DNA from: Saprospiraceae bacterium
Lineage (GTDB): Bacteria > Bacteroidota > Bacteroidia > Chitinophagales > Saprospiraceae
NCBI GenBank assembly: GCA_027030635.1
Contig: JALVES010000081.1
Coordinates: 1-40,850 of the forward strand
Reading direction: 5' to 3'
DNA: 40,850 bases
Shown here piece by piece: positions 1 through 40,850 of this stretch (the first letter of the stretch is position 1; each line of letters starts with the position of its first letter). The translations under genes were made by a program, and so were the position numbers. The notes below the pieces were generated by a model that was given only the letters and a program-made list of their open reading frames with translations, had not been told where the DNA came from and searched no databases.

Positions 1-752
1 CGGCGTTCTTTGTTTTCAAATTTCGCACACTCGGGCTTGAGCTGAAACTGCAGGTCCGGGCGCAAGTGGCTTTCGGGCAGGGCCGGAAGCAAAGCGGTGG
101 GTACAAAGGCTATCTCTGCCTGAGCTCTGCGCAATTCCCGATCTTTTTCTGCAAAGGGCTCTTCGCTTGCCTGAGAAGGCGAAGAAGAGACATCCGTTTG
201 TGTTGCAGAACGCTGCATCGAAGTAAAATCCTGATCTGCGTATATTTTGGTTTCGGCTTGAGCAGGTGCAGGAGAAGCTGCCCTTTTTTCTTTCCTGCCG
301 CTTGTCGTTTGTAGAGGCGTAGTTGATTTTGAATGGAAAACTTCAGTAGTGTGAGATGAGTTGCCGGATTTTGAAACAGATGCCTTTTCGGCTTGATCGG
401 AGGCGGTTTCCTTTTGATTTGCAGCCTGGTCTTCGGATAAGCGTTTTGTCGGCGTTTCGGATAGACTTGCCTGGGTATTGTTCTGATATTTTTCGCTTGG
501 AACGGCTTTTGGGGGAGTGTCTTTTATATGAATTTCCTGGTTCTCACTTCGGTTGAGCAGGCCATACCAAAGGCCAAAGGCTAATAGTAAGGCTGCCGCT
601 GCGAGCATTGCACGCGAGGCAAGACTGCCTCCAAAAACGGGCGCTCTGTGCTTGCGGCGCTTCAGCACATCATCCAAAAGGTGCTCAGGTACGGGTGATT
701 TATAGTCTTTCAGTCTTCGTCTTATCTCCCGATCAAAGGGGTCTGTGCTCAT
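1..752 (-). CDS. Partial putative anti-sigma factor / single-pass membrane protein, with its 3' end cut by the window edge
   Basis: Absent from the ORF track because it has no stop in the window. Manual reverse-complement translation from the ATG at 752-750 gives MSTDPFDREIRRRLKDYKSPVPEHLLDDVLKRRKHRAPVFGGSLASRAMLAAAALLLAFGLWYGLLNRSENQEIHIKD... I checked the frame as open down to about position 240 and the track shows no competing minus ORF. It has one hydrophobic helix followed by a S/T/A/Q/K-rich tail. The start overlaps the stop of the upstream ECF sigma gene by 20 nt. Confidence 0.55.
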   Translation of the reverse strand, partial: MSTDPFDREIRRRLKDYKSPVPEHLLDDVLKRRKHRAPVFGGSLASRAMLAAAALLLAFGLWYGLLNRSENQEIHIKDTPPKAVPSEKYQNNTQASLSETPTKRLSEDQAANQKETASDQAEKASVSKSGNSSHTTEVFHSKSTTPLQTTSGRKEKRAASPAPAQAETKIYADQDFTSMQRSATQTDVSSSPSQASEEPFAEKDRELRRAQAEIAFVPTALLPALPESHLRPDLQFQLKPECAKFENKER

Positions 753-1284
753 AATAGTCTTTTTTTAATGCCAGGACTTTTTTCTTCAGTATGTTCCGCG
801 CTTTGACCAATTGGGAGCGCGAGGTGCTTTCTTTGATGCCGAGCTTCTCGGCTATTTCTCTGTGGCTGTAACCTTCGATCACAGCCAGGTTAAAAATGAC
901 CCGATAGCCTTCCGGCAAATCCTGTATGAGCCGAATGAGTTCTTCTTCGCTCAATACGGATATTGCTTCGGGCTCCACCGACTGATCGCAGCCCGGGTCT
1001 ATGCCAATTTTTTCCTTTTGGAAACTGCTCTTGTTGCAGTTCTTTAAGGAAGTATGTACGGCAATTTTATTCAACCAACCCTCAAAGGAACCTTTATACT
1101 CAAAATTCTTCAGCTTGTCGAAGATTCTTATGAAGGTGTCTTGCAGCAAATCCTCGGCCTCCATGTCATGACGGGCATAACGCCGGCAAATGCTCAGCAA
1201 CCTGCCGGCATGACGTCGCCACAATTCTTCCTGGCAGCTTCGGTCTTCGCGAATGCATCCTTCAATAAGTTCTCTTTCAGTCAC
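733..1284 (-). CDS. ECF-type RNA polymerase sigma-70 family factor
   Basis: 183 aa. Region 2 reads DLLQDTFIRIFDKLKNFEYKGSFEGWLNKIAVHTSLKNC. Region 4 HTH reads VIFNLAVIEGYSHREIAEKLGIKESTSRSQLVKARNILKK. GTG start. Confidence 0.88.
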   Translation of the reverse strand: MTERELIEGCIREDRSCQEELWRRHAGRLLSICRRYARHDMEAEDLLQDTFIRIFDKLKNFEYKGSFEGWLNKIAVHTSLKNCNKSSFQKEKIGIDPGCDQSVEPEAISVLSEEELIRLIQDLPEGYRVIFNLAVIEGYSHREIAEKLGIKESTSRSQLVKARNILKKKVLALKKDYYEHRPL

Positions 1285-1455
1285 CCAAAGAATGTTTAGA
1301 AATCCCCCCTGCGAGCCATTGTTTCAAATAGCTGCACAGGCCAATACCCGAAGCCTGGGGGCTTTCCGCTATAAAGAGGATACTCCCAAACCTCAAAATG
1401 CTGCTTAAAGATAAGTAAATTTCTTTGTTTATATCACTTTTCGGGAGTTTGGCTA

Positions 1456-1463
1456 TATTTTTG
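1456..1463 (+). promoter_or_regulatory. Bacteroidota -7 promoter box (TATTTTTG, matches TAnnTTTG)
   Basis: Exact TAnnTTTG match 12 nt upstream of the ATG at 1475. Confidence 0.4.
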
Positions 1464-1474
1464 CATTTCAATTT

Positions 1475-3109
1475 TTGATGAAAATGAGAAAAAAACTACT
1501 CTTTCTGCTGCCGGCTGTTTTTGTCATTTGCTCTCTCAGAGCTACGACTTACTACGGCACGCCCTCTGATTACACCTCTTACTTTTCTCTTCTGCAGCCG
1601 GGCGACAGCCTGCTCCTCGAAGCAGGCGATTACTACGATCGCATGAACCTGGACGACATCGTCGGTACCGAGAGCGCTCCCATCGTCATCAGCGGGCCGG
1701 CTTCGGGGGCTTCTGCCATCCTCTACGGAGATGCCTGTTGCAATACCGTGAGCATAGAGCGCTGTGCTTATCTGACCATCTCCAATCTGGTGCTCGATGG
1801 CCAGGACATTCCCTACATTGATGCCGTGAAGGCCGAGGGCACTTCCGGCAATTGGGCCCATCACATCACCATTGAAAACCTGCTCATCATCCACCACGGG
1901 GGCGCTTCTTTGACCGTAGGCATCAGCACCAAATGTCCCGCCTGGAATTGGGTCATTCGCCACAACACGCTCATTGAGCCCGGTGTGGGGTTATACCTCG
2001 GCAACAGCGATGGCACGGCTCCTTTCGTAGCGGGCCTGGTAGAATACAACCTCGTGCTAAATCCCCGCCGCTATTGCATGCAAATTAAGCATCAGAACGT
2101 CGGCACCCGCGATGTGGCAGGCATGCCCACCGAGGCCCATACGACCATTCGCTACAACGTCTTTTCCCGGGACGAGGGCAGCGACCCCGATACACCCCGC
2201 CCCAATTTGCTGGTGGGCGCTTTCCCCGCTTCGGGCTCCGGCTCTGACGATTATTATGAAATTTACGGCAACTTCCTCTGGCAAAACCCCAATGAGGGCC
2301 TCTTTCAGGGCACGGGCAACCTGGCCTTTTACGACAACCTGCTCGTCAATTACTACAGCAACGGCTGGGGCGTCCTCAGCTTCCCCCACAACGACTTTGC
2401 GCCCCGCGAAGTGCATTATTTCCACAACACCATCTACACCACTTCCTACGGCATTGAGATGTACAATGTGGATGCTGCTTATGAGCAAAACGTTACCGGC
2501 AACGCCATCTTCGCCCCCATTGCCCTGCAATTGGACAGCGATGTAAACTCAGACAACAACCTCCTGCCCGACCCTCCCGAGCTGATAACCGAGTTCTTAC
2601 AAGACCCGTACAGCCCCCTCGGCCAGGCCGATTATCGCCCGGCTCCGGGATATATGCAGGCCGACCCCGCCATTGACCTTTCGCTTTTTACGCAGTATGA
2701 GCGTTACAATCGCGATTTTGAAGGGCATCTGCGAGATGGGGGATACTACGGCGCTTACCTCCCTTCCGACGAGCTTTTGTGGGCACCCGATCTCGAAATT
2801 CGCCCCGAGGTAGGGCTGCTCCCCGTCAGCGTTTTGGAGCTTTATCCGGCCGAAAAATTCTATTTGAGAGTGCATCCCAATCCGGTGCGTGGAGATTTTT
2901 TGAGCCTTTCGGCAAATATCCCGACGGCCGGCGTCCTTCGCCTGAGCTTATCGGACATCAACGGCCGCATACTCCTGACGCAGAGCGAGGAGGTCGCCCC
3001 TGGCCTGTGGGAAGGGCAAGTCGCGTTATCGCATTTGCCGAAAGGCTATTATTTCCTCTCCTGGACTACGGAAAGCAGCCACGGCAGTGTAAAAATCATC
3101 AGGAATTGA
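1475..3109 (+). CDS. Secreted parallel beta-helix repeat protein with T9SS C-terminal sorting domain
   Basis: Signal peptide MMKMRKKLLFLLPAVFVICSLRA. Recurrent xxNxx beta-helix rungs: ITIENLLI, IRHNTLIE, VEYNLVLN, IRYNVFSR, FYDNLLVN, YFHNTIYT, VTGNAIFA. C-terminus LRVHPNPVRGDFLSLS...GYYFLSW...VKIIRN is typical of a Por/T9SS CTD. Confidence 0.8.
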   Translation: MMKMRKKLLFLLPAVFVICSLRATTYYGTPSDYTSYFSLLQPGDSLLLEAGDYYDRMNLDDIVGTESAPIVISGPASGASAILYGDACCNTVSIERCAYLTISNLVLDGQDIPYIDAVKAEGTSGNWAHHITIENLLIIHHGGASLTVGISTKCPAWNWVIRHNTLIEPGVGLYLGNSDGTAPFVAGLVEYNLVLNPRRYCMQIKHQNVGTRDVAGMPTEAHTTIRYNVFSRDEGSDPDTPRPNLLVGAFPASGSGSDDYYEIYGNFLWQNPNEGLFQGTGNLAFYDNLLVNYYSNGWGVLSFPHNDFAPREVHYFHNTIYTTSYGIEMYNVDAAYEQNVTGNAIFAPIALQLDSDVNSDNNLLPDPPELITEFLQDPYSPLGQADYRPAPGYMQADPAIDLSLFTQYERYNRDFEGHLRDGGYYGAYLPSDELLWAPDLEIRPEVGLLPVSVLELYPAEKFYLRVHPNPVRGDFLSLSANIPTAGVLRLSLSDINGRILLTQSEEVAPGLWEGQVALSHLPKGYYFLSWTTESSHGSVKIIRN

Positions 3110-4259
3110 GGCTGAATCGCTTTTTGGCATACCACATATAGCCGGCAGCAATGAGCAACATACCGGTGGCAACAAAGCCAAAGGCCGTGCTCAACGTATA
3201 GCGCATGGTGATGGGTGCCAGCAGCAGCGGCGAGGAAAACTGGCCGAGAAAAAAGGCCGAGCTCATGCGCCCCATGGCTCTCCCACGCCGGGTTTCGGGG
3301 ATGATGTCGAGTATCCACAGGCCGGGGTTGGGCATGAGCAGGCCCACACCAAAGCCGGTTACTACCATGCCCAATAAGACGCTGTACCAGCCTATGGCAA
3401 GAGCCGTGAAGCCGTACCCCAGGGCCGTGATGAAAAAGGCCAGGGCATACATCTGCGAAAAGTGAAACCGCCTGCGCAAAGGGCTGTACATCAGCGAACC
3501 GAGGGCTGCCGACAAAGTGCCCGTAACGATGGCCAGCGCAGCATAAACAGGCGAAGGCACGCCCAACTCCCGCAGCAAAAAGGGCAGTTGTACCGGTATC
3601 ATAAAAAAGGCTGCCATGGTTACAAAAGCCGTGGCGAGGATGAGCATGAAAAGCCGCTTGTCATAAGTTTCGGCCGTATCGCACAGCTCGTCTTCCGCAC
3701 TGCGGTCAGGCTCGTGCATCCAGGCTATGACCATAGGCAGTACCAAAAGTCCCAGACCATAAATCAGGAAGGGATCGTGCCAGTCGTATTCGGAAAGCCA
3801 GCCCGCCAAGGCGATGAAAACCATGCCGCCAAGGGCCATGAAAGCGCTTTGCAGGCTCATGTAGCGATCGCGCTCTGCCCCGCAGAAATAATCGCCTGCC
3901 AGAGTGGTAACAATGGGCATGATAAAGGCTACGGATAAACCGAGGAAAATTCTGCCGGCCACCAACGGCCACAAGTCGTTGAAGAAAAAACCCGAACTGC
4001 CCGCCAGCACGTACAGCAAGATGGCGGCTTTCAGCAGCCTGATGCGTCCGTAGCGGTCTATGAGCGCGCCCGCTATGGGGCTGAGCAGGGCAATAAACAG
4101 GGCCGGCAGCGTCAACAGCATTTTGGAGATGAAATCTGCCTGCTGGTAGCCCGACAAGGCCTGGCTGATTTTGGGCAAAGCCGGGCCAATGATGGCACTG
4201 GAAAGAGCCGTCAGCGTAGCTGTCATCAGCAAGGCGATTTTGAGTTTTGTCTTGCGCAT
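3099..4259 (-). CDS. MFS transporter
   Basis: Multiple TM helices. MFS motif A-like GALIDRYGRIRLL. The ORF is open to 4379, but the Met at 4259 (MRKTKLKIALLMTATL...) gives a typical MFS N-terminus. It converges on the previous gene with an 11-nt overlap. Confidence 0.82.
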   Translation of the reverse strand: MRKTKLKIALLMTATLTALSSAIIGPALPKISQALSGYQQADFISKMLLTLPALFIALLSPIAGALIDRYGRIRLLKAAILLYVLAGSSGFFFNDLWPLVAGRIFLGLSVAFIMPIVTTLAGDYFCGAERDRYMSLQSAFMALGGMVFIALAGWLSEYDWHDPFLIYGLGLLVLPMVIAWMHEPDRSAEDELCDTAETYDKRLFMLILATAFVTMAAFFMIPVQLPFLLRELGVPSPVYAALAIVTGTLSAALGSLMYSPLRRRFHFSQMYALAFFITALGYGFTALAIGWYSVLLGMVVTGFGVGLLMPNPGLWILDIIPETRRGRAMGRMSSAFFLGQFSSPLLLAPITMRYTLSTAFGFVATGMLLIAAGYMWYAKKRFSLNS

Positions 4260-4512
4260 AAAAATCTCCTTTTGAGGGCATCGCCCCCACTCCCCGAAAT
4301 GCCGTAAAAATACAGCCTGCAAAATACGCCCTTTTGGGTCTTTTTCGTTCATAAACCGAAGTTTTCGCAGCATGCCCATACGCTATGCCTAATATCCGGA
4401 AATTCTCTTATTATAGCGCGGTCAAATTTTTACTAAACGCAAAGCGCCAAAACCCTTACTTTTGAGCCGTACTTTTGATCACACAAAAACCATTTCCCCA
4501 GTGAAAGAAAAA

Positions 4513-6240
4513 CCCATGAGATCTTTGTTCGTCCTTTTTGTTGTTGCCTTTTTCTCTCTGAGCAGCCTGCAGGCTCAGGAGCCCGTTTATACCGTTTATC
4601 TCGGCACTTTTTTGGATGCCCAAAAGAGCAACTTTGAGCCCTTGGAGTCCCTGGGCTTTTTGTATGCCGATGAAATGAGCAACAACCTGAGTAAGGTCTT
4701 TATCGGAGGCTATACCTCTAAAGCAGCCGGCGATGCCGTGGCTGTGGCAGCCCGCAAAAAAGGGTATATGGACGCCACCGTGGTGGAGTTGAAAACCCAG
4801 GATTCTCCCAAAGCTGCCGTGGTGCAACTGGGTATCAAAAACGCCCGCAAAAAGATAGATTGGAGCGAATTTTCCAAAGCCGGGAAAATTTACTTCATCC
4901 TGCGCAACGATCAGGTCAAAGTCGTTACGGGCATTTTTCCCTCTATGGCTTCTGCTCAATCGGCCGTTGGCGAATTGAGGAAGCGGGGATATAAAGATGC
5001 TTTCGCAAAATCCGTTCCGGAGGTGTTGCTGCACGAGCTGAACGGCTTTGTGCTGGGCAAGCCCGCAGCTACGCAGGAGGGCATGTTTGGCGAAGAGCCC
5101 GTAGCTGCGAAGACTTCGGTGCCTGCCGATGTGCCCGTGTCTTACGATTTTGAGGCCGGCGGGCCTGTGGTCATCAAATCTCCCACGGCGCCGGAGGCTG
5201 AGCACTATACGCCGCCGGCACAAAGCGATCTCTTGTATCGTCCCGAAATTCGCACGAAGGTGAAACGCGGTTCGGCCTTGCAGTTGCAGAAAATTCTCAA
5301 GCGACTCGGCTATTACAGCAGCAGTTTAGACGGTTATTACGGCCGTGGCACTGCCGGAGCTTACGACAAAGCGCTAAAAGAGCTGCCGGCGCTGAAGAAA
5401 TACAGCGTTCTTGCCAACCACTTGGATGAGTTGAATGCCGCAGAAAAAGAGGATGGCCTGCAATATTACATCAATACCCTGCCGGATGATCCGGCCCATG
5501 CCTTGTCAGGCTTGTCGGCCTCTTCCGAGCCTTTGGCGAAAGCCTATCGCGCTTATTGGTCGTTTGTTACGCGGGGCCCGAGCCGTGAAGTCAATGATCT
5601 GATGAACGCCGCCGTTCACCAGGCTTATGCCGACCCCAAGACACCGGTGCCTTCGCGCTTTGACCCTGCAGCCACCTATGCTTATGCCAATCTCTCGCAG
5701 TTGATTCTGCATCTGAGCTACATCCATCGCGCAGTGGGGAAGTCCATCGCTGCTCCCTGCTGGCTGTTTCAACGCCACCCCAAAGAAGCGCTGAGCGCTT
5801 TTGAGCCCGAGGGCAGCATGACACAGGCCGATTATCGCATCCAGGCCTGTGCCGGCTTCGACCAGTGGCCCGAAGTACGCTTGCTCATAGCCATAGGCGA
5901 AGACCTCAACGCCATGAGCCCTCCGGCGCCGGATGTACTGGCCAATGCCCGCTCCCGCCAGACGCGCTACCTGCTCTCTCCCAAGCCTCTGCCTGCTTCG
6001 CAAACAGCCGATCTGCAGGCCCGTCAAAAGCGCCTCATCTCCAATTTGGATGTTTGGGCAGGCAAAGACCCTCTGCATCAGAAGATCGTTACGGCCTTTA
6101 AAATCAGCTATTACCAAACGCAGGTGCTGCTCGAAGATTTCTACATGGACAAAGACCTGAATCCAGATCAGGCCAAGGGCCTGGCCCTGGGCACCTTAGA
6201 TGCCATTGTAGAGCCTTATGTGATTCGGTTTTTGAAGTGA
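4513..6240 (+). CDS. Secreted protein with two SPOR-like repeats and a PG_binding_1-like peptidoglycan-binding domain
   Basis: Signal peptide MRSLFVLFVVAFFSLSSLQAQ (ORF open from 4462). Two roughly 70-aa repeats: YTVYLGTF...AARKKGYMDATVVEL and VVQLGI...LRKRGYKDAFAKSV. The segment ALQLQKILKRLGYYSSSLDGYYGRGTAGAYDKAL resembles a PG-binding domain. The C-terminal ~330 aa are unassigned. Confidence 0.7.
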   Translation, partial: PMRSLFVLFVVAFFSLSSLQAQEPVYTVYLGTFLDAQKSNFEPLESLGFLYADEMSNNLSKVFIGGYTSKAAGDAVAVAARKKGYMDATVVELKTQDSPKAAVVQLGIKNARKKIDWSEFSKAGKIYFILRNDQVKVVTGIFPSMASAQSAVGELRKRGYKDAFAKSVPEVLLHELNGFVLGKPAATQEGMFGEEPVAAKTSVPADVPVSYDFEAGGPVVIKSPTAPEAEHYTPPAQSDLLYRPEIRTKVKRGSALQLQKILKRLGYYSSSLDGYYGRGTAGAYDKALKELPALKKYSVLANHLDELNAAEKEDGLQYYINTLPDDPAHALSGLSASSEPLAKAYRAYWSFVTRGPSREVNDLMNAAVHQAYADPKTPVPSRFDPAATYAYANLSQLILHLSYIHRAVGKSIAAPCWLFQRHPKEALSAFEPEGSMTQADYRIQACAGFDQWPEVRLLIAIGEDLNAMSPPAPDVLANARSRQTRYLLSPKPLPASQTADLQARQKRLISNLDVWAGKDPLHQKIVTAFKISYYQTQVLLEDFYMDKDLNPDQAKGLALGTLDAIVEPYVIRFLK

Positions 6241-6244
6241 ACGC

Positions 6245-6778
6245 TTATTTCACAGCATTAAATCGCAGATCCAGCCGGCTGCTGATGCTTTGAGAAGGTG
6301 TTTTGGCGAGTCGGAACCACAATTGGATGTTGACCTTATCCTCGGTGAGCCATTCTTTGAGGTCGGGTTCATTGGGTACGAGGTCGAAATCGCTGCCGAG
6401 GGTTTGGGTGGGGAATTTCCAGTAAAAGGCTTCTTTGCCGCATTTAAACTCCCTGTCGCCCTCGGGGCAGACCTGTACCGCAATTTCCCAAAAGATGTCT
6501 TCGTAGCTTTCTCCGAAGATGGAGCGGATAAAGGCCTTCCCCGGCAGAATGGCTTTGACGTCGGCAGCCTCAAACCCATAGGTGCCTGCCAACTCTTCAA
6601 AATGCGTGGGCACATTGTCGAAGAAAAAGTAGTAAGTATCTAAGGTGCTGGAGCCGGCTTCGATGTTGAATTCCAGAGAGCTGAGCGGCAGCTCGAAGAG
6701 CAGCTCAAACTTGTCTTTGCGACAGGAGAAGATGCCGAGAAGGGCCAGAAAAAAGAGGAGGGTTGTCTTTACGCGCAT
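6245..6778 (-). CDS. Hypothetical lipoprotein
   Basis: 177 aa. Signal peptide plus lipobox MRVKTTLLFFLALLGIFSC. No recognisable family. Confidence 0.6.
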   Translation of the reverse strand: MRVKTTLLFFLALLGIFSCRKDKFELLFELPLSSLEFNIEAGSSTLDTYYFFFDNVPTHFEELAGTYGFEAADVKAILPGKAFIRSIFGESYEDIFWEIAVQVCPEGDREFKCGKEAFYWKFPTQTLGSDFDLVPNEPDLKEWLTEDKVNIQLWFRLAKTPSQSISSRLDLRFNAVK

Positions 6779-7001
6779 AGCGGGAGTTTTGCTTTAAGAA
6801 CGCAGGCCGGGAAATTTTCGTTTGTCGGCTTGTTTGCATTAAAACAGCGCCATTTGACAAAACCTTTTTGCTTTTCATTGTTTTTTTATGCAAAAGGGTA
6901 AGATGACCTCTGTGGTACAGATATCCATTTGGGCATTTGGGTAGCGCAAAGCCGCCGCTCAAAAGCCTTTGACATTTTTTTCACTTAAAATTTTGAGAAT
7001 C

Positions 7002-8342
7002 ATGAAACAAAAAATTACGCTCTTTGTGTTGACTTTTTTGATGTTGAGCACAGTTGCCTTTGCGCAAAGAAACTTTTCTTCCAATCTCCACGAGAGTGCT
7101 GCCAAGACGGGCATGAGCCATCATGTATGGAACTCTTTGAGGCCTCAGCACGCAGTTGTCCCTGCTCAAAACAGCATGTTCCGCTCTTTGGACACTAAGC
7201 TGGGCCTGGACAGTTTGGTGGTTTCTGTTTATGATGCTAATTTGGCTGTCTGGATGCCCGGTAACAAAGAATGGCATACTTATGATGCAGATGGGCATGA
7301 AACGCTGTTTACGCTTTTCTATTGGAATGCTGATTTGAATGACTGGATGCCGGACGGTAAAACCGGATACGAGTATGATGCAGACGGCCGTTTGTCGGTG
7401 GATTCCAGTTTTTATTTCGATTCTGATAGTACACAGTGGTTTATCATTGACAAAAATGTTTACACTTATGATGCAGACGGGAAGTTGATGCAAAAAGTCA
7501 ATTACTATTGGGATGCAAACAGCTCGCAGTGGGAACCTACGGAGCAGAGTTCATACAGCTACAATGCAGATGGCAGCATAGATGTCATTTCTACTTCGTA
7601 CTGGGTAGGCAGCTGGGTGGATGGCAGCGAGGAAGCCTACATCTATGATGGCGATGGCAATCTGACGGAAATCGTTTCATCTTATTGGGACGGTTTTTCC
7701 TGGGAGCCCGATTCCCGTGAGCTTTTCGGTTACAATGCCGACGGGCAATGGACGGAGTATATTACCCAGTATTGGGATTTTGATCTCCAAGACTGGGCGA
7801 ATGACGAAAAAGAGGAATACATCTATGATGCAGCCGGAGATGTCATGGAAAATTTTACCTATGGCTGGGATATAGTCACTCAGACCTGGATGTCTGTCAG
7901 CAAGCTGGATCTTGTACATGATACAGACTACTCAGCCCAGGATTTGTTGATACCCATTGTTTATGAGGAAGATGCCCCTCACTTTTTTACTCACAAATTG
8001 GACAACGCACAGCTTTATAACTGGGATGAAGACCTCGGCTGGCAGGTCTTTTTGAATGTGGATTTGTACTATTCAGAGTACGTCTTTACTGGCACTTCCG
8101 AGCCTGAGGCGAAAGAGTTGGGCGTTTTCCCCAATCCCGCTTCCGATCATATTTCGCTGCAACTTCCCGATGATTTTACAGAGGGCATTTTCCGCGTATT
8201 TGATGCGCAGGGCCGCCAGGTTTTGGTGCAGGAGTTGCAAGGCTCCGGAGAAATCAGTGTGGCCGGCTTGCGCTCCGGACTGTACTTCTACACCCTCGGA
8301 GGAGACGAGCGAAAGATGTACGGCAAGTTTGTGAAGGAATAA
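7002..8342 (+). CDS. Secreted repeat protein (YD-like YxYDADG / Wxxxxx(x)W repeats) with T9SS C-terminal sorting domain
   Basis: Signal peptide MKQKITLFVLTFLMLSTVAFAQ (ORF open from 6969). At least 7 repeats of about 30 aa: WHTYDADGHE, GYEYDADGRL, VYTYDADGKL, SYSYNADGSI, AYIYDGDGNL, LFGYNADGQW, EYIYDAAGDV. These alternate with YYWDANSSQWEP-type motifs. CTD reads LGVFPNPASDHISLQL...GLYFYTL. Confidence 0.8.
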   Translation: MKQKITLFVLTFLMLSTVAFAQRNFSSNLHESAAKTGMSHHVWNSLRPQHAVVPAQNSMFRSLDTKLGLDSLVVSVYDANLAVWMPGNKEWHTYDADGHETLFTLFYWNADLNDWMPDGKTGYEYDADGRLSVDSSFYFDSDSTQWFIIDKNVYTYDADGKLMQKVNYYWDANSSQWEPTEQSSYSYNADGSIDVISTSYWVGSWVDGSEEAYIYDGDGNLTEIVSSYWDGFSWEPDSRELFGYNADGQWTEYITQYWDFDLQDWANDEKEEYIYDAAGDVMENFTYGWDIVTQTWMSVSKLDLVHDTDYSAQDLLIPIVYEEDAPHFFTHKLDNAQLYNWDEDLGWQVFLNVDLYYSEYVFTGTSEPEAKELGVFPNPASDHISLQLPDDFTEGIFRVFDAQGRQVLVQELQGSGEISVAGLRSGLYFYTLGGDERKMYGKFVKE

Positions 8343-8359
8343 ACTCCCTTTCCATATTT

Positions 8360-8400
8360 TGCGGGGGCCCCCTGAGCGTAGTCGAAGGGGCGCCCCCGCA
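8360..8400 (+). terminator. Long GC-rich hairpin followed by a T-rich tract
   Basis: tgcgggggcccct(12-nt loop)aggggcgcccccgca forms a ~14-bp stem with a 1-nt bulge, followed by tttatttt. It lies 18 nt after the stop at 8342. Confidence 0.6.
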
Positions 8401-8412
8401 TTTATTTTACGG

Positions 8413-8437
8413 ACGGACGCTCAGGCGTCCGTTTTTC
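8413..8437 (+). terminator. Second hairpin plus T5, shared by convergent genes
   Basis: acggacgc tcag gcgtccgt followed by ttttt. It overlaps the last codons and stop of truA on the opposite strand. Confidence 0.55.
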
Positions 8438-9179
8438 TTATCGGCGGATAAATGACATCTGTCAGATAAAGGCCCCGGGCGGGCACGCTCCATGCCTGGG
8501 GCAGGCGTGTTTGTTCGTCTAAGGCTTTTTGCAGTTCTTCTATGGAGAGTTTACCCAGGCCCGCTTGCAGGCAGGCGCCCACGATGAGGCGCACCATACC
8601 GCGCAGGAAGCGATTGGCGCTTATGCTAAAGCGCAGTTGGCCGGTTTGGGGCTTGCGTTCCCAGGAGATGTGGTGCAGTTGGCATTTCATGTGACGGGCA
8701 TCGCTGTTGCTCTTGCAAAAAGGGTAAAAGGCGTCGTACTGCATGATGAGGCGTCCGGCCTGTTGCAATTTGGCGAAAGCCAAATCCTTACAAAAGGGAA
8801 AGTGGTAGCTCAGGTTTTGGAGGAAGGGGTCTTTGTGGCAGTGTATGCGATACTCATAGCTTCGCTCCAGGGCACTGAAGCGGGCATGCATCTCATCGGG
8901 CACGGGCAACAAAGCGTGCAGCGCTATGTCGGGGGGCAAAAAGCGATTGGCGCGGTGCAGGAAATTCTCGGGCAGGGGCTCTGCTACATCTAAGTGAGCC
9001 ACGTAATAGCTCGCGTGTACGCCTGCGTCTGTGCGGCCGCAGCCGACAAGCTCAACTTTTTGACGGAGTAGCGTGGAGAATGCGTATTCCAACTCCCCCT
9101 GCACGCTGCGCGCCTGGGGCTGCTTCTGCCAACCGGAGAAGGGCGTGCCGAGGTAAGAGAGCTCGAGGAAGTAGCGCAT
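8421..9179 (-). CDS. truA: tRNA pseudouridine(38-40) synthase TruA
   Basis: 252 aa. N-terminus MRYFLELSYLGTPFSGWQKQP and catalytic-Asp motif GCGRTDAGVHA, then RFLRGMVR later. Confidence 0.9.
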   Translation of the reverse strand: MRYFLELSYLGTPFSGWQKQPQARSVQGELEYAFSTLLRQKVELVGCGRTDAGVHASYYVAHLDVAEPLPENFLHRANRFLPPDIALHALLPVPDEMHARFSALERSYEYRIHCHKDPFLQNLSYHFPFCKDLAFAKLQQAGRLIMQYDAFYPFCKSNSDARHMKCQLHHISWERKPQTGQLRFSISANRFLRGMVRLIVGACLQAGLGKLSIEELQKALDEQTRLPQAWSVPARGLYLTDVIYPPIRKTDA

Positions 9180-9230
9180 CTGTTGCTGATTGAAGGGGGA
9201 TGAGTCTTTTGCTGTTGCAAAGAAAAGGTT

Positions 9231-11015
9231 TTATGAGTTTGCGAGGTAGAGCTTTTCGATTTCCTTTTGATAGCGTTCCTCAATTTTGTGCCGGACAATT
9301 TTCATGGTGGGCGTCAGGAGGCCCTCTTCTGTGGTCCATTCATCGGCGATGAGGAGGAAATGCCGGATGCGTTCGTGGGGTTCGAAATCCTCATTGATTT
9401 TCTCGACCACCTTGTGCATGTGCTGTTGCACTTTGAGGTTGTGAACCATGTAAGCCGGTGCTGTCCAGTGGATGTCGTTTTCTTCGCACCATTGTTGAAG
9501 GAGGGGAAAGCAGGGGGTGATGAGCGCTATGGGGAAGGGGCGCCCCGAGCCCAGTGCCATGCATTGCTCTATCCAGGGGGAGCGCTTGAGTCGTTCTTCA
9601 ATTTTTTGAGGGGAGATGTATTTGCCAGAGGAGGTTTTAAAGAGGTCTTTGATGCGCCCGGTGATTTGCAGGAAGCGCCCTTTGACCCAGCGGCCGCGGT
9701 CGCCGGTGTGGAACCAGCCTTCTTCGTCTATGGCGGCCGCGGTTTCTTTAGGCAGTTTGTGGTAGCCCAGCATGACGTTGGGGCCCCGCACACAAATTTC
9801 GCCTTCGCCGGAGGGGTCGTCTATGCGCACTTCCACGCCGGGTATGGGCACGCCCACCGTGCCGAAGCGATACATGCCGCGGTTGAATTGGTTGAAAGCA
9901 ATGACCGGAGAGGTTTCCGTCAGGCCATAGCCTTCGCGCAGTTCGATGCCGGCTGCAGAGAAGAGGCAGGCCAGCTCCATTTGCAGGGGGGCCGCACCTA
10001 CGAAGATTCCCTTCAGGCTTCCGCCAAATAAACGCCGCCACTTGTGATAAACCAGAAGGCTCAGCGCTTTGTGGTGCAGCCAATAGAGCGGATTGCGCAG
10101 TTTTTTGCCTCTGTGCCTGCGCCCGAATTTGAGGGCATGCATCATCAGTTTACGTCCAATCCAGGATTTATGCAGGGCGGCATCTGTGATCTTTTTTTGT
10201 ACTTTTTCCAGAAGCCGGGGCACGCTGGTAAAGTAATGGGGACGCACATCCTGCATGTCCCTGAGCAACTGGTCCATGCTTTTGGTGTAATAGATCGAGG
10301 CCCCCACCGCCATATAGGCATAGGAGACCATGCGCTCAAAGACGTGGCTGAGAGGCAGGTAAGAGACCACGCGATGGCGGGCATTGACGGGGATGAGCGC
10401 GATGGTCGCTTTGATGTTGCTGACGATGTTTTTGTGGGAGAGTAAGACGCCTTTGGGCCGGCCCGTAGTGCCGGAGGTATAGATGATGGTGCAGGGATCG
10501 TCTTCGTGAATGACGCCGCGATAAGTGTCTAAGTCGGCGAGATGCTTTTCCAGAGGTGTGGTGGCGATGTCTTCGAGGGAGGAAGCGCCTTCCAGGGGCG
10601 TCAGCCCATAGACTTCTTTAAGCCCGGGCACTTGCGTGGCAGCCCGGCGGGCTTTGGCCAGCAAATCTTTGCCTGAGACAAAGCAGTAAATGGCTTCCGA
10701 ATCGCGCAGGATGAATTCCAAATCGCCTTGTGTAGTGGTGGCATGTATGGGCACCACCAAAACGCCGATGTGGTGCAATGCCATGTCGAGGATGTTCCAA
10801 TGGGCGCTGCCGTGATCGGCGAGCATAGCGACTTTTTGACCTTTTTTGAGGCCGAGATCGAGCAAACCTGCAGCGCAGCGCTGAATTTCCTCGATCAGTT
10901 GTTGGGTGGAAAAGCGCTCCCAGCGCCCCAGTTTTCGGTGGGCAATGGCCGTTTTTTGCGGGTATTTGGCCGCCTGGTAAGGCAAAATGTCGAACAGGCG
11001 CCTGAAGTCTTTCAT
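9231..11015 (-). CDS. AMP-dependent long-chain acyl-CoA ligase (FadD-like)
   Basis: 594 aa. AMP-binding motif IIYTSGTTGRPKGVLLSH, plus GYGLTET and HTGDRG...ITGRIKD motifs. Confidence 0.88.
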   Translation of the reverse strand: MKDFRRLFDILPYQAAKYPQKTAIAHRKLGRWERFSTQQLIEEIQRCAAGLLDLGLKKGQKVAMLADHGSAHWNILDMALHHIGVLVVPIHATTTQGDLEFILRDSEAIYCFVSGKDLLAKARRAATQVPGLKEVYGLTPLEGASSLEDIATTPLEKHLADLDTYRGVIHEDDPCTIIYTSGTTGRPKGVLLSHKNIVSNIKATIALIPVNARHRVVSYLPLSHVFERMVSYAYMAVGASIYYTKSMDQLLRDMQDVRPHYFTSVPRLLEKVQKKITDAALHKSWIGRKLMMHALKFGRRHRGKKLRNPLYWLHHKALSLLVYHKWRRLFGGSLKGIFVGAAPLQMELACLFSAAGIELREGYGLTETSPVIAFNQFNRGMYRFGTVGVPIPGVEVRIDDPSGEGEICVRGPNVMLGYHKLPKETAAAIDEEGWFHTGDRGRWVKGRFLQITGRIKDLFKTSSGKYISPQKIEERLKRSPWIEQCMALGSGRPFPIALITPCFPLLQQWCEENDIHWTAPAYMVHNLKVQQHMHKVVEKINEDFEPHERIRHFLLIADEWTTEEGLLTPTMKIVRHKIEERYQKEIEKLYLANS

Positions 11016-11156
11016 GTCATTGCTTGTTGGGCAAATATTGCCTTTTGTTTAAGTTGGTTGTATCGCTATGGCAGAGCAAGATAGTGAAAAATCTGAATAT
11101 GGAGCTATGCTCAAAGCACAGGAGTTTGAGTGGTCTTCGACACCCAAACTCCCGGG

Positions 11157-12515
11157 TCAGCGACCTTGCATCTCCTCTGCCATCCAGTCCAGGTATTCCC
11201 TGAGTTTTCCCGCGAGGAAATAGGGCAGATTGAGCAGATAGTAGGGTTTATGAGCTGTAATGGTCTTTGTTTTTTGCAGAAGAAGGGGGCCTTTGTACAT
11301 GCGTACAGCCATTTGATGCGGAGCCCGCTCCATGAATTGATGCAGAGAGCGCAGCCTTCCGGTTTTTCCGCTTTTTACTTCTATGGGGATGATTTTCCCT
11401 TTGTGAACGATGACGAAATCCACTTCGGCATCACCGCTTCCTTTATCTCTGACCCAAAAGGAGAAGGGCGGCAAGATGGACTGGTGTTTGGAAGTTATTT
11501 CCTGGGCTGCGATTTGTTCAGTGATTCTTGCGCGGTATTTTTCATTCAAGTCGCTGATATGCAGGAGTTCCTCCTGCCAGTGATTGTAGTAATTGACCAG
11601 GCCGGTATCACACCAAAAGAGCTTTGGAGCTTTTTTGTAGTCCGGTTTGAGCGGAAGTTGAGTTTCTGTTGTAGGGTATATCAGATGCAGCAGAAAGGCC
11701 TTTTCCAAAGCTCTAAAAGCTTCCGAGACTTCTCGCGAGCGGTAAGAAGATGCTCCGAAGTTTTGAAATTTAATGCGGCTTCCCACCTCGGCAAATCCTG
11801 TATGGATGATGTGTCTCAGCACTTTTTTTTGCGTGGGATTTTTGCCGTATTTTTCCACATCCTGCAAGTAGCCCGAAATGAGTCCGTCATATTTTGCTGA
11901 TAGTTGAAGAATGTCCTTTCTGTCTATGTAGGTTTGTAGAATTTCAGGCATCCCTCCGATCATGGCATAGGTGTGGAATACTTCAAAGAGCGGAGTGGTT
12001 GCAAAATCATTGAGGGGTATTTTCTGATACTCTTGAAGCAGTGTTTCAGCTTCGGTCGTCATGAGGTACTCCTCAAAACTGACGGGGTAAATATTCAGGT
12101 ATTCGACCCTTCCTACGGGAAAGCTTTCTTTGAATTCCAATAAGGTCTCGAGCAATGAGCCGGCAGCTATGGTTTTCAGACTTGGATGTTCTTCATACAG
12201 ATACCGCAACTGTTTGATTGCTGTGGGCGAATACTGTATCTCGTCCAGAAATAGAAGGGTGTGTTCGGGCTCCCAGGGAATGCGGGCCTGCAGGAAAAGG
12301 CTTTGCAGTAGTTTGTCCAGATTTTTTTGTTGCTCAAAAAGCTGCCGGTTTTCTTCTTTCTCCAGATTAATTTCGAGAAAGTACTTGAAGCGTTTCCCGA
12401 ATTCGCGGGCAATCCAGGTTTTCCCTGTTTGTCTCGCTCCTCTCAGGACTATAGGTTTCCTGTCGGAGCGTTTGACCCATTTTTCGAGCTCCTGAAGTGC
12501 TGTTCTGGCAATCAT
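11157..12515 (-). CDS. AAA+ ATPase (COG1373-like, AAA_14 + DUF4143 architecture) with C-terminal PD-(D/E)xK-like nuclease motif
   Basis: 452 aa. Walker A LRGARQTGKTW and Walker B LLFLDEIQ. C-terminal motif GDAEVDFVIVHKGKIIPIEVKSGK has a D...ExK nuclease-fold pattern. Confidence 0.8.
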   Translation of the reverse strand: MIARTALQELEKWVKRSDRKPIVLRGARQTGKTWIAREFGKRFKYFLEINLEKEENRQLFEQQKNLDKLLQSLFLQARIPWEPEHTLLFLDEIQYSPTAIKQLRYLYEEHPSLKTIAAGSLLETLLEFKESFPVGRVEYLNIYPVSFEEYLMTTEAETLLQEYQKIPLNDFATTPLFEVFHTYAMIGGMPEILQTYIDRKDILQLSAKYDGLISGYLQDVEKYGKNPTQKKVLRHIIHTGFAEVGSRIKFQNFGASSYRSREVSEAFRALEKAFLLHLIYPTTETQLPLKPDYKKAPKLFWCDTGLVNYYNHWQEELLHISDLNEKYRARITEQIAAQEITSKHQSILPPFSFWVRDKGSGDAEVDFVIVHKGKIIPIEVKSGKTGRLRSLHQFMERAPHQMAVRMYKGPLLLQKTKTITAHKPYYLLNLPYFLAGKLREYLDWMAEEMQGR

Positions 12516-12533
12516 TTGGCGGTGTATTTACCG

Positions 12534-12541
12534 CAAATGTA
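12534..12541 (-). promoter_or_regulatory. -7 promoter box TACATTTG for the ATPase gene
   Basis: Exact TAnnTTTG on the minus strand, about 19 nt upstream of the ATG at 12515. Confidence 0.45.
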
Positions 12542-12592
12542 ACATTTTACACCATATTTGTTACAAAGTTTGTAATATTTTACACCATATTT
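12538..12592. repeat. 33-bp-period direct repeat (1.7 copies) enclosing a 15-bp perfect palindrome
   Basis: tgtaaYattttacaccatattt occurs at 12538-12559 and 12571-12592, with 21 of 22 bases identical. The palindrome ttacaaa-g-tttgtaa lies between them at 12561-12575. Confidence 0.85.
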
Positions 12593-12598
12593 AAGCCA

Positions 12599-12635
12599 AG
12601 AGAGGGGGTGCGTGCTTTGCACGCCCCCCCTCTCT
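12599..12635. other. 17-bp-arm hairpin with one mismatch
   Basis: agagagggggtgcgtgc ttt gcacgccccccctctct. Confidence 0.8.
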
Positions 12636-12676
12636 ATAAAAAAGAGGAGTGCTTCGCACTCCTCTTTTTTATAGAG
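12632..12676 (-). terminator. Perfect 21-bp-arm inverted repeat, a probable bidirectional rho-independent terminator
   Basis: ctctataaaaaagaggagtgc ttc gcactcctcttttttatagag. The GC core is flanked by A6 and T6. It overlaps the YceI stop codon at 12669-12671. Confidence 0.7.
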
Positions 12677-13337
12677 AGGCTTGCAATTTGATTTGCAGGC
12701 CAATTTGATCATTGATGAGCCGGTCTTTAGCCGTACCGATGATACCGGATTTGTAGGTGATGCCCCATTGCGTGCGGTCAATGGTGAATTTGGGCGTTTC
12801 GACCTCTACATAGGTTTCGGCGACCTGTACTTTGGCGGGGATGCTGATGCTTTTGGTGATGCCTTTGATGGTGAGGTTTCCGGTGATGAGGTAGTTGGCG
12901 TCTTCGCGTCCGGCTAAGGGTTTGGCATCTGTGATGACGAAGGTAGCCGTAGGGAATTGCCCGGCGTCAAAGAAATCCGAAGAGCGCAGGTGGTTTTGGA
13001 GGTCTTCTTTGTCCTGGCCTTCCTGGTCGGTGTTTTCGATGCTGTTCATATCTATGATGAACTCTCCGCCGGAGATTTTTCCGTTGGCCATTTGCAGGTG
13101 GCCTTTTTGGAGTTTGATGATGCCCGTATGGCCTCCTCCGGGTTTGGTACCCTCCCAGAAGATTCGGGCGTTATCGGCATCTACGGTCAGTTTGGCAGAG
13201 TTTTCTGCAGGGCTGTCTTGTTGCTCATTTTGTTGTGCTTCGGAGGCTTCTACCTGCTCGCCTTCGGGAGCTTGAGAGCAGGAGGCTGCAAAAAGGAGCA
13301 GGCTAAAGAGAAGGAAGAAAGTGCTAAGTCGCTGCAT
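12669..13337 (-). CDS. YceI family lipoprotein
   Basis: 222 aa. Lipobox LLLFAASC and an acidic Q/E linker. YceI-like core: ARIFWEGTKPGGGHTGIIKL...ATFVITDAKP...GNLTIKGITKSISIPAKV. Confidence 0.8.
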   Translation of the reverse strand: MQRLSTFFLLFSLLLFAASCSQAPEGEQVEASEAQQNEQQDSPAENSAKLTVDADNARIFWEGTKPGGGHTGIIKLQKGHLQMANGKISGGEFIIDMNSIENTDQEGQDKEDLQNHLRSSDFFDAGQFPTATFVITDAKPLAGREDANYLITGNLTIKGITKSISIPAKVQVAETYVEVETPKFTIDRTQWGITYKSGIIGTAKDRLINDQIGLQIKLQASL

Positions 13338-13513
13338 GGATGAAATGGTTTAAGTGATTTTGGTGATTTGTCGTGCTTTGTACTAATACATTCTTGCCCA
13401 TTAAAAGGTTTTGCGTAATTTTAGGCAAAATTAGAAAAGGCGGTGTCTTTCGCCTTTTACGGTGGCAGTTTGTATGGCAAGCTGTTTTAATTCTGGAAAA
13501 CAAAAAAGAAACT

Positions 13514-16500
13514 ATGAAGTCTGTTTACTCTTTGCGCTTGTTTAAACGCGTGCCCGCATACCTTTGGGCTTTTTTGCTATTGCCTTTTTCGGCTTTGGCT
13601 CAGGTAACACCTGAGGCGGGTACTGTGGAGTGTTTCCTGGTGGGCTCCGGAGGTCTGTTTGTGGATCAGGGAGGTCAGGGTGGCAGCAGCGATTCGCAGG
13701 GCGCACCCGGCAATTACGACAATTGCGATTGCGTAACTACGACGACTCTTTGCCCCGTAGATGGCTCGGCCTTGACTGTGGATTTTACGGCTTTTGGAGT
13801 AGGCGCTGCCTTTGACTGGCTGGTGATTCTGGATGGCGACAATCCCGATGGAGAGACTTATCCGTATTCTATTTTGGCTGACCCCGGTAATGCCGCTTTG
13901 CAGTTGTTCAACAACTCCAATGGCAGCTCTGCTTATGGCGGAGCCGACAACTATGGTGCAGGCTTACAGCAGGGCGTGGGGAACTTATTGCAAATGGACG
14001 TTACGAGCTATACGGCGAGCAATGCCACGGGCTGCCTGACCTTTGTATTCAGAGCTTCCGGCACTTTGGATAACCTGGGCTGGGAAGCCGCGCTTTCCAC
14101 TGCAGACGGAGCCGGTCATCCGGGCGATGACATAAGCTGTGATGTAAACATTTCCTGCTTTCCGGTGGGCAATCCTTATGTTTTCAACATTACGCCTGGC
14201 GGTGCTGAAGTGAGTTGGAATGAGGTTGCAGGGGCAGAGGCCTACATCGTGGAGTACGGCCCTGCAGGTTTCATTCCCGGCAATGGCATTTTTGTCTCCA
14301 CTACAGAGACCGGTTTTACCCTGGAAAATCTCGAAGAATATACCGCCTATGACGTTTACATTTATACAGACTGCGGCAACGGCGAGCTGAGCCTTCCGGC
14401 AGGCCCGCTCAACTTCCAAACGCCCTGGCTGAACCCGCCGACGACTTGTACTTATTCTTTGGACTTGTTTGACTCCTTCGGCAATGGCTGGAATGGAGCG
14501 CAACTGGAAGTCAATATAGACGGAGATATTCAAATATTTACTCTTTTCAATGGCAGCAGTGCTACTTATACCTTTGACGTATTGGATGGAGTGCCGGTCA
14601 TCCTGACCTACTCTCCGGGTTCTTTTGAAAATGAGGTCTCTTATGTGATGTACGATTCAGACGGCAATCCGGTCTTTTCAGACGGGCCTTTTCCGGCTAC
14701 GGGAGAAGTTTACAACAGCCCGGCTTTTTGCCCGGCCTGCCCGGGAATTTCTCCTACGGGGGTAACGGTTTCTAATATAACGGAGAGCACGGCAGACATC
14801 TCCTGGACGGACAACGGCGCCGCTCAACAATACGTGGTGGAATACGGCCCTGCGGGTTTTCCCCAGGGTATTGGTCTGACGATGACTACGACTTCTCCTT
14901 CGGTTACGCTGACGGGCTTAAACTCGTTTCTGAATTATGAATTTTACATCTATGCCGATTGCGGCGCCGATGGTACGAGCAGCGTGGCAGGGCCTTTCTC
15001 CTTCCAGACGATGAGTAGTGGAGGCGGTGGTGCCACTTGTACTTACACCCTGCAACTGCACGATTCCTTTGGCGATGGTTGGAATGGCGCATTCTTAACC
15101 GTTGAGCAAAACGGCGTTGCTACGGATTACACCATTGACTTTAGCGGCAATGGCTCCGATGAGACCTATATGGTGGATTTGATCAGCAATTTGCCGGTTA
15201 CGATTTCCTATTCACCGGGCTTCTTTGAGAGCGAGGTTACTTTTGAGATCCTGGACCCCGACGGAAACATCATCTATGAAGACGGGCCTTTCCCTCAGAC
15301 GGGCGTCATTTTGGAATTTCTGGCCTGCCCCTCTTGTGCCGGCCCAACCAATTTCCATGTAGAGGATGTGAATGCTGACAATGCCACCTTTGCCTGGGAT
15401 GTTGCACAGGATGCAGGGGAGTACGTTTTGGAATATGGCACTTTCGGCTTTACGCTCGGCACAGGAACGGCCATGACTTTGACGGATGCGACTTCTGCCA
15501 CCATCACAGGTTTAGAGGAGAATACGTACTATGACGTTTACCTGAGCTACACCTGTGATGACGGCGAACAGGGCGCACGCCTCGGCCCCATACTCATCCA
15601 TACGCGTTGGTTTAACGATGTGGGTATTTCCGGCATCTTTTCCCCCACAGAGGCCGATTGCAACCTCAGCGCTGCCGAGCAGGTGGTCGTGGGCATTCAC
15701 AACTACGGGCAAAATCCACAATCGCTGATTGACTTTTTCTATGCTGTAAACGGCCAAAAGGCTCCCATTCCCTATCCTACAGATGGCTTTTTTACGGGAG
15801 TCGTGAGCAATGACAGCACGGAAGTCGTGCCCTTTGAAACGCTATATGACCTTTCTGAACCCGGCTATTACCTCATTGAGGCCTGGACAGCATTGGAGAC
15901 GGACAGCAACCTGTCTAACGACACTTTCCGCTTAGAAGTGGTAACGGCAGCGCCTTTGCCCCTGGTGGAAGATTTTGAAAGCGGAGCTTTGGATGCAGAT
16001 TGGTCAACCAGCGCTTTCAATCCGATTTATGCGCCGAACAGCCACAACAACCCCACTTGGGTCTGTGGCGTGAATCTGTATTCTTTCAACAACACCTTTT
16101 TCCTGCAGACCAATCGCGTGGGCTCTTTGGGACCGAGTGAAGAACTCAGCTTCGAGTATCGCTATGTGGATTGGTTCGCCGGCACAAACGCCACTATTTT
16201 GGGGCCTGATGACAAATTAGAGGTGCAAATCTCCACCGATTGCGAGGCGAGCTGGACGACCGTTTATACCATAGATGCGTCCAATCACACGCCTACAGCC
16301 GATTTTACGGAAGTGAGCATAGACCTGTCTCCCTTCGCAGGGCAGGCCATTACAGTGCGCTTCCAGGCCACCTGGGGCTCAGGGGATTACTGGCTGGATT
16401 TGGACAACATCAATGTTACCGGCTGCCCTTCCAGTTTTATCCTTTCGGCAAATGTACAGGACGAGAGCAGCGCCGGCGCTGCAGACGGAAGCATCTCTGT

Positions 16501-16930
16501 GAGCCCGACCATTGGCACGGCTCCTTTCACCTATGTGTGGTCAAATAATGCCATAGGTCCGCTGAACGACAATCTTTCGGCAGGCACTTATTCGGTAACG
16601 GTTACGGATGCCAACGGCTGCCAGGAGGTAGCTGCTTATGAAGTAGGTGTAGGTACGGCTGTACAAACACCCGACTTCATCCAACGCCTGTTGGTAGCTC
16701 CGAATCCTACGGCAGGACGGGCCGTTGTGGAGTTAAGCCTGTACGAGCCGGCTTCTGTGGAATTGGACGTCTTTACGGCTTTAGCCCAGCCCATAGCGCA
16801 TTACGAGCCCGGGCAGGGCAAGCAGTTCAGGCAGGAGTTAGACCTCTCCGAGCAGCCTCCGGGCATGTATTATCTGCGAATACGGGCCGGAGAGCAGGTT
16901 TACATGGCTAAACTTTTGCTCGCTAAGTAA
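13514..16930 (+). CDS. Very large multidomain T9SS-secreted surface protein. Domain order: CUB-like, 3 x FN3, 2 x DSFG(D/N)GWNG modules, choice-of-anchor-J/MAM-like, SprB-like repeat, CTD
   Basis: Signal peptide MKSVYSLRLFKRVPAYLWAFLLLPFSALAQ (ORF open from 13373). FN3 modules contain Y(I/V)(V/L)EYG(P/T)(A/F)GF. Duplicated Cys-bracketed modules are CTYSLDLFDSFGNGWNGAQLEV... and CTYTLQLHDSFGDGWNGAFLTV... The VEDFESGALDADWS...WLDLDNINVTGC region follows. SprB-like repeat GSISVSPTIGTAPFTYVWSNN...GTYSVTVTDANGC. CTD reads LLVAPNPTAGRAVVELSL...GMYYLRI. Confidence 0.85.
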   Translation: MKSVYSLRLFKRVPAYLWAFLLLPFSALAQVTPEAGTVECFLVGSGGLFVDQGGQGGSSDSQGAPGNYDNCDCVTTTTLCPVDGSALTVDFTAFGVGAAFDWLVILDGDNPDGETYPYSILADPGNAALQLFNNSNGSSAYGGADNYGAGLQQGVGNLLQMDVTSYTASNATGCLTFVFRASGTLDNLGWEAALSTADGAGHPGDDISCDVNISCFPVGNPYVFNITPGGAEVSWNEVAGAEAYIVEYGPAGFIPGNGIFVSTTETGFTLENLEEYTAYDVYIYTDCGNGELSLPAGPLNFQTPWLNPPTTCTYSLDLFDSFGNGWNGAQLEVNIDGDIQIFTLFNGSSATYTFDVLDGVPVILTYSPGSFENEVSYVMYDSDGNPVFSDGPFPATGEVYNSPAFCPACPGISPTGVTVSNITESTADISWTDNGAAQQYVVEYGPAGFPQGIGLTMTTTSPSVTLTGLNSFLNYEFYIYADCGADGTSSVAGPFSFQTMSSGGGGATCTYTLQLHDSFGDGWNGAFLTVEQNGVATDYTIDFSGNGSDETYMVDLISNLPVTISYSPGFFESEVTFEILDPDGNIIYEDGPFPQTGVILEFLACPSCAGPTNFHVEDVNADNATFAWDVAQDAGEYVLEYGTFGFTLGTGTAMTLTDATSATITGLEENTYYDVYLSYTCDDGEQGARLGPILIHTRWFNDVGISGIFSPTEADCNLSAAEQVVVGIHNYGQNPQSLIDFFYAVNGQKAPIPYPTDGFFTGVVSNDSTEVVPFETLYDLSEPGYYLIEAWTALETDSNLSNDTFRLEVVTAAPLPLVEDFESGALDADWSTSAFNPIYAPNSHNNPTWVCGVNLYSFNNTFFLQTNRVGSLGPSEELSFEYRYVDWFAGTNATILGPDDKLEVQISTDCEASWTTVYTIDASNHTPTADFTEVSIDLSPFAGQAITVRFQATWGSGDYWLDLDNINVTGCPSSFILSANVQDESSAGAADGSISVSPTIGTAPFTYVWSNNAIGPLNDNLSAGTYSVTVTDANGCQEVAAYEVGVGTAVQTPDFIQRLLVAPNPTAGRAVVELSLYEPASVELDVFTALAQPIAHYEPGQGKQFRQELDLSEQPPGMYYLRIRAGEQVYMAKLLLAK

Positions 16931-16936
16931 TGTAAG

Positions 16937-16968
16937 AAATAAAGGAGATGCGATGCATCTCCTTTATT
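16937..16968 (+). terminator. Rho-independent terminator hairpin
   Basis: aaataaaggagatgc gat gcatctcctttatt, starting 7 nt after the stop at 16930. Confidence 0.65.
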
Positions 16969-17014
16969 CTTATAAGAGAAAGCGGTTTGGCAAGCTGCAT
17001 AGATATTATTTGGC

Positions 17015-18181
17015 ATGAGGATAGGCATTGTATGTTACCCGACCTTTGGCGGCTCCGGTGTGCTGGCCACGGAGTTGGGCCTTGCTCTGGCAGAAAAAGG
17101 CCATCAGGTGCATTTCATCACTTACCGCCAGCCGGCCCGTCTGAATATTTTCCAGGAAAATGTCTTTTACCACGAAGTCTGTGTGGCGGATTATCCACTC
17201 TTTGAGTATCCGCCTTACGATACGGCTCTGGCCAGCAAGTTGGTAGATGTGGCCCGCTTTGAAAAACTGGATTTGCTGCACGTGCATTATGCCCTCCCCC
17301 ATGCTGCTGTAGCCTATATGGCTAAAAAAATTCTGGAATCTCACGGCATCGCACTACCTGTGGTAACGACTCTGCACGGTACGGATATCACAGTGGTCGG
17401 GCATATCCCGACTTTTGCGCCGGTGGTGAAGTTTTCCATTGAGCAATCCGATGGCGTTACGGCTGTCTCTCAAAGCCTGAAAGAGGACACCTATAAGCTA
17501 TTCGATGTGCAAAAAGACATTCGCGTCATTTACAACTTTGTAGATTTTGACCGCTTCCGCAAATGCAATAAGGACCATTTTAAGAAGGCCATTGCTCCAC
17601 AGGGAGAGCGCATTCTGGTGCATACCTCCAACTTCAGAAAGGTTAAACGGGTTGATGATGTCATCCGGATATTTCACAAAGTACAGCAAAAAATGCCTGC
17701 AAAGCTGTTGCTGATTGGAGACGGCCCGGAGCGACACAACATGGAAGAACTTTGCCGTCAACTCTCGTTATGTGATGACATTCGTTTTCTCGGCAAGCAG
17801 GATGCCGTAGAGGAGTTGCTCTGCATTGCCGATTTGTTTTTGCTGCCTTCCGAGCACGAGAGCTTTGGCCTGGCTGCCTTAGAGGCCATGGCCTGTGAAG
17901 TTCCCGTCATTTCTTCCAATACCGGCGGCCTGCCGGAAGTCAACATCCACGGGAAAACGGGCTTTCTGGCTCCCGTGGGCGATGTAGATGCCATGGCCGA
18001 TTATGCTCTGCAAATTCTGGGCTCTGACGAAAATCTGGAGCGCTTCCGTCGTCATGCCCTGGAGCAGGCGCACAGGTTTGACCTTTATCGCATTCTTCCT
18101 CAGTACGAGGCCTATTACGAAGAGGTCATTGCCGGCTCCATGGCAGATGTGGAGGCGCCTCGTTCGAGAGTGAATTCATAG
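17015..18181 (+). CDS. bshA: GT4 glycosyltransferase, probably N-acetyl-alpha-D-glucosaminyl L-malate synthase (bacillithiol biosynthesis BshA)
   Basis: 388 aa. N-terminus [43 protein letters not shown] matches my memory of BshA N-termini. GT4 C-terminal motif [30 protein letters not shown]. The GT4 call is firm. The BshA subfamily call rests on memory only. Confidence 0.65.
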
Positions 18182-18315
18182 CAGGAGGCTAAACGATTCT
18201 CTTTTCACTGCGTCATAGTTTTGCAGCGGGTAACTTTTAGGTGTGTAGCCGCGTTCATTTGTAGAGGGATTTGCATCATTTTTGCCGAAAGGCGTAAAAT
18301 CCCCTGTTCTTATCG

Positions 18316-18323
18316 TATCTTTG
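18316..18323 (+). promoter_or_regulatory. -7 promoter box TATCTTTG
   Basis: Exact TAnnTTTG 20 nt upstream of the tatA ATG. Confidence 0.45.
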
Positions 18324-18342
18324 TCGTCAAAAGAGATTCATC

Positions 18343-18573
18343 ATGAAGACTTTACTGCTTTTTAATTTTTTTGGGCCGGAAATGCTGGTCGTATTTTTTG
18401 CCATTCTGCTTTTGTTTGGCGGCAAGAAGATTCCCGAGTTGATGCGCGGCATTGGCAAGGGCATTAGCGAGTTCAACCGCGCACGTTCGGCCGTGGAGCA
18501 CGAGTTGAAGGAGGGTATGAAAGAAGAGGAGCGCAAAAAAACGCTCCCCAAATCAACTGAGGAAGAGGCCTAA
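18343..18573 (+). CDS. tatA: Twin-arginine translocase subunit TatA/E
   Basis: 76 aa. One TM helix followed by an amphipathic helix: [33 protein letters not shown]. Confidence 0.85.
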
Positions 18574-18583
18574 TCTTTTCTAA

Positions 18584-19507
18584 ATGAAGTTTCCGGAACC
18601 ACTTCCTGTGCAGGAAGTTGCCCGTCTCACAGGCGCCCGCCTCTTGGGAAACACCGATTTGGTGCTTACAGGTATCAACGAAATTCACAAAGTTGAAGAA
18701 GGCGACCTCACTTTTTCTGATGTGGAAAAATACTTCCGCAAGGCGTTGGATTCTGCCGCCTCAGCGGTCATTCTGAACAAGGAGGTGGAGGTTCCTGCCG
18801 GCAAGGCTGTGTTGGTTTGTGACAATCCCTTTGAGGCGTATGACTCGCTGGTGAGGCGCTATCGCCCCTTTCGTCCTCTCACGGCCCGCATCAGCGATAC
18901 GGCCCGCATTCATCCTACGGCTGTGATTGAGCCGGGGGTTGTCATTGGTCATGAGGTGGAAATTGGAGAGGGGTGTTATATCCAGGCTCATGCTTACATT
19001 GGCGATTACAGCATCCTCGGCAAGCGGGTGATCGTACAGGCCGGGGCCATCATAGGCAGCGATGCCTTTTATTTCAAAAAAACAGAAGAGGGCTTCCTGC
19101 CCTGGCGCACGGGAGGCCGCGTCATACTCGAAGACGAGGTGCAAATAGGCGCCGGCAGCACGATCAACAAAGGCGTCTCCGGCGACACCATCATAGGCGA
19201 AGGCTCCAAGCTGGATTGCCAGGTACAAATCGGCCATGGCGTGGTGGTGGGCAAGCGCTGCCTGCTCGCAGCCCAGGTCGGCATAGGCGGCAAAACCATA
19301 CTCGAAGACGAGGTGGTGCTCTACGGCCAGGTCGGCATTGCACAAAACCTGCACATCGGAAGGGGCGCCGTCATTCTTGCCAAATCAGGCGTTTCCAAAA
19401 ACCTGGAGGGCGGCAAGGTATATTTCGGCTATCCCGCCTCGGAGGCTTCCGCCAAATATCGCGAACTGGCGGCTTTGCGCCGCTTGCCCGGGTGGATGAG
19501 GAAATAG
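18584..19507 (+). CDS. lpxD: UDP-3-O-acylglucosamine N-acyltransferase (LpxD-like)
   Basis: 307 aa. N-terminal domain ...LTGARLLGNTDLVLTGINEIHKVEEGDLTF, then long hexapeptide-repeat left-handed beta-helix (IHPTAVIEPGVVIGHEVEIGEGCYIQAHAYIGDYSILG...). Confidence 0.7.
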   Translation: MKFPEPLPVQEVARLTGARLLGNTDLVLTGINEIHKVEEGDLTFSDVEKYFRKALDSAASAVILNKEVEVPAGKAVLVCDNPFEAYDSLVRRYRPFRPLTARISDTARIHPTAVIEPGVVIGHEVEIGEGCYIQAHAYIGDYSILGKRVIVQAGAIIGSDAFYFKKTEEGFLPWRTGGRVILEDEVQIGAGSTINKGVSGDTIIGEGSKLDCQVQIGHGVVVGKRCLLAAQVGIGGKTILEDEVVLYGQVGIAQNLHIGRGAVILAKSGVSKNLEGGKVYFGYPASEASAKYRELAALRRLPGWMRK

Positions 19508-19542
19508 GGTGTAAAAAATTGCCGGATTTAAAAAACTTTTCT

Positions 19543-19550
19543 TACCTTTG
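19543..19550 (+). promoter_or_regulatory. -7 promoter box TACCTTTG
   Basis: Exact TAnnTTTG in the lpxD-rimP spacer. Confidence 0.4.
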
Positions 19551-19567
19551 CACCGGATTTGAGAGAA

Positions 19568-19597
19568 AGAGGGAACCATCGTTCCCTCTTTTTGTTT
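19568..19597 (+). terminator. Rho-independent terminator or attenuator hairpin
   Basis: agagggaac catc gttccctct followed by ttttgttt. It lies only about 18 nt downstream of the -7 box. Confidence 0.6.
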
Positions 19598-19647
19598 ATT
19601 AAATAGCAGCAAAGGGGGCTTTCCCCCAGGTAAACGGAGGTGTTTAC

Positions 19648-20130
19648 GTGGCAGAGCAAAAAATTCGCGATGTGCTTGAGCGCATCCTCAGCAGGGAGCC
19701 TTTTACGGATTGCTTTCTGGTTGAGCTAATTCTTCACCCGAACGACAAGTTAGAGGTCTTTATCGAGTGCGAAGGCGGCGTAACCTTCTCTCACTGCAAG
19801 CAATTGAGCAGGGCTCTTGAAGAAGTGCTCGACACAGAAGGCTGGCTGGGTGAGCGCTATGTGCTGGAGGTTTCTTCTCCCGGCATAGGCAGGCCTTTGA
19901 AGCATCGCCGCCAATACGACCTGAACGTAGGCCGGAAGCTGAAAGTCGAGCTCAAAGATGGTCGCACTTTGATCGGTCGCCTTGTAGGCATGGAGGATGA
20001 GCAGCTCAGGCTTCAACCTCTGCCACATAAAGGCAAAGGGAAGAAAGCCACTGCTGCAAAAAAACAAATGGAAGCGGTGGAAATACCTCTGGAAGAGGTC
20101 GCTTCCGCAAAAGTACAGGTAGAGTTTTAA
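19648..20130 (+). CDS. rimP: Ribosome maturation factor RimP
   Basis: 160 aa with GTG start. Contains LEVFIECEGGVTFSHCKQLSRALEEVLD...YVLEVSSPGIGRPL. It sits immediately upstream of nusA-infB. Confidence 0.85.
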   Translation: MAEQKIRDVLERILSREPFTDCFLVELILHPNDKLEVFIECEGGVTFSHCKQLSRALEEVLDTEGWLGERYVLEVSSPGIGRPLKHRRQYDLNVGRKLKVELKDGRTLIGRLVGMEDEQLRLQPLPHKGKGKKATAAKKQMEAVEIPLEEVASAKVQVEF

Positions 20131-20196
20131 CCGGCCTGTTGAGTTTTTGAAAACGAGATACGCAGGCCTTGAGATTGAAAGACAAAAAAGTAAACC

Positions 20197-21441
20197 ATGA
20201 ATCTGGCAGAAACCTTTAATGAGTTTAAAGCGGGAAAAAGCATTGACCGCCCGACTATGGTGCGGGTATTGGAGGATGTTTTTCGCACGCTTATCAAAAA
20301 GAAGTACGGTACAGATGAAAATTTCAACGTCATTGTAAACCCCAATGGCGACCTGGAATTGTGGCGCATACGTGAAATCGTGCCCGACGGCGAGGTCATG
20401 GACGACCGCGCTCAGATTGCCATTTCAGAAGCCCAAACCATAGATGAAGACTACGAAGTCGGGGAGGATTGCTATGAGCAACTGTACCTCGAAGAGTTTG
20501 GCCGCCGCGCCATCATGGCTGCCCGTCAGACGCTGATTTCCCGCATTCTGGAGTTGGAGAAAATTGAAAAATACAAGCGCTATGAGGCGCGTGTAGGCGA
20601 GATTGCCATAGGCGAAGTCAACCAAATCCTCAAGCGCGAAATTTTCGTCATTGACGATGCCACCGGCGACGAATTGGTCTTGCCGAGAAACGAGACCATC
20701 CGCGGAGATTTCTTCCGCAAAAACGACATCGTCCGGGCCGTTATTCGCAAGGTGGAAATGAAGAACAACAACCCCGTTATCATCATCTCTCGTACAGACA
20801 ACATGTTCCTCGAAAAGCTGATGGAGCAGGAAGTACCCGAGATCGAAGACGGGCTGATCAGCATCAAAAAGATCGTCCGCATTCCGGGCGAACGGGCCAA
20901 GGTGGCAGTAGAGACTTACGACGACCGCATTGACCCCGTCGGCGCCTGTGTAGGTATGAGAGGCTCGCGCATACACAGCATCGTACGCGAGCTGAACAAC
21001 GAAAACATAGACGTCATCAATTACACCACCAATGAATCGCTGCTCATTCAGCGTGCATTGACGCCGGCTAAAGTCAGCAACATCGAATTGGATACCGAAA
21101 ACCGCAGGGCAGCCGTCTATCTGGATGCAGACCAGGTATCTCTTGCCATTGGTCGTGGCGGCTCGAACATCAAGCTGGCCAGCAAACTGACCGGCTACGA
21201 AATTGACGTCTATCGCAAGCCCAGCGCCAATGAAATGGACGATGTGGATTTGGAAGAATTTGCAGATGAATTGGACGAATGGGTGATTGATACCCTCAAA
21301 GGCATCGGTTGTGATACCGCTCGCTCCGTCCTGGAATTGAGCACGGAAGAATTGGCTCGCCGGACAGATCTGGAAGAAGAGACCATTGAGCAAATCCGTG
21401 CCATTCTCGAGGCCGAGTTCGAAGAAGAGGAAGAATCTTAA
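20197..21441 (+). CDS. nusA: Transcription termination/antitermination factor NusA
   Basis: 414 aa. S1 domain (GEIAIGEVNQILKREIFV) and KH domains (DPVGACVGMRGSRIHSIVRELNNENIDVI, VSLAIGRGGSNIKLASKLTGYEIDV). Confidence 0.93.
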   Translation: MNLAETFNEFKAGKSIDRPTMVRVLEDVFRTLIKKKYGTDENFNVIVNPNGDLELWRIREIVPDGEVMDDRAQIAISEAQTIDEDYEVGEDCYEQLYLEEFGRRAIMAARQTLISRILELEKIEKYKRYEARVGEIAIGEVNQILKREIFVIDDATGDELVLPRNETIRGDFFRKNDIVRAVIRKVEMKNNNPVIIISRTDNMFLEKLMEQEVPEIEDGLISIKKIVRIPGERAKVAVETYDDRIDPVGACVGMRGSRIHSIVRELNNENIDVINYTTNESLLIQRALTPAKVSNIELDTENRRAAVYLDADQVSLAIGRGGSNIKLASKLTGYEIDVYRKPSANEMDDVDLEEFADELDEWVIDTLKGIGCDTARSVLELSTEELARRTDLEEETIEQIRAILEAEFEEEEES

Positions 21442-21452
21442 GCGAAACCAAC

Positions 21453-21487
21453 TTGCGTGGCAGATACCTCTGGTATATGCCACGCAA
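21453..21487 (+). other. Intercistronic extended hairpin between nusA and infB
   Basis: ttgcgtggc pairs with gccacgcaa (9 bp). An inner atacc/ggtat stem adds to it. A weak T-tract follows. Confidence 0.5.
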
Positions 21488-21493
21488 ATTTTA

Positions 21494-21501
21494 TACCTTT
21501 G
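21494..21501 (+). promoter_or_regulatory. -7 promoter box TACCTTTG upstream of infB
   Basis: Exact TAnnTTTG 24 nt upstream of the infB ATG. Confidence 0.4.
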
Positions 21502-21524
21502 TTACAAAATAACCTGACCGCTGA

Positions 21525-24410
21525 ATGGCCAAACGCTTAATAAAAGTTGCAACTGAATTGAATGTGGGCACCTCCACATTGGTGGAATTCCTTAAGGAAA
21601 AGGGCTTTGATGTGGAAAACAAGCCCACCACCAAGGTCTCCGAGGAGATGGAGGACCTGCTCTATCGCGAGTTTCAAAAAGACCTCGCCATCAAGCAAAA
21701 AGCCGACCAAATGGTGTTGGGGAATGCCCGCACCTCTTCTGCTGAGAAAACGGAAGCAGCCCCGTCTTCTTCTGTCGCAGATATTCTGAAAAAGAAAGCG
21801 GTAAGCCAGGAAGCAGCGCCTCCACCCGTCGAGGAGAAGAAGAAAGCTGTGGTTGAAGAGAAACCGGAATCTCCCAAGGTTGAAACTCCGCCCGCAGATA
21901 AAAAGGAGGCAAGACCCGAGCCAAAGGAAGAAACTCCCGAGCTTAAAAAAGAAAAAGCAGAGGAACCCGCCACGCCTAAGGTGGTCGTTGAAGCCCCTGA
22001 AAAAGAGGGCAGGGAAGAGGAAAAAACTAAAGAAAAAGTCAAGACTGTCAAAAAAGAAGCTCCGAAAAAGAAGCCAAAGAAAGAAGCTAAACCGGTCGCT
22101 GAAGCCGAAGAGCAAAAAGCCGGCAGCACCGAAAAAACCGCAGACGAAAAAACGGCTACTCCGACAGTCGAAACCAAGAAGGAAGTTGAGCCCGAGCCCG
22201 AGCCTGAAAAGAAAAAAGAGAAGGAAGACGAAACCATCCGGGCTGAGGGCCATGCCCTGCGCGGCTTGAAGATCATGGGCAAAATTGACGTCTCCAAAAC
22301 GGAGCGAAAACCTGCCAAAAAAGCGGAGAAAAAGAAAGCCGGCGAGAAGAAAAAGGAAAAGAAATCCAAGCCTGTGGCCTCTTCGGATTCCGTGCAGACC
22401 AAGCGCAAGCGCCGCCGCCGCGTATCTACTACCCGTGGTGGCAGCGGCCGTGGAAAGAAAGAGGAAGTTAAAGAGGTCATCTCCCAAAAAGAAATTGAAG
22501 AGAAAATCAAGGCCACCATGGCCCGCATCTCCGGTGCAGGCAAGAAAAGAGGCCAGAAAATACGCCGCGATAAGCGCGAGCGCCTGCGTGAAAAACAAGA
22601 ACTGCGCGAGCAAAGCCAGGTTTCTGAAAACTTGCAGGTAACAGAATTTATCACCGTGCAGGAACTGGCCAACCTCATGGAGGTGGAGCCCGCAGAAATC
22701 ATCACCGTTTGCATGAATGTGGGCATCTTTGCCGGCATCAACCAGCGGTTAGAAAAAGAAATCATCGAGCTTGTAGCTGAAGAGTTTGGCTATCAGGTCG
22801 AGTTTATAGATGCGGCAGAAGAACTGGAAACTGAAGAAGAAATCGTAGATGCTCCCGAAGACCTGAAGCCCCGCCCGCCCATCATCACGGTCATGGGGCA
22901 TGTGGACCATGGTAAAACTTCTTTGCTCGATTACATTCGCAAATCAGATGTAACAGCCAGAGAATCGGGAGGTATTACCCAACACATCGGCGCTTACGAA
23001 ATAAGTGTAGATACCAAAGAAGGCACGCGAAAGATCACTTTTCTGGATACACCGGGGCACGAAGCCTTTACGGCTATGCGCGCCCGCGGAGCCAAAGTAA
23101 CCGACATCGCCATCATCATCATTGCTGCCGACGACAGCATCATGCCTCAAACGCGTGAAGCCATCAGCCACGCACAAGCTGCGGGCGTGCCGCTCATCTT
23201 TGCCATCAATAAAATAGATAAACCGGGAGCCAAGCCCGAACGCATCAAACAGGAATTGGCAGCCATGAACCTGCTGATCGAAGAATGGGGCGGCGAATAT
23301 CAATCCCAGGAAATTTCTGCCAAGACAGGGCAGGGCGTTCCCGAGCTGTTGGAAAAAATCCTGCTGGTAGCTGACCTGATGGACCTCAAGGCCAACCCCA
23401 ACCGCAAAGCCATAGGAACGGTACTCGAAGCCTCTCTGGATAAAGGCCGCGGTTATCTCGCTAAACTGCTGGTGCAAAACGGAACCCTGCGCATCGGCTC
23501 GCCCATCGTTGCAGGCCAGCACGCCGGTAAAATCAAAGCGCTTTACAACGAATACGGCACGCGCCTGAAAGAAGCAGGCCCCTCCACGCCCGTCCTGGCA
23601 CTGGGCCTCCACGGAGCGCCCCAAGCCGGCGAACGCTTCAAAGAAATGGAGACCGAGCAGGAAGCAAGAGCCCTTGCCAATCGCCGTGCTCAAATTGCCC
23701 GCGAACAAACCCATCGCGCTACCAAACGCCTCAGCTTAGATGAAATCGGACGCCGCATCGCCTTGGGCGAGTTTAAAGAACTCAACCTCATCGTCAAAGG
23801 TGATGTGGATGGCTCTGTGGAAGCATTGGCCGATTCCTTCCTCAAGCTTTCTTACGAGAAAGTGCAAGTCAACATCATCCACAAAGGTGTGGGCCAAATC
23901 GTGGAATCGGATGTCCTGCTTGCGTCCGCTTCCGATGCCATCATCGTAGGCTTCCAGGTAAAACCCTCCCTCGCTGCCCGCAAACTGGCCGAACGGGAGC
24001 ACGTCCAAATACGTACCTACTCCGTCATCTACGAGGCCATCAATGAGATCAAGGATACCATCCACGGCATGCTTGCACCTACCAAAGAAGAACACGTGCT
24101 GGCTACACTCGAAGTACAACAGGTATTTAAAATCCGCAAGGTGGGAATGGTGGCAGGTTGCGTCGTGCAGGATGGCAAAATTACCCGCGATGCCAAAGTG
24201 CGCGTTATCCGAAATGGCTTGGTCATTTTCCCCAACAAGGAAGGCGTCGAAGCCGAGCTCGGCTCGCTCAAGCGCTTCCAGGAAGATGTCAAAGAAGTCA
24301 AAGCCGGACAGGATTGCGGCCTGACGATCAAGAACTTCAATGACGTCAAAGTGGGCGACGTCATTGAAGCCTATGAGATTGTGGAAGTTGAACCGAGCCG
24401 TCAATCGTAG
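21525..24410 (+). CDS. infB: Translation initiation factor IF-2
   Basis: 961 aa. Long K/E/P-rich N-terminal region. GTPase motifs: G1 [15 protein letters not shown]3 DTPGHEAF, G4 NKID. Conserved C-terminal domains. Confidence 0.95.
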
Positions 24411-25699
24411 TGAAAACGCTGTCAGCTTTCTCTCAAAAGGTTGAAGCAAGCCCCGCCGAATTTCGCAAGCGTTTGCTCCTCGCTTTGATAGCTTTGGTAC
24501 TGCCCCTTTCCCGTCCGCTTGCCGGCCTGGCAGTGTTTGTGGCGATTTTGCATGAGTTCTTTTCTATGGCAGCTTCTTTGCGCAGAGGGCAAAAGCCGGC
24601 CATTCGATTTTCTGCTCCGCTCAAGGTTTCCATGCTTTTGTTTGCGTTCTATTTTGCGAGCCTCTTTTATGCCGATGATTTCATCTTCAGTTGGCATAAG
24701 TTGGAGACCAGGCTCTGCCTGCTGTTTTGCCCCCTGCTGTTTGGCCTAAATTACTCGCCTTCGGCGGGGCGGTACATTCCCAAAGCGTTTATCCTCGGCA
24801 ATTTACTGGCCGTTTTGTACTCGCTTGGGGCTGCAGGCCTGGAGACCTTCAGTACGGGAGTGAACCACTTTCACTACATGAAGTTGAGCGCCTATCTGCA
24901 TTTGCATCCTACGGTGTTTTCGCTTTATCTCTTTGTGTCCCTCTTTTTTCTGTTGGATGAGTGGGCGCAGTCGGGTGAATTTAAGTGGAAGCCTTTATTG
25001 CCTCGCCTTGCTGTTGCGATTTTGTTTTTAGTCTTCATCCTGCTGCTTTCGGCCCGCATGGCTATGATGAGCGGGTTTTTACTTCTCGGCATCTATCTTT
25101 TTAGGCTGTTGTATGTGCGCAAGGGTTTTTTGCAAAGCTTTGGGTGGATGTTGTTGGCCTTGACTTTGAGTTCGGCGGCGGCATGGAGCATACCTTCTAC
25201 CCGTTATCGCTTGCAGGTTTTGTTGCAGGGTGAAGAGCGGGGGAAGCAGGCGCCCAATGTGCGTTGGGAAATTTGGGATGCCGCAACACAACTCGCAGCA
25301 AAAGCTCCCCTTTGGGGCTATGGCTTGGGCGATGTGGACACGCTTTTAGTCAACAAGTATGAGGAGCTGGATTACTGCAAACCCTATGGCGAGCGCTACA
25401 ACGCCCACAACCAGTTTTTACAAACCCTGCTCGCGACCGGCTGGCCCGGGCTTCTCGTCTTTCTGTGCATGCTCTTTCTGGGCTTTCGCCGGCATTTCCC
25501 GAAAGGGAGAACAAACAGTCCGGCTCAACAGGGAGAAACGTTTGGCAGGCAACAGGCGTTTAAATCGCCCGGACAGTTGCCGGCACTCTTCTTCATGCTC
25601 TTGCTGACCATCAATTTCTCAACCGAAAGTCTGTTGGAAACGCAACAGTCGCTCATCTTTTTTTCGTTTTTTTACAGCTATTTCACCTTTTCCGATTAA
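24410..25699 (+). CDS. O-antigen ligase / Wzy_C-like polytopic membrane protein
   Basis: 429 aa with about 10 TM helices. Motif YNAHNQFLQTLLATGWPGLLVF is typical of O-antigen ligase family loops. The GTG start overlaps the infB stop (TAGTG), so the true start is uncertain. Confidence 0.6.
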   Translation: MKTLSAFSQKVEASPAEFRKRLLLALIALVLPLSRPLAGLAVFVAILHEFFSMAASLRRGQKPAIRFSAPLKVSMLLFAFYFASLFYADDFIFSWHKLETRLCLLFCPLLFGLNYSPSAGRYIPKAFILGNLLAVLYSLGAAGLETFSTGVNHFHYMKLSAYLHLHPTVFSLYLFVSLFFLLDEWAQSGEFKWKPLLPRLAVAILFLVFILLLSARMAMMSGFLLLGIYLFRLLYVRKGFLQSFGWMLLALTLSSAAAWSIPSTRYRLQVLLQGEERGKQAPNVRWEIWDAATQLAAKAPLWGYGLGDVDTLLVNKYEELDYCKPYGERYNAHNQFLQTLLATGWPGLLVFLCMLFLGFRRHFPKGRTNSPAQQGETFGRQQAFKSPGQLPALFFMLLLTINFSTESLLETQQSLIFFSFFYSYFTFSD

Positions 25700-25744
25700 A
25701 CGGCATTTGCCGAAAGGCATCTAAAAGAGCGTTGGGAACAACTT

Positions 25745-26347
25745 TTGATACCGAAAATTCCGACCAAATTGGAGTACGTAGAAGACCACGGCGTTTCAGT
25801 TGATGAGCAGATATTGTACCTCTTGCAGGTCAAAGGCGATTTTGACAAGGGTTTTAAACTGCTGATGGAACAGTATGAAGAGCGCCTCTACTGGCACATC
25901 CGTGGTATGGTGAACACCCATGAAAATGCCAACGACGTAGTCCAAAACACCCTGGTAAAAGTGTTCCGAAACATTGCCAAATTCAAAGGGCAGTCAAAGC
26001 TCTACACCTGGCTGTATCGCATAGCCACCAACGAAGCGCTGACTTTCCTCAAGAAGGAACAAAGGCGGCATTCCGAAGACCTCGATGGCGAAGAGAAAAA
26101 CCATCTGAATACGCTACCGGCCAGCAGCTCTGTAGATGGCGAGCAAGCCTGGGAAGCACTGCAAAAGGCCATTGAACAATTGCCTGACAAGCAAAAAACG
26201 GTCTTCGTTTTGCGCTATTTCGACGAAATGAGCTATCGCGATATGTCGGAAACGCTGAAAACCTCGGAAGGAGCCCTCAAAGCCTCTTTTCACCACGCTC
26301 TCAAAAAGGTTGAAAAATACCTGCGGGAAACAGAACTGTACTGTTAA
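25745..26347 (+). CDS. ECF-type RNA polymerase sigma-70 family factor
   Basis: 200 aa. Region 2 ANDVVQNTLVKVFRNIAKFKGQSKLYTWLYRIATNEALTFLKK. Region 4 VFVLRYFDEMSYRDMSETLKTSEGALKASFHHALKKVEKYL. There is no in-frame ATG before region 2, so a TTG start is assumed. Confidence 0.85.
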   Translation: MIPKIPTKLEYVEDHGVSVDEQILYLLQVKGDFDKGFKLLMEQYEERLYWHIRGMVNTHENANDVVQNTLVKVFRNIAKFKGQSKLYTWLYRIATNEALTFLKKEQRRHSEDLDGEEKNHLNTLPASSSVDGEQAWEALQKAIEQLPDKQKTVFVLRYFDEMSYRDMSETLKTSEGALKASFHHALKKVEKYLRETELYC

Positions 26348-26350
26348 AAT

Positions 26351-26869
26351 ATGCGCAACATGAAAAATAAAGAACTGCATAAAGAACTCAAAGAGCAGGC
26401 CCCCATCCTGAGTGAGCTCAAGAAAAAAGGCTATAAGCCTACACTACCCGATGGCTATTTCGAGCAACTTCGCAGAGAAGTGCGGGCGCAATTAGAAACC
26501 CCGGCACCTGCAAAGAGCCGGCATGTGCGCAAAATGGCCTTTTCGCCCTTACGCCTCGCTGCATCGGTGAGCCTCCTGATCGGACTTTCCTTCCTGCTCT
26601 TTCACTTTCTGAGGATGCCGCAACTTTCGGGAACGGAAAACATAGCCTCAGCCGAAGAAATTGAAGCCTATGTCTTTAGCCATATTGATGAATTTGACGA
26701 AGACATGTTGCTCGAGTACTATGTGGCCGATGAAGCAAATGGCAAAGAGGCCGAGAGCGCGACCAAAGAAGAAGACCCTTTCCAGGCCATTCCGGACCAG
26801 GAGCTGGATGAGTATCTGGATGACATCTTAGATGACATTGACGAGACCACCCTTGAAAACCTTTTGTAA
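26351..26869 (+). CDS. Putative anti-sigma factor (single-pass membrane protein, acidic C-terminus)
   Basis: 172 aa, starting 3 nt after the sigma gene. One TM helix LRLAASVSLLIGLSFLLFHFL. D/E-rich tail. Confidence 0.55.
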   Translation: MRNMKNKELHKELKEQAPILSELKKKGYKPTLPDGYFEQLRREVRAQLETPAPAKSRHVRKMAFSPLRLAASVSLLIGLSFLLFHFLRMPQLSGTENIASAEEIEAYVFSHIDEFDEDMLLEYYVADEANGKEAESATKEEDPFQAIPDQELDEYLDDILDDIDETTLENLL

Positions 26870-26893
26870 CAAACCACAAAATTTAGAACAATC

Positions 26894-27358
26894 ATGAGAA
26901 AGGCACTTTTGTTACTGGCATGTGTACTTGGCTTTGTACACTTACAGGCCCAGCCCGGCCCCGGCGGGCGGAATCATCAAAAGATCGAAGCCATGCGCGT
27001 CAGCTTCATTACTACAGAGATGCAACTGACCCCCGAAGAAGCTGAAAAGTTTTGGCCCATTTATAACGAATACCGGGAAAAGGTGAAGGCCATTCGCCAA
27101 TCCGGAAATGAACTGGACAAGCCCGTTATGGACCTGAGCGAAGAAGAAGCCAGGGCTTTTATCGAGCAGCGCATGGACAGGGAGGAAGAATTGATGCGCC
27201 TGAAGCGGGAGTATTATCTCCGCCTGCGAGAGGTAGTCTCTGCCCGCAAGCTCATCCTCTTAGAGCGGGCCGAGCGCAAATTCAAGGAGCAACTGCTCCG
27301 CGAGATGCAAAAACGCAGGCAAAGACAAGATGGGCCTCCGCGAAGGCATAAAAAGTGA
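26894..27358 (+). CDS. Periplasmic Spy/CpxP-like (LTxxQ-type) helical protein
   Basis: 154 aa. Signal peptide MRKALLLLACVLGFVHLQAQ. LTPEEAEKFWPIYNEY motif. K/E/R-rich helical repeats. Third gene of the ECF operon. Confidence 0.5.
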   Translation: MRKALLLLACVLGFVHLQAQPGPGGRNHQKIEAMRVSFITTEMQLTPEEAEKFWPIYNEYREKVKAIRQSGNELDKPVMDLSEEEARAFIEQRMDREEELMRLKREYYLRLREVVSARKLILLERAERKFKEQLLREMQKRRQRQDGPPRRHKK

Positions 27359-27363
27359 GTGAA

Positions 27364-27393
27364 ACGGCCGGATGTTTATCCGGTCGTTTTTTT
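27364..27393 (+). terminator. Rho-independent terminator
   Basis: acggccggat gttt atccggtcgt has one G-U pair and is followed by T6. It overlaps the stop of the convergent oxidoreductase. Confidence 0.7.
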
Positions 27394-28411
27394 ATGTTAG
27401 CTGCAAAACGACCTTCCCCGTTGTTTTCCCCGACTGGAACAGCCTCAGGGCCTCCGGCAGTTCTTCAAACGGCAGGCGGTGCCCGACGCGGGGTTTGCCG
27501 AGATTGAGCCGTTCGAGTTCGCTCAATTGTTGGCGCATGGTTTCGATTTGGCCGTAGAGGTAGATGAGGTTGAAGCCGAGGATACCCACATTGCGATGCG
27601 TCATGGCCTGAGGGTCTATCTTTGGGCGGGTGAAATACTGCCACATCAGGCGCAGGTAGTTGGGCTTGTCGCCGGTATTGGTATAGCGGGCAGCGCCATA
27701 GACGATCATGCGGCCCTGTGAGGCGAGGCGTTGCCAGGCTTCCGCCAAAACCCTGCCGCCTATGCACTCCATGACGAGCTGCAGGGGACGCTCTCCCAAG
27801 GCTTCGTCCAATTGCTCGCCAAAGTTTTTGCTGCGGACGATGACTTTGTCATAGCCCTCTTCCCTGCAATAAGCCACCTTCTCCGGACGGCTGACGGTGC
27901 CAATAGTATAGGCACCATATTTTTTGGCGATGCGATTGGCAAAAGTACCCACGCCACCGGCAGCGCTGTGGATGAGGACGGTCATGCCTTTCTGCAAATC
28001 GCCTAATTTCACCAGGGCGTAATAGGCCGTGAGCGCCTGTACGGGATAGGCGGCGCCTTCTTCAAAACTCCAGCCTTCGGGCAGGGGGTTGAGGTAGTCT
28101 TCGCTGTGAAGAATGTGACTGACATAGGCCCCAAAGCGGGTAACGCCCATAACGGCATCGCCCTCCTTAAAACGCCTGACCTCCGGGCCCGTGGCGATGA
28201 CTTCGCCGGCAAATTCCAGGCCGGGCACAAAGGCCTCTTTGGGCGCCGCCTGGTAAAGCCCCTTTACGGAAAAAACATCGGCAAAATTCAATCCAATAGC
28301 CCGCACTTGCACGAGAACCTGCCGGCCCGAAGGCATGGGCAAATGCTCCTCAACCAATTTGAGATTGGACAGACTTCCGGGGTTTACGTACCAGGCTTTG
28401 CGTTTTGTCAT
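27392..28411 (-). CDS. NADPH:quinone oxidoreductase / zinc-type alcohol dehydrogenase-like (MDR superfamily)
   Basis: 339 aa. Contains GLNFADVFSVKGLY, PGLEFAGEV and the nucleotide-binding motif VLIHSAAGGVGTFA. Confidence 0.85.
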   Translation of the reverse strand: MTKRKAWYVNPGSLSNLKLVEEHLPMPSGRQVLVQVRAIGLNFADVFSVKGLYQAAPKEAFVPGLEFAGEVIATGPEVRRFKEGDAVMGVTRFGAYVSHILHSEDYLNPLPEGWSFEEGAAYPVQALTAYYALVKLGDLQKGMTVLIHSAAGGVGTFANRIAKKYGAYTIGTVSRPEKVAYCREEGYDKVIVRSKNFGEQLDEALGERPLQLVMECIGGRVLAEAWQRLASQGRMIVYGAARYTNTGDKPNYLRLMWQYFTRPKIDPQAMTHRNVGILGFNLIYLYGQIETMRQQLSELERLNLGKPRVGHRLPFEELPEALRLFQSGKTTGKVVLQLT

Positions 28412-28455
28412 GGAAAATGTGTTTTGATTTCAAGCGCAAGGTAAGGAGAATTGAG

Positions 28456-28572
28456 AATGTGGAACGCTATGCGTTTTAATGTGGAACGCTACGCGTTCTA
28501 ATGTGGAACGCTGCGCGTTCTAATGTGGAACGCTGCGCGTTCTAATGTGGAGACCTTGCGGTCTCTAATGTG
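28456..28572. repeat. Five tandem 22-23-bp units, each AATGTG plus a 6-bp-stem hairpin, plus a partial sixth unit
   Basis: Units start at 28456, 28478, 28500, 28522 and 28544. Units 1-4 carry ggaacgcNNNgcgttY. Unit 5 carries gagacc ttgc ggtctc. Confidence 0.95.
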
Positions 28573-28603
28573 ATTTTACGCTCGCTTCGCATCGCGGAAA
28601 TAA

Positions 28604-28738
28604 TTGAGAATGGAAAATGGAGAATGACCTCTCCGTGAACCCCGTGAACTCCGTGGTGAAAAAATTGAAAATGGAAAATGGAGAATGAAGAATGACCTCT
28701 CCGTGAGCACTCCGTGTACGCCGTGAACTCCGTGGTGA
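28604..28738. repeat. Two imperfect direct copies (56 and 74 bp) built from GARAATG heptamers and CCGTGNAC 9-mers
   Basis: Copy A is 28604-28659: ttgagaatggaaaatggagaatgacctctccgtgaaccccgtgaactccgtggtga. Copy B is 28665-28738 and has extra internal units. Confidence 0.9.
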
Positions 28739-28794
28739 GTTTACTGCTATGCCCTTGACCCCGTATTCGAGCCTGGTTGGGCTCTGATTGTTAC

Positions 28795-29070
28795 GCGTCA
28801 CGCTCATCACGTTCGTTACGTTCATCACGTTCATCACGCTCATCGTCAGAATCACAGATTACACGGATTACACAGATTGACACAGATTGAGCCCCGCTTC
28901 CACCGATTAGGCCGATTTCACCGATTTACCCAATTTCACCGATTCCACCCTCCATCGTCAGAATCACAGATTACACGGATTATGGGATTGCACAGATTTT
29001 TTGCTTTTTGCTAAGCTGCTCACCCCGTCACGTTCGTCACGCCGTCTCTTCCGATTTCACTGATTCCGCC
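28795..29070. repeat. Composite block of 9-10-bp tandem words, partly duplicated
   Basis: The words catcacgtt, cacagatta and caccgattt run in short tandem series. An exact 30-nt duplicate catcgtcagaatcacagattacacggatta occurs at 28841-28870 and 28953-28982. Confidence 0.9.
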
Positions 29071-29134
29071 AAGCCGTATCGTACGCGCGCTAAAGCACGC
29101 GGTACTTATTGACGGGCTAAAGCCCGCCCAACTC

Positions 29135-29194
29135 AACGCTAAACACTAAACACTAAACGATACACGATAAACGATAAACAATAAACAATAAACC
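29135..29194. repeat. 7-8-bp tandem words (cactaaa / cgataaa / caataaa)
   Basis: aacgctaaacactaaacactaaacgatacacgataaacgataaacaataaacaataaacc. Confidence 0.9.
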
Positions 29195-29203
29195 AACGCG
29201 TCC

Positions 29204-29265
29204 GACAACAGACAACAGACAACAGACAACAGACAACAGACAACAGACAACAGACAACAGACAAC
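29204..29265. repeat. Perfect heptanucleotide microsatellite: (GACAACA) x 8 plus a partial copy
   Basis: Units start every 7 nt from 29204 to 29253. The array ends 2 nt from the stop codon of the M15 peptidase gene. Confidence 0.97.
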
Positions 29266-29267
29266 CG

Positions 29268-30098
29268 CTACAAACACTCCGGATTAATCCCCAGCACATA
29301 GTGCTCCACGACTTGAATAGCCGTTGCTGTTTCTGCGCCGGCGAAGCCGCTGATGTCTTCGTCTTTTAGTTCGGTTTTGGCCAGGGCTGTGAGTTTGCGG
29401 GCCAGGGGGAGGTAAGACCAGTGCCATTTTTCCTCCTCATAGCCGTAGGGGCGTTTGGGGCCTTTGGCGGTATAGACCTGGCAAAAGCCGTATTCGGCGG
29501 CATGGGCTTGCAGCCATTCGTATTCTTTGAGCCCCCGGCCTTGCTCGAAGTAGCTGTTTTCGAGCGCGTTGAGGTCCACGTCTGTGCCCCAATGGTGGCG
29601 CGAAGTGCCGGGCATGGAGGAGTATCTCAGTATGGTTTTTGCCCTTTCGACGGGGTCTTTGACGGCTTTCGCCAAATTTTGTCCCTCGACCGGCCGGCGC
29701 CCCGTCCACTTGGCTTCCCAGATGCTTTTTTGGCGGGTAAAGGGGCGGGTGGCGGATATGATGGTGAGTCTGATGCCGTCTTTTTTGGCTGCTTCGTACA
29801 TTTTGGCGAAAGCCTCAAAAGTCAGCCGATGCAGGTAGTATCCCTCCTCATCGGCATAGGGCTTGCCGAAGCGCACGAACTCGGGTTGTTTGGCGGGGTC
29901 AAATTTGCCCATGAGGTAGTCTTTGGAGAAAATGTAGGCGCTGTCAAAGGGGATTTGCTCTCCGGTGTTTTTAGAGCTGTCTTTGGCTCCGGGAGTTTCT
30001 TCTTTGGCCTTATCTGCCATGACTTTGGGGCTTGAGGCCGGTTCGGAGCAGGCCGCGAGCAAGAGCGATAAAAGGAGGAAAAGAGGCATGGTTTTCAT
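29268..30098 (-). CDS. M15-family D-alanyl-D-alanine carboxypeptidase-like (VanY-type) lipoprotein
   Basis: 276 aa. Lipobox LLLSLLLAAC. Zinc-ligand motifs SRHHWGTDVDLN and EEKWHWSY. Confidence 0.8.
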   Translation of the reverse strand: MKTMPLFLLLSLLLAACSEPASSPKVMADKAKEETPGAKDSSKNTGEQIPFDSAYIFSKDYLMGKFDPAKQPEFVRFGKPYADEEGYYLHRLTFEAFAKMYEAAKKDGIRLTIISATRPFTRQKSIWEAKWTGRRPVEGQNLAKAVKDPVERAKTILRYSSMPGTSRHHWGTDVDLNALENSYFEQGRGLKEYEWLQAHAAEYGFCQVYTAKGPKRPYGYEEEKWHWSYLPLARKLTALAKTELKDEDISGFAGAETATAIQVVEHYVLGINPECL

Positions 30099-30161
30099 AC
30101 GGGTTATGGCTTTATGCTTTGGTGAAGATCGTTCAGCCCGGTGCTTAGACCTTGCTGCTAT

Positions 30162-31589
30162 CTATCCGGGCGTAGCTTTGGAGCGTTTTTTGCTGAGGGG
30201 GTAGCCAAACAGTCCTTTCTCTTTGATGGCTTTGACGACTTCGGGAGGCACGGATTCTTCCCAGCCCGATTCGCCGGCCTGCAATTGAGCAAGCACCTGG
30301 TCGGTGGGGATTTTGAGCGCTTTGGGGTTGAAGTAGCGCACATCTGTGATTTGGCCGCTTTCCTGCAGGTGTTTGTAGATGTACTTCATGCCTTCGGGAA
30401 TGGGCAGGTTTTGGGAGTCCATGCGATGGCGGTCGTCGGCTTCGATGTTGGGATAGACGTACATGGTTACGTTGCGGGTAAAGATTTCGCCGAAGGAGAC
30501 GAGCAGGCGGCCGTCTTTGTTGCGCTCGTATTTTTCCCGGATGATGTCGAGCAGGTGATAGGCGCCGATGACGAGACCTATCTTCTGGATGCGGAAATCG
30601 GCGAGATATTCGATGAGTTCGTTGTAGTGTTCGTACTTGGAGAGCAGCACCATTTTGTCCATGGCTGCGAGGGCGTCGGCGCGGTCGAGGAAGTCGGCTT
30701 CGCGTTCTTCGCCTTCGCCATGCAGGTCTTCGAGTCGCAATTCGGCCAGCACTTCGGAGCGGGCGGCCTCTTCGTCGCCGAGGTCTTCCTGGAATTGGCG
30801 ATAGGCATTGGTGAAGGTATCGGCGTGCAGCAGCGTAGGCGGGCGGAAGTTGCCGCGCGAGATCATGACGTTTTGCTTGTACAGCAAGTCGGAGCCGTGT
30901 ATGGAGCCGTTGGCATCGAAGAGCGTGAGCTTGGTCAGGCCGTAGTGTACCAGCCAATAGCTGAGCAGGCGCTTGTCTAAATCTTCAAAGTCGGGGCCCG
31001 TCAGGCGCAGCATGTCTATGGATACGCGTCCCTGCAGGCGATCCATGAGGGAGCGTATCAGTTTGCGGGGGTCTTTAGCGTGACGAAAGCAGGCGTAGAT
31101 GAGGTTGACACCGAGGATGCCGATGGCTTCCTGCTGTTGTTTTTTGTTATAGTCTTCGAGATTGACATGCAGCACGATGTCGTTGGGCGGACTTTCCGGT
31201 TCGAGCTGAAAGCGCAAGCCGACCCAGCCATGCCCCCTCACCGTGCGCTGGTAATTGACCGTCGCCACGGTATTGGCAAAGGCAAAAAAGAGAGTGTCGG
31301 GACGGCAGTTGCCGAGGCGTTCGTCCACCAGGCCGTATTCGTGCTCCAGCATTTTGTAAATGCGAGACTCACAGACGTAACGGCCCTTTTTCTCCGGCCC
31401 GTAGATCACATCCGAAAAGATCTTGTCGTAGGCCGACATGGTCTTGGCAATGGTGCCGGCTGCTGCGCCGGCCTGAAAGAAATAGCGGGCGACTTCCTGC
31501 CCGGCGCCAATTTCGGCAAAGGTGCCGTAAATCGCAGGGTCGAGATTGATTTCTAAGGCTTTTTGCTCGGTCTCTAATACTTGTTGCAT
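30162..31589 (-). CDS. Conserved protein of unknown function
   Basis: ORF open to 31613. Probable start is MQQVLETEQ at 31589. Strongly conserved-looking N-terminus INLDPAIYGTFAEIGAGQEVARYFFQAGAAAGTIAKTMSAYD. From memory, homologues are inconsistently annotated, for example as NaMN adenylyltransferase-like because of the C-terminal IPTDQVLAQLQAGESGWEESVPPEVVKAIKEKGLFGY segment. No confident family assignment. Confidence 0.75.
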   Translation of the reverse strand: MQQVLETEQKALEINLDPAIYGTFAEIGAGQEVARYFFQAGAAAGTIAKTMSAYDKIFSDVIYGPEKKGRYVCESRIYKMLEHEYGLVDERLGNCRPDTLFFAFANTVATVNYQRTVRGHGWVGLRFQLEPESPPNDIVLHVNLEDYNKKQQQEAIGILGVNLIYACFRHAKDPRKLIRSLMDRLQGRVSIDMLRLTGPDFEDLDKRLLSYWLVHYGLTKLTLFDANGSIHGSDLLYKQNVMISRGNFRPPTLLHADTFTNAYRQFQEDLGDEEAARSEVLAELRLEDLHGEGEEREADFLDRADALAAMDKMVLLSKYEHYNELIEYLADFRIQKIGLVIGAYHLLDIIREKYERNKDGRLLVSFGEIFTRNVTMYVYPNIEADDRHRMDSQNLPIPEGMKYIYKHLQESGQITDVRYFNPKALKIPTDQVLAQLQAGESGWEESVPPEVVKAIKEKGLFGYPLSKKRSKATPG

Positions 31590-31727
31590 GTAAGGCTTTT
31601 TAAGACAGGACAAAGGTAGGGCTTTTTCTTCGGCCCTGCTTTTTTGTGAATTTTCTTTGAGTAGAGGTTCATTAAGTTTTGGGCACCTGTTTCCTTTGGA
31701 AAACAGATTGTCAAGTTGAACTGGCTT

Positions 31728-31800
31728 AAAAATCCGCGAAAACCCGCGTCATCTGTCTGATTGAGCTTGCCGAAATCCGCGTCATCCGCGTTCTATCACG
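31728..31800. repeat. Short dispersed word repeats (aatccgcg x 2, ccgcgtcatc x 2)
   Basis: aaaaatccgcgaaaacccgcgtcatctgtctgattgagcttgccgaaatccgcgtcatccgcgttc. Confidence 0.8.
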
Positions 31801-31882
31801 CCCCTATTGGCTGCCTCCCGAGCCGGCCCCATAGGATAAGCGAATCTTCAAAATCCGCTCCCCGATCTTCCGCATTGGCTCC

Positions 31883-31905
31883 AGCCTGCCTGCAGCAGGC
31901 AGGCT
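31883..31905. other. Near-perfect 23-nt palindrome (11-bp arms)
   Basis: agcctgcctgc a gcaggcaggct. Confidence 0.9.
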
Positions 31906-32109
31906 CGGGGATCGGAGATGGGCTCTTACAAAGGTTCAATTGCCAGATGGTGTTATTTATTTTATGCCACTTTGCAACCAAGCCTAAGTGGATAAAAAAT
32001 AAAAGGAGTATTGGATATGCGCTGAATTTCGGGCATATTGCCATCTCAAAACTTAATTAACTATTGTTTGAATAAAGGCAACCTTTTGAAGTTCATGCTC
32101 GTAAAAGGA

Positions 32110-32131
32110 TATGTTTGCTTGTTGCAAACAT
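32110..32131 (+). promoter_or_regulatory. -7 promoter box TATGTTTG overlapping an 8-bp-stem hairpin upstream of the cytochrome operon
   Basis: TAnnTTTG at 32110-32117. The hairpin atgtttgc ttgtt gcaaacat spans 32111-32131. The ATG at 32158 follows. Confidence 0.45.
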
Positions 32132-32157
32132 CTTTTTCAAACAGATGCCCGGGGAAA

Positions 32158-33261
32158 ATGAACAAACCTGAGAAGCAAAGACATGATAAATATATCCCTC
32201 CTGAGGGGAAGTTACCCAAAGCGATATCTGTTGTGAAACACCTTTTGTCATTCCGTTATAGCCTGTTTTTGATGCTTCTCGCAGCGGGCTTGTGGACAGC
32301 CACTGCCCTGCCCGACAAGCCGCAGTGGGATGCCGATACACCTCTGTATCAGGTGCTTCGCTATCTCGGAGAGAAGCAGGCCGAACACGAATTGCCGCTG
32401 CGCCCTGCATGGGTACAGAAGGGATACGAAATCGTCCACTTCGGGCGCACCACCGATTTTGAGGGGCATCGCACTTCCTACGTCAGCAAGTACTATGTCT
32501 GTACCACTTGCCACAATGTGGAGCGGGAAGATCCCGATTTGCGAGTTAGCGATCCGGAGGCCCGCTTGTCCTATGTGAAGGAAAAGGGCATCCCCTTTTT
32601 ACAGGGAACGACTTTCCGGGGCATCGTCAATCGCGAAAGTTGGTACAACGACGACTACATCAAAAAATACGGGCCGGAGATTATCGGCAACGCTCAGCAC
32701 AGCCTGCGTTCGGCCATACAGTTGTGTGCCGTGCAATGCTCCCAGGGACGCCCGATGAAACGCTGGGAAGTGAATGCGGTGCTTTCTTATTTTTGGTCGT
32801 TGCAGTGGAAACTGGGGGATTTAGGCCTTTCGGCAAATGATTACAAAAAGCTGAATGCAGCGGGAGAGGATGAAGCAGAAAGGGCATCTCTGCGTGCCTG
32901 GCTGAAAACTTTTTACCTGCAAAAATCGCCCGCTCATTTTTTCGACGCTCCGGCCGACAAGAGAAAGGGCTATCCCGGACTGAAGGGGCGCGCCTCTGTG
33001 GGCAAAGACCTCTATGAGTTGAGCTGCCTGCATTGCCACAAGCCCGGAGGCGTCTCGCATTACATCCTCGACCACTCGAAGCTGAGCCTGAGGCACCTGA
33101 AACAGAAAATTACCAAAGACTCTCACATGTCGCTTTACCAAATCATCCCTTACGGCACTTATGCCATCCCCGGGCACCGGCCCTACATGCCGCACTACCC
33201 TTTGGAGCGCATGAGCAAGCAACAGGTGGAAGATTTGAGAGCCTATGTGGAGTCTTTTTGA
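32158..33261 (+). CDS. Membrane-anchored di-haem c-type cytochrome
   Basis: ORF open from 32038. The Met at 32158 (MNKPEKQRHDK) lies downstream of the promoter box. N-terminal TM helix YSLFLMLLAAGLWTATAL. Two CXXCH motifs: YVCTTCHNVE and LSCLHCHKPG. Confidence 0.75.
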   Translation: MNKPEKQRHDKYIPPEGKLPKAISVVKHLLSFRYSLFLMLLAAGLWTATALPDKPQWDADTPLYQVLRYLGEKQAEHELPLRPAWVQKGYEIVHFGRTTDFEGHRTSYVSKYYVCTTCHNVEREDPDLRVSDPEARLSYVKEKGIPFLQGTTFRGIVNRESWYNDDYIKKYGPEIIGNAQHSLRSAIQLCAVQCSQGRPMKRWEVNAVLSYFWSLQWKLGDLGLSANDYKKLNAAGEDEAERASLRAWLKTFYLQKSPAHFFDAPADKRKGYPGLKGRASVGKDLYELSCLHCHKPGGVSHYILDHSKLSLRHLKQKITKDSHMSLYQIIPYGTYAIPGHRPYMPHYPLERMSKQQVEDLRAYVESF

Positions 33262-33336
33262 ACTGATGACATCAAGCCCGGCGCTGTATAGCGTTTGACT
33301 TCATCATCCATACGCATTTGACAAAAACAACAGGAC

Positions 33337-34089
33337 ATGAAACAAAATGCTTTTTTCCTTTTCGCCCTCTGGGTAAGTGCCTTTCTCGGGCTGACACTTT
33401 TTTCGGCCTGCCATTCCGAGCCCATTATCGTTCAATTGCCGGATGACGGCAACAACGGCGGGAACAATGGCGGCAATAACAACGGCGGAAACAACGGCGG
33501 CAGCAATGCCAACGAGTGTCCCGAGGGTACGATTTCCTTTCAATACGAGGTGCTACCCTTATTGGTCTCTTCCTGTGCCACCAGTGGCTGCCACGATGCT
33601 GCCAGCCACAAGGAAGGTGTCATTATGGATTCCTATGATAACATCATGGAAGAAGTGAAGCCCAACAAGCCGCCGAGCAAGAGCAAGCTCTATCAGGTGC
33701 TGGTGCGCTCGGGCAGAGAGCGCATGCCGCCGCCGCCCAATCCGGCATTTACCCAGGAGCAGATTGACCTGATTGCCAACTGGATTGATCAGGGGGCGCC
33801 CAACACCGATTGCCTCCCGGCCTGTGATCCTTACAACTATACGTTCAATGCGGTGATTTATCCCACCATTCTGCAATCCTGCACGGGCTGCCACAGCGGT
33901 TCGCAGGCTTCCGGCTCGGTTTGGCTGGAGACTTATGATGACATCTACCTCTATGCCGTCAACGGGAAACTACTCGGCAGCATCAAGCACGAAGCGGGCT
34001 ACAGCGCCATGCCTCCGGGCCTGCAGTTAGACGACTGCCGCATCACGCAAATTGAAAACTGGATCAACAATGGAGCGCCCAATGATTAA
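33337..34089 (+). CDS. Lipoprotein with two PSCyt1-like (Planctomycete cytochrome c-type) modules
   Basis: Lipobox LTLFSAC and a GNNGG low-complexity linker. Module 1: VLPLLVSSCATSGCHD...ERMPPPP...IANWIDQGAP (CX4CH). Module 2: IYPTILQSCTGCHSG...GYSAMPPG...IENWINNGAP (CXXCH). Confidence 0.75.
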   Translation: MKQNAFFLFALWVSAFLGLTLFSACHSEPIIVQLPDDGNNGGNNGGNNNGGNNGGSNANECPEGTISFQYEVLPLLVSSCATSGCHDAASHKEGVIMDSYDNIMEEVKPNKPPSKSKLYQVLVRSGRERMPPPPNPAFTQEQIDLIANWIDQGAPNTDCLPACDPYNYTFNAVIYPTILQSCTGCHSGSQASGSVWLETYDDIYLYAVNGKLLGSIKHEAGYSAMPPGLQLDDCRITQIENWINNGAPND

Positions 34090-34450
34090 ACGACTCATCC
34101 CAGGTCTGTTTTTAGCAGGCTTGCTGTTCTTCAGCGCTTGCTATTACGACAACAAGGAAGACCTCTACATCGTAGAGGGCAATTGCAACACTACGGATGT
34201 AACCTTCAGTCAGACCATCCAGCCGCTGATCAACGACCAATGCGTTTCCTGCCACAAGGCGGGAAACGCCAATGGGAATGTGTTGCTGGATTCTTACACC
34301 ACCATCAAAGAGCAGGCCGACAACGGCAGATTGCTCGGTTCCGTGCATCACGAAGGCGGCTATTCGGCCATGCCTCCCGGAAGTACCTTGTCGAATTGCA
34401 GCCTCGCGCAATTGGATATCTGGGTGCAAAGCGGAGCCCCTGAAAATTGA
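34082..34450 (+). CDS. Lipoprotein with one PSCyt1-like CXXCH module
   Basis: The Met at 34082 (MIKRLIPGLFLAGLLFFSAC, with lipobox) overlaps the previous stop in the sequence ATGATTAA. Module: IQPLINDQCVSCHKAG...GYSAMPPG...LDIWVQSGAP. Confidence 0.75.
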   Translation: MIKRLIPGLFLAGLLFFSACYYDNKEDLYIVEGNCNTTDVTFSQTIQPLINDQCVSCHKAGNANGNVLLDSYTTIKEQADNGRLLGSVHHEGGYSAMPPGSTLSNCSLAQLDIWVQSGAPEN

Positions 34451-34455
34451 GTGCC

Positions 34456-35328
34456 ATGAAGAAGAATATTTTAAGGCCTGCCACCTGGCCGCTGTTTCTT
34501 TTCAGCCTCTTGTTGCCTCTTATCTTTGGCGCCCATGTCCTTTCGGCTCAGGATTATGTGTCTCGCACTTTCAGAGGCACCCGCGTCATCAACGGGCATT
34601 CTCTGGAGACCGTGCATACGGGGGAGTTGGAGTTTCTCATCTCGCACCGCTTTGGTTACATCAACAGAGGGGCTTATGAGTTTTTTGGACTCGACCAGGC
34701 AAGCATGAGGCTGGGTTTTGAGTATGGTGTGAACGATCGCCTCATGCTGGGCGTGGGGCGCAGCACCTATGGCAAACATTACGATGCTTTCGCCAAATTT
34801 CGACTCTTGCGACAGCGCACGGATGGCAAAATCCCCCTGTCCATAACCCTCTTCACTTCTGCTGCCATCAACACCCTCAAACCCACGGACCCCAACTTTC
34901 CCATTTATCTGCAATCCCGCCTCGCCTATACCTGGCAACTGCTCATAGGGGGAAAGGTCAACGATCGCCTCAGCCTGCAGCTCATGCCCACCATCGTACA
35001 CTACAACCTGGTCGAAACCGCTGAAGACCACAACGACCTCTTGAGTGCAGGCGCCGCCATCCGCTTCCGCTTCACCAAAAACGTGGCCATCCTTGCCGAA
35101 TACTACTACGTACTCCCGGGCCAGCGAACGCAGGAACTACACGATGCCTTTGCCATAGGCTTCGACATCAATACCGGCAGCCACGTCTTCCAGCTTCAAA
35201 TCACCAATGCCACCGGCATGATCGAAAAAGCCTTCATAGGCGAAACCACCGGAGATTGGGCCAAGGGCGACATCCGCCTGGGCTTTAATATCGCACGAAC
35301 CTTTAAGCTGAAGGGTAGGCGGTATTGA
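34456..35328 (+). CDS. Predicted outer-membrane beta-barrel protein (DUF5777-like)
   Basis: Signal peptide MKKNILRPATWPLFLFSLLLPLIFGAHVLSAQ. TFRGTRVINGHSLETVHTGELEFLISHRFG matches my memory of the DUF5777 N-terminal signature. Alternating hydrophobic strands run throughout, and the protein ends in ...GFNIARTFKLKGRRY. It starts 5 nt after the previous stop. Confidence 0.7.
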   Translation: MKKNILRPATWPLFLFSLLLPLIFGAHVLSAQDYVSRTFRGTRVINGHSLETVHTGELEFLISHRFGYINRGAYEFFGLDQASMRLGFEYGVNDRLMLGVGRSTYGKHYDAFAKFRLLRQRTDGKIPLSITLFTSAAINTLKPTDPNFPIYLQSRLAYTWQLLIGGKVNDRLSLQLMPTIVHYNLVETAEDHNDLLSAGAAIRFRFTKNVAILAEYYYVLPGQRTQELHDAFAIGFDINTGSHVFQLQITNATGMIEKAFIGETTGDWAKGDIRLGFNIARTFKLKGRRY

Positions 35329-35429
35329 GCTTGATGTGCCGGACACTGCAAAGGTACGTTTACAAGGTGGTTTTAGCTCATTGCAAAAAAAATACAGCTC
35401 AAAAAGTTGAAATATTGAGCTGCATCTGC

Positions 35430-35437
35430 TATATTTG
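35430..35437 (+). promoter_or_regulatory. -7 promoter box TATATTTG
   Basis: Exact TAnnTTTG 18 nt upstream of the Fic ATG. Confidence 0.45.
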
Positions 35438-35454
35438 TGAGCTAAATAAGTGGT

Positions 35455-36489
35455 ATGAAGATAGAAAACTTAATATTAGAGTTCTTAAAACAAAATCCGG
35501 AAAGCTCTTCCGGAGACATCCAGCGAGGAATATCGGAGAGGAAAAGTATTGCCACAATAAAAAGGAGTTTAGCAAAACTTGTGGCACAGAAATTAGTATC
35601 ACCAATAGGAAAAGGAAAAGCGACAAGATATAAGTTGTCAGCATATTACAACCTGTTTCGAGAAGTTGACATTCAAGGCTATTATGAGAAAGAAATAGAT
35701 GAAAGAAAAATAATTGAGAATTTTAACTTTTCGTTACTGAGGGAAATTTTGCCTAAGGCAAAATTGTTTACAGAAAATGAATTAAATCACTTAACTGCTT
35801 TGCAAAAAGAGTTTGAGAAAAACATGTCTGAGTTAAGTGAATTTGAAGTGAGGAGGGAATTTGAACGACTTGCTATTGATTTGAGCTGGAAATCTTCACA
35901 GATAGAAGGGAATACCTATTCTTTGCTGGAAACAGAGCGGCTTTTAAAAGAAAAAGAAACTGCGGCGGGAAAATCAAAGGATGAAGCAGTAATGTTACTT
36001 AACCATAAGGAAGCCATTGATTTTGTGATTGAAAATCCGGATTATTTGTTTCCCTTATCCGTACCCAAAATTGAAGACATCCATAGTATCTTAACCAAGG
36101 ACCTTGTCGTTGACAGAAATATACGAAAGAGAAGAATTGGCATTTCAGGAACCAACTATCGTCCTATAGATAATGAATTTCAAATTAAAGAAGCTTTATC
36201 ATTGGCTTGTGATTTGATAAATAAAAAAGAAAGTGCTTTTGAGCAAGCTCTTCTTGCGCTTGTTCTAATCTCATACATTCAGCCATTTGTCGATGGAAAT
36301 AAAAGAACGGCAAGAATTGTAAGTAATGCAATATTGATAAATCACAAATACTGCCCTATCTCATTTAGAACGGTTGATAGTGTTGATTACAAGAAAGCCA
36401 TGTTGCTGTTCTATGAGCAAAATAATATCACCACTTTCAAGAGAATATTTATTGATCAATATGAATTTGCAGTGAAAACATATTTTTAG
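35455..36489 (+). CDS. wHTH-Fic/Doc family protein with a degenerate active-site motif (Gln in place of the catalytic His)
   Basis: 344 aa in a visibly AT-rich gene. N-terminal wHTH-like segment ILEFLKQNPESSSGDIQRGISERKSIATIKRSLAKLVAQKLV. SxxxEG inhibitory-helix motif SSQIEG. Fic core QPFVDGNKRTAR, where the canonical motif is HxFx(D/E)GNGRxxR. Confidence 0.8.
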   Translation: MKIENLILEFLKQNPESSSGDIQRGISERKSIATIKRSLAKLVAQKLVSPIGKGKATRYKLSAYYNLFREVDIQGYYEKEIDERKIIENFNFSLLREILPKAKLFTENELNHLTALQKEFEKNMSELSEFEVRREFERLAIDLSWKSSQIEGNTYSLLETERLLKEKETAAGKSKDEAVMLLNHKEAIDFVIENPDYLFPLSVPKIEDIHSILTKDLVVDRNIRKRRIGISGTNYRPIDNEFQIKEALSLACDLINKKESAFEQALLALVLISYIQPFVDGNKRTARIVSNAILINHKYCPISFRTVDSVDYKKAMLLFYEQNNITTFKRIFIDQYEFAVKTYF

Positions 36490-36505
36490 GGGGGATGCCC
36501 CCCCC
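36489..36505. terminator. G6/C8 hairpin between convergent genes
   Basis: gggggg atg cccccccc immediately after the Fic stop codon. Confidence 0.45.
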
Positions 36506-36567
36506 TTAGAAAGTTGGACAGAGATTACAAGTACATGTATCTCTTGGACTTGTTGCCAGCTGAATTT

Positions 36568-37827
36568 TCAGAGACCGATTGTCGAATCCAAGCTCCTATA
36601 TGGAATAATATGTACCTCTGCCTCTTGGTAGTTTACCACAAAATCGCCGCTTTTGCTAACCACAAAGGCCCGTTTGGGATGATAGCTTCGTATGAAGTTT
36701 TTGAGTGAAGCGGGAATCTGCGGCTTGTTGTAATCTGCAAACTTCACTTCTATGGGTATGGGCAAGCTCCCGGTGTCTATGATAAAGTCCACTTCTGCCC
36801 GCGATTTAGTCCTCCAGGTTTTGAGCTCAAAAAAGGTGTCTGACAGCAGATCCTGCAGCAGCAGGAAAACAAAATTTTGGAACACCATGCCGGCATTGGC
36901 TTCTGAAGAAAAGAGCTGAAAATTCCGTCGGCTCAAATTGGCTATGCCGAGGTCTGTAAAATAGCAGGCCGGAGACTTTACAATCTCTTTCTCCGGATTG
37001 GTGAAAAAAGGCGGTATGCATTTTGTCATAAAAGTCTTTTCCAGATACCACAAATATTTTTTCACCGTAGGCGAGCTCAGCCTGCTCAAGACGGCCAGGC
37101 CCGAGTAGTTGACAAACTGCCCTATTCGCTGTGCCATCAGGCGCATGAGGCGCTGATAGGCATCGGGCCGGTCAACGCCTATGATGGCAGCTACATCTCT
37201 GTCCAAATAACTCAGCAAAATTTCCTGCAATTCGGCCCTTTTTTCCCCTTCGTTTTCTGCCAGCACCACTTTCGGGTACCCACCAAAGGTCATGTACTCC
37301 TTCAAAAGGCCGTCCATCAAGTCCGGATGAATCGCAGCTGCCTGCTGCCGGTTGTCTTTGTATTTGTATGCCGTTTTAAAGTCGAAAAACTCCCTGTAGC
37401 TCAGGGGCATCAGATGAAACACCCGTTTTCGTCCGGCAAGCGATTCGATCACTTTCTCTTTCAGTTCCAGGCTGCCCGAGCCGCTTACCACAAATTTGTA
37501 CGGCAGTTCCCTGTCATAAATTCCTTTGAGAAAAAGCCCTGCATCCTGCTTGCGCTGAATCTCATCTATAAAGACCACTGCCGGCCTTTCGGCAAATGTT
37601 AAGCGCAGGGCATCCACGAAGCGCTGCTGAGAAGCAAACAAGCCGGAATCTGTATCTATGTCCAGGCTGTAAAACCCCACAGGCCTGCCGGCCTGCCGGA
37701 TTTCAGCCATTAGTTTTTTCATCAGGGTCGTCTTCCCAACTTGCCGGGGCCCCAAAATGACGGTAATCTCCGGCTTGGAAAGATGAGCCCGAATGGCCGC
37801 TTCTCCGGTTCTGACGATGTACTCCAT
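36568..37827 (-). CDS. AAA+ ATPase (COG1373-like, AAA_14 + DUF4143 architecture) with C-terminal PD-(D/E)xK-like nuclease motif; second paralogue in the window
   Basis: Walker A ILGPRQVGKTTL and Walker B VVFIDEIQ. C-terminal motif SRAEVDFIIDTGSLPIPIEVKFAD. The ORF is open to a GTG at 37842, but those five codons contain the -7 box, so the ATG at 37827 (MEYIVRTGE) is preferred. Confidence 0.8.
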   Translation of the reverse strand: MEYIVRTGEAAIRAHLSKPEITVILGPRQVGKTTLMKKLMAEIRQAGRPVGFYSLDIDTDSGLFASQQRFVDALRLTFAERPAVVFIDEIQRKQDAGLFLKGIYDRELPYKFVVSGSGSLELKEKVIESLAGRKRVFHLMPLSYREFFDFKTAYKYKDNRQQAAAIHPDLMDGLLKEYMTFGGYPKVVLAENEGEKRAELQEILLSYLDRDVAAIIGVDRPDAYQRLMRLMAQRIGQFVNYSGLAVLSRLSSPTVKKYLWYLEKTFMTKCIPPFFTNPEKEIVKSPACYFTDLGIANLSRRNFQLFSSEANAGMVFQNFVFLLLQDLLSDTFFELKTWRTKSRAEVDFIIDTGSLPIPIEVKFADYNKPQIPASLKNFIRSYHPKRAFVVSKSGDFVVNYQEAEVHIIPYRSLDSTIGL

Positions 37828-37831
37828 ATTG

Positions 37832-37839
37832 CAAATATA
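37832..37839 (-). promoter_or_regulatory. -7 promoter box TATATTTG only 4 nt from the ATG, implying a near-leaderless mRNA
   Basis: The minus strand reads gtgTATATTTGcaatATGgag. Confidence 0.4.
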
Positions 37840-37856
37840 CACTTTTTTAAAAAGCG

Positions 37857-37887
37857 ACTTTCAAAAAAGTTAAACTTTTTTGAAAGT
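37857..37887. promoter_or_regulatory. Perfect 31-nt palindrome (15-bp arms) in the ATPase promoter region
   Basis: actttcaaaaaagtt a aacttttttgaaagt. It is centred about 45 nt upstream of the ATG at 37827. Confidence 0.6.
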
Positions 37888-38405
37888 TGAAATCCAGAAT
37901 AGTTGATTTTTGCGCTGTTGCGCTCCAATTTATACGCATCATTGGGCTTTAAAGGGGCTTTTGCTCTCAAAGGGAAGAGGTTGGAGGGTGTGAGCTACCC
38001 CAGCTGCTGAATGAGAAAGCCCTACTTTCCCAAGTTGTTCCAGCCTGGCATATCCTCCTGTGGAGAAAATCGGAAAAGTTGCAAAACTCAAATAGATGTT
38101 GTATATTTGCCCCTGACAGCAATGTCATCGCCCATTACGTTCTTTGCTTTTGCGCGCAGCGGCCATGCCAGGGATGCTCTACCCGAAAAGCACCAATCCG
38201 CCAATGGGAACAGGCGTTCCCGACCCTCTGATTCTGTGGGGCATAGAGCACTGAAACCCACCTCAGACATATTTCCGCCCGAAGTTCGGGCGGGAAGACT
38301 ATGCGTGCATAAGCAAGATTTGAGCGTAGATGCTACAAAAGCGAACTTTTGGTGTAGAAAAGGTTCGTTTATACGGTAGTTGGCAGAAATCAAAAAAGGA
38401 TAATT

Positions 38406-39320
38406 ATGGAAGCATTAAAAAGATACATTGAAACAAGAGAGCTACTTTTTAAACAAGCAGATATTGCTCCAAAATCAAATTTTGTAAATATAAACACCGA
38501 GAGAGTAAAAAGAGTTCATTATCTTGAACTGGGAAGCGGAACACCGTTAGTTTTAATTCATGGAGGTCTTGGGCATTCTTCTGATTGGTTTCCGATTTTA
38601 AAACAACTTTCAGAACATTTCCATTTGTATATAGTAGATCGACCTGGGCATGGTTTAACAGATCCAATTGATTATTCAAATGTTAATTTTCAACAAGCTG
38701 CAGTAGATTTTGTTTCCGCTTTTATGGATAGTGTCGGTTTAAAAAAGGCTTCTCTGTTAGGCAATTCCATGGGTGGTTTTTTTTCTATTTGTTTTGGACT
38801 ATCGTATCCGGAAAGGGTGGATAAATTAATTTTAATTGGAGCACCGGCTGGACTAAACCGGTGGATCCCCCCCATGCTTAGATTAATGGGTGTTAGGCCA
38901 ATCAATAAGCTACTTGCTAAGACTATTGCGAAGCCGAGTGTTATGGGAACAAAAAAAATCTACGAACAAGTATTAGTAGCAAATGTTGATAACTTGCCTC
39001 AAGTTTATTTTGAGCATGGTTTTTATCACATGTTACTCCCTAACATAGCAATAAGCCAAAGAACTATGTTAGAAAATGTTCTGAATATTAGAGGGTGGAA
39101 AGAAGAATATTATCTAACTGATAAATTAGATCAACTAACCCCCCCTGTTCACTTTATATGGGGGAGCCAGGATGCCTTTGAAAAGCCTGATGCTGGAATT
39201 GTAAAAGCATCTAAAATAAACAATTACACTTTTGAGATAGTAGAAAACGCCGGTCATTGCCCATGGCTTGATGAACCAAATAAATGTTCATCTCTTATAA
39301 TCGAAAAGATAGAAAAATAG
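38406..39320 (+). CDS. Alpha/beta-fold hydrolase
   Basis: 304 aa in an AT-rich gene. Oxyanion region PLVLIHGGLGHSSDW, nucleophile elbow LLGNSMGG and C-terminal catalytic His ENAGHCPWLDEP. Confidence 0.85.
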   Translation: MEALKRYIETRELLFKQADIAPKSNFVNINTERVKRVHYLELGSGTPLVLIHGGLGHSSDWFPILKQLSEHFHLYIVDRPGHGLTDPIDYSNVNFQQAAVDFVSAFMDSVGLKKASLLGNSMGGFFSICFGLSYPERVDKLILIGAPAGLNRWIPPMLRLMGVRPINKLLAKTIAKPSVMGTKKIYEQVLVANVDNLPQVYFEHGFYHMLLPNIAISQRTMLENVLNIRGWKEEYYLTDKLDQLTPPVHFIWGSQDAFEKPDAGIVKASKINNYTFEIVENAGHCPWLDEPNKCSSLIIEKIEK

Positions 39321-39598
39321 ACTTCTGCCAACAAAAAATATAGTGCATTTGGCAGACAGTGCTAAACCAAAAGATGAGAGCAATAAACAAACATAATACA
39401 AACCCGAAAATATGGGGCTTTGAGATGCCAAACGCACCATATTTAAACCGCTGGCCAAAATGTAAAAGACTTACAAAAAGCTTTGACTCACCTAAACACC
39501 ATATCGAAATAGAACATAACCTGCCTCAAGGAGCATAACTTCTTGACAATACAGTTCAAAGACGGTTTTTCTTTAACAAAAAAAATAATCGTAGCAAA

Positions 39599-39790
39599 AT
39601 GAAATGGTTAGGCTTAATCGTCGTAATAGTCTTTAGCTGCGGCCGGGGATTAAATAATCTGACTGAACCCTCAAATTGCAAGGAATTGGCCCAAATTGTT
39701 AATGCAGGTTGGAAAAGGCTGAAGATAAAAACACTAAACTTCATTATTCCTGTGGAAAAGGGTTCGCAAGAAAATTTAGCCATGCAATAA
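39599..39790 (+). CDS. Small hypothetical lipoprotein, possibly disrupted
   Basis: 63 aa. MKWLGLIVVIVFSCG has a lipobox. An adjacent frame continues with ...KKDELIKLLGKPDEIIDRAMDYFRL to 39887, which suggests a frameshifted remnant. Weak support. Confidence 0.3.
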   Translation: MKWLGLIVVIVFSCGRGLNNLTEPSNCKELAQIVNAGWKRLKIKTLNFIIPVEKGSQENLAMQ

Positions 39791-39922
39791 ATTCTGATTC
39801 CTGTACTTTAAAGAAAGACGAATTGATAAAGTTATTGGGCAAGCCCGATGAAATTATTGACAGGGCAATGGATTATTTCAGACTATAGCCCCGGCGGATG
39901 ATTCCAAATAAAAAAACATTGG

Positions 39923-39930
39923 TATCTTTG
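39923..39930 (+). promoter_or_regulatory. -7 promoter box TATCTTTG for the transposase
   Basis: Exact TAnnTTTG 5 nt upstream of the ATG at 39935. Confidence 0.4.
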
Positions 39931-39934
39931 CACC

Positions 39935-40850
39935 ATGCATAAAGGAGCTAAGTTAGACGACTACATGGTCTTCAGGCGTCGTGCCATCGAACTTTACCAG
40001 CAAGGCGAGAAACAAAAATTCATTGTCAAAGCTTTAGGGGTTAGTCAACCTACAGTTAGCCGTTGGATATCGGAGTTCAAAACCAAAGGAGAAGCTTTCT
40101 TGGAACGTCCAAAGATTGGCGGTTCTAAACGGAAGCTAACGCCTGACCAACTCGAAGAATTGACCAACATGCTGGACGAAGGAGCAGAGCACCATGGATT
40201 TGAAGGCAATCTGTGGACCCGTGCCCGAGTCAAAAAACTTATTGAGCGGTGTTTTGGAGTAGTATATGCGGAGCGCTCTATAAGCGATTTGCTCCGTGAC
40301 TTGGGATATACACTCCAGAAACCAGATCGGCGAAGTTATGCTCAGGCTCCGGAGAGGGTGCGACAATGGCGCGAAGAGACACTACCTGCATTGAAAAAAA
40401 AGCCCAAGATGAGGGGTATTCGATCGCATATGCAGATGAAGCTGCTTTCAGCTATTTCCCTTATGTGCAAAGAACTTATCACCGCAAGGGGAAGCGCTGC
40501 ATCGTTAAACACGGGCCGTTACGTGGAGGTGTGCAATCGCTCAGTATGGTGATTCCCGGCGGCAAACTGTACTTCGAGCTCAAACGAGGTAGTTTCAAAG
40601 GTGTAGATGTGGCAAATTTTTTAAAGAAGGTATTAAAGCGGTTTAGGAGGAAAAAGCTAATCATTATTTGGGATGGAGCGACTATCCATTGGAGTAAAGA
40701 AGTCAAAGAGTTTCTTCGCACAGAAGCCAAGGGAAGAATTCTTTGGGTACAATTGCCTTCACATTCTCCACAATTGAATGCCGATGAACAAGCACACAGC
40801 CTGATAAAAACGCATGATTTTAAAAACCGTCTCTTTACTTCGATAAAAGA
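39935..40850 (+). CDS. IS630-family transposase, two frames joined by a -1 frameshift, with its 3' end beyond the window
   Basis: Frame 0 (39935-40401) encodes the HTH/wHTH part: FIVKALGVSQPTVSRWISEFKTKGEAFLERPKIGGSKRKLTPDQ...LWTRARVKKLIERCFGVVYAERSISDLLRDLGYTLQKP. Frame -1 from 40402 (not in the ORF track) encodes the DDE part: AQDEGYSIAYADEAAFSYFPYVQRTYHRKGKR...KLIIIWDGATIHWSKEVKEFL...LPSHSPQLNADEQ. Without the frameshift, frame 0 stops at 40552. Confidence 0.85.
40394..40401 (+). other. A8 slippery run, the candidate programmed -1 ribosomal frameshift site
   Basis: ttg aaa aaa aag in frame 0. The DDE-domain frame begins directly after it. Confidence 0.6.

Follow-up and report, generated by a model that had tools for sequence, protein, structure and literature searches.

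The described systems closest to the locus treated here are the REP/BIME (bacterial interspersed mosaic elements) of enterobacteria and the REPIN clusters of pseudomonads, which, like it, are extragenic, dispersed mosaics of a few conserved short modules, hairpins included, and which also often lie between genes of one operon, vary in module number and break short-read assemblies. The STRR of heterocystous cyanobacteria are likewise tandem heptamers with the same unit at many intergenic sites, as we find for this mosaic, and Elhai and colleagues are said to have described, in 2008, small dispersed repeats nested in STRR arrays. STRR sometimes form hairpins between operon genes, and a transcript-stabilising role has been proposed for the hairpins that separate hupS from hupL (PMC2670836). 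The contingency-locus SSRs behind phase variation in Neisseria, Haemophilus and Mycoplasma are also perfect short arrays whose copy number varies among strains, and a further likeness is that the DUF1703 copies described below have arrays just 5' of the promoter box of genes from a multi-copy family. DUF1703 genes have also been described to expand independently, with recombination among the paralogs: in the parts of the Cardinium cCpun account drawn on here (PMC6387759), genes of the same domain architecture form many divergent, recombining paralogs, with partial genes at scaffold borders.

Our locus lies in a stretch of 40,850 nucleotides from a Saprospiraceae bacterium (GCA_027030635.1, contig JALVES010000081.1), hereafter the window, and separates two genes:

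27392..28411, minus strand: downstream gene, zinc-type alcohol dehydrogenase / quinone oxidoreductase-like (ADH; Pfam ADH_N and ADH_zinc_N)
28412..29267, minus strand: the whole mosaic element, 856 bp, filling the gap from the VanY-like stop to the ADH-like start
29268..30098, minus strand: upstream gene, VanY/M15 D-Ala-D-Ala carboxypeptidase-like (VanY; Pfam VanY, E = 1.7e-32)

The sense strand of the mosaic is thus the minus strand, matching both flanking genes. We consider it likely, with some room for doubt, that this spacer represents a single copy of a mosaic element that is modular, non-coding and dispersed, measures about 0.3-0.9 kb, belongs to a Saprospiraceae lineage and usually stands beside DUF1703 genes, the gene having been lost here.

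The preliminary description of this DNA saw no credible gene in 28441-29266, and indeed the open reading frames there are all repeat-derived; that the spacer is non-coding, exceptionally repeat-dense and real is confirmed by TRF, by shuffles and by further assemblies. TRF arrays (score >= 30) cover 486 of these 826 bp (58.8%) versus 1.30% of the remaining 40 kb, where no 826-bp stretch has more than 146 bp in such arrays, and 100 dinucleotide-preserving shuffles of the spacer averaged 3.6 bp and never exceeded 34 bp. Each repeat family first listed was recovered in its place. The spacer had been called almost entirely arrays of unrelated families: the arrays are dense (59%), but about 41% is unique linker or hairpin sequence, and not every family is unrelated to the rest: CACAGATT and CACCGATT belong to a single CACNGATT family. 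The repeats include:

28603-28625 and 28661-28695: GARAATG heptamers
28633-28655 and 28699-28734: CCGTGAAC-type 9-mers
28796-28844: TCACGTTCA x5.2
28853-28888, and again 28964-28998: CACAGATTA x3.9
28901-28949: CACCGATTT x5.4
29081-29105 and 29113-29126: two TAAA-loop hairpins

All word families of the window copy lie on one strand, and there are higher-order duplications, namely a ~70-bp unit and a ~30-bp CATCGTCAGAATCACAGATTACACGGATTA block, each present twice. Related words had also been noted elsewhere in the window. Those at 8370-8390 proved to be an ordinary GC-rich hairpin unrelated to the mosaic, while another spacer contains the following:

31773..31796, plus strand: small repeat module AAATCCGCGTCATCCGCGTTCTAT

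These 24 nt are found again in L390, within the mosaic that precedes a DUF1703 gene; between that species and the window species, synonymous sites are likely saturated. The suggestion that similar words appear as spurious tiny ORFs in other Bacteroidota genomes was not borne out, the largest repeat-derived ORF giving one match only in the protein database. Resemblances of the words to DnaA-box, IHF, parS, Chi, CRP and tRNA T-arm sequences were compared by eye and were unconvincing.

From the ADH end to the VanY end, the window copy consists of the following modules:

28436..28443, minus strand: degenerate TAnnTTTG -7 box TACCTTGC, 24 nt upstream of the ADH ATG and kept in L003
28456..28570, minus strand: M1, 22-bp hairpin units CCACATTAGAACGCGCAGCGTT x4.4 (28456-28551; TRF score 164) plus a GAGACC-GCAA-GGTCTC variant
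28571..28603, minus strand: M2, unique linker GCGATGCGAAGCGAGCGTAAAAT (L003, 97% over 33 bp; L389, 100% over 26 bp)
28603..28740, minus strand: M3, two copies, each (CACGGAGTT)n, then hairpin GGAGAGGTCATTCTCC, then (ATTYTCC)n
28741..28797, minus strand: M4, unique linker with hairpin GAGCC-N-GGCTC (28769-28784), also in L391, L381 and L003
28796..28844, minus strand: M5, CGTGATGAA/CGTAACGAA 9-mer array (TRF), with a second remnant at 29024-29046
28841..29023, minus strand: nested block splitting the M5 array, with CACAGATT arrays (M6, x2), a CACCGATT array (M7) and a TTTTTGCTTTTTGCTAAGCTGCTCACCCC linker (M8)
29081..29126, minus strand: M9, two TAAA/TTTA-loop hairpins in a ~100-bp backbone
29136..29193, minus strand: M10, GTTTAKN heptamer array (TAAAC-type, x7.7; TRF), with matches in L381, L384, L385 and L387
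29204..29265, minus strand: M12, perfect (TGTTGTC)8.9 = (GACAACA)8.9, beginning 2 nt past the VanY stop codon

The fifth M1 unit is the variant that reaches 28570 (GAGACC-TTGC-GGTCTC in forward-strand reading), and L389 has the M2-M1 block as well, ahead of a DUF1703 gene (94% identity over 58 bp). M3 gives BLAST E-values down to 3e-32; an invariant TCACGGAGAGGTCATTCTCCATT is common to 13 M3 units at 10 loci, the M3 hairpin is terminator-like by score, and the M3-type unit, (GAGAATG)n-GACCTCTCCGTGA-(CTCCGTGAAC)n in forward-strand reading, recurs at other loci of the lineage. Matches to M5 reach 98-100% in L381, L382, L384 and L387, and those to M9 91-98% over 44-50 bp in L381, L382 and L384 and ~95% in L391. 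The nested block is missing from the otherwise colinear L391 copy, and its M6-M8 part recurs as a unit in L381, L382 and L385. In L385 the M12 array likewise follows the stop codon of Nramp, and L390 has it in the form of inverted arrays. At the ADH end, TACCTTGC aligns with CCCTATCTTTG, which stands 4-6 nt before the ATG of DUF1703 paralogs; we infer that TACCTTGC is a degenerate copy of the element's terminal promoter box, a promoter role being suggested by the motif match. A sigma-70 scan, whose model does not cover Bacteroidota promoters, found no enrichment of promoters in the spacer.

Window modules match L003, L381-387, L389 and L390 at E = 1e-7 to 3e-32; the remainder of the window and four outgroup loci gave no match. 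The 22-mer hairpins, the M3-type unit, (CATCACGTT)n, the TAAA hairpins, (CTAAACN)n and (GACAACA)n recur at at least 10 unrelated loci of the lineage, dispersal being counted over non-orthologous loci in lineage metagenomes and MAGs rather than in closed genomes. A junction word additionally retrieved four more contigs from a single metagenome, none of them flanked by sequence matching the window. L391 has a copy that runs colinear with that of the window; module order is mostly the same among copies and differs in some (M5 is inverted in L382), and the orientation of the backbone relative to the flanking genes is identical at 10/10 loci. Among individual arrays, (TGTTGTC)n is found in the window, L385, L387 and L390, and (GTTTAKN)n in the window, L381, L384 and L387; inverted terminal arrays of 39-52 nt are present in L381, L384 and L390 and absent from the window and L382. 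These loci show that the element is dispersed, ordered and oriented, with small modules nested inside its arrays.

VanY and ADH overlap by 4 bp (CTATGA) in the outgroups L004-6 and L010 and are 22 bp apart in L007-9. Because the outgroup genes overlap or stand so close together, the spacer is an insertion: the alignments show, as far as sequence comparison goes, that it was inserted between VanY and ADH and that its arrays did not form in place. Rather than an in-situ pile-up of unrelated microsatellites, as first supposed, the locus holds an ordered, oriented backbone, itself dispersed, that was inserted between two genes. A genome with the empty site still has the element family elsewhere (L390). 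Comparison with the empty sites revealed no direct target-site duplication at the VanY/ADH junction, no transposase was seen near the fetched loci and no defined element termini were found, so that transposition, ectopic recombination and hitch-hiking with DUF1703 genes are all conceivable modes of spread.

The element is linked to these genes. At all 5/5 separately fetched loci of DUF1703 (AAA-ATPase_like + PDDEXK_9) paralogs, mosaic modules lie directly upstream of the gene, and in those five a Bacteroidota-type -7 box, TATCTTTG, lies 4-6 nt before the ATG; in L383 an 84%-identical DUF1703 gene adjoins the mosaic. In the sister species L003, a DUF1703 gene sits inside the VanY-ADH spacer itself, between duplicated modules and accompanied by a 100%-identical, internally deleted relic, an arrangement read from a metagenome scaffold that may mix population variants. 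The DUF1703 paralogs form ~60 clusters at 54-81% identity, mostly on short contigs, and the protein had no matches among NCBIfam, PADLOC or PDB sequences. Four copies of the mosaic (window, L381, L382 and L384/L391) have no adjacent DUF1703 gene in the sequence at hand, and the window copy contains no relic of one.

These comparisons suggest a common plan and a history. Every copy is built on a backbone of small hairpins and unique linkers, with 7-, 9- and 22-bp tandem arrays set between them. Read in the direction of the flanking genes, it starts right after the upstream stop codon with G/T-rich heptamer or nonamer arrays (TGTTGTC, GTTTAKN, AATCNGTG, CGTGAYGAA), continues through the conserved M9, M4 and M3 modules, and ends with (CATTYTC)n followed by a Bacteroidota-type -7 box just 5' of the downstream start codon, the downstream gene in most copies examined belonging to the expanded DUF1703 family (AAA-ATPase_like + PD-(D/E)XK nuclease). 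At the VanY-ADH junction the element probably entered together with a DUF1703 gene, because the sister species still has one there, between two element copies and with the deleted relic. On the evidence of that sister species, recombination between the two flanking copies would then have removed the gene from the window lineage and left a solo element. This solo element would now uncouple two once translationally coupled genes and may, through the degenerate promoter box at its end, drive ADH; apart from that, it is most probably neutral or selfish DNA. Modules are nonetheless kept between species saturated at synonymous sites, an example being the 24-nt word in common with L390. Such conservation sits uneasily with purely neutral DNA and hints at either constraint or transfer.

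As the preliminary description had guessed, the word family reaches beyond this genome: CACNGATT nonamer arrays are found in many phyla, often as polar hairpins in which (CACNGATTN)n is always 5' of (NAATCNGTG)n (partner downstream in 46/118, versus upstream in 1/120). Arrays of C[A/G]C[A/G]GATT-N are dispersed within genomes and AT-rich even in loci of 58-67% GC. Raw match counts were rejected as a sign of a special word, as shuffled controls in viral contigs matched 7, 61 and at least 120 loci versus 59 for the real one, 9-bp coding repeats being common; the features that discriminate the CACNGATT word are its hairpin partner and co-occurring vocabulary only. With crude gene calling, the orientation and location of the cross-phylum arrays relative to genes followed no clear rule, and tblastn found no DUF1703 genes near them. 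The exact word CACAGATTACACAGATT did not turn up in a partial search of the literature. It is possible, though on the unlikely side, that the mosaic is a cis-acting partner (a portable promoter, insulator or recognition cassette) of the DUF1703 family and that the nonamer arrays are an apparently undescribed cross-phylum, cross-domain class, which would imply a sequence-specific mechanism or mobile agent of bacteria and archaea.

The modules might instead be small non-autonomous mobile elements, MITE- or SDR-like, that insert independently and by preference into arrays and hairpins already present, so that the mosaics would be insertion pile-ups and their adjacency to DUF1703 genes accidental. 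In favour of this, the CGTGAYGAA array of the window, unlike that of L391, is split by a ~180-bp block (M6-M7-M6-M8), M6-M8 moves as a unit, order varies among copies with M5 inverted in L382, three copies have terminal inverted arrays, and nested hairpin elements occur in other phyla. We nevertheless hold this account to be fairly unlikely, as target-site duplications and a nearby transposase are lacking, the flanks of the cross-phylum hairpins are inverted rather than direct, and the presence of modules upstream of 5/5 DUF1703 paralogs argues against accident.

Compatible with the preferred reading, that of a dispersed element usually beside DUF1703 genes, is the suggestion that the arrays are cis-acting binding sites for the DUF1703 ATPase-nuclease, a regulator or a nucleoid protein; the element would then function as a regulatory or recognition region, which by analogy might resemble the multiple subterminal repeats of transposon ends or the origin-recognition boxes beside orc1/cdc6 genes. 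Paralogs with proteins only 54-81% identical, and species saturated at synonymous sites, have kept the module sequences, orientation is strict at 10/10 loci, and three copies end in inverted arrays of 39-52 nt; yet gene conversion (concerted evolution) could equally keep the words alike, and copy number and even module content vary freely among strains. An AlphaFold2 model of the DUF1703 protein (mean pLDDT 73.6) gave weak Foldseek matches to ORC/Cdc6-like AAA+ and RecA-like P-loop proteins, of which the ORC/Cdc6-like ones speak for this reading, but the matches are not significant (best E = 2.6e-3, TM 0.2). We regard binding sites as rather unlikely.

A role at the RNA level, like that considered for REP/BIME or STRR, with the element transcribed together with the upstream gene and hairpins that stabilise the upstream mRNA or terminate or attenuate read-through and so set the VanY:ADH ratio, seems to us improbable. 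The sense strand does have ~10 small hairpins, the two GGAGAGGTCATTCTCC sites with T-rich sequence are terminator-like (5 such sites in the spacer versus 1.2 expected), and the element always starts right after a stop codon. Against this, the whole spacer folds no better than shuffles (z = -1.18), the words, all on one strand, form no long stems in the window copy, and Rfam gave nothing usable either at gathering score over the whole window or by E-value over the spacer, the sole match (mir-H11, E = 0.4) being meaningless; these three results likewise leave the structured RNA proposed at first without support. A test for G.U wobble in 54 cross-phylum CACNGATT hairpins gave no signal, G.T-type mismatches (37) not exceeding A.C-type ones (45), and by crude gene calls the arrays across phyla are not enriched at convergent or co-directional gene ends.

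The locus is present in three independent assemblies, namely the window, ENA ERZ27262687 (99.7% identical over 12.4 kb) and NCBI GCA_011374895.1, which agree on every unique linker; the differences amount to 3-4 units of GACAACA, 3 of the TAAAC type and a single SNP. M12 has 8.9 copies in the window, 5.9 in L001 and 4.9 in L002, and M10 has 7.7 in the window versus 10.7 in L002; at a second locus, L384 and L391 differ by whole M3 units, and L007, L008 and L009 differ in copy number of GCGTCACG and CGTTACG. Copy number is thus polymorphic between strains, the comparison that the preliminary description had proposed, and the changes are as expected of replication slippage and unequal recombination, both of which are evident. 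Contigs often break in the mosaics (L002 ends inside the spacer, and L386-388 end in mosaics). That the whole is a one-off slippage hot spot or an assembly artefact, the two ways in which the preliminary description might have been misled, draws on the slippage of the perfect arrays, the copy-number differences and these contig breaks, but is already refuted and has almost no probability left, since two further assemblies carry the same locus with the same unique linkers, and its words are not unique to it, the same modules lying at at least 10 other loci of the lineage.

What began as a curiosity can now be defined as a repeat family that has its own backbone, orientation rule and partner gene family, that can be searched for, annotated and masked, and that explains why contigs of this lineage break at these sites. 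The locus documents an operon split by inserted non-coding repeat DNA, and it ties a specific flanking DNA to the enigmatic, repeatedly expanding DUF1703 ATPase-nuclease genes. A cis-partner role, if true, would make the mosaic the cassette through which these genes proliferate and recombine, and would be the first functional handle on their expansions. Should the CACNGATT hairpin arrays of many phyla be confirmed as a class, they would constitute a widespread feature of genomes without known mechanism.

The mosaic is no CRISPR array (its units run head-to-tail without spacers) and not of plasmid or phage iteron origin (the 22-bp x4.4 array is present, but chromosomal housekeeping genes stand on both flanks, with no rep gene). 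Some copies share terminal inverted arrays with MITEs and others, such as that of the window, do not; no target-site duplication was found at the VanY/ADH junction, and no transposase nearby. The Cardinium account (PMC6387759), in the parts drawn on here, concerns genes only, with no stereotyped repeat-mosaic flank, and the window itself is without a DUF1703 gene. Unlike the arrays of contingency loci, the variable arrays of the window are found past the VanY stop, 750-850 bp upstream of where ADH starts, not in an ORF or between promoter elements, and no on/off consequence is evident. The STRR differ in host, the present one being a Saprospiraceae-like Bacteroidota, and in their words, which presumably are not those of the mosaic units; the mosaic also has nonamers and a 22-mer besides heptamers, and orders its arrays in a stereotyped 0.3-0.9 kb backbone with fixed orientation to genes. 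REP/BIME consist of alternating inverted palindromic units, whereas the mosaic is mostly direct 7-9-bp tandem arrays with all modules in one orientation and no alternation; its hairpin modules (M1, M9 and those inside M3) are without a GTAG head, the gene tables of the fetched loci contain no RAYT (Y1 transposase), and it is tied to the DUF1703 family and ends in a promoter-like box. Judged by its sequence features, the mosaic is a new BIME/STRR-like repeat family, whose nearest kinds are REP/BIME and the cyanobacterial STRR.

The spacer is bounded by two genes:

27392-28411, minus strand, ADH-like gene, whose start bounds the spacer
29268-30098, minus strand, VanY-like gene, whose stop bounds the spacer

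All the repeat families listed in the preliminary description are present between them at the positions reported, and the mosaic is real, while the interpretation as a whole was partly supported. TRF arrays cover 58.8% of 28441-29266, compared with 1.30% of the rest of the window (40 kb), at most 146 bp of any other 826-bp window, and a mean of 3.6 bp in dinucleotide-preserving shuffles (n = 100). The region is not "almost entirely" arrays: the other ~41% is unique linker plus ~10 small hairpins. Because the word families all lie on the plus strand (CACNGATT, for example, occurs 11 times there and never on the minus strand), the spacer lacks long inverted repeats, and its RNA fold is no better than that of shuffled sequence (z = -1.18). 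There are no Rfam matches either, and the structured-RNA role that had been suggested has no support.

By its VanY homologues, the window belongs to the Saprospiraceae/Lewinellaceae. The three genes (a 472-505-aa gene, VanY and ADH) also sit side by side in relatives with VanY identities of 81%, 75% and 72%, where VanY and ADH either overlap by 4 bp (CTATGA) or are separated by 22 bp. Only one relative compared has a spacer, the sister species (L003, 92% identical); four-fold sites are 80-84% identical between it and the window but 43-45% identical, near saturation, against the nearest outgroup (L004). The spacer is therefore an insertion. The 483-aa protein encoded directly upstream of VanY (30162-31613, minus strand) has no Pfam match and is conserved in all relatives (472-505 aa); its gene appears to be a member of an ancestral three-gene operon.

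The locus is present in two further independent assemblies. ENA ERZ27262687 is 99.7% identical to the window over 12.4 kb, and the sole differences in its spacer are the loss or absence of three GACAACA units and a single G>A substitution (CACGGATTA to CACAGATTA). The NCBI GCA_011374895.1 contig stops within the spacer, at window ~29040, and has 4.9 GACAACA units (8.9 in the window) and 10.7 TAAAC-type units (7.7 in the window). The strain comparison proposed earlier thus does reveal copy-number polymorphism in both arrays, and the variable arrays are the purest ones, as expected for replication slippage.

A 20-nt word taken from the junction of the (GAGAATG)n/(CTCCGTGAAC)n unit was used to scan metagenome contigs; it returned three chance matches in coding sequence and four new contigs, all from one JGI metagenome (L381-L384), with flanks unlike the window's and spacers made of the same modules. 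BLAST with the window's eleven modules gave matches (E = 1e-7 to 3e-32) in L003, L381-L387, L389 and L390, and none in four outgroup loci (17-21 kb each) or elsewhere in the window. As had been suspected, the words recur elsewhere: modules occur at 10 or more unrelated loci of the lineage, so the mosaic is not one-off slippage. The L384 locus was also assembled independently, as L391, which is colinear with the window copy and shares with it a ~100-bp backbone containing the two TAAA hairpins (~95% identity). The core TCACGGAGAGGTCATTCTCCATT of module M3 (a 9-mer array, a hairpin and (ATTYTCC)n) is invariant in 13 units from 10 loci, and module number is variable, L384 and L391 differing by whole M3 units of ~80 bp each. 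Compared with L391, it is the window copy that has an extra ~180-bp block (CACAGATT and CACCGATT arrays plus linker), nested in the CGTGAYGAA array and found as a unit at other loci. Three copies end in inverted arrays of 39-52 nt, the word differing from copy to copy; the window copy has none. These similarities indicate that the spacer is one copy of a dispersed element.

The divergent spacer ahead of the 483-aa gene contains ATCCGCG-type words (31728-31800), and its 24-nt AAATCCGCGTCATCCGCGTTCTAT (31773-31796) is identical to a module of the mosaic that precedes a DUF1703 gene in L390, a distant relative. The words at 8370-8390 proved unrelated to the mosaic: a stop codon is followed at 8355-8400 by a GC-rich hairpin (GCGGGGGCCCCC...GGGGCGCCCCCGC), an ordinary stem-loop resembling a terminator. 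One ORF contains a 12-bp/27-bp coding tandem repeat (CGGCAACAACGG) at 33447-33506, and L003 has a similar one at 7000-7061.

The backbone is oriented alike with respect to co-directional flanking genes at 10 of 10 non-orthologous loci: the G/T-rich arrays (TGTTGTC, GTTTAKN, AATCNGTG, CGTGAYGAA) come after a stop codon, and M3 and (CATTYTC)n stand ahead of the next start codon. The L003 VanY-ADH spacer contains a 514-aa gene of the DUF1703 family (Pfam AAA-ATPase_like and PDDEXK_9), which lies between two partial element copies and is accompanied by a two-piece relic 100% identical to the gene:

L003, 13073-13153, after the second element copy, relic fragments matching codons ~11-20 and an internal 51 nt of the adjacent DUF1703 gene

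Either an internal deletion produced this relic very recently, or the scaffold mixes population variants. In L383 the mosaic lies directly 3' of a DUF1703 paralogue (84% identical). The protein database holds ~60 paralogue clusters (54-81% identity), mostly on short contigs, and in all five paralogue loci fetched without regard to repeats, mosaic modules stand immediately upstream of the DUF1703 gene. The order in L385 is Nramp stop, (TGTTGTC)4, (CGTGACNAA)3, hairpins, M3 and DUF1703 gene; in L389, from the metagenome that yielded the 99.7%-identical window copy, M3, the linker M2 and the 22-bp hairpins M1 precede the gene, in the order of window 28440-28740. In 5/5 DUF1703 loci, TATCTTTG or a close variant lies 4-6 nt ahead of the ATG. 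The Bacteroidota -7 promoter consensus is TAnnTTTG, and TATCTTTG, a putative promoter box, matches it; its degenerate window homologue, TACCTTGC, is 24 nt ahead of the ADH ATG and is kept in L003. L390 and the "empty-site" locus L008 share a genome, so the element family is present there despite an uninterrupted VanY-ADH junction. The association of element and DUF1703 gene is specific and previously unreported. The DUF1703 protein had no match in NCBIfam, PADLOC or PDB sequences, and its AlphaFold2 model (mean pLDDT 73.6) gave weak ORC/Cdc6-like matches at most. An earlier paper describes independent DUF1703 expansions, of unknown function, in which paralogues recombine and scaffold borders carry partial genes (PMC6387759).

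Short-read contigs of the lineage often stop inside mosaics or directly after DUF1703 genes (L002, the GCA_011374895.1 locus; L386; L387; L388; the end of L385), implying that the elements fragment assemblies and that there are probably more copies than have been reported.

The simplest history has three steps. The element, most likely accompanied by a DUF1703 gene, would have inserted between VanY and ADH in an ancestor common to the window species and L003; recombination between the element copies on either side would have removed that gene here, a kind of deletion seen in progress in L003; and a solo element, still slipping, would have been left behind. Its mechanism of spread and any function we infer: the arrays may be recognition or regulatory sites for DUF1703 proteins, serve as an insulator at the RNA level or simply be selfish DNA. 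The conservation of modules between species whose synonymous sites are saturated (the 24-nt word shared with L390, for example) argues for constraint, concerted evolution or transfer.

Scanning one genome per GTDB species for CACNGATTNCACNGATTNCACNGATT gave at least 120 loci. The matches listed include bacteria (Verrucomicrobiota, Planctomycetota, Chloroflexota, Acidobacteriota, Bacteroidota, Cloacimonadota, Cyanobacteria, Proteobacteria and others), archaea (Methanoperedens, Methanocomedens, Thermoplasmatota) and cultured isolates (Asticcacaulis, Segatella copri, Bacteroides sp., Solimonas, Salinisphaera). We rejected the raw hit count as proof of a special word: counts for shuffled words in viral contigs were similar, since 9-bp coding repeats are common. 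Among the matches listed, the reverse complement lies within 150 bp downstream of 46/118 arrays and upstream of 1/120 (control words, 1/187 and 1/186); C[AG]C[AG][AG]A occurs in 71/225 other arrays more than 250 bp away (7.2 +/- 2.5 expected); and positions left free by the search are still GATT, in loci of 58-67% GC. Hairpin partner, co-occurring words and GATT retention are three independent features specific to the real word. In the hairpin stems, helices of 8 bp are set apart by mismatches, mostly T.T or A.A, and G.U pairs are not in excess; the hairpin flanks are inverted, not direct, and there is therefore no target-site duplication. Some hairpins are nested, and higher-order tandem copies also occur. 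The CACNGATT arrays are often polar hairpins, (CACNGATTN)n 5' of (NAATCNGTG)n and sometimes nested, with the related words CGCAGATT, CACGGAG and CACGAAG nearby. Examples among the cross-phylum hits (L011-L130) are:

L018, 1133-1197, CACNGATT nonamer array
L021, 2548-2619, CACNGATT nonamer array
L056, 7830-7990, CACNGATT nonamer array
L058 and L066, CACNGATT nonamer arrays

In a Gemmatimonadales MAG (L076, 5200-6760), a ~270-bp unit is tandemly repeated at least five times; it is a hairpin element with arms (CGCAGATT)3 and (AATCTGTG)2 that would pair via G.T wobbles on one strand. Bacteroidales loci carry GAAGAAT/GAAAAAT, AAAGTTG and TAAAC-type heptamer arrays resembling the window's, and such vocabularies may be common to different Bacteroidota:

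L043, 1834-1915, Bacteroidales MAG heptamer array
L045, 2630-2676, Bacteroidales MAG heptamer array
L105, 585-614, Bacteroidales MAG heptamer array
L081 and L064, Bacteroidales MAG heptamer arrays

Our search, in a literature incompletely covered, found no published description of the cross-phylum class, and we know of none for polar CACNGATT nonamer arrays. The feature is a variant on known kinds of interspersed repeat, a BIME-like mosaic with STRR-like arrays. Cyanobacterial STRRs, 7-bp arrays of unknown function that can form hairpins between operon genes (PMC2670836), are the nearest concept to the cross-phylum arrays.

Follow-up and report, generated by a model that had tools for sequence, protein, structure and literature searches.

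A small outer-membrane barrel encoded with three haem proteins in Saprospiraceae: a possible stress-regulated redox module of the envelope

Does a four-gene operon of a Saprospiraceae bacterium encode an electron conduit through the outer membrane, built on the logic of MtrCAB, PioAB and the Geobacter Pcc systems as the original prediction proposed, or do its components point to a different function? The operon lies within a stretch of 40,850 nucleotides, analysed as a whole and hereafter called the window, and consists of four co-directional ORFs whose spacings are those predicted, namely 75 nt, an 8-nt overlap of genes 2 and 3 (ATGATTAA, 34082–34089) and 5 nt. All on the + strand, gene 1 (32158–33261) encodes a di-haem c-type cytochrome, gene 2 (33337–34089) a lipoprotein with two PSCyt1-type haem modules, gene 3 (34082–34450) a small lipoprotein with one such module and gene 4 (34456–35328) a DUF5777 outer-membrane β-barrel. 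The operon, in which a small outer-membrane barrel is combined with three haem-carrying electron-transfer proteins, is real; its flanks are housekeeping genes and no candidate substrate is pointed to by the neighbouring genes.

The product of gene 4 (290 residues) matches DUF5777 across the full length of the Pfam model (E = 1.4e-92, 309.9 bits), and AlphaFold2 yields a signal peptide, ending in LSAQ with D as the next residue, followed by a 12-strand barrel (pLDDT 84.7, pTM 0.78); both the family and the fold foreseen for this protein are thus borne out. Foldseek returned only generic outer-membrane barrels (OmpG, NanC, FapF and autotransporter barrels, with LpxR, the COG4313 channel and TodX also among the matches) at query TM-scores <0.5, and the PDB holds no sequence relative. 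Over 200 DUF5777 sequences, conservation reaches 97% or more at 40 positions, H64, H182, H243, D80, D110, D237 and E215 among them; loops L1 and L6 show conservation as well, and the turn DxxTGxHVFQ, which by standard barrel topology would face the periplasm, is invariant. A crude hydrophobicity alternation along the strands of one sequence, as opposed to model coordinates, places R65, R85, D110, K114, R116, R155, Q161, K167, Q175, E215, D237, R274 and K284 in the lumen, and D110, K114, Q161, Q175, E215 and D237 among them reach the 97% level. Together with L1 and L6, the conserved N-terminal segment (residues 33–56) may block the barrel entirely. DUF5777 is not mentioned in the literature searched, in which no paper was found on the family or on the pairing, and the expectation that the system had not been described before still stands.

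With MtrCAB, PioAB/MtoAB and Geobacter Pcc the operon shares adjoining genes for a barrel, a lipoprotein cytochrome and a periplasmic cytochrome, and one of its lipoproteins may likewise be exposed at the surface. However, barrels of the MtrCAB/PioAB/Pcc type have ~26 strands and sheath a multi-haem (deca-haem) cytochrome, the haem chains of MtrCAB-type systems extending over 100–185 Å and MtrCAB itself comprising 26 strands and 20 haems (PMC8406198), whereas the window offers a 12-strand barrel of only 290 residues and proteins with one or two haems each, in class-I-type domains; furthermore, profile searches found no match to MtrB_PioB or multi-haem families among the operon proteins. An Mtr-type conduit is therefore disfavoured and the analogy originally drawn must be abandoned. 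A true trans-outer-membrane conduit could still be imagined in which gene 3 is at the surface, genes 1 and 2 are periplasmic and the barrel bridges them, e.g., because the N-terminal tether of gene 3 threads the lumen or because the barrel holds a cofactor, electrons being passed to or from extracellular partners. Conserved Gly residues at predicted lumen-facing strand positions would make room for a threaded segment, but no folded cytochrome would fit inside a 12-strand barrel and, as there is no multi-haem chain and each side has one haem at most, electrons would face a long tunnelling gap unless the barrel contained a cofactor, of which there is no indication. Such a conduit is considered unlikely.

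K-(D/E)2 is a lipoprotein export signal motif of Bacteroidota (PMC5080379). It is present in gene 3, whose mature protein begins with CYYDNKEDLY and whose homologues strongly conserve C-Y-Y-D-x-E-E-x-L-Y-P at this place, and it argues for the surface location that a trans-membrane conduit entails; this conservation is, however, equally explicable by a structural role. Furthermore, at +5 to +7 the motif is farther from the lipidated Cys than the tested motifs.

The two lipoproteins have the predicted lipoboxes (LFSAC in gene 2, FFSAC in gene 3), and the likeness to PSCyt1 (PF07635) that had been surmised for them is confirmed by Pfam, whose cut-off of 22 bits is exceeded clearly by gene 2 (36.3) and barely by gene 3 (22.9). 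In gene 2 an Asn/Gly-rich linker of ~35 aa precedes two modules, the first with CX4CH (CATSGCH) and the second with CXXCH (CTGCH), an order retained in 49 of 58 homologues; gene 3 has a single module (CVSCH) after its lipobox and partially matches the LIC11213 lipoprotein family. The three copies of the module mentioned in the original prediction are thus the joint total of the two proteins and not the number in each. These three modules are 27–31% identical and have in common C..CH, MPP and W...GAP, the Met of the conserved MPP motif being found ~45 residues beyond each C..CH. Although PSCyt1 relates genes 2 and 3 to the planctomycete PSCyt1–PSCyt2–PSD1 proteins, in the window this domain stands by itself, single or as a tandem pair, attached to a lipid anchor, PSCyt2 (DUF1549) and PSD1 (DUF1553) being absent, and the first module of gene 2 has CX4CH instead of CXXCH.

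Gene 1 was predicted to encode an anchored di-haem protein; two CXXCH motifs (CTTCH and CLHCH) are indeed present, whereas the transmembrane anchor is doubtful. From the ATG at 32158 the protein would have 367 aa, but the GTG at 32233 (342 aa) is the more likely start because homologues begin at that position; the resulting N-terminus, MKHLLSFRYSLFLMLLAAGLWTATA followed by LPD, looks like a standard Sec signal peptide with A-x-A at the point of cleavage, and a cleavable signal peptide thus appears more likely than a membrane anchor. The alignment of the 976 homologues found runs from V26 onwards. Pfam relates the C-terminal domain to Cytochrom_C and Cytochrome_CBB3 (E about 1e-7), whereas the N-terminal haem domain, roughly double a class-I domain in size, has no family match and contains an invariant C-x3-C (C190, C194); M200, unlike these cysteines, is not invariant in the homologue alignment. 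The AlphaFold2 model (pLDDT 76) gives weak structural matches to di-haem enzymes only, e.g., TsdA and peroxidases. Gene 1 resembles TsdA and the di-haem peroxidases (CCP, MauG, MacA) in being two-domain and di-haem, and adjoins a di-haem partner, gene 2, just as TsdB is encoded beside the thiosulfate dehydrogenase TsdA; on the other hand, E-values are at least 0.017, TM-scores are 0.27–0.40 and no sequence similarity to these enzymes emerged in the profile search.

The association between barrel and cytochromes extends well beyond the window. In Bacteroidota genomes, PSCyt-type haem lipoproteins are encoded upstream, on the same strand, in 67–68 of 80 DUF5777 loci and, conversely, DUF5777 is found within 3 kb of the gene 1 homologue in 34 of the 38 loci that were reached through gene 1 and had enough flank. 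Since at least five gene orders occur in these gene-1 loci (g1-g2-g3-g4, g3-g4-g1, g2-g4-g1, g3-g1-g4 and g1-g4), the linkage is both tight and proof against rearrangement, and supports the view that barrel and cytochromes constitute a conserved functional unit. The synteny originally expected in relatives accordingly holds for this unit but not for the exact four-gene composition, which is a lineage variant of Saprospiraceae and Lewinellaceae relatives rather than the general form. The commonest cassette, frequently regulated by ECF factors or a LytTR two-component system, consists of PSCyt lipoproteins, a membrane-anchored OB-fold protein (tRNA_anti-like), YceI and then DUF5777, with YceI (PF04264) directly adjoining DUF5777 in 64 of the 80 genome loci and a second YceI gene often located 5′ of a linked sensor kinase. 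It shares with the window the barrel family and both kinds of haem lipoprotein, whereas the window represents a second form in which the di-haem gene 1 substitutes for YceI and the OB-fold protein, neither of which occurs in the cassette of the window or of 38 other gene-1 loci. A gene 1 homologue is present in one of the 80 genome loci, a converse that is rough because the sample returned few close relatives of the window.

Other partners are interchangeable with these, and all are envelope redox proteins: small Tat-exported Rieske proteins in seven loci of both cassette types, Reeler-domain proteins with CXXCH in L070, L073 and L080, and a di-haem peroxidase in a few cassettes, in L020 close upstream of the barrel. 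Some cassettes contain a Reeler-haem protein whose type-IX-secretion sorting domain would put it on the surface, in keeping with the trans-membrane conduit; in the protein P0267, found on two independent contigs and each time downstream of a gene-3-like cytochrome, a signal peptide and a Reeler domain with CTECH are fused to a DUF5777 barrel, and this order of passenger and 12-strand barrel resembles that of autotransporters, whose barrels are among the structural matches of gene 4. It could also be envisaged that the barrel merely serves the lipoprotein cytochromes as a scaffold or in their assembly, e.g., as a Slam-like translocator of surface lipoproteins or as an anchoring platform, and that the cytochromes themselves carry out conventional electron transfer in the periplasm, e.g., by providing a terminal oxidase or a peroxidase with an alternative cytochrome c route. 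A precedent exists in the Neisseria Slam system, where dedicated barrels adjoin their lipoprotein clients; genes 2 and 3 are small and class-I-type like cytochromes serving oxidases, with weak matches to cbb3 subunit III, ActE of alternative complex III and cytochrome c6, and the peroxidase of a few cassettes would fit. Nevertheless, this possibility is quite improbable: the barrel is also paired with non-lipoproteins (Tat-exported Rieske proteins, soluble YceI and, in g1-g4 loci, gene 1 alone), P0267 carries a haem domain directly on the barrel, and the very high polar conservation of lumen and loops is unexpected for a passive scaffold.

As to the regulation of the operon, an ECF-sigma-type promoter, with GCAACC (−35), a 16-nt spacer and CGTA (−10), is present at 32078–32103 (+ strand) and is the only match to GCAAC-N16–19-CGTA within the whole window. 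The motif, expected by chance 0.004 times per 300 nt, recurs with a 16- or 17-nt spacer 20–130 nt 5′ of the first operon gene in eight other loci (L082, L081, L001, L085, L088, L086, L089 and L058) and is thus conserved in nine. Genes for an ECF sigma factor and its anti-sigma factor adjoin the operon in L001 and L081, and the cassette in 14 of the 80 genome loci. The TAnnTTTG box indicated earlier (TATGTTTG, 32110–32117, + strand) does exist, but its role as the promoter of the operon is not confirmed: such boxes are not enriched in the window (30 observed vs 24.3 ± 4.7 expected), a search ahead of the operon in 10 related loci found none and it is the ECF-type motif that is conserved instead. 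The box is at best a possible second, housekeeping promoter. Directly 3′ of the ECF −10 element, a perfect 8-bp inverted repeat (ATGTTTGC-ttgtt-GCAAACAT, 32111–32131, + strand), followed by CTTTTTC, would, by this position, either fold into a 5′-terminal hairpin in the mRNA or serve as an operator; no conservation was seen in the relatives inspected.

An operon under ECF control may well be answering envelope damage, which would suit a further interpretation in which DUF5777 is an outer-membrane enzyme or handler of a lipophilic molecule such as a quinone, a carotenoid or an oxidised lipid. In most lineages YceI would deliver this molecule, cytochromes or Rieske proteins would give or take electrons for its modification or repair, and in the window gene 1 would stand in for YceI as the periplasmic partner. 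The known ligands of YceI are polyisoprenoids and lipids, and its place in the commonest cassette, beside the barrel and often before the sensor kinase, suggests a lipophilic rather than an ionic substrate; the conservation of DUF5777, with its three His, several Asp/Glu and loops L1 and L6, is enzyme-like, and 12-strand outer-membrane enzymes or channels for hydrophobic substrates (LpxR, the COG4313 channel, TodX) are among the structural matches. On the other hand, the predicted lumen is charged rather than hydrophobic, sequence and structure searches revealed no similarity of DUF5777 to known redox enzymes or metal sites, and the absence of YceI and OB-fold genes from the gene-1 cassettes means that the barrel–cytochrome pair functions without YceI. 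Overall, this interpretation appears doubtful.

What fits best is an arrangement resembling a split Cyc2, in which a small channel has cytochromes at its mouth. Cyc2 is a fused cytochrome-porin, the iron oxidase of neutrophilic and acidophilic iron oxidisers. It comprises a small barrel and a single c-type haem domain at its N-terminal, periplasmic end, and the substrate must enter the pore (PMC8406198). The fused order of haem domain and barrel is identical in P0267, the relative of gene 4. However, the Cyc2 barrel has 16 strands and resembles OprO/OprP whereas that of gene 4 has 12 and no specific structural match; the haem domain, fused in Cyc2, resides in separate lipoproteins in the window, and that fused in P0267 is a Reeler domain and not a Cyc2-type cytochrome. 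The hosts of DUF5777 cassettes differ from those of Cyc2 in being mostly aerobic heterotrophs, from which no Fe(II) oxidase of the Cyc2 kind would be expected.

By this analogy, the DUF5777 barrel would form in the outer membrane a narrow polar-lined channel or binding site, and class-I-type c cytochromes located at the barrel would exchange electrons with the small redox-active solute that it admits or binds; metal ions, sulfur oxyanions and small oxidants are candidates for this solute. The mono-haem lipoprotein of gene 3 would be the partner nearest the barrel, the di-haem lipoprotein of gene 2, on its flexible tether of ~35 residues, could relay electrons across the periplasm, and gene 1, soluble or weakly anchored and endowed with an unusual N-terminal haem domain, might either be the partner that performs catalysis or connect the others to the respiratory chain, a position held by YceI and the OB-fold membrane protein in most other Bacteroidota. 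The host physiology and the lipid ligands of YceI count against this reading, and we tentatively regard the operon as a stress-regulated, ECF-sigma-dependent redox module of the envelope having the logic of a split Cyc2 and not that of MtrCAB. The pairing of barrel and cytochromes recurs in many Bacteroidota, and in the window it probably serves to handle a redox-active substance at the envelope rather than to build a large electron conduit of the Shewanella type.

The four genes are arranged in tandem on the + strand, with gene 1 at 32158 (or 32233)-33261, gene 2 at 33337-34089, gene 3 at 34082-34450 and gene 4 at 34456-35328, and reading of the ORFs returned exactly the spacings originally claimed, namely gaps of 75 nt between genes 1 and 2 and of 5 nt between genes 3 and 4, with genes 2 and 3 overlapping by 8 nt (ATGATTAA). 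The two haem motifs of gene 1 (CTTCH and CLHCH) and the lipoboxes of gene 2 (LFSAC) and gene 3 (FFSAC) are likewise present. In gene 2 the lipobox is followed by an Asn/Gly-rich linker, by CATSGCH (CX4CH) and by CTGCH, in gene 3 by CVSCH, the products of genes 1, 2 and 3 carrying 2, 2 and 1 haem motifs, respectively, i.e., five c-type motifs in all. The three haem modules of genes 2 and 3 align with a mutual identity of 27–31% and have in common the haem motif, an MPP located ~45 residues further on, which likely provides the Met ligand, and a terminal W...GAP; at the motif level, the C(2 or 4)CH and the downstream MPP, which would suit a class I c-type cytochrome domain, are conserved.

When the assignment of these modules to PSCyt1 (PF07635) was tested against Pfam, both proteins exceeded the gathering score of 22, gene 2 with 36.3 bits over two stretches and gene 3 marginally with 22.9 bits. 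No further Pfam family matches, the two lipoproteins being built from lipobox, linker and haem modules alone, and NCBIfam contributed a partial match of both to the small LIC11213 lipoprotein family and nothing more. Whereas in the giant PSCyt1-PSCyt2-PSD1 proteins PSCyt1, DUF1549 and DUF1553 reside in one chain, genes 2 and 3 lack the latter two; by the Pfam criterion they are PSCyt1 proteins, outside the PSCyt2/PSD1 context. The low-complexity linker of gene 2 (DDGNNGGNNGGNNNGGNNGGSNAN; 33436-33510, residues ~34-58) separates the lipid anchor from the first haem module, and its site in the homologues accommodates varying lengths, some of them Pro-rich; the PDB matches obtained with gene 2 were discarded as low-complexity noise arising from this segment. 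Among the gene-2-like di-haem lipoproteins of the related loci (designated by L-numbers), the mature N-terminus often reads C-x-H-(E/D)-P, and the conserved His two residues past the lipidated Cys may ligate a metal or haem.

The product of gene 4 is, by its profile match, a clear member of the DUF5777 family (PF19089; 309.9 bits, the cut-off being 23.1, with the model covered over its whole length of 247 positions, E = 1.4e-92), and the predicted barrel is borne out by an AlphaFold2 model run on a 28-sequence alignment, which displays 12 strands (pLDDT 84.7, pTM 0.78). In the 290 residues the signal peptide is followed by an extended N-terminal segment, which is conserved, and by the 12 strands. 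Neither single-sequence nor profile searches detected relatives in the PDB, and the Foldseek matches listed are all outer-membrane barrels or barrel-domain proteins of a generic kind (OmpG, NanC, FapF, autotransporter barrels, LpxR and a COG4313 channel) with TM-scores on the query below 0.5, which provides no functional lead. A barrel acting as a mere scaffold or assembly factor is regarded as very unlikely; its conservation is unusually high for a porin, 40 positions being at least 97% conserved among 200 sequences. These include H64, H182, H243, D80, D110, D237 and E215 and cover much of loops L1 and L6 as well as the hairpin DxxTGxHVFQ which, according to the standard barrel topology, faces the periplasm. 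A crude assignment of the lumen, made from the alternation of hydrophobicity along the strands of one sequence, places inside the barrel the charged or polar residues R65, R85, D110, K114, R116, R155, Q161, K167, Q175, E215, D237, R274 and K284 together with several Gly residues; of these D110, K114, Q161, Q175, E215 and D237 belong to the positions conserved to at least 97%. This distribution suggests a polar interior or, otherwise, one filled by the loops and the conserved N-terminal segment.

The constancy of the association between barrel and cytochromes was assessed in two samples. The first, based on the barrel, derives from a pattern scan across a collection holding a single genome for each species, in which relatives were confirmed at 589 places or more and 80 loci were kept; all are labelled Bacteroidota save one MAG labelled Methylophilus, which is taken as a binning or labelling error, and DUF5777, which forms 2,428 clusters at 50% identity when 1.84 billion representative proteins are scanned in full with HMMER, appears to be confined to this phylum. 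In 67-68 of the 80 loci, PSCyt-type haem lipoproteins are found upstream of the barrel and in the same orientation, and synteny holds. In most of these loci two more genes separate gene 3 from the barrel; a YceI-like protein (PF04264) is encoded directly beside the barrel in 64 of the 80 and a membrane-anchored OB-fold protein (PF12869, tRNA_anti-like) in 53. A role of the OB-fold protein as a CcmE-like haem chaperone was considered and rejected, the protein having three conserved Cys only, without a conserved His or HxxxY. The frequent proximity of YceI is the setting for the reading of the barrel as an enzyme handling a lipophilic substrate fed by YceI, which is considered improbable; the variant of the cassette represented by the window has no such partner.

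Gene 1 occurs just once (in locus L001) in this genome sample, which returned few close relatives of the window. The second sample was based on gene 1 and consists of 38 metagenomic loci having at least 3 kb on both sides: DUF5777 lies within 3 kb and on the same strand in 34 of the 38, a PSCyt lipoprotein is present in 30, and no YceI or OB-fold gene was found in any of the gene-1 loci examined. The gene orders are diverse (g1-g2-g3-g4, g3-g4-g1, g2-g4-g1, g3-g1-g4 and g1-g4 among others), and the exact four-gene order was observed on annotated contigs of Neolewinella lacunae and of the closest relatives of the window, the latter sharing also an upstream VanY gene and a gene of 474-483 aa. 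The four-gene composition originally proposed as the module thus recurs in relatives but represents a lineage variant, and not the general form, of a cassette with a much wider distribution, the YceI/OB-fold form being widespread and the gene-1 form being devoid of both. The recurring core consists of barrel and cytochromes, with gene 1 standing in for YceI and the OB-fold protein, and the persistence of the linkage through so much rearrangement constitutes strong evidence of a shared function.

While YceI and OB-fold genes adjoin the barrel in the commonest cassette, they are neither between nor beside genes 1-4 of the window. The only YceI-like gene in the window (PF04264, E = 2e-28; 12669-13337, - strand) lies 19 kb from the operon, divergent from the gene of a 1185-aa fn3/SprB type IX-secreted protein (13373-16930), and its product shares ~29–30% identity over 70-96 residues with cassette-linked YceI proteins; it belongs to a different subgroup and, given this low identity, is probably not the missing partner.

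Further partners of the barrel belong to the same functional sphere. In seven loci (L034, L050, L072, L092, L093, L098 and L133), in which both cassette types are represented, small Rieske [2Fe-2S] proteins are encoded beside the barrel or gene 1 or at the head of the operon, and in some of these loci they replace the PSCyt cytochromes altogether; the representative scanned, that of L072, has a Tat-type signal. Reeler-domain proteins with CXXCH are present in the cassette region of three loci, and in one of them (L070) the gene lies inside the operon and its product, which was the one scanned, bears a weak type-IX-secretion sorting domain, whereas in another locus a di-haem cytochrome c peroxidase is encoded close upstream of the barrel. 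Finally, among the best 150 of the 2,428 DUF5777 clusters, protein P0267 has, behind its signal peptide, a CTECH-bearing Reeler domain that is continued in the same chain by a DUF5777 barrel; the fusion was found on two independent contigs (L165, 959-2329, and L166, 540-1910), preceded in both by a gene-3-like cytochrome of 126 aa. The variable partners are thus all envelope redox proteins, one haem domain being physically joined to the barrel. The barrel is thus associated with small envelope redox proteins in a manner that is conserved, resists rearrangement and includes a fusion, and that the four genes of the window form an envelope redox unit of some kind is regarded as very likely. As to the architecture of the family, the order of P0267, with a passenger followed by a 12-strand barrel, is autotransporter-like; P0245 (615 aa) contains two tandem DUF5777 barrels in one polypeptide, and P0260, P0271, P0272 and P0280 have a long Lys/Ala/Glu-rich low-complexity extension at one end.

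The operon had been likened to the MtrCAB, PioAB and Pcc porin–cytochrome conduits, with which it shares the conserved adjacency of barrel and cytochrome genes (67-68 of 80 and 34 of 38 loci). The likeness does not extend to the components. In these systems a barrel of ~20-26 strands (~26 in the comparison with gene 4) sheathes a multi-haem, typically deca-haem, cytochrome, whereas gene 4 has 12 strands in 290 residues and gives no Pfam match to MtrB_PioB, and the proteins of the window, with their 2, 2 and 1 haem motifs, score far below the cut-offs of the OmcA/MtrC models. The small barrel, the lack of multi-haem proteins and the missing MtrB_PioB match place the operon outside this family. 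The original observation is thus correct in essentials and its interpretation in part: the barrel–cytochrome unit is real, widespread and undescribed, the Mtr-style mechanism is not supported, and the four-gene form is one variant among others. In the literature searched no mention of DUF5777 was found, PSCyt1 appeared in genome surveys only, and nothing relevant emerged on a link between YceI, cytochrome c, beta-barrel and ECF in Bacteroidetes or Flavobacteria.

A conduit of a different make was also considered, in which gene 3 would be exposed on the cell surface and electrons would truly cross the membrane. Surface export of Bacteroidota lipoproteins is signalled by K-(D/E)2 or Q-A-(D/E)2 just past the lipidated Cys (PMC5080379), and the predicted mature N-terminus of gene 3 (CYYDNKEDLY) contains the former motif as K-E-D at +5 to +7, which would speak for such a conduit if the motif is functional at this position; its homologues, drawn from the related loci since a word-index search gave 4 proteins, have CYYD(K/N)EE at this site. 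The mature N-terminus of gene 2 (CHSEP...) has neither signal. The conduit as a whole is deemed unlikely.

The closest parallel in terms of logic may be Cyc2, whose small barrel bears a single haem at its mouth and takes the substrate into the pore (PMC8406198). In Cyc2 the mono-haem domain is fused to the N-terminus of the barrel, whereas in the window the haem proteins and the barrel are encoded by separate genes; in P0267, which is fused like Cyc2, a Reeler-type haem domain is found instead. Furthermore, the barrel of Cyc2 is a 16-strand, OprO/OprP-like structure, whereas that of gene 4 has 12 strands, and neither OprO nor OprP is found among the top 50 structural matches of gene 4. Strand number and gene separation would thus set the operon apart from the homologues of Cyc2, which it may resemble in logic. 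A split Cyc2-like arrangement, with barrel and cytochromes in separate genes, is the reading tentatively preferred here, at somewhat less than an even chance. In such an arrangement the DUF5777 barrel would offer a narrow channel or binding site to a small redox-active solute, gene 3 would dock at the barrel, gene 2, on its ~35-residue tether, would relay electrons and gene 1 would act as the catalyst or as the link to the respiratory chain.

As to gene 1, all 976 homologues found start at the residue aligned with V26 of the long ORF, whose codon is the GTG at 32233. Translation from this codon yields an N-terminus (MKHLLSFRYSLFLMLLAAGLWTATA|LPD) that has the features of a common Sec signal peptide ending in an A-x-A site, as in the homologues, and the transmembrane anchor previously attributed to the protein is consequently doubtful; a soluble periplasmic product is more likely. 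The protein ends in a class-I cytochrome c domain of the ordinary kind, while the N-terminal haem domain has no family match; in the latter the alignment of the homologues reveals an invariant C-x3-C (C190, C194), the nearby M200 not being invariant. Sequence searches of the PDB gave weak class-I cytochrome matches alone, and a structure search with the AlphaFold2 model (pLDDT 76) gave weak matches to two-domain di-haem enzymes (TsdA, CCP/MacA/MauG and SoxAX), the best being TsdA with E = 0.017 and a TM-score of 0.27-0.40, too weak for a function to be assigned. A catalytic role of gene 1, as may be envisaged from this model, is a lead and not a result.

The promoters recognized by ECF sigma factors are distinguished by an AAC-containing -35 and a CGT-containing -10 element at a spacing of 16-17 nt. 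The sequence GCAACC-N16-CGTA at 32078-32103, the sole such match in the window, has this form, and eight other loci (nine with the window) have GCAACC-N16/17-CGTA at a distance of 20-130 nt ahead of the gene that opens the operon, against a chance expectation of ~0.004 per 300 nt. The operon thus appears to be transcribed from a promoter of the ECF-regulon type; ECF sigma/anti-sigma gene pairs adjoin it in L001, in L081 (N. lacunae) and in 14 of the 80 genome loci. The TAnnTTTG box from which transcription had been supposed to start does exist at 32110, but as the operon promoter it is not sustained, being neither enriched in the window (30 found versus 24.3 expected) nor present upstream of the operon in ten related loci examined. 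Overlapping this box and directly downstream of the ECF -10 element is an 8-bp inverted repeat without mismatches (ATGTTTGC ttgtt GCAAACAT; 32111-32131), after which comes CTTTTTC; the repeat is not conserved in related loci and could form a hairpin at the transcript's 5' end or serve as an operator.

Two ECF sigma genes of the window, at 733-1284 (- strand) and 25745-26347 (+ strand), are candidates for the sigma factor of the operon. The product of the former is 31–39% identical to sigma factors adjoining DUF5777 cassettes elsewhere; the latter is followed by a 172-aa ORF and by a 154-aa Metal_resist (LTXXQ)-like protein, and GCAACC-N16-CGTA is absent upstream of both. In locus L018 the protein encoded at 3689-5143 (same cluster in 12 other loci), just after the cassette-linked ECF sigma gene, is presumably an anti-sigma factor, and its C-terminal region weakly resembles OMP_b-brl_2 (24.1 bits, below the Pfam cut-off of 27), which would be unusual in the architecture of such a factor.

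Divergent from the operon is the gene of a 483-aa protein without Pfam match (30162-31613, - strand), and a 474-aa no-Pfam gene holds the matching position in the closest relatives L082 and L083, not in L081 and L001. Downstream (35455-40552) lie a Fic gene and the genes of an AAA_14/DUF4143 ATPase, an alpha/beta hydrolase and a transposase-like helix-turn-helix protein, a second AAA_14/DUF4143 ATPase gene being located at 11157-12515; this downstream stretch may be variable or mobile. A Fic gene is near the operon also in N. lacunae.

If the parts are taken together at their most far-reaching, DUF5777 and its small cytochromes would represent a phylum-wide, ECF-switched minimal device for electron transfer across the outer membrane, made of a 12-strand barrel, a surface-flipped mono-haem lipoprotein and tethered or soluble di-haem periplasmic carriers. 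This proposal is doubtful; were it true, the Mtr and Cyc2 types would be joined by a third kind of structure that takes electrons across the outer membrane, found in ordinary aerobic Bacteroidota of soil, sludge and ocean. By its obligate ties to small redox proteins of the envelope, whether c-type cytochromes, Rieske proteins or, in fused form, a haem domain, the anonymous “membrane barrel” DUF5777 becomes a testable redox module, whose control appears moreover to be of the stress type (ECF). Should the module repair or modify outer-membrane lipid, it would be the first known redox enzyme system based on an outer-membrane barrel. If, on the other hand, the barrel passes a redox-active solute or electrons across the outer membrane, the orphan PSCyt1 domain would acquire its first functional context, and the abundant aerobic Bacteroidota of soil, activated sludge and sea water would possess an unrecognised coupling of their respiratory chain to outside chemistry.
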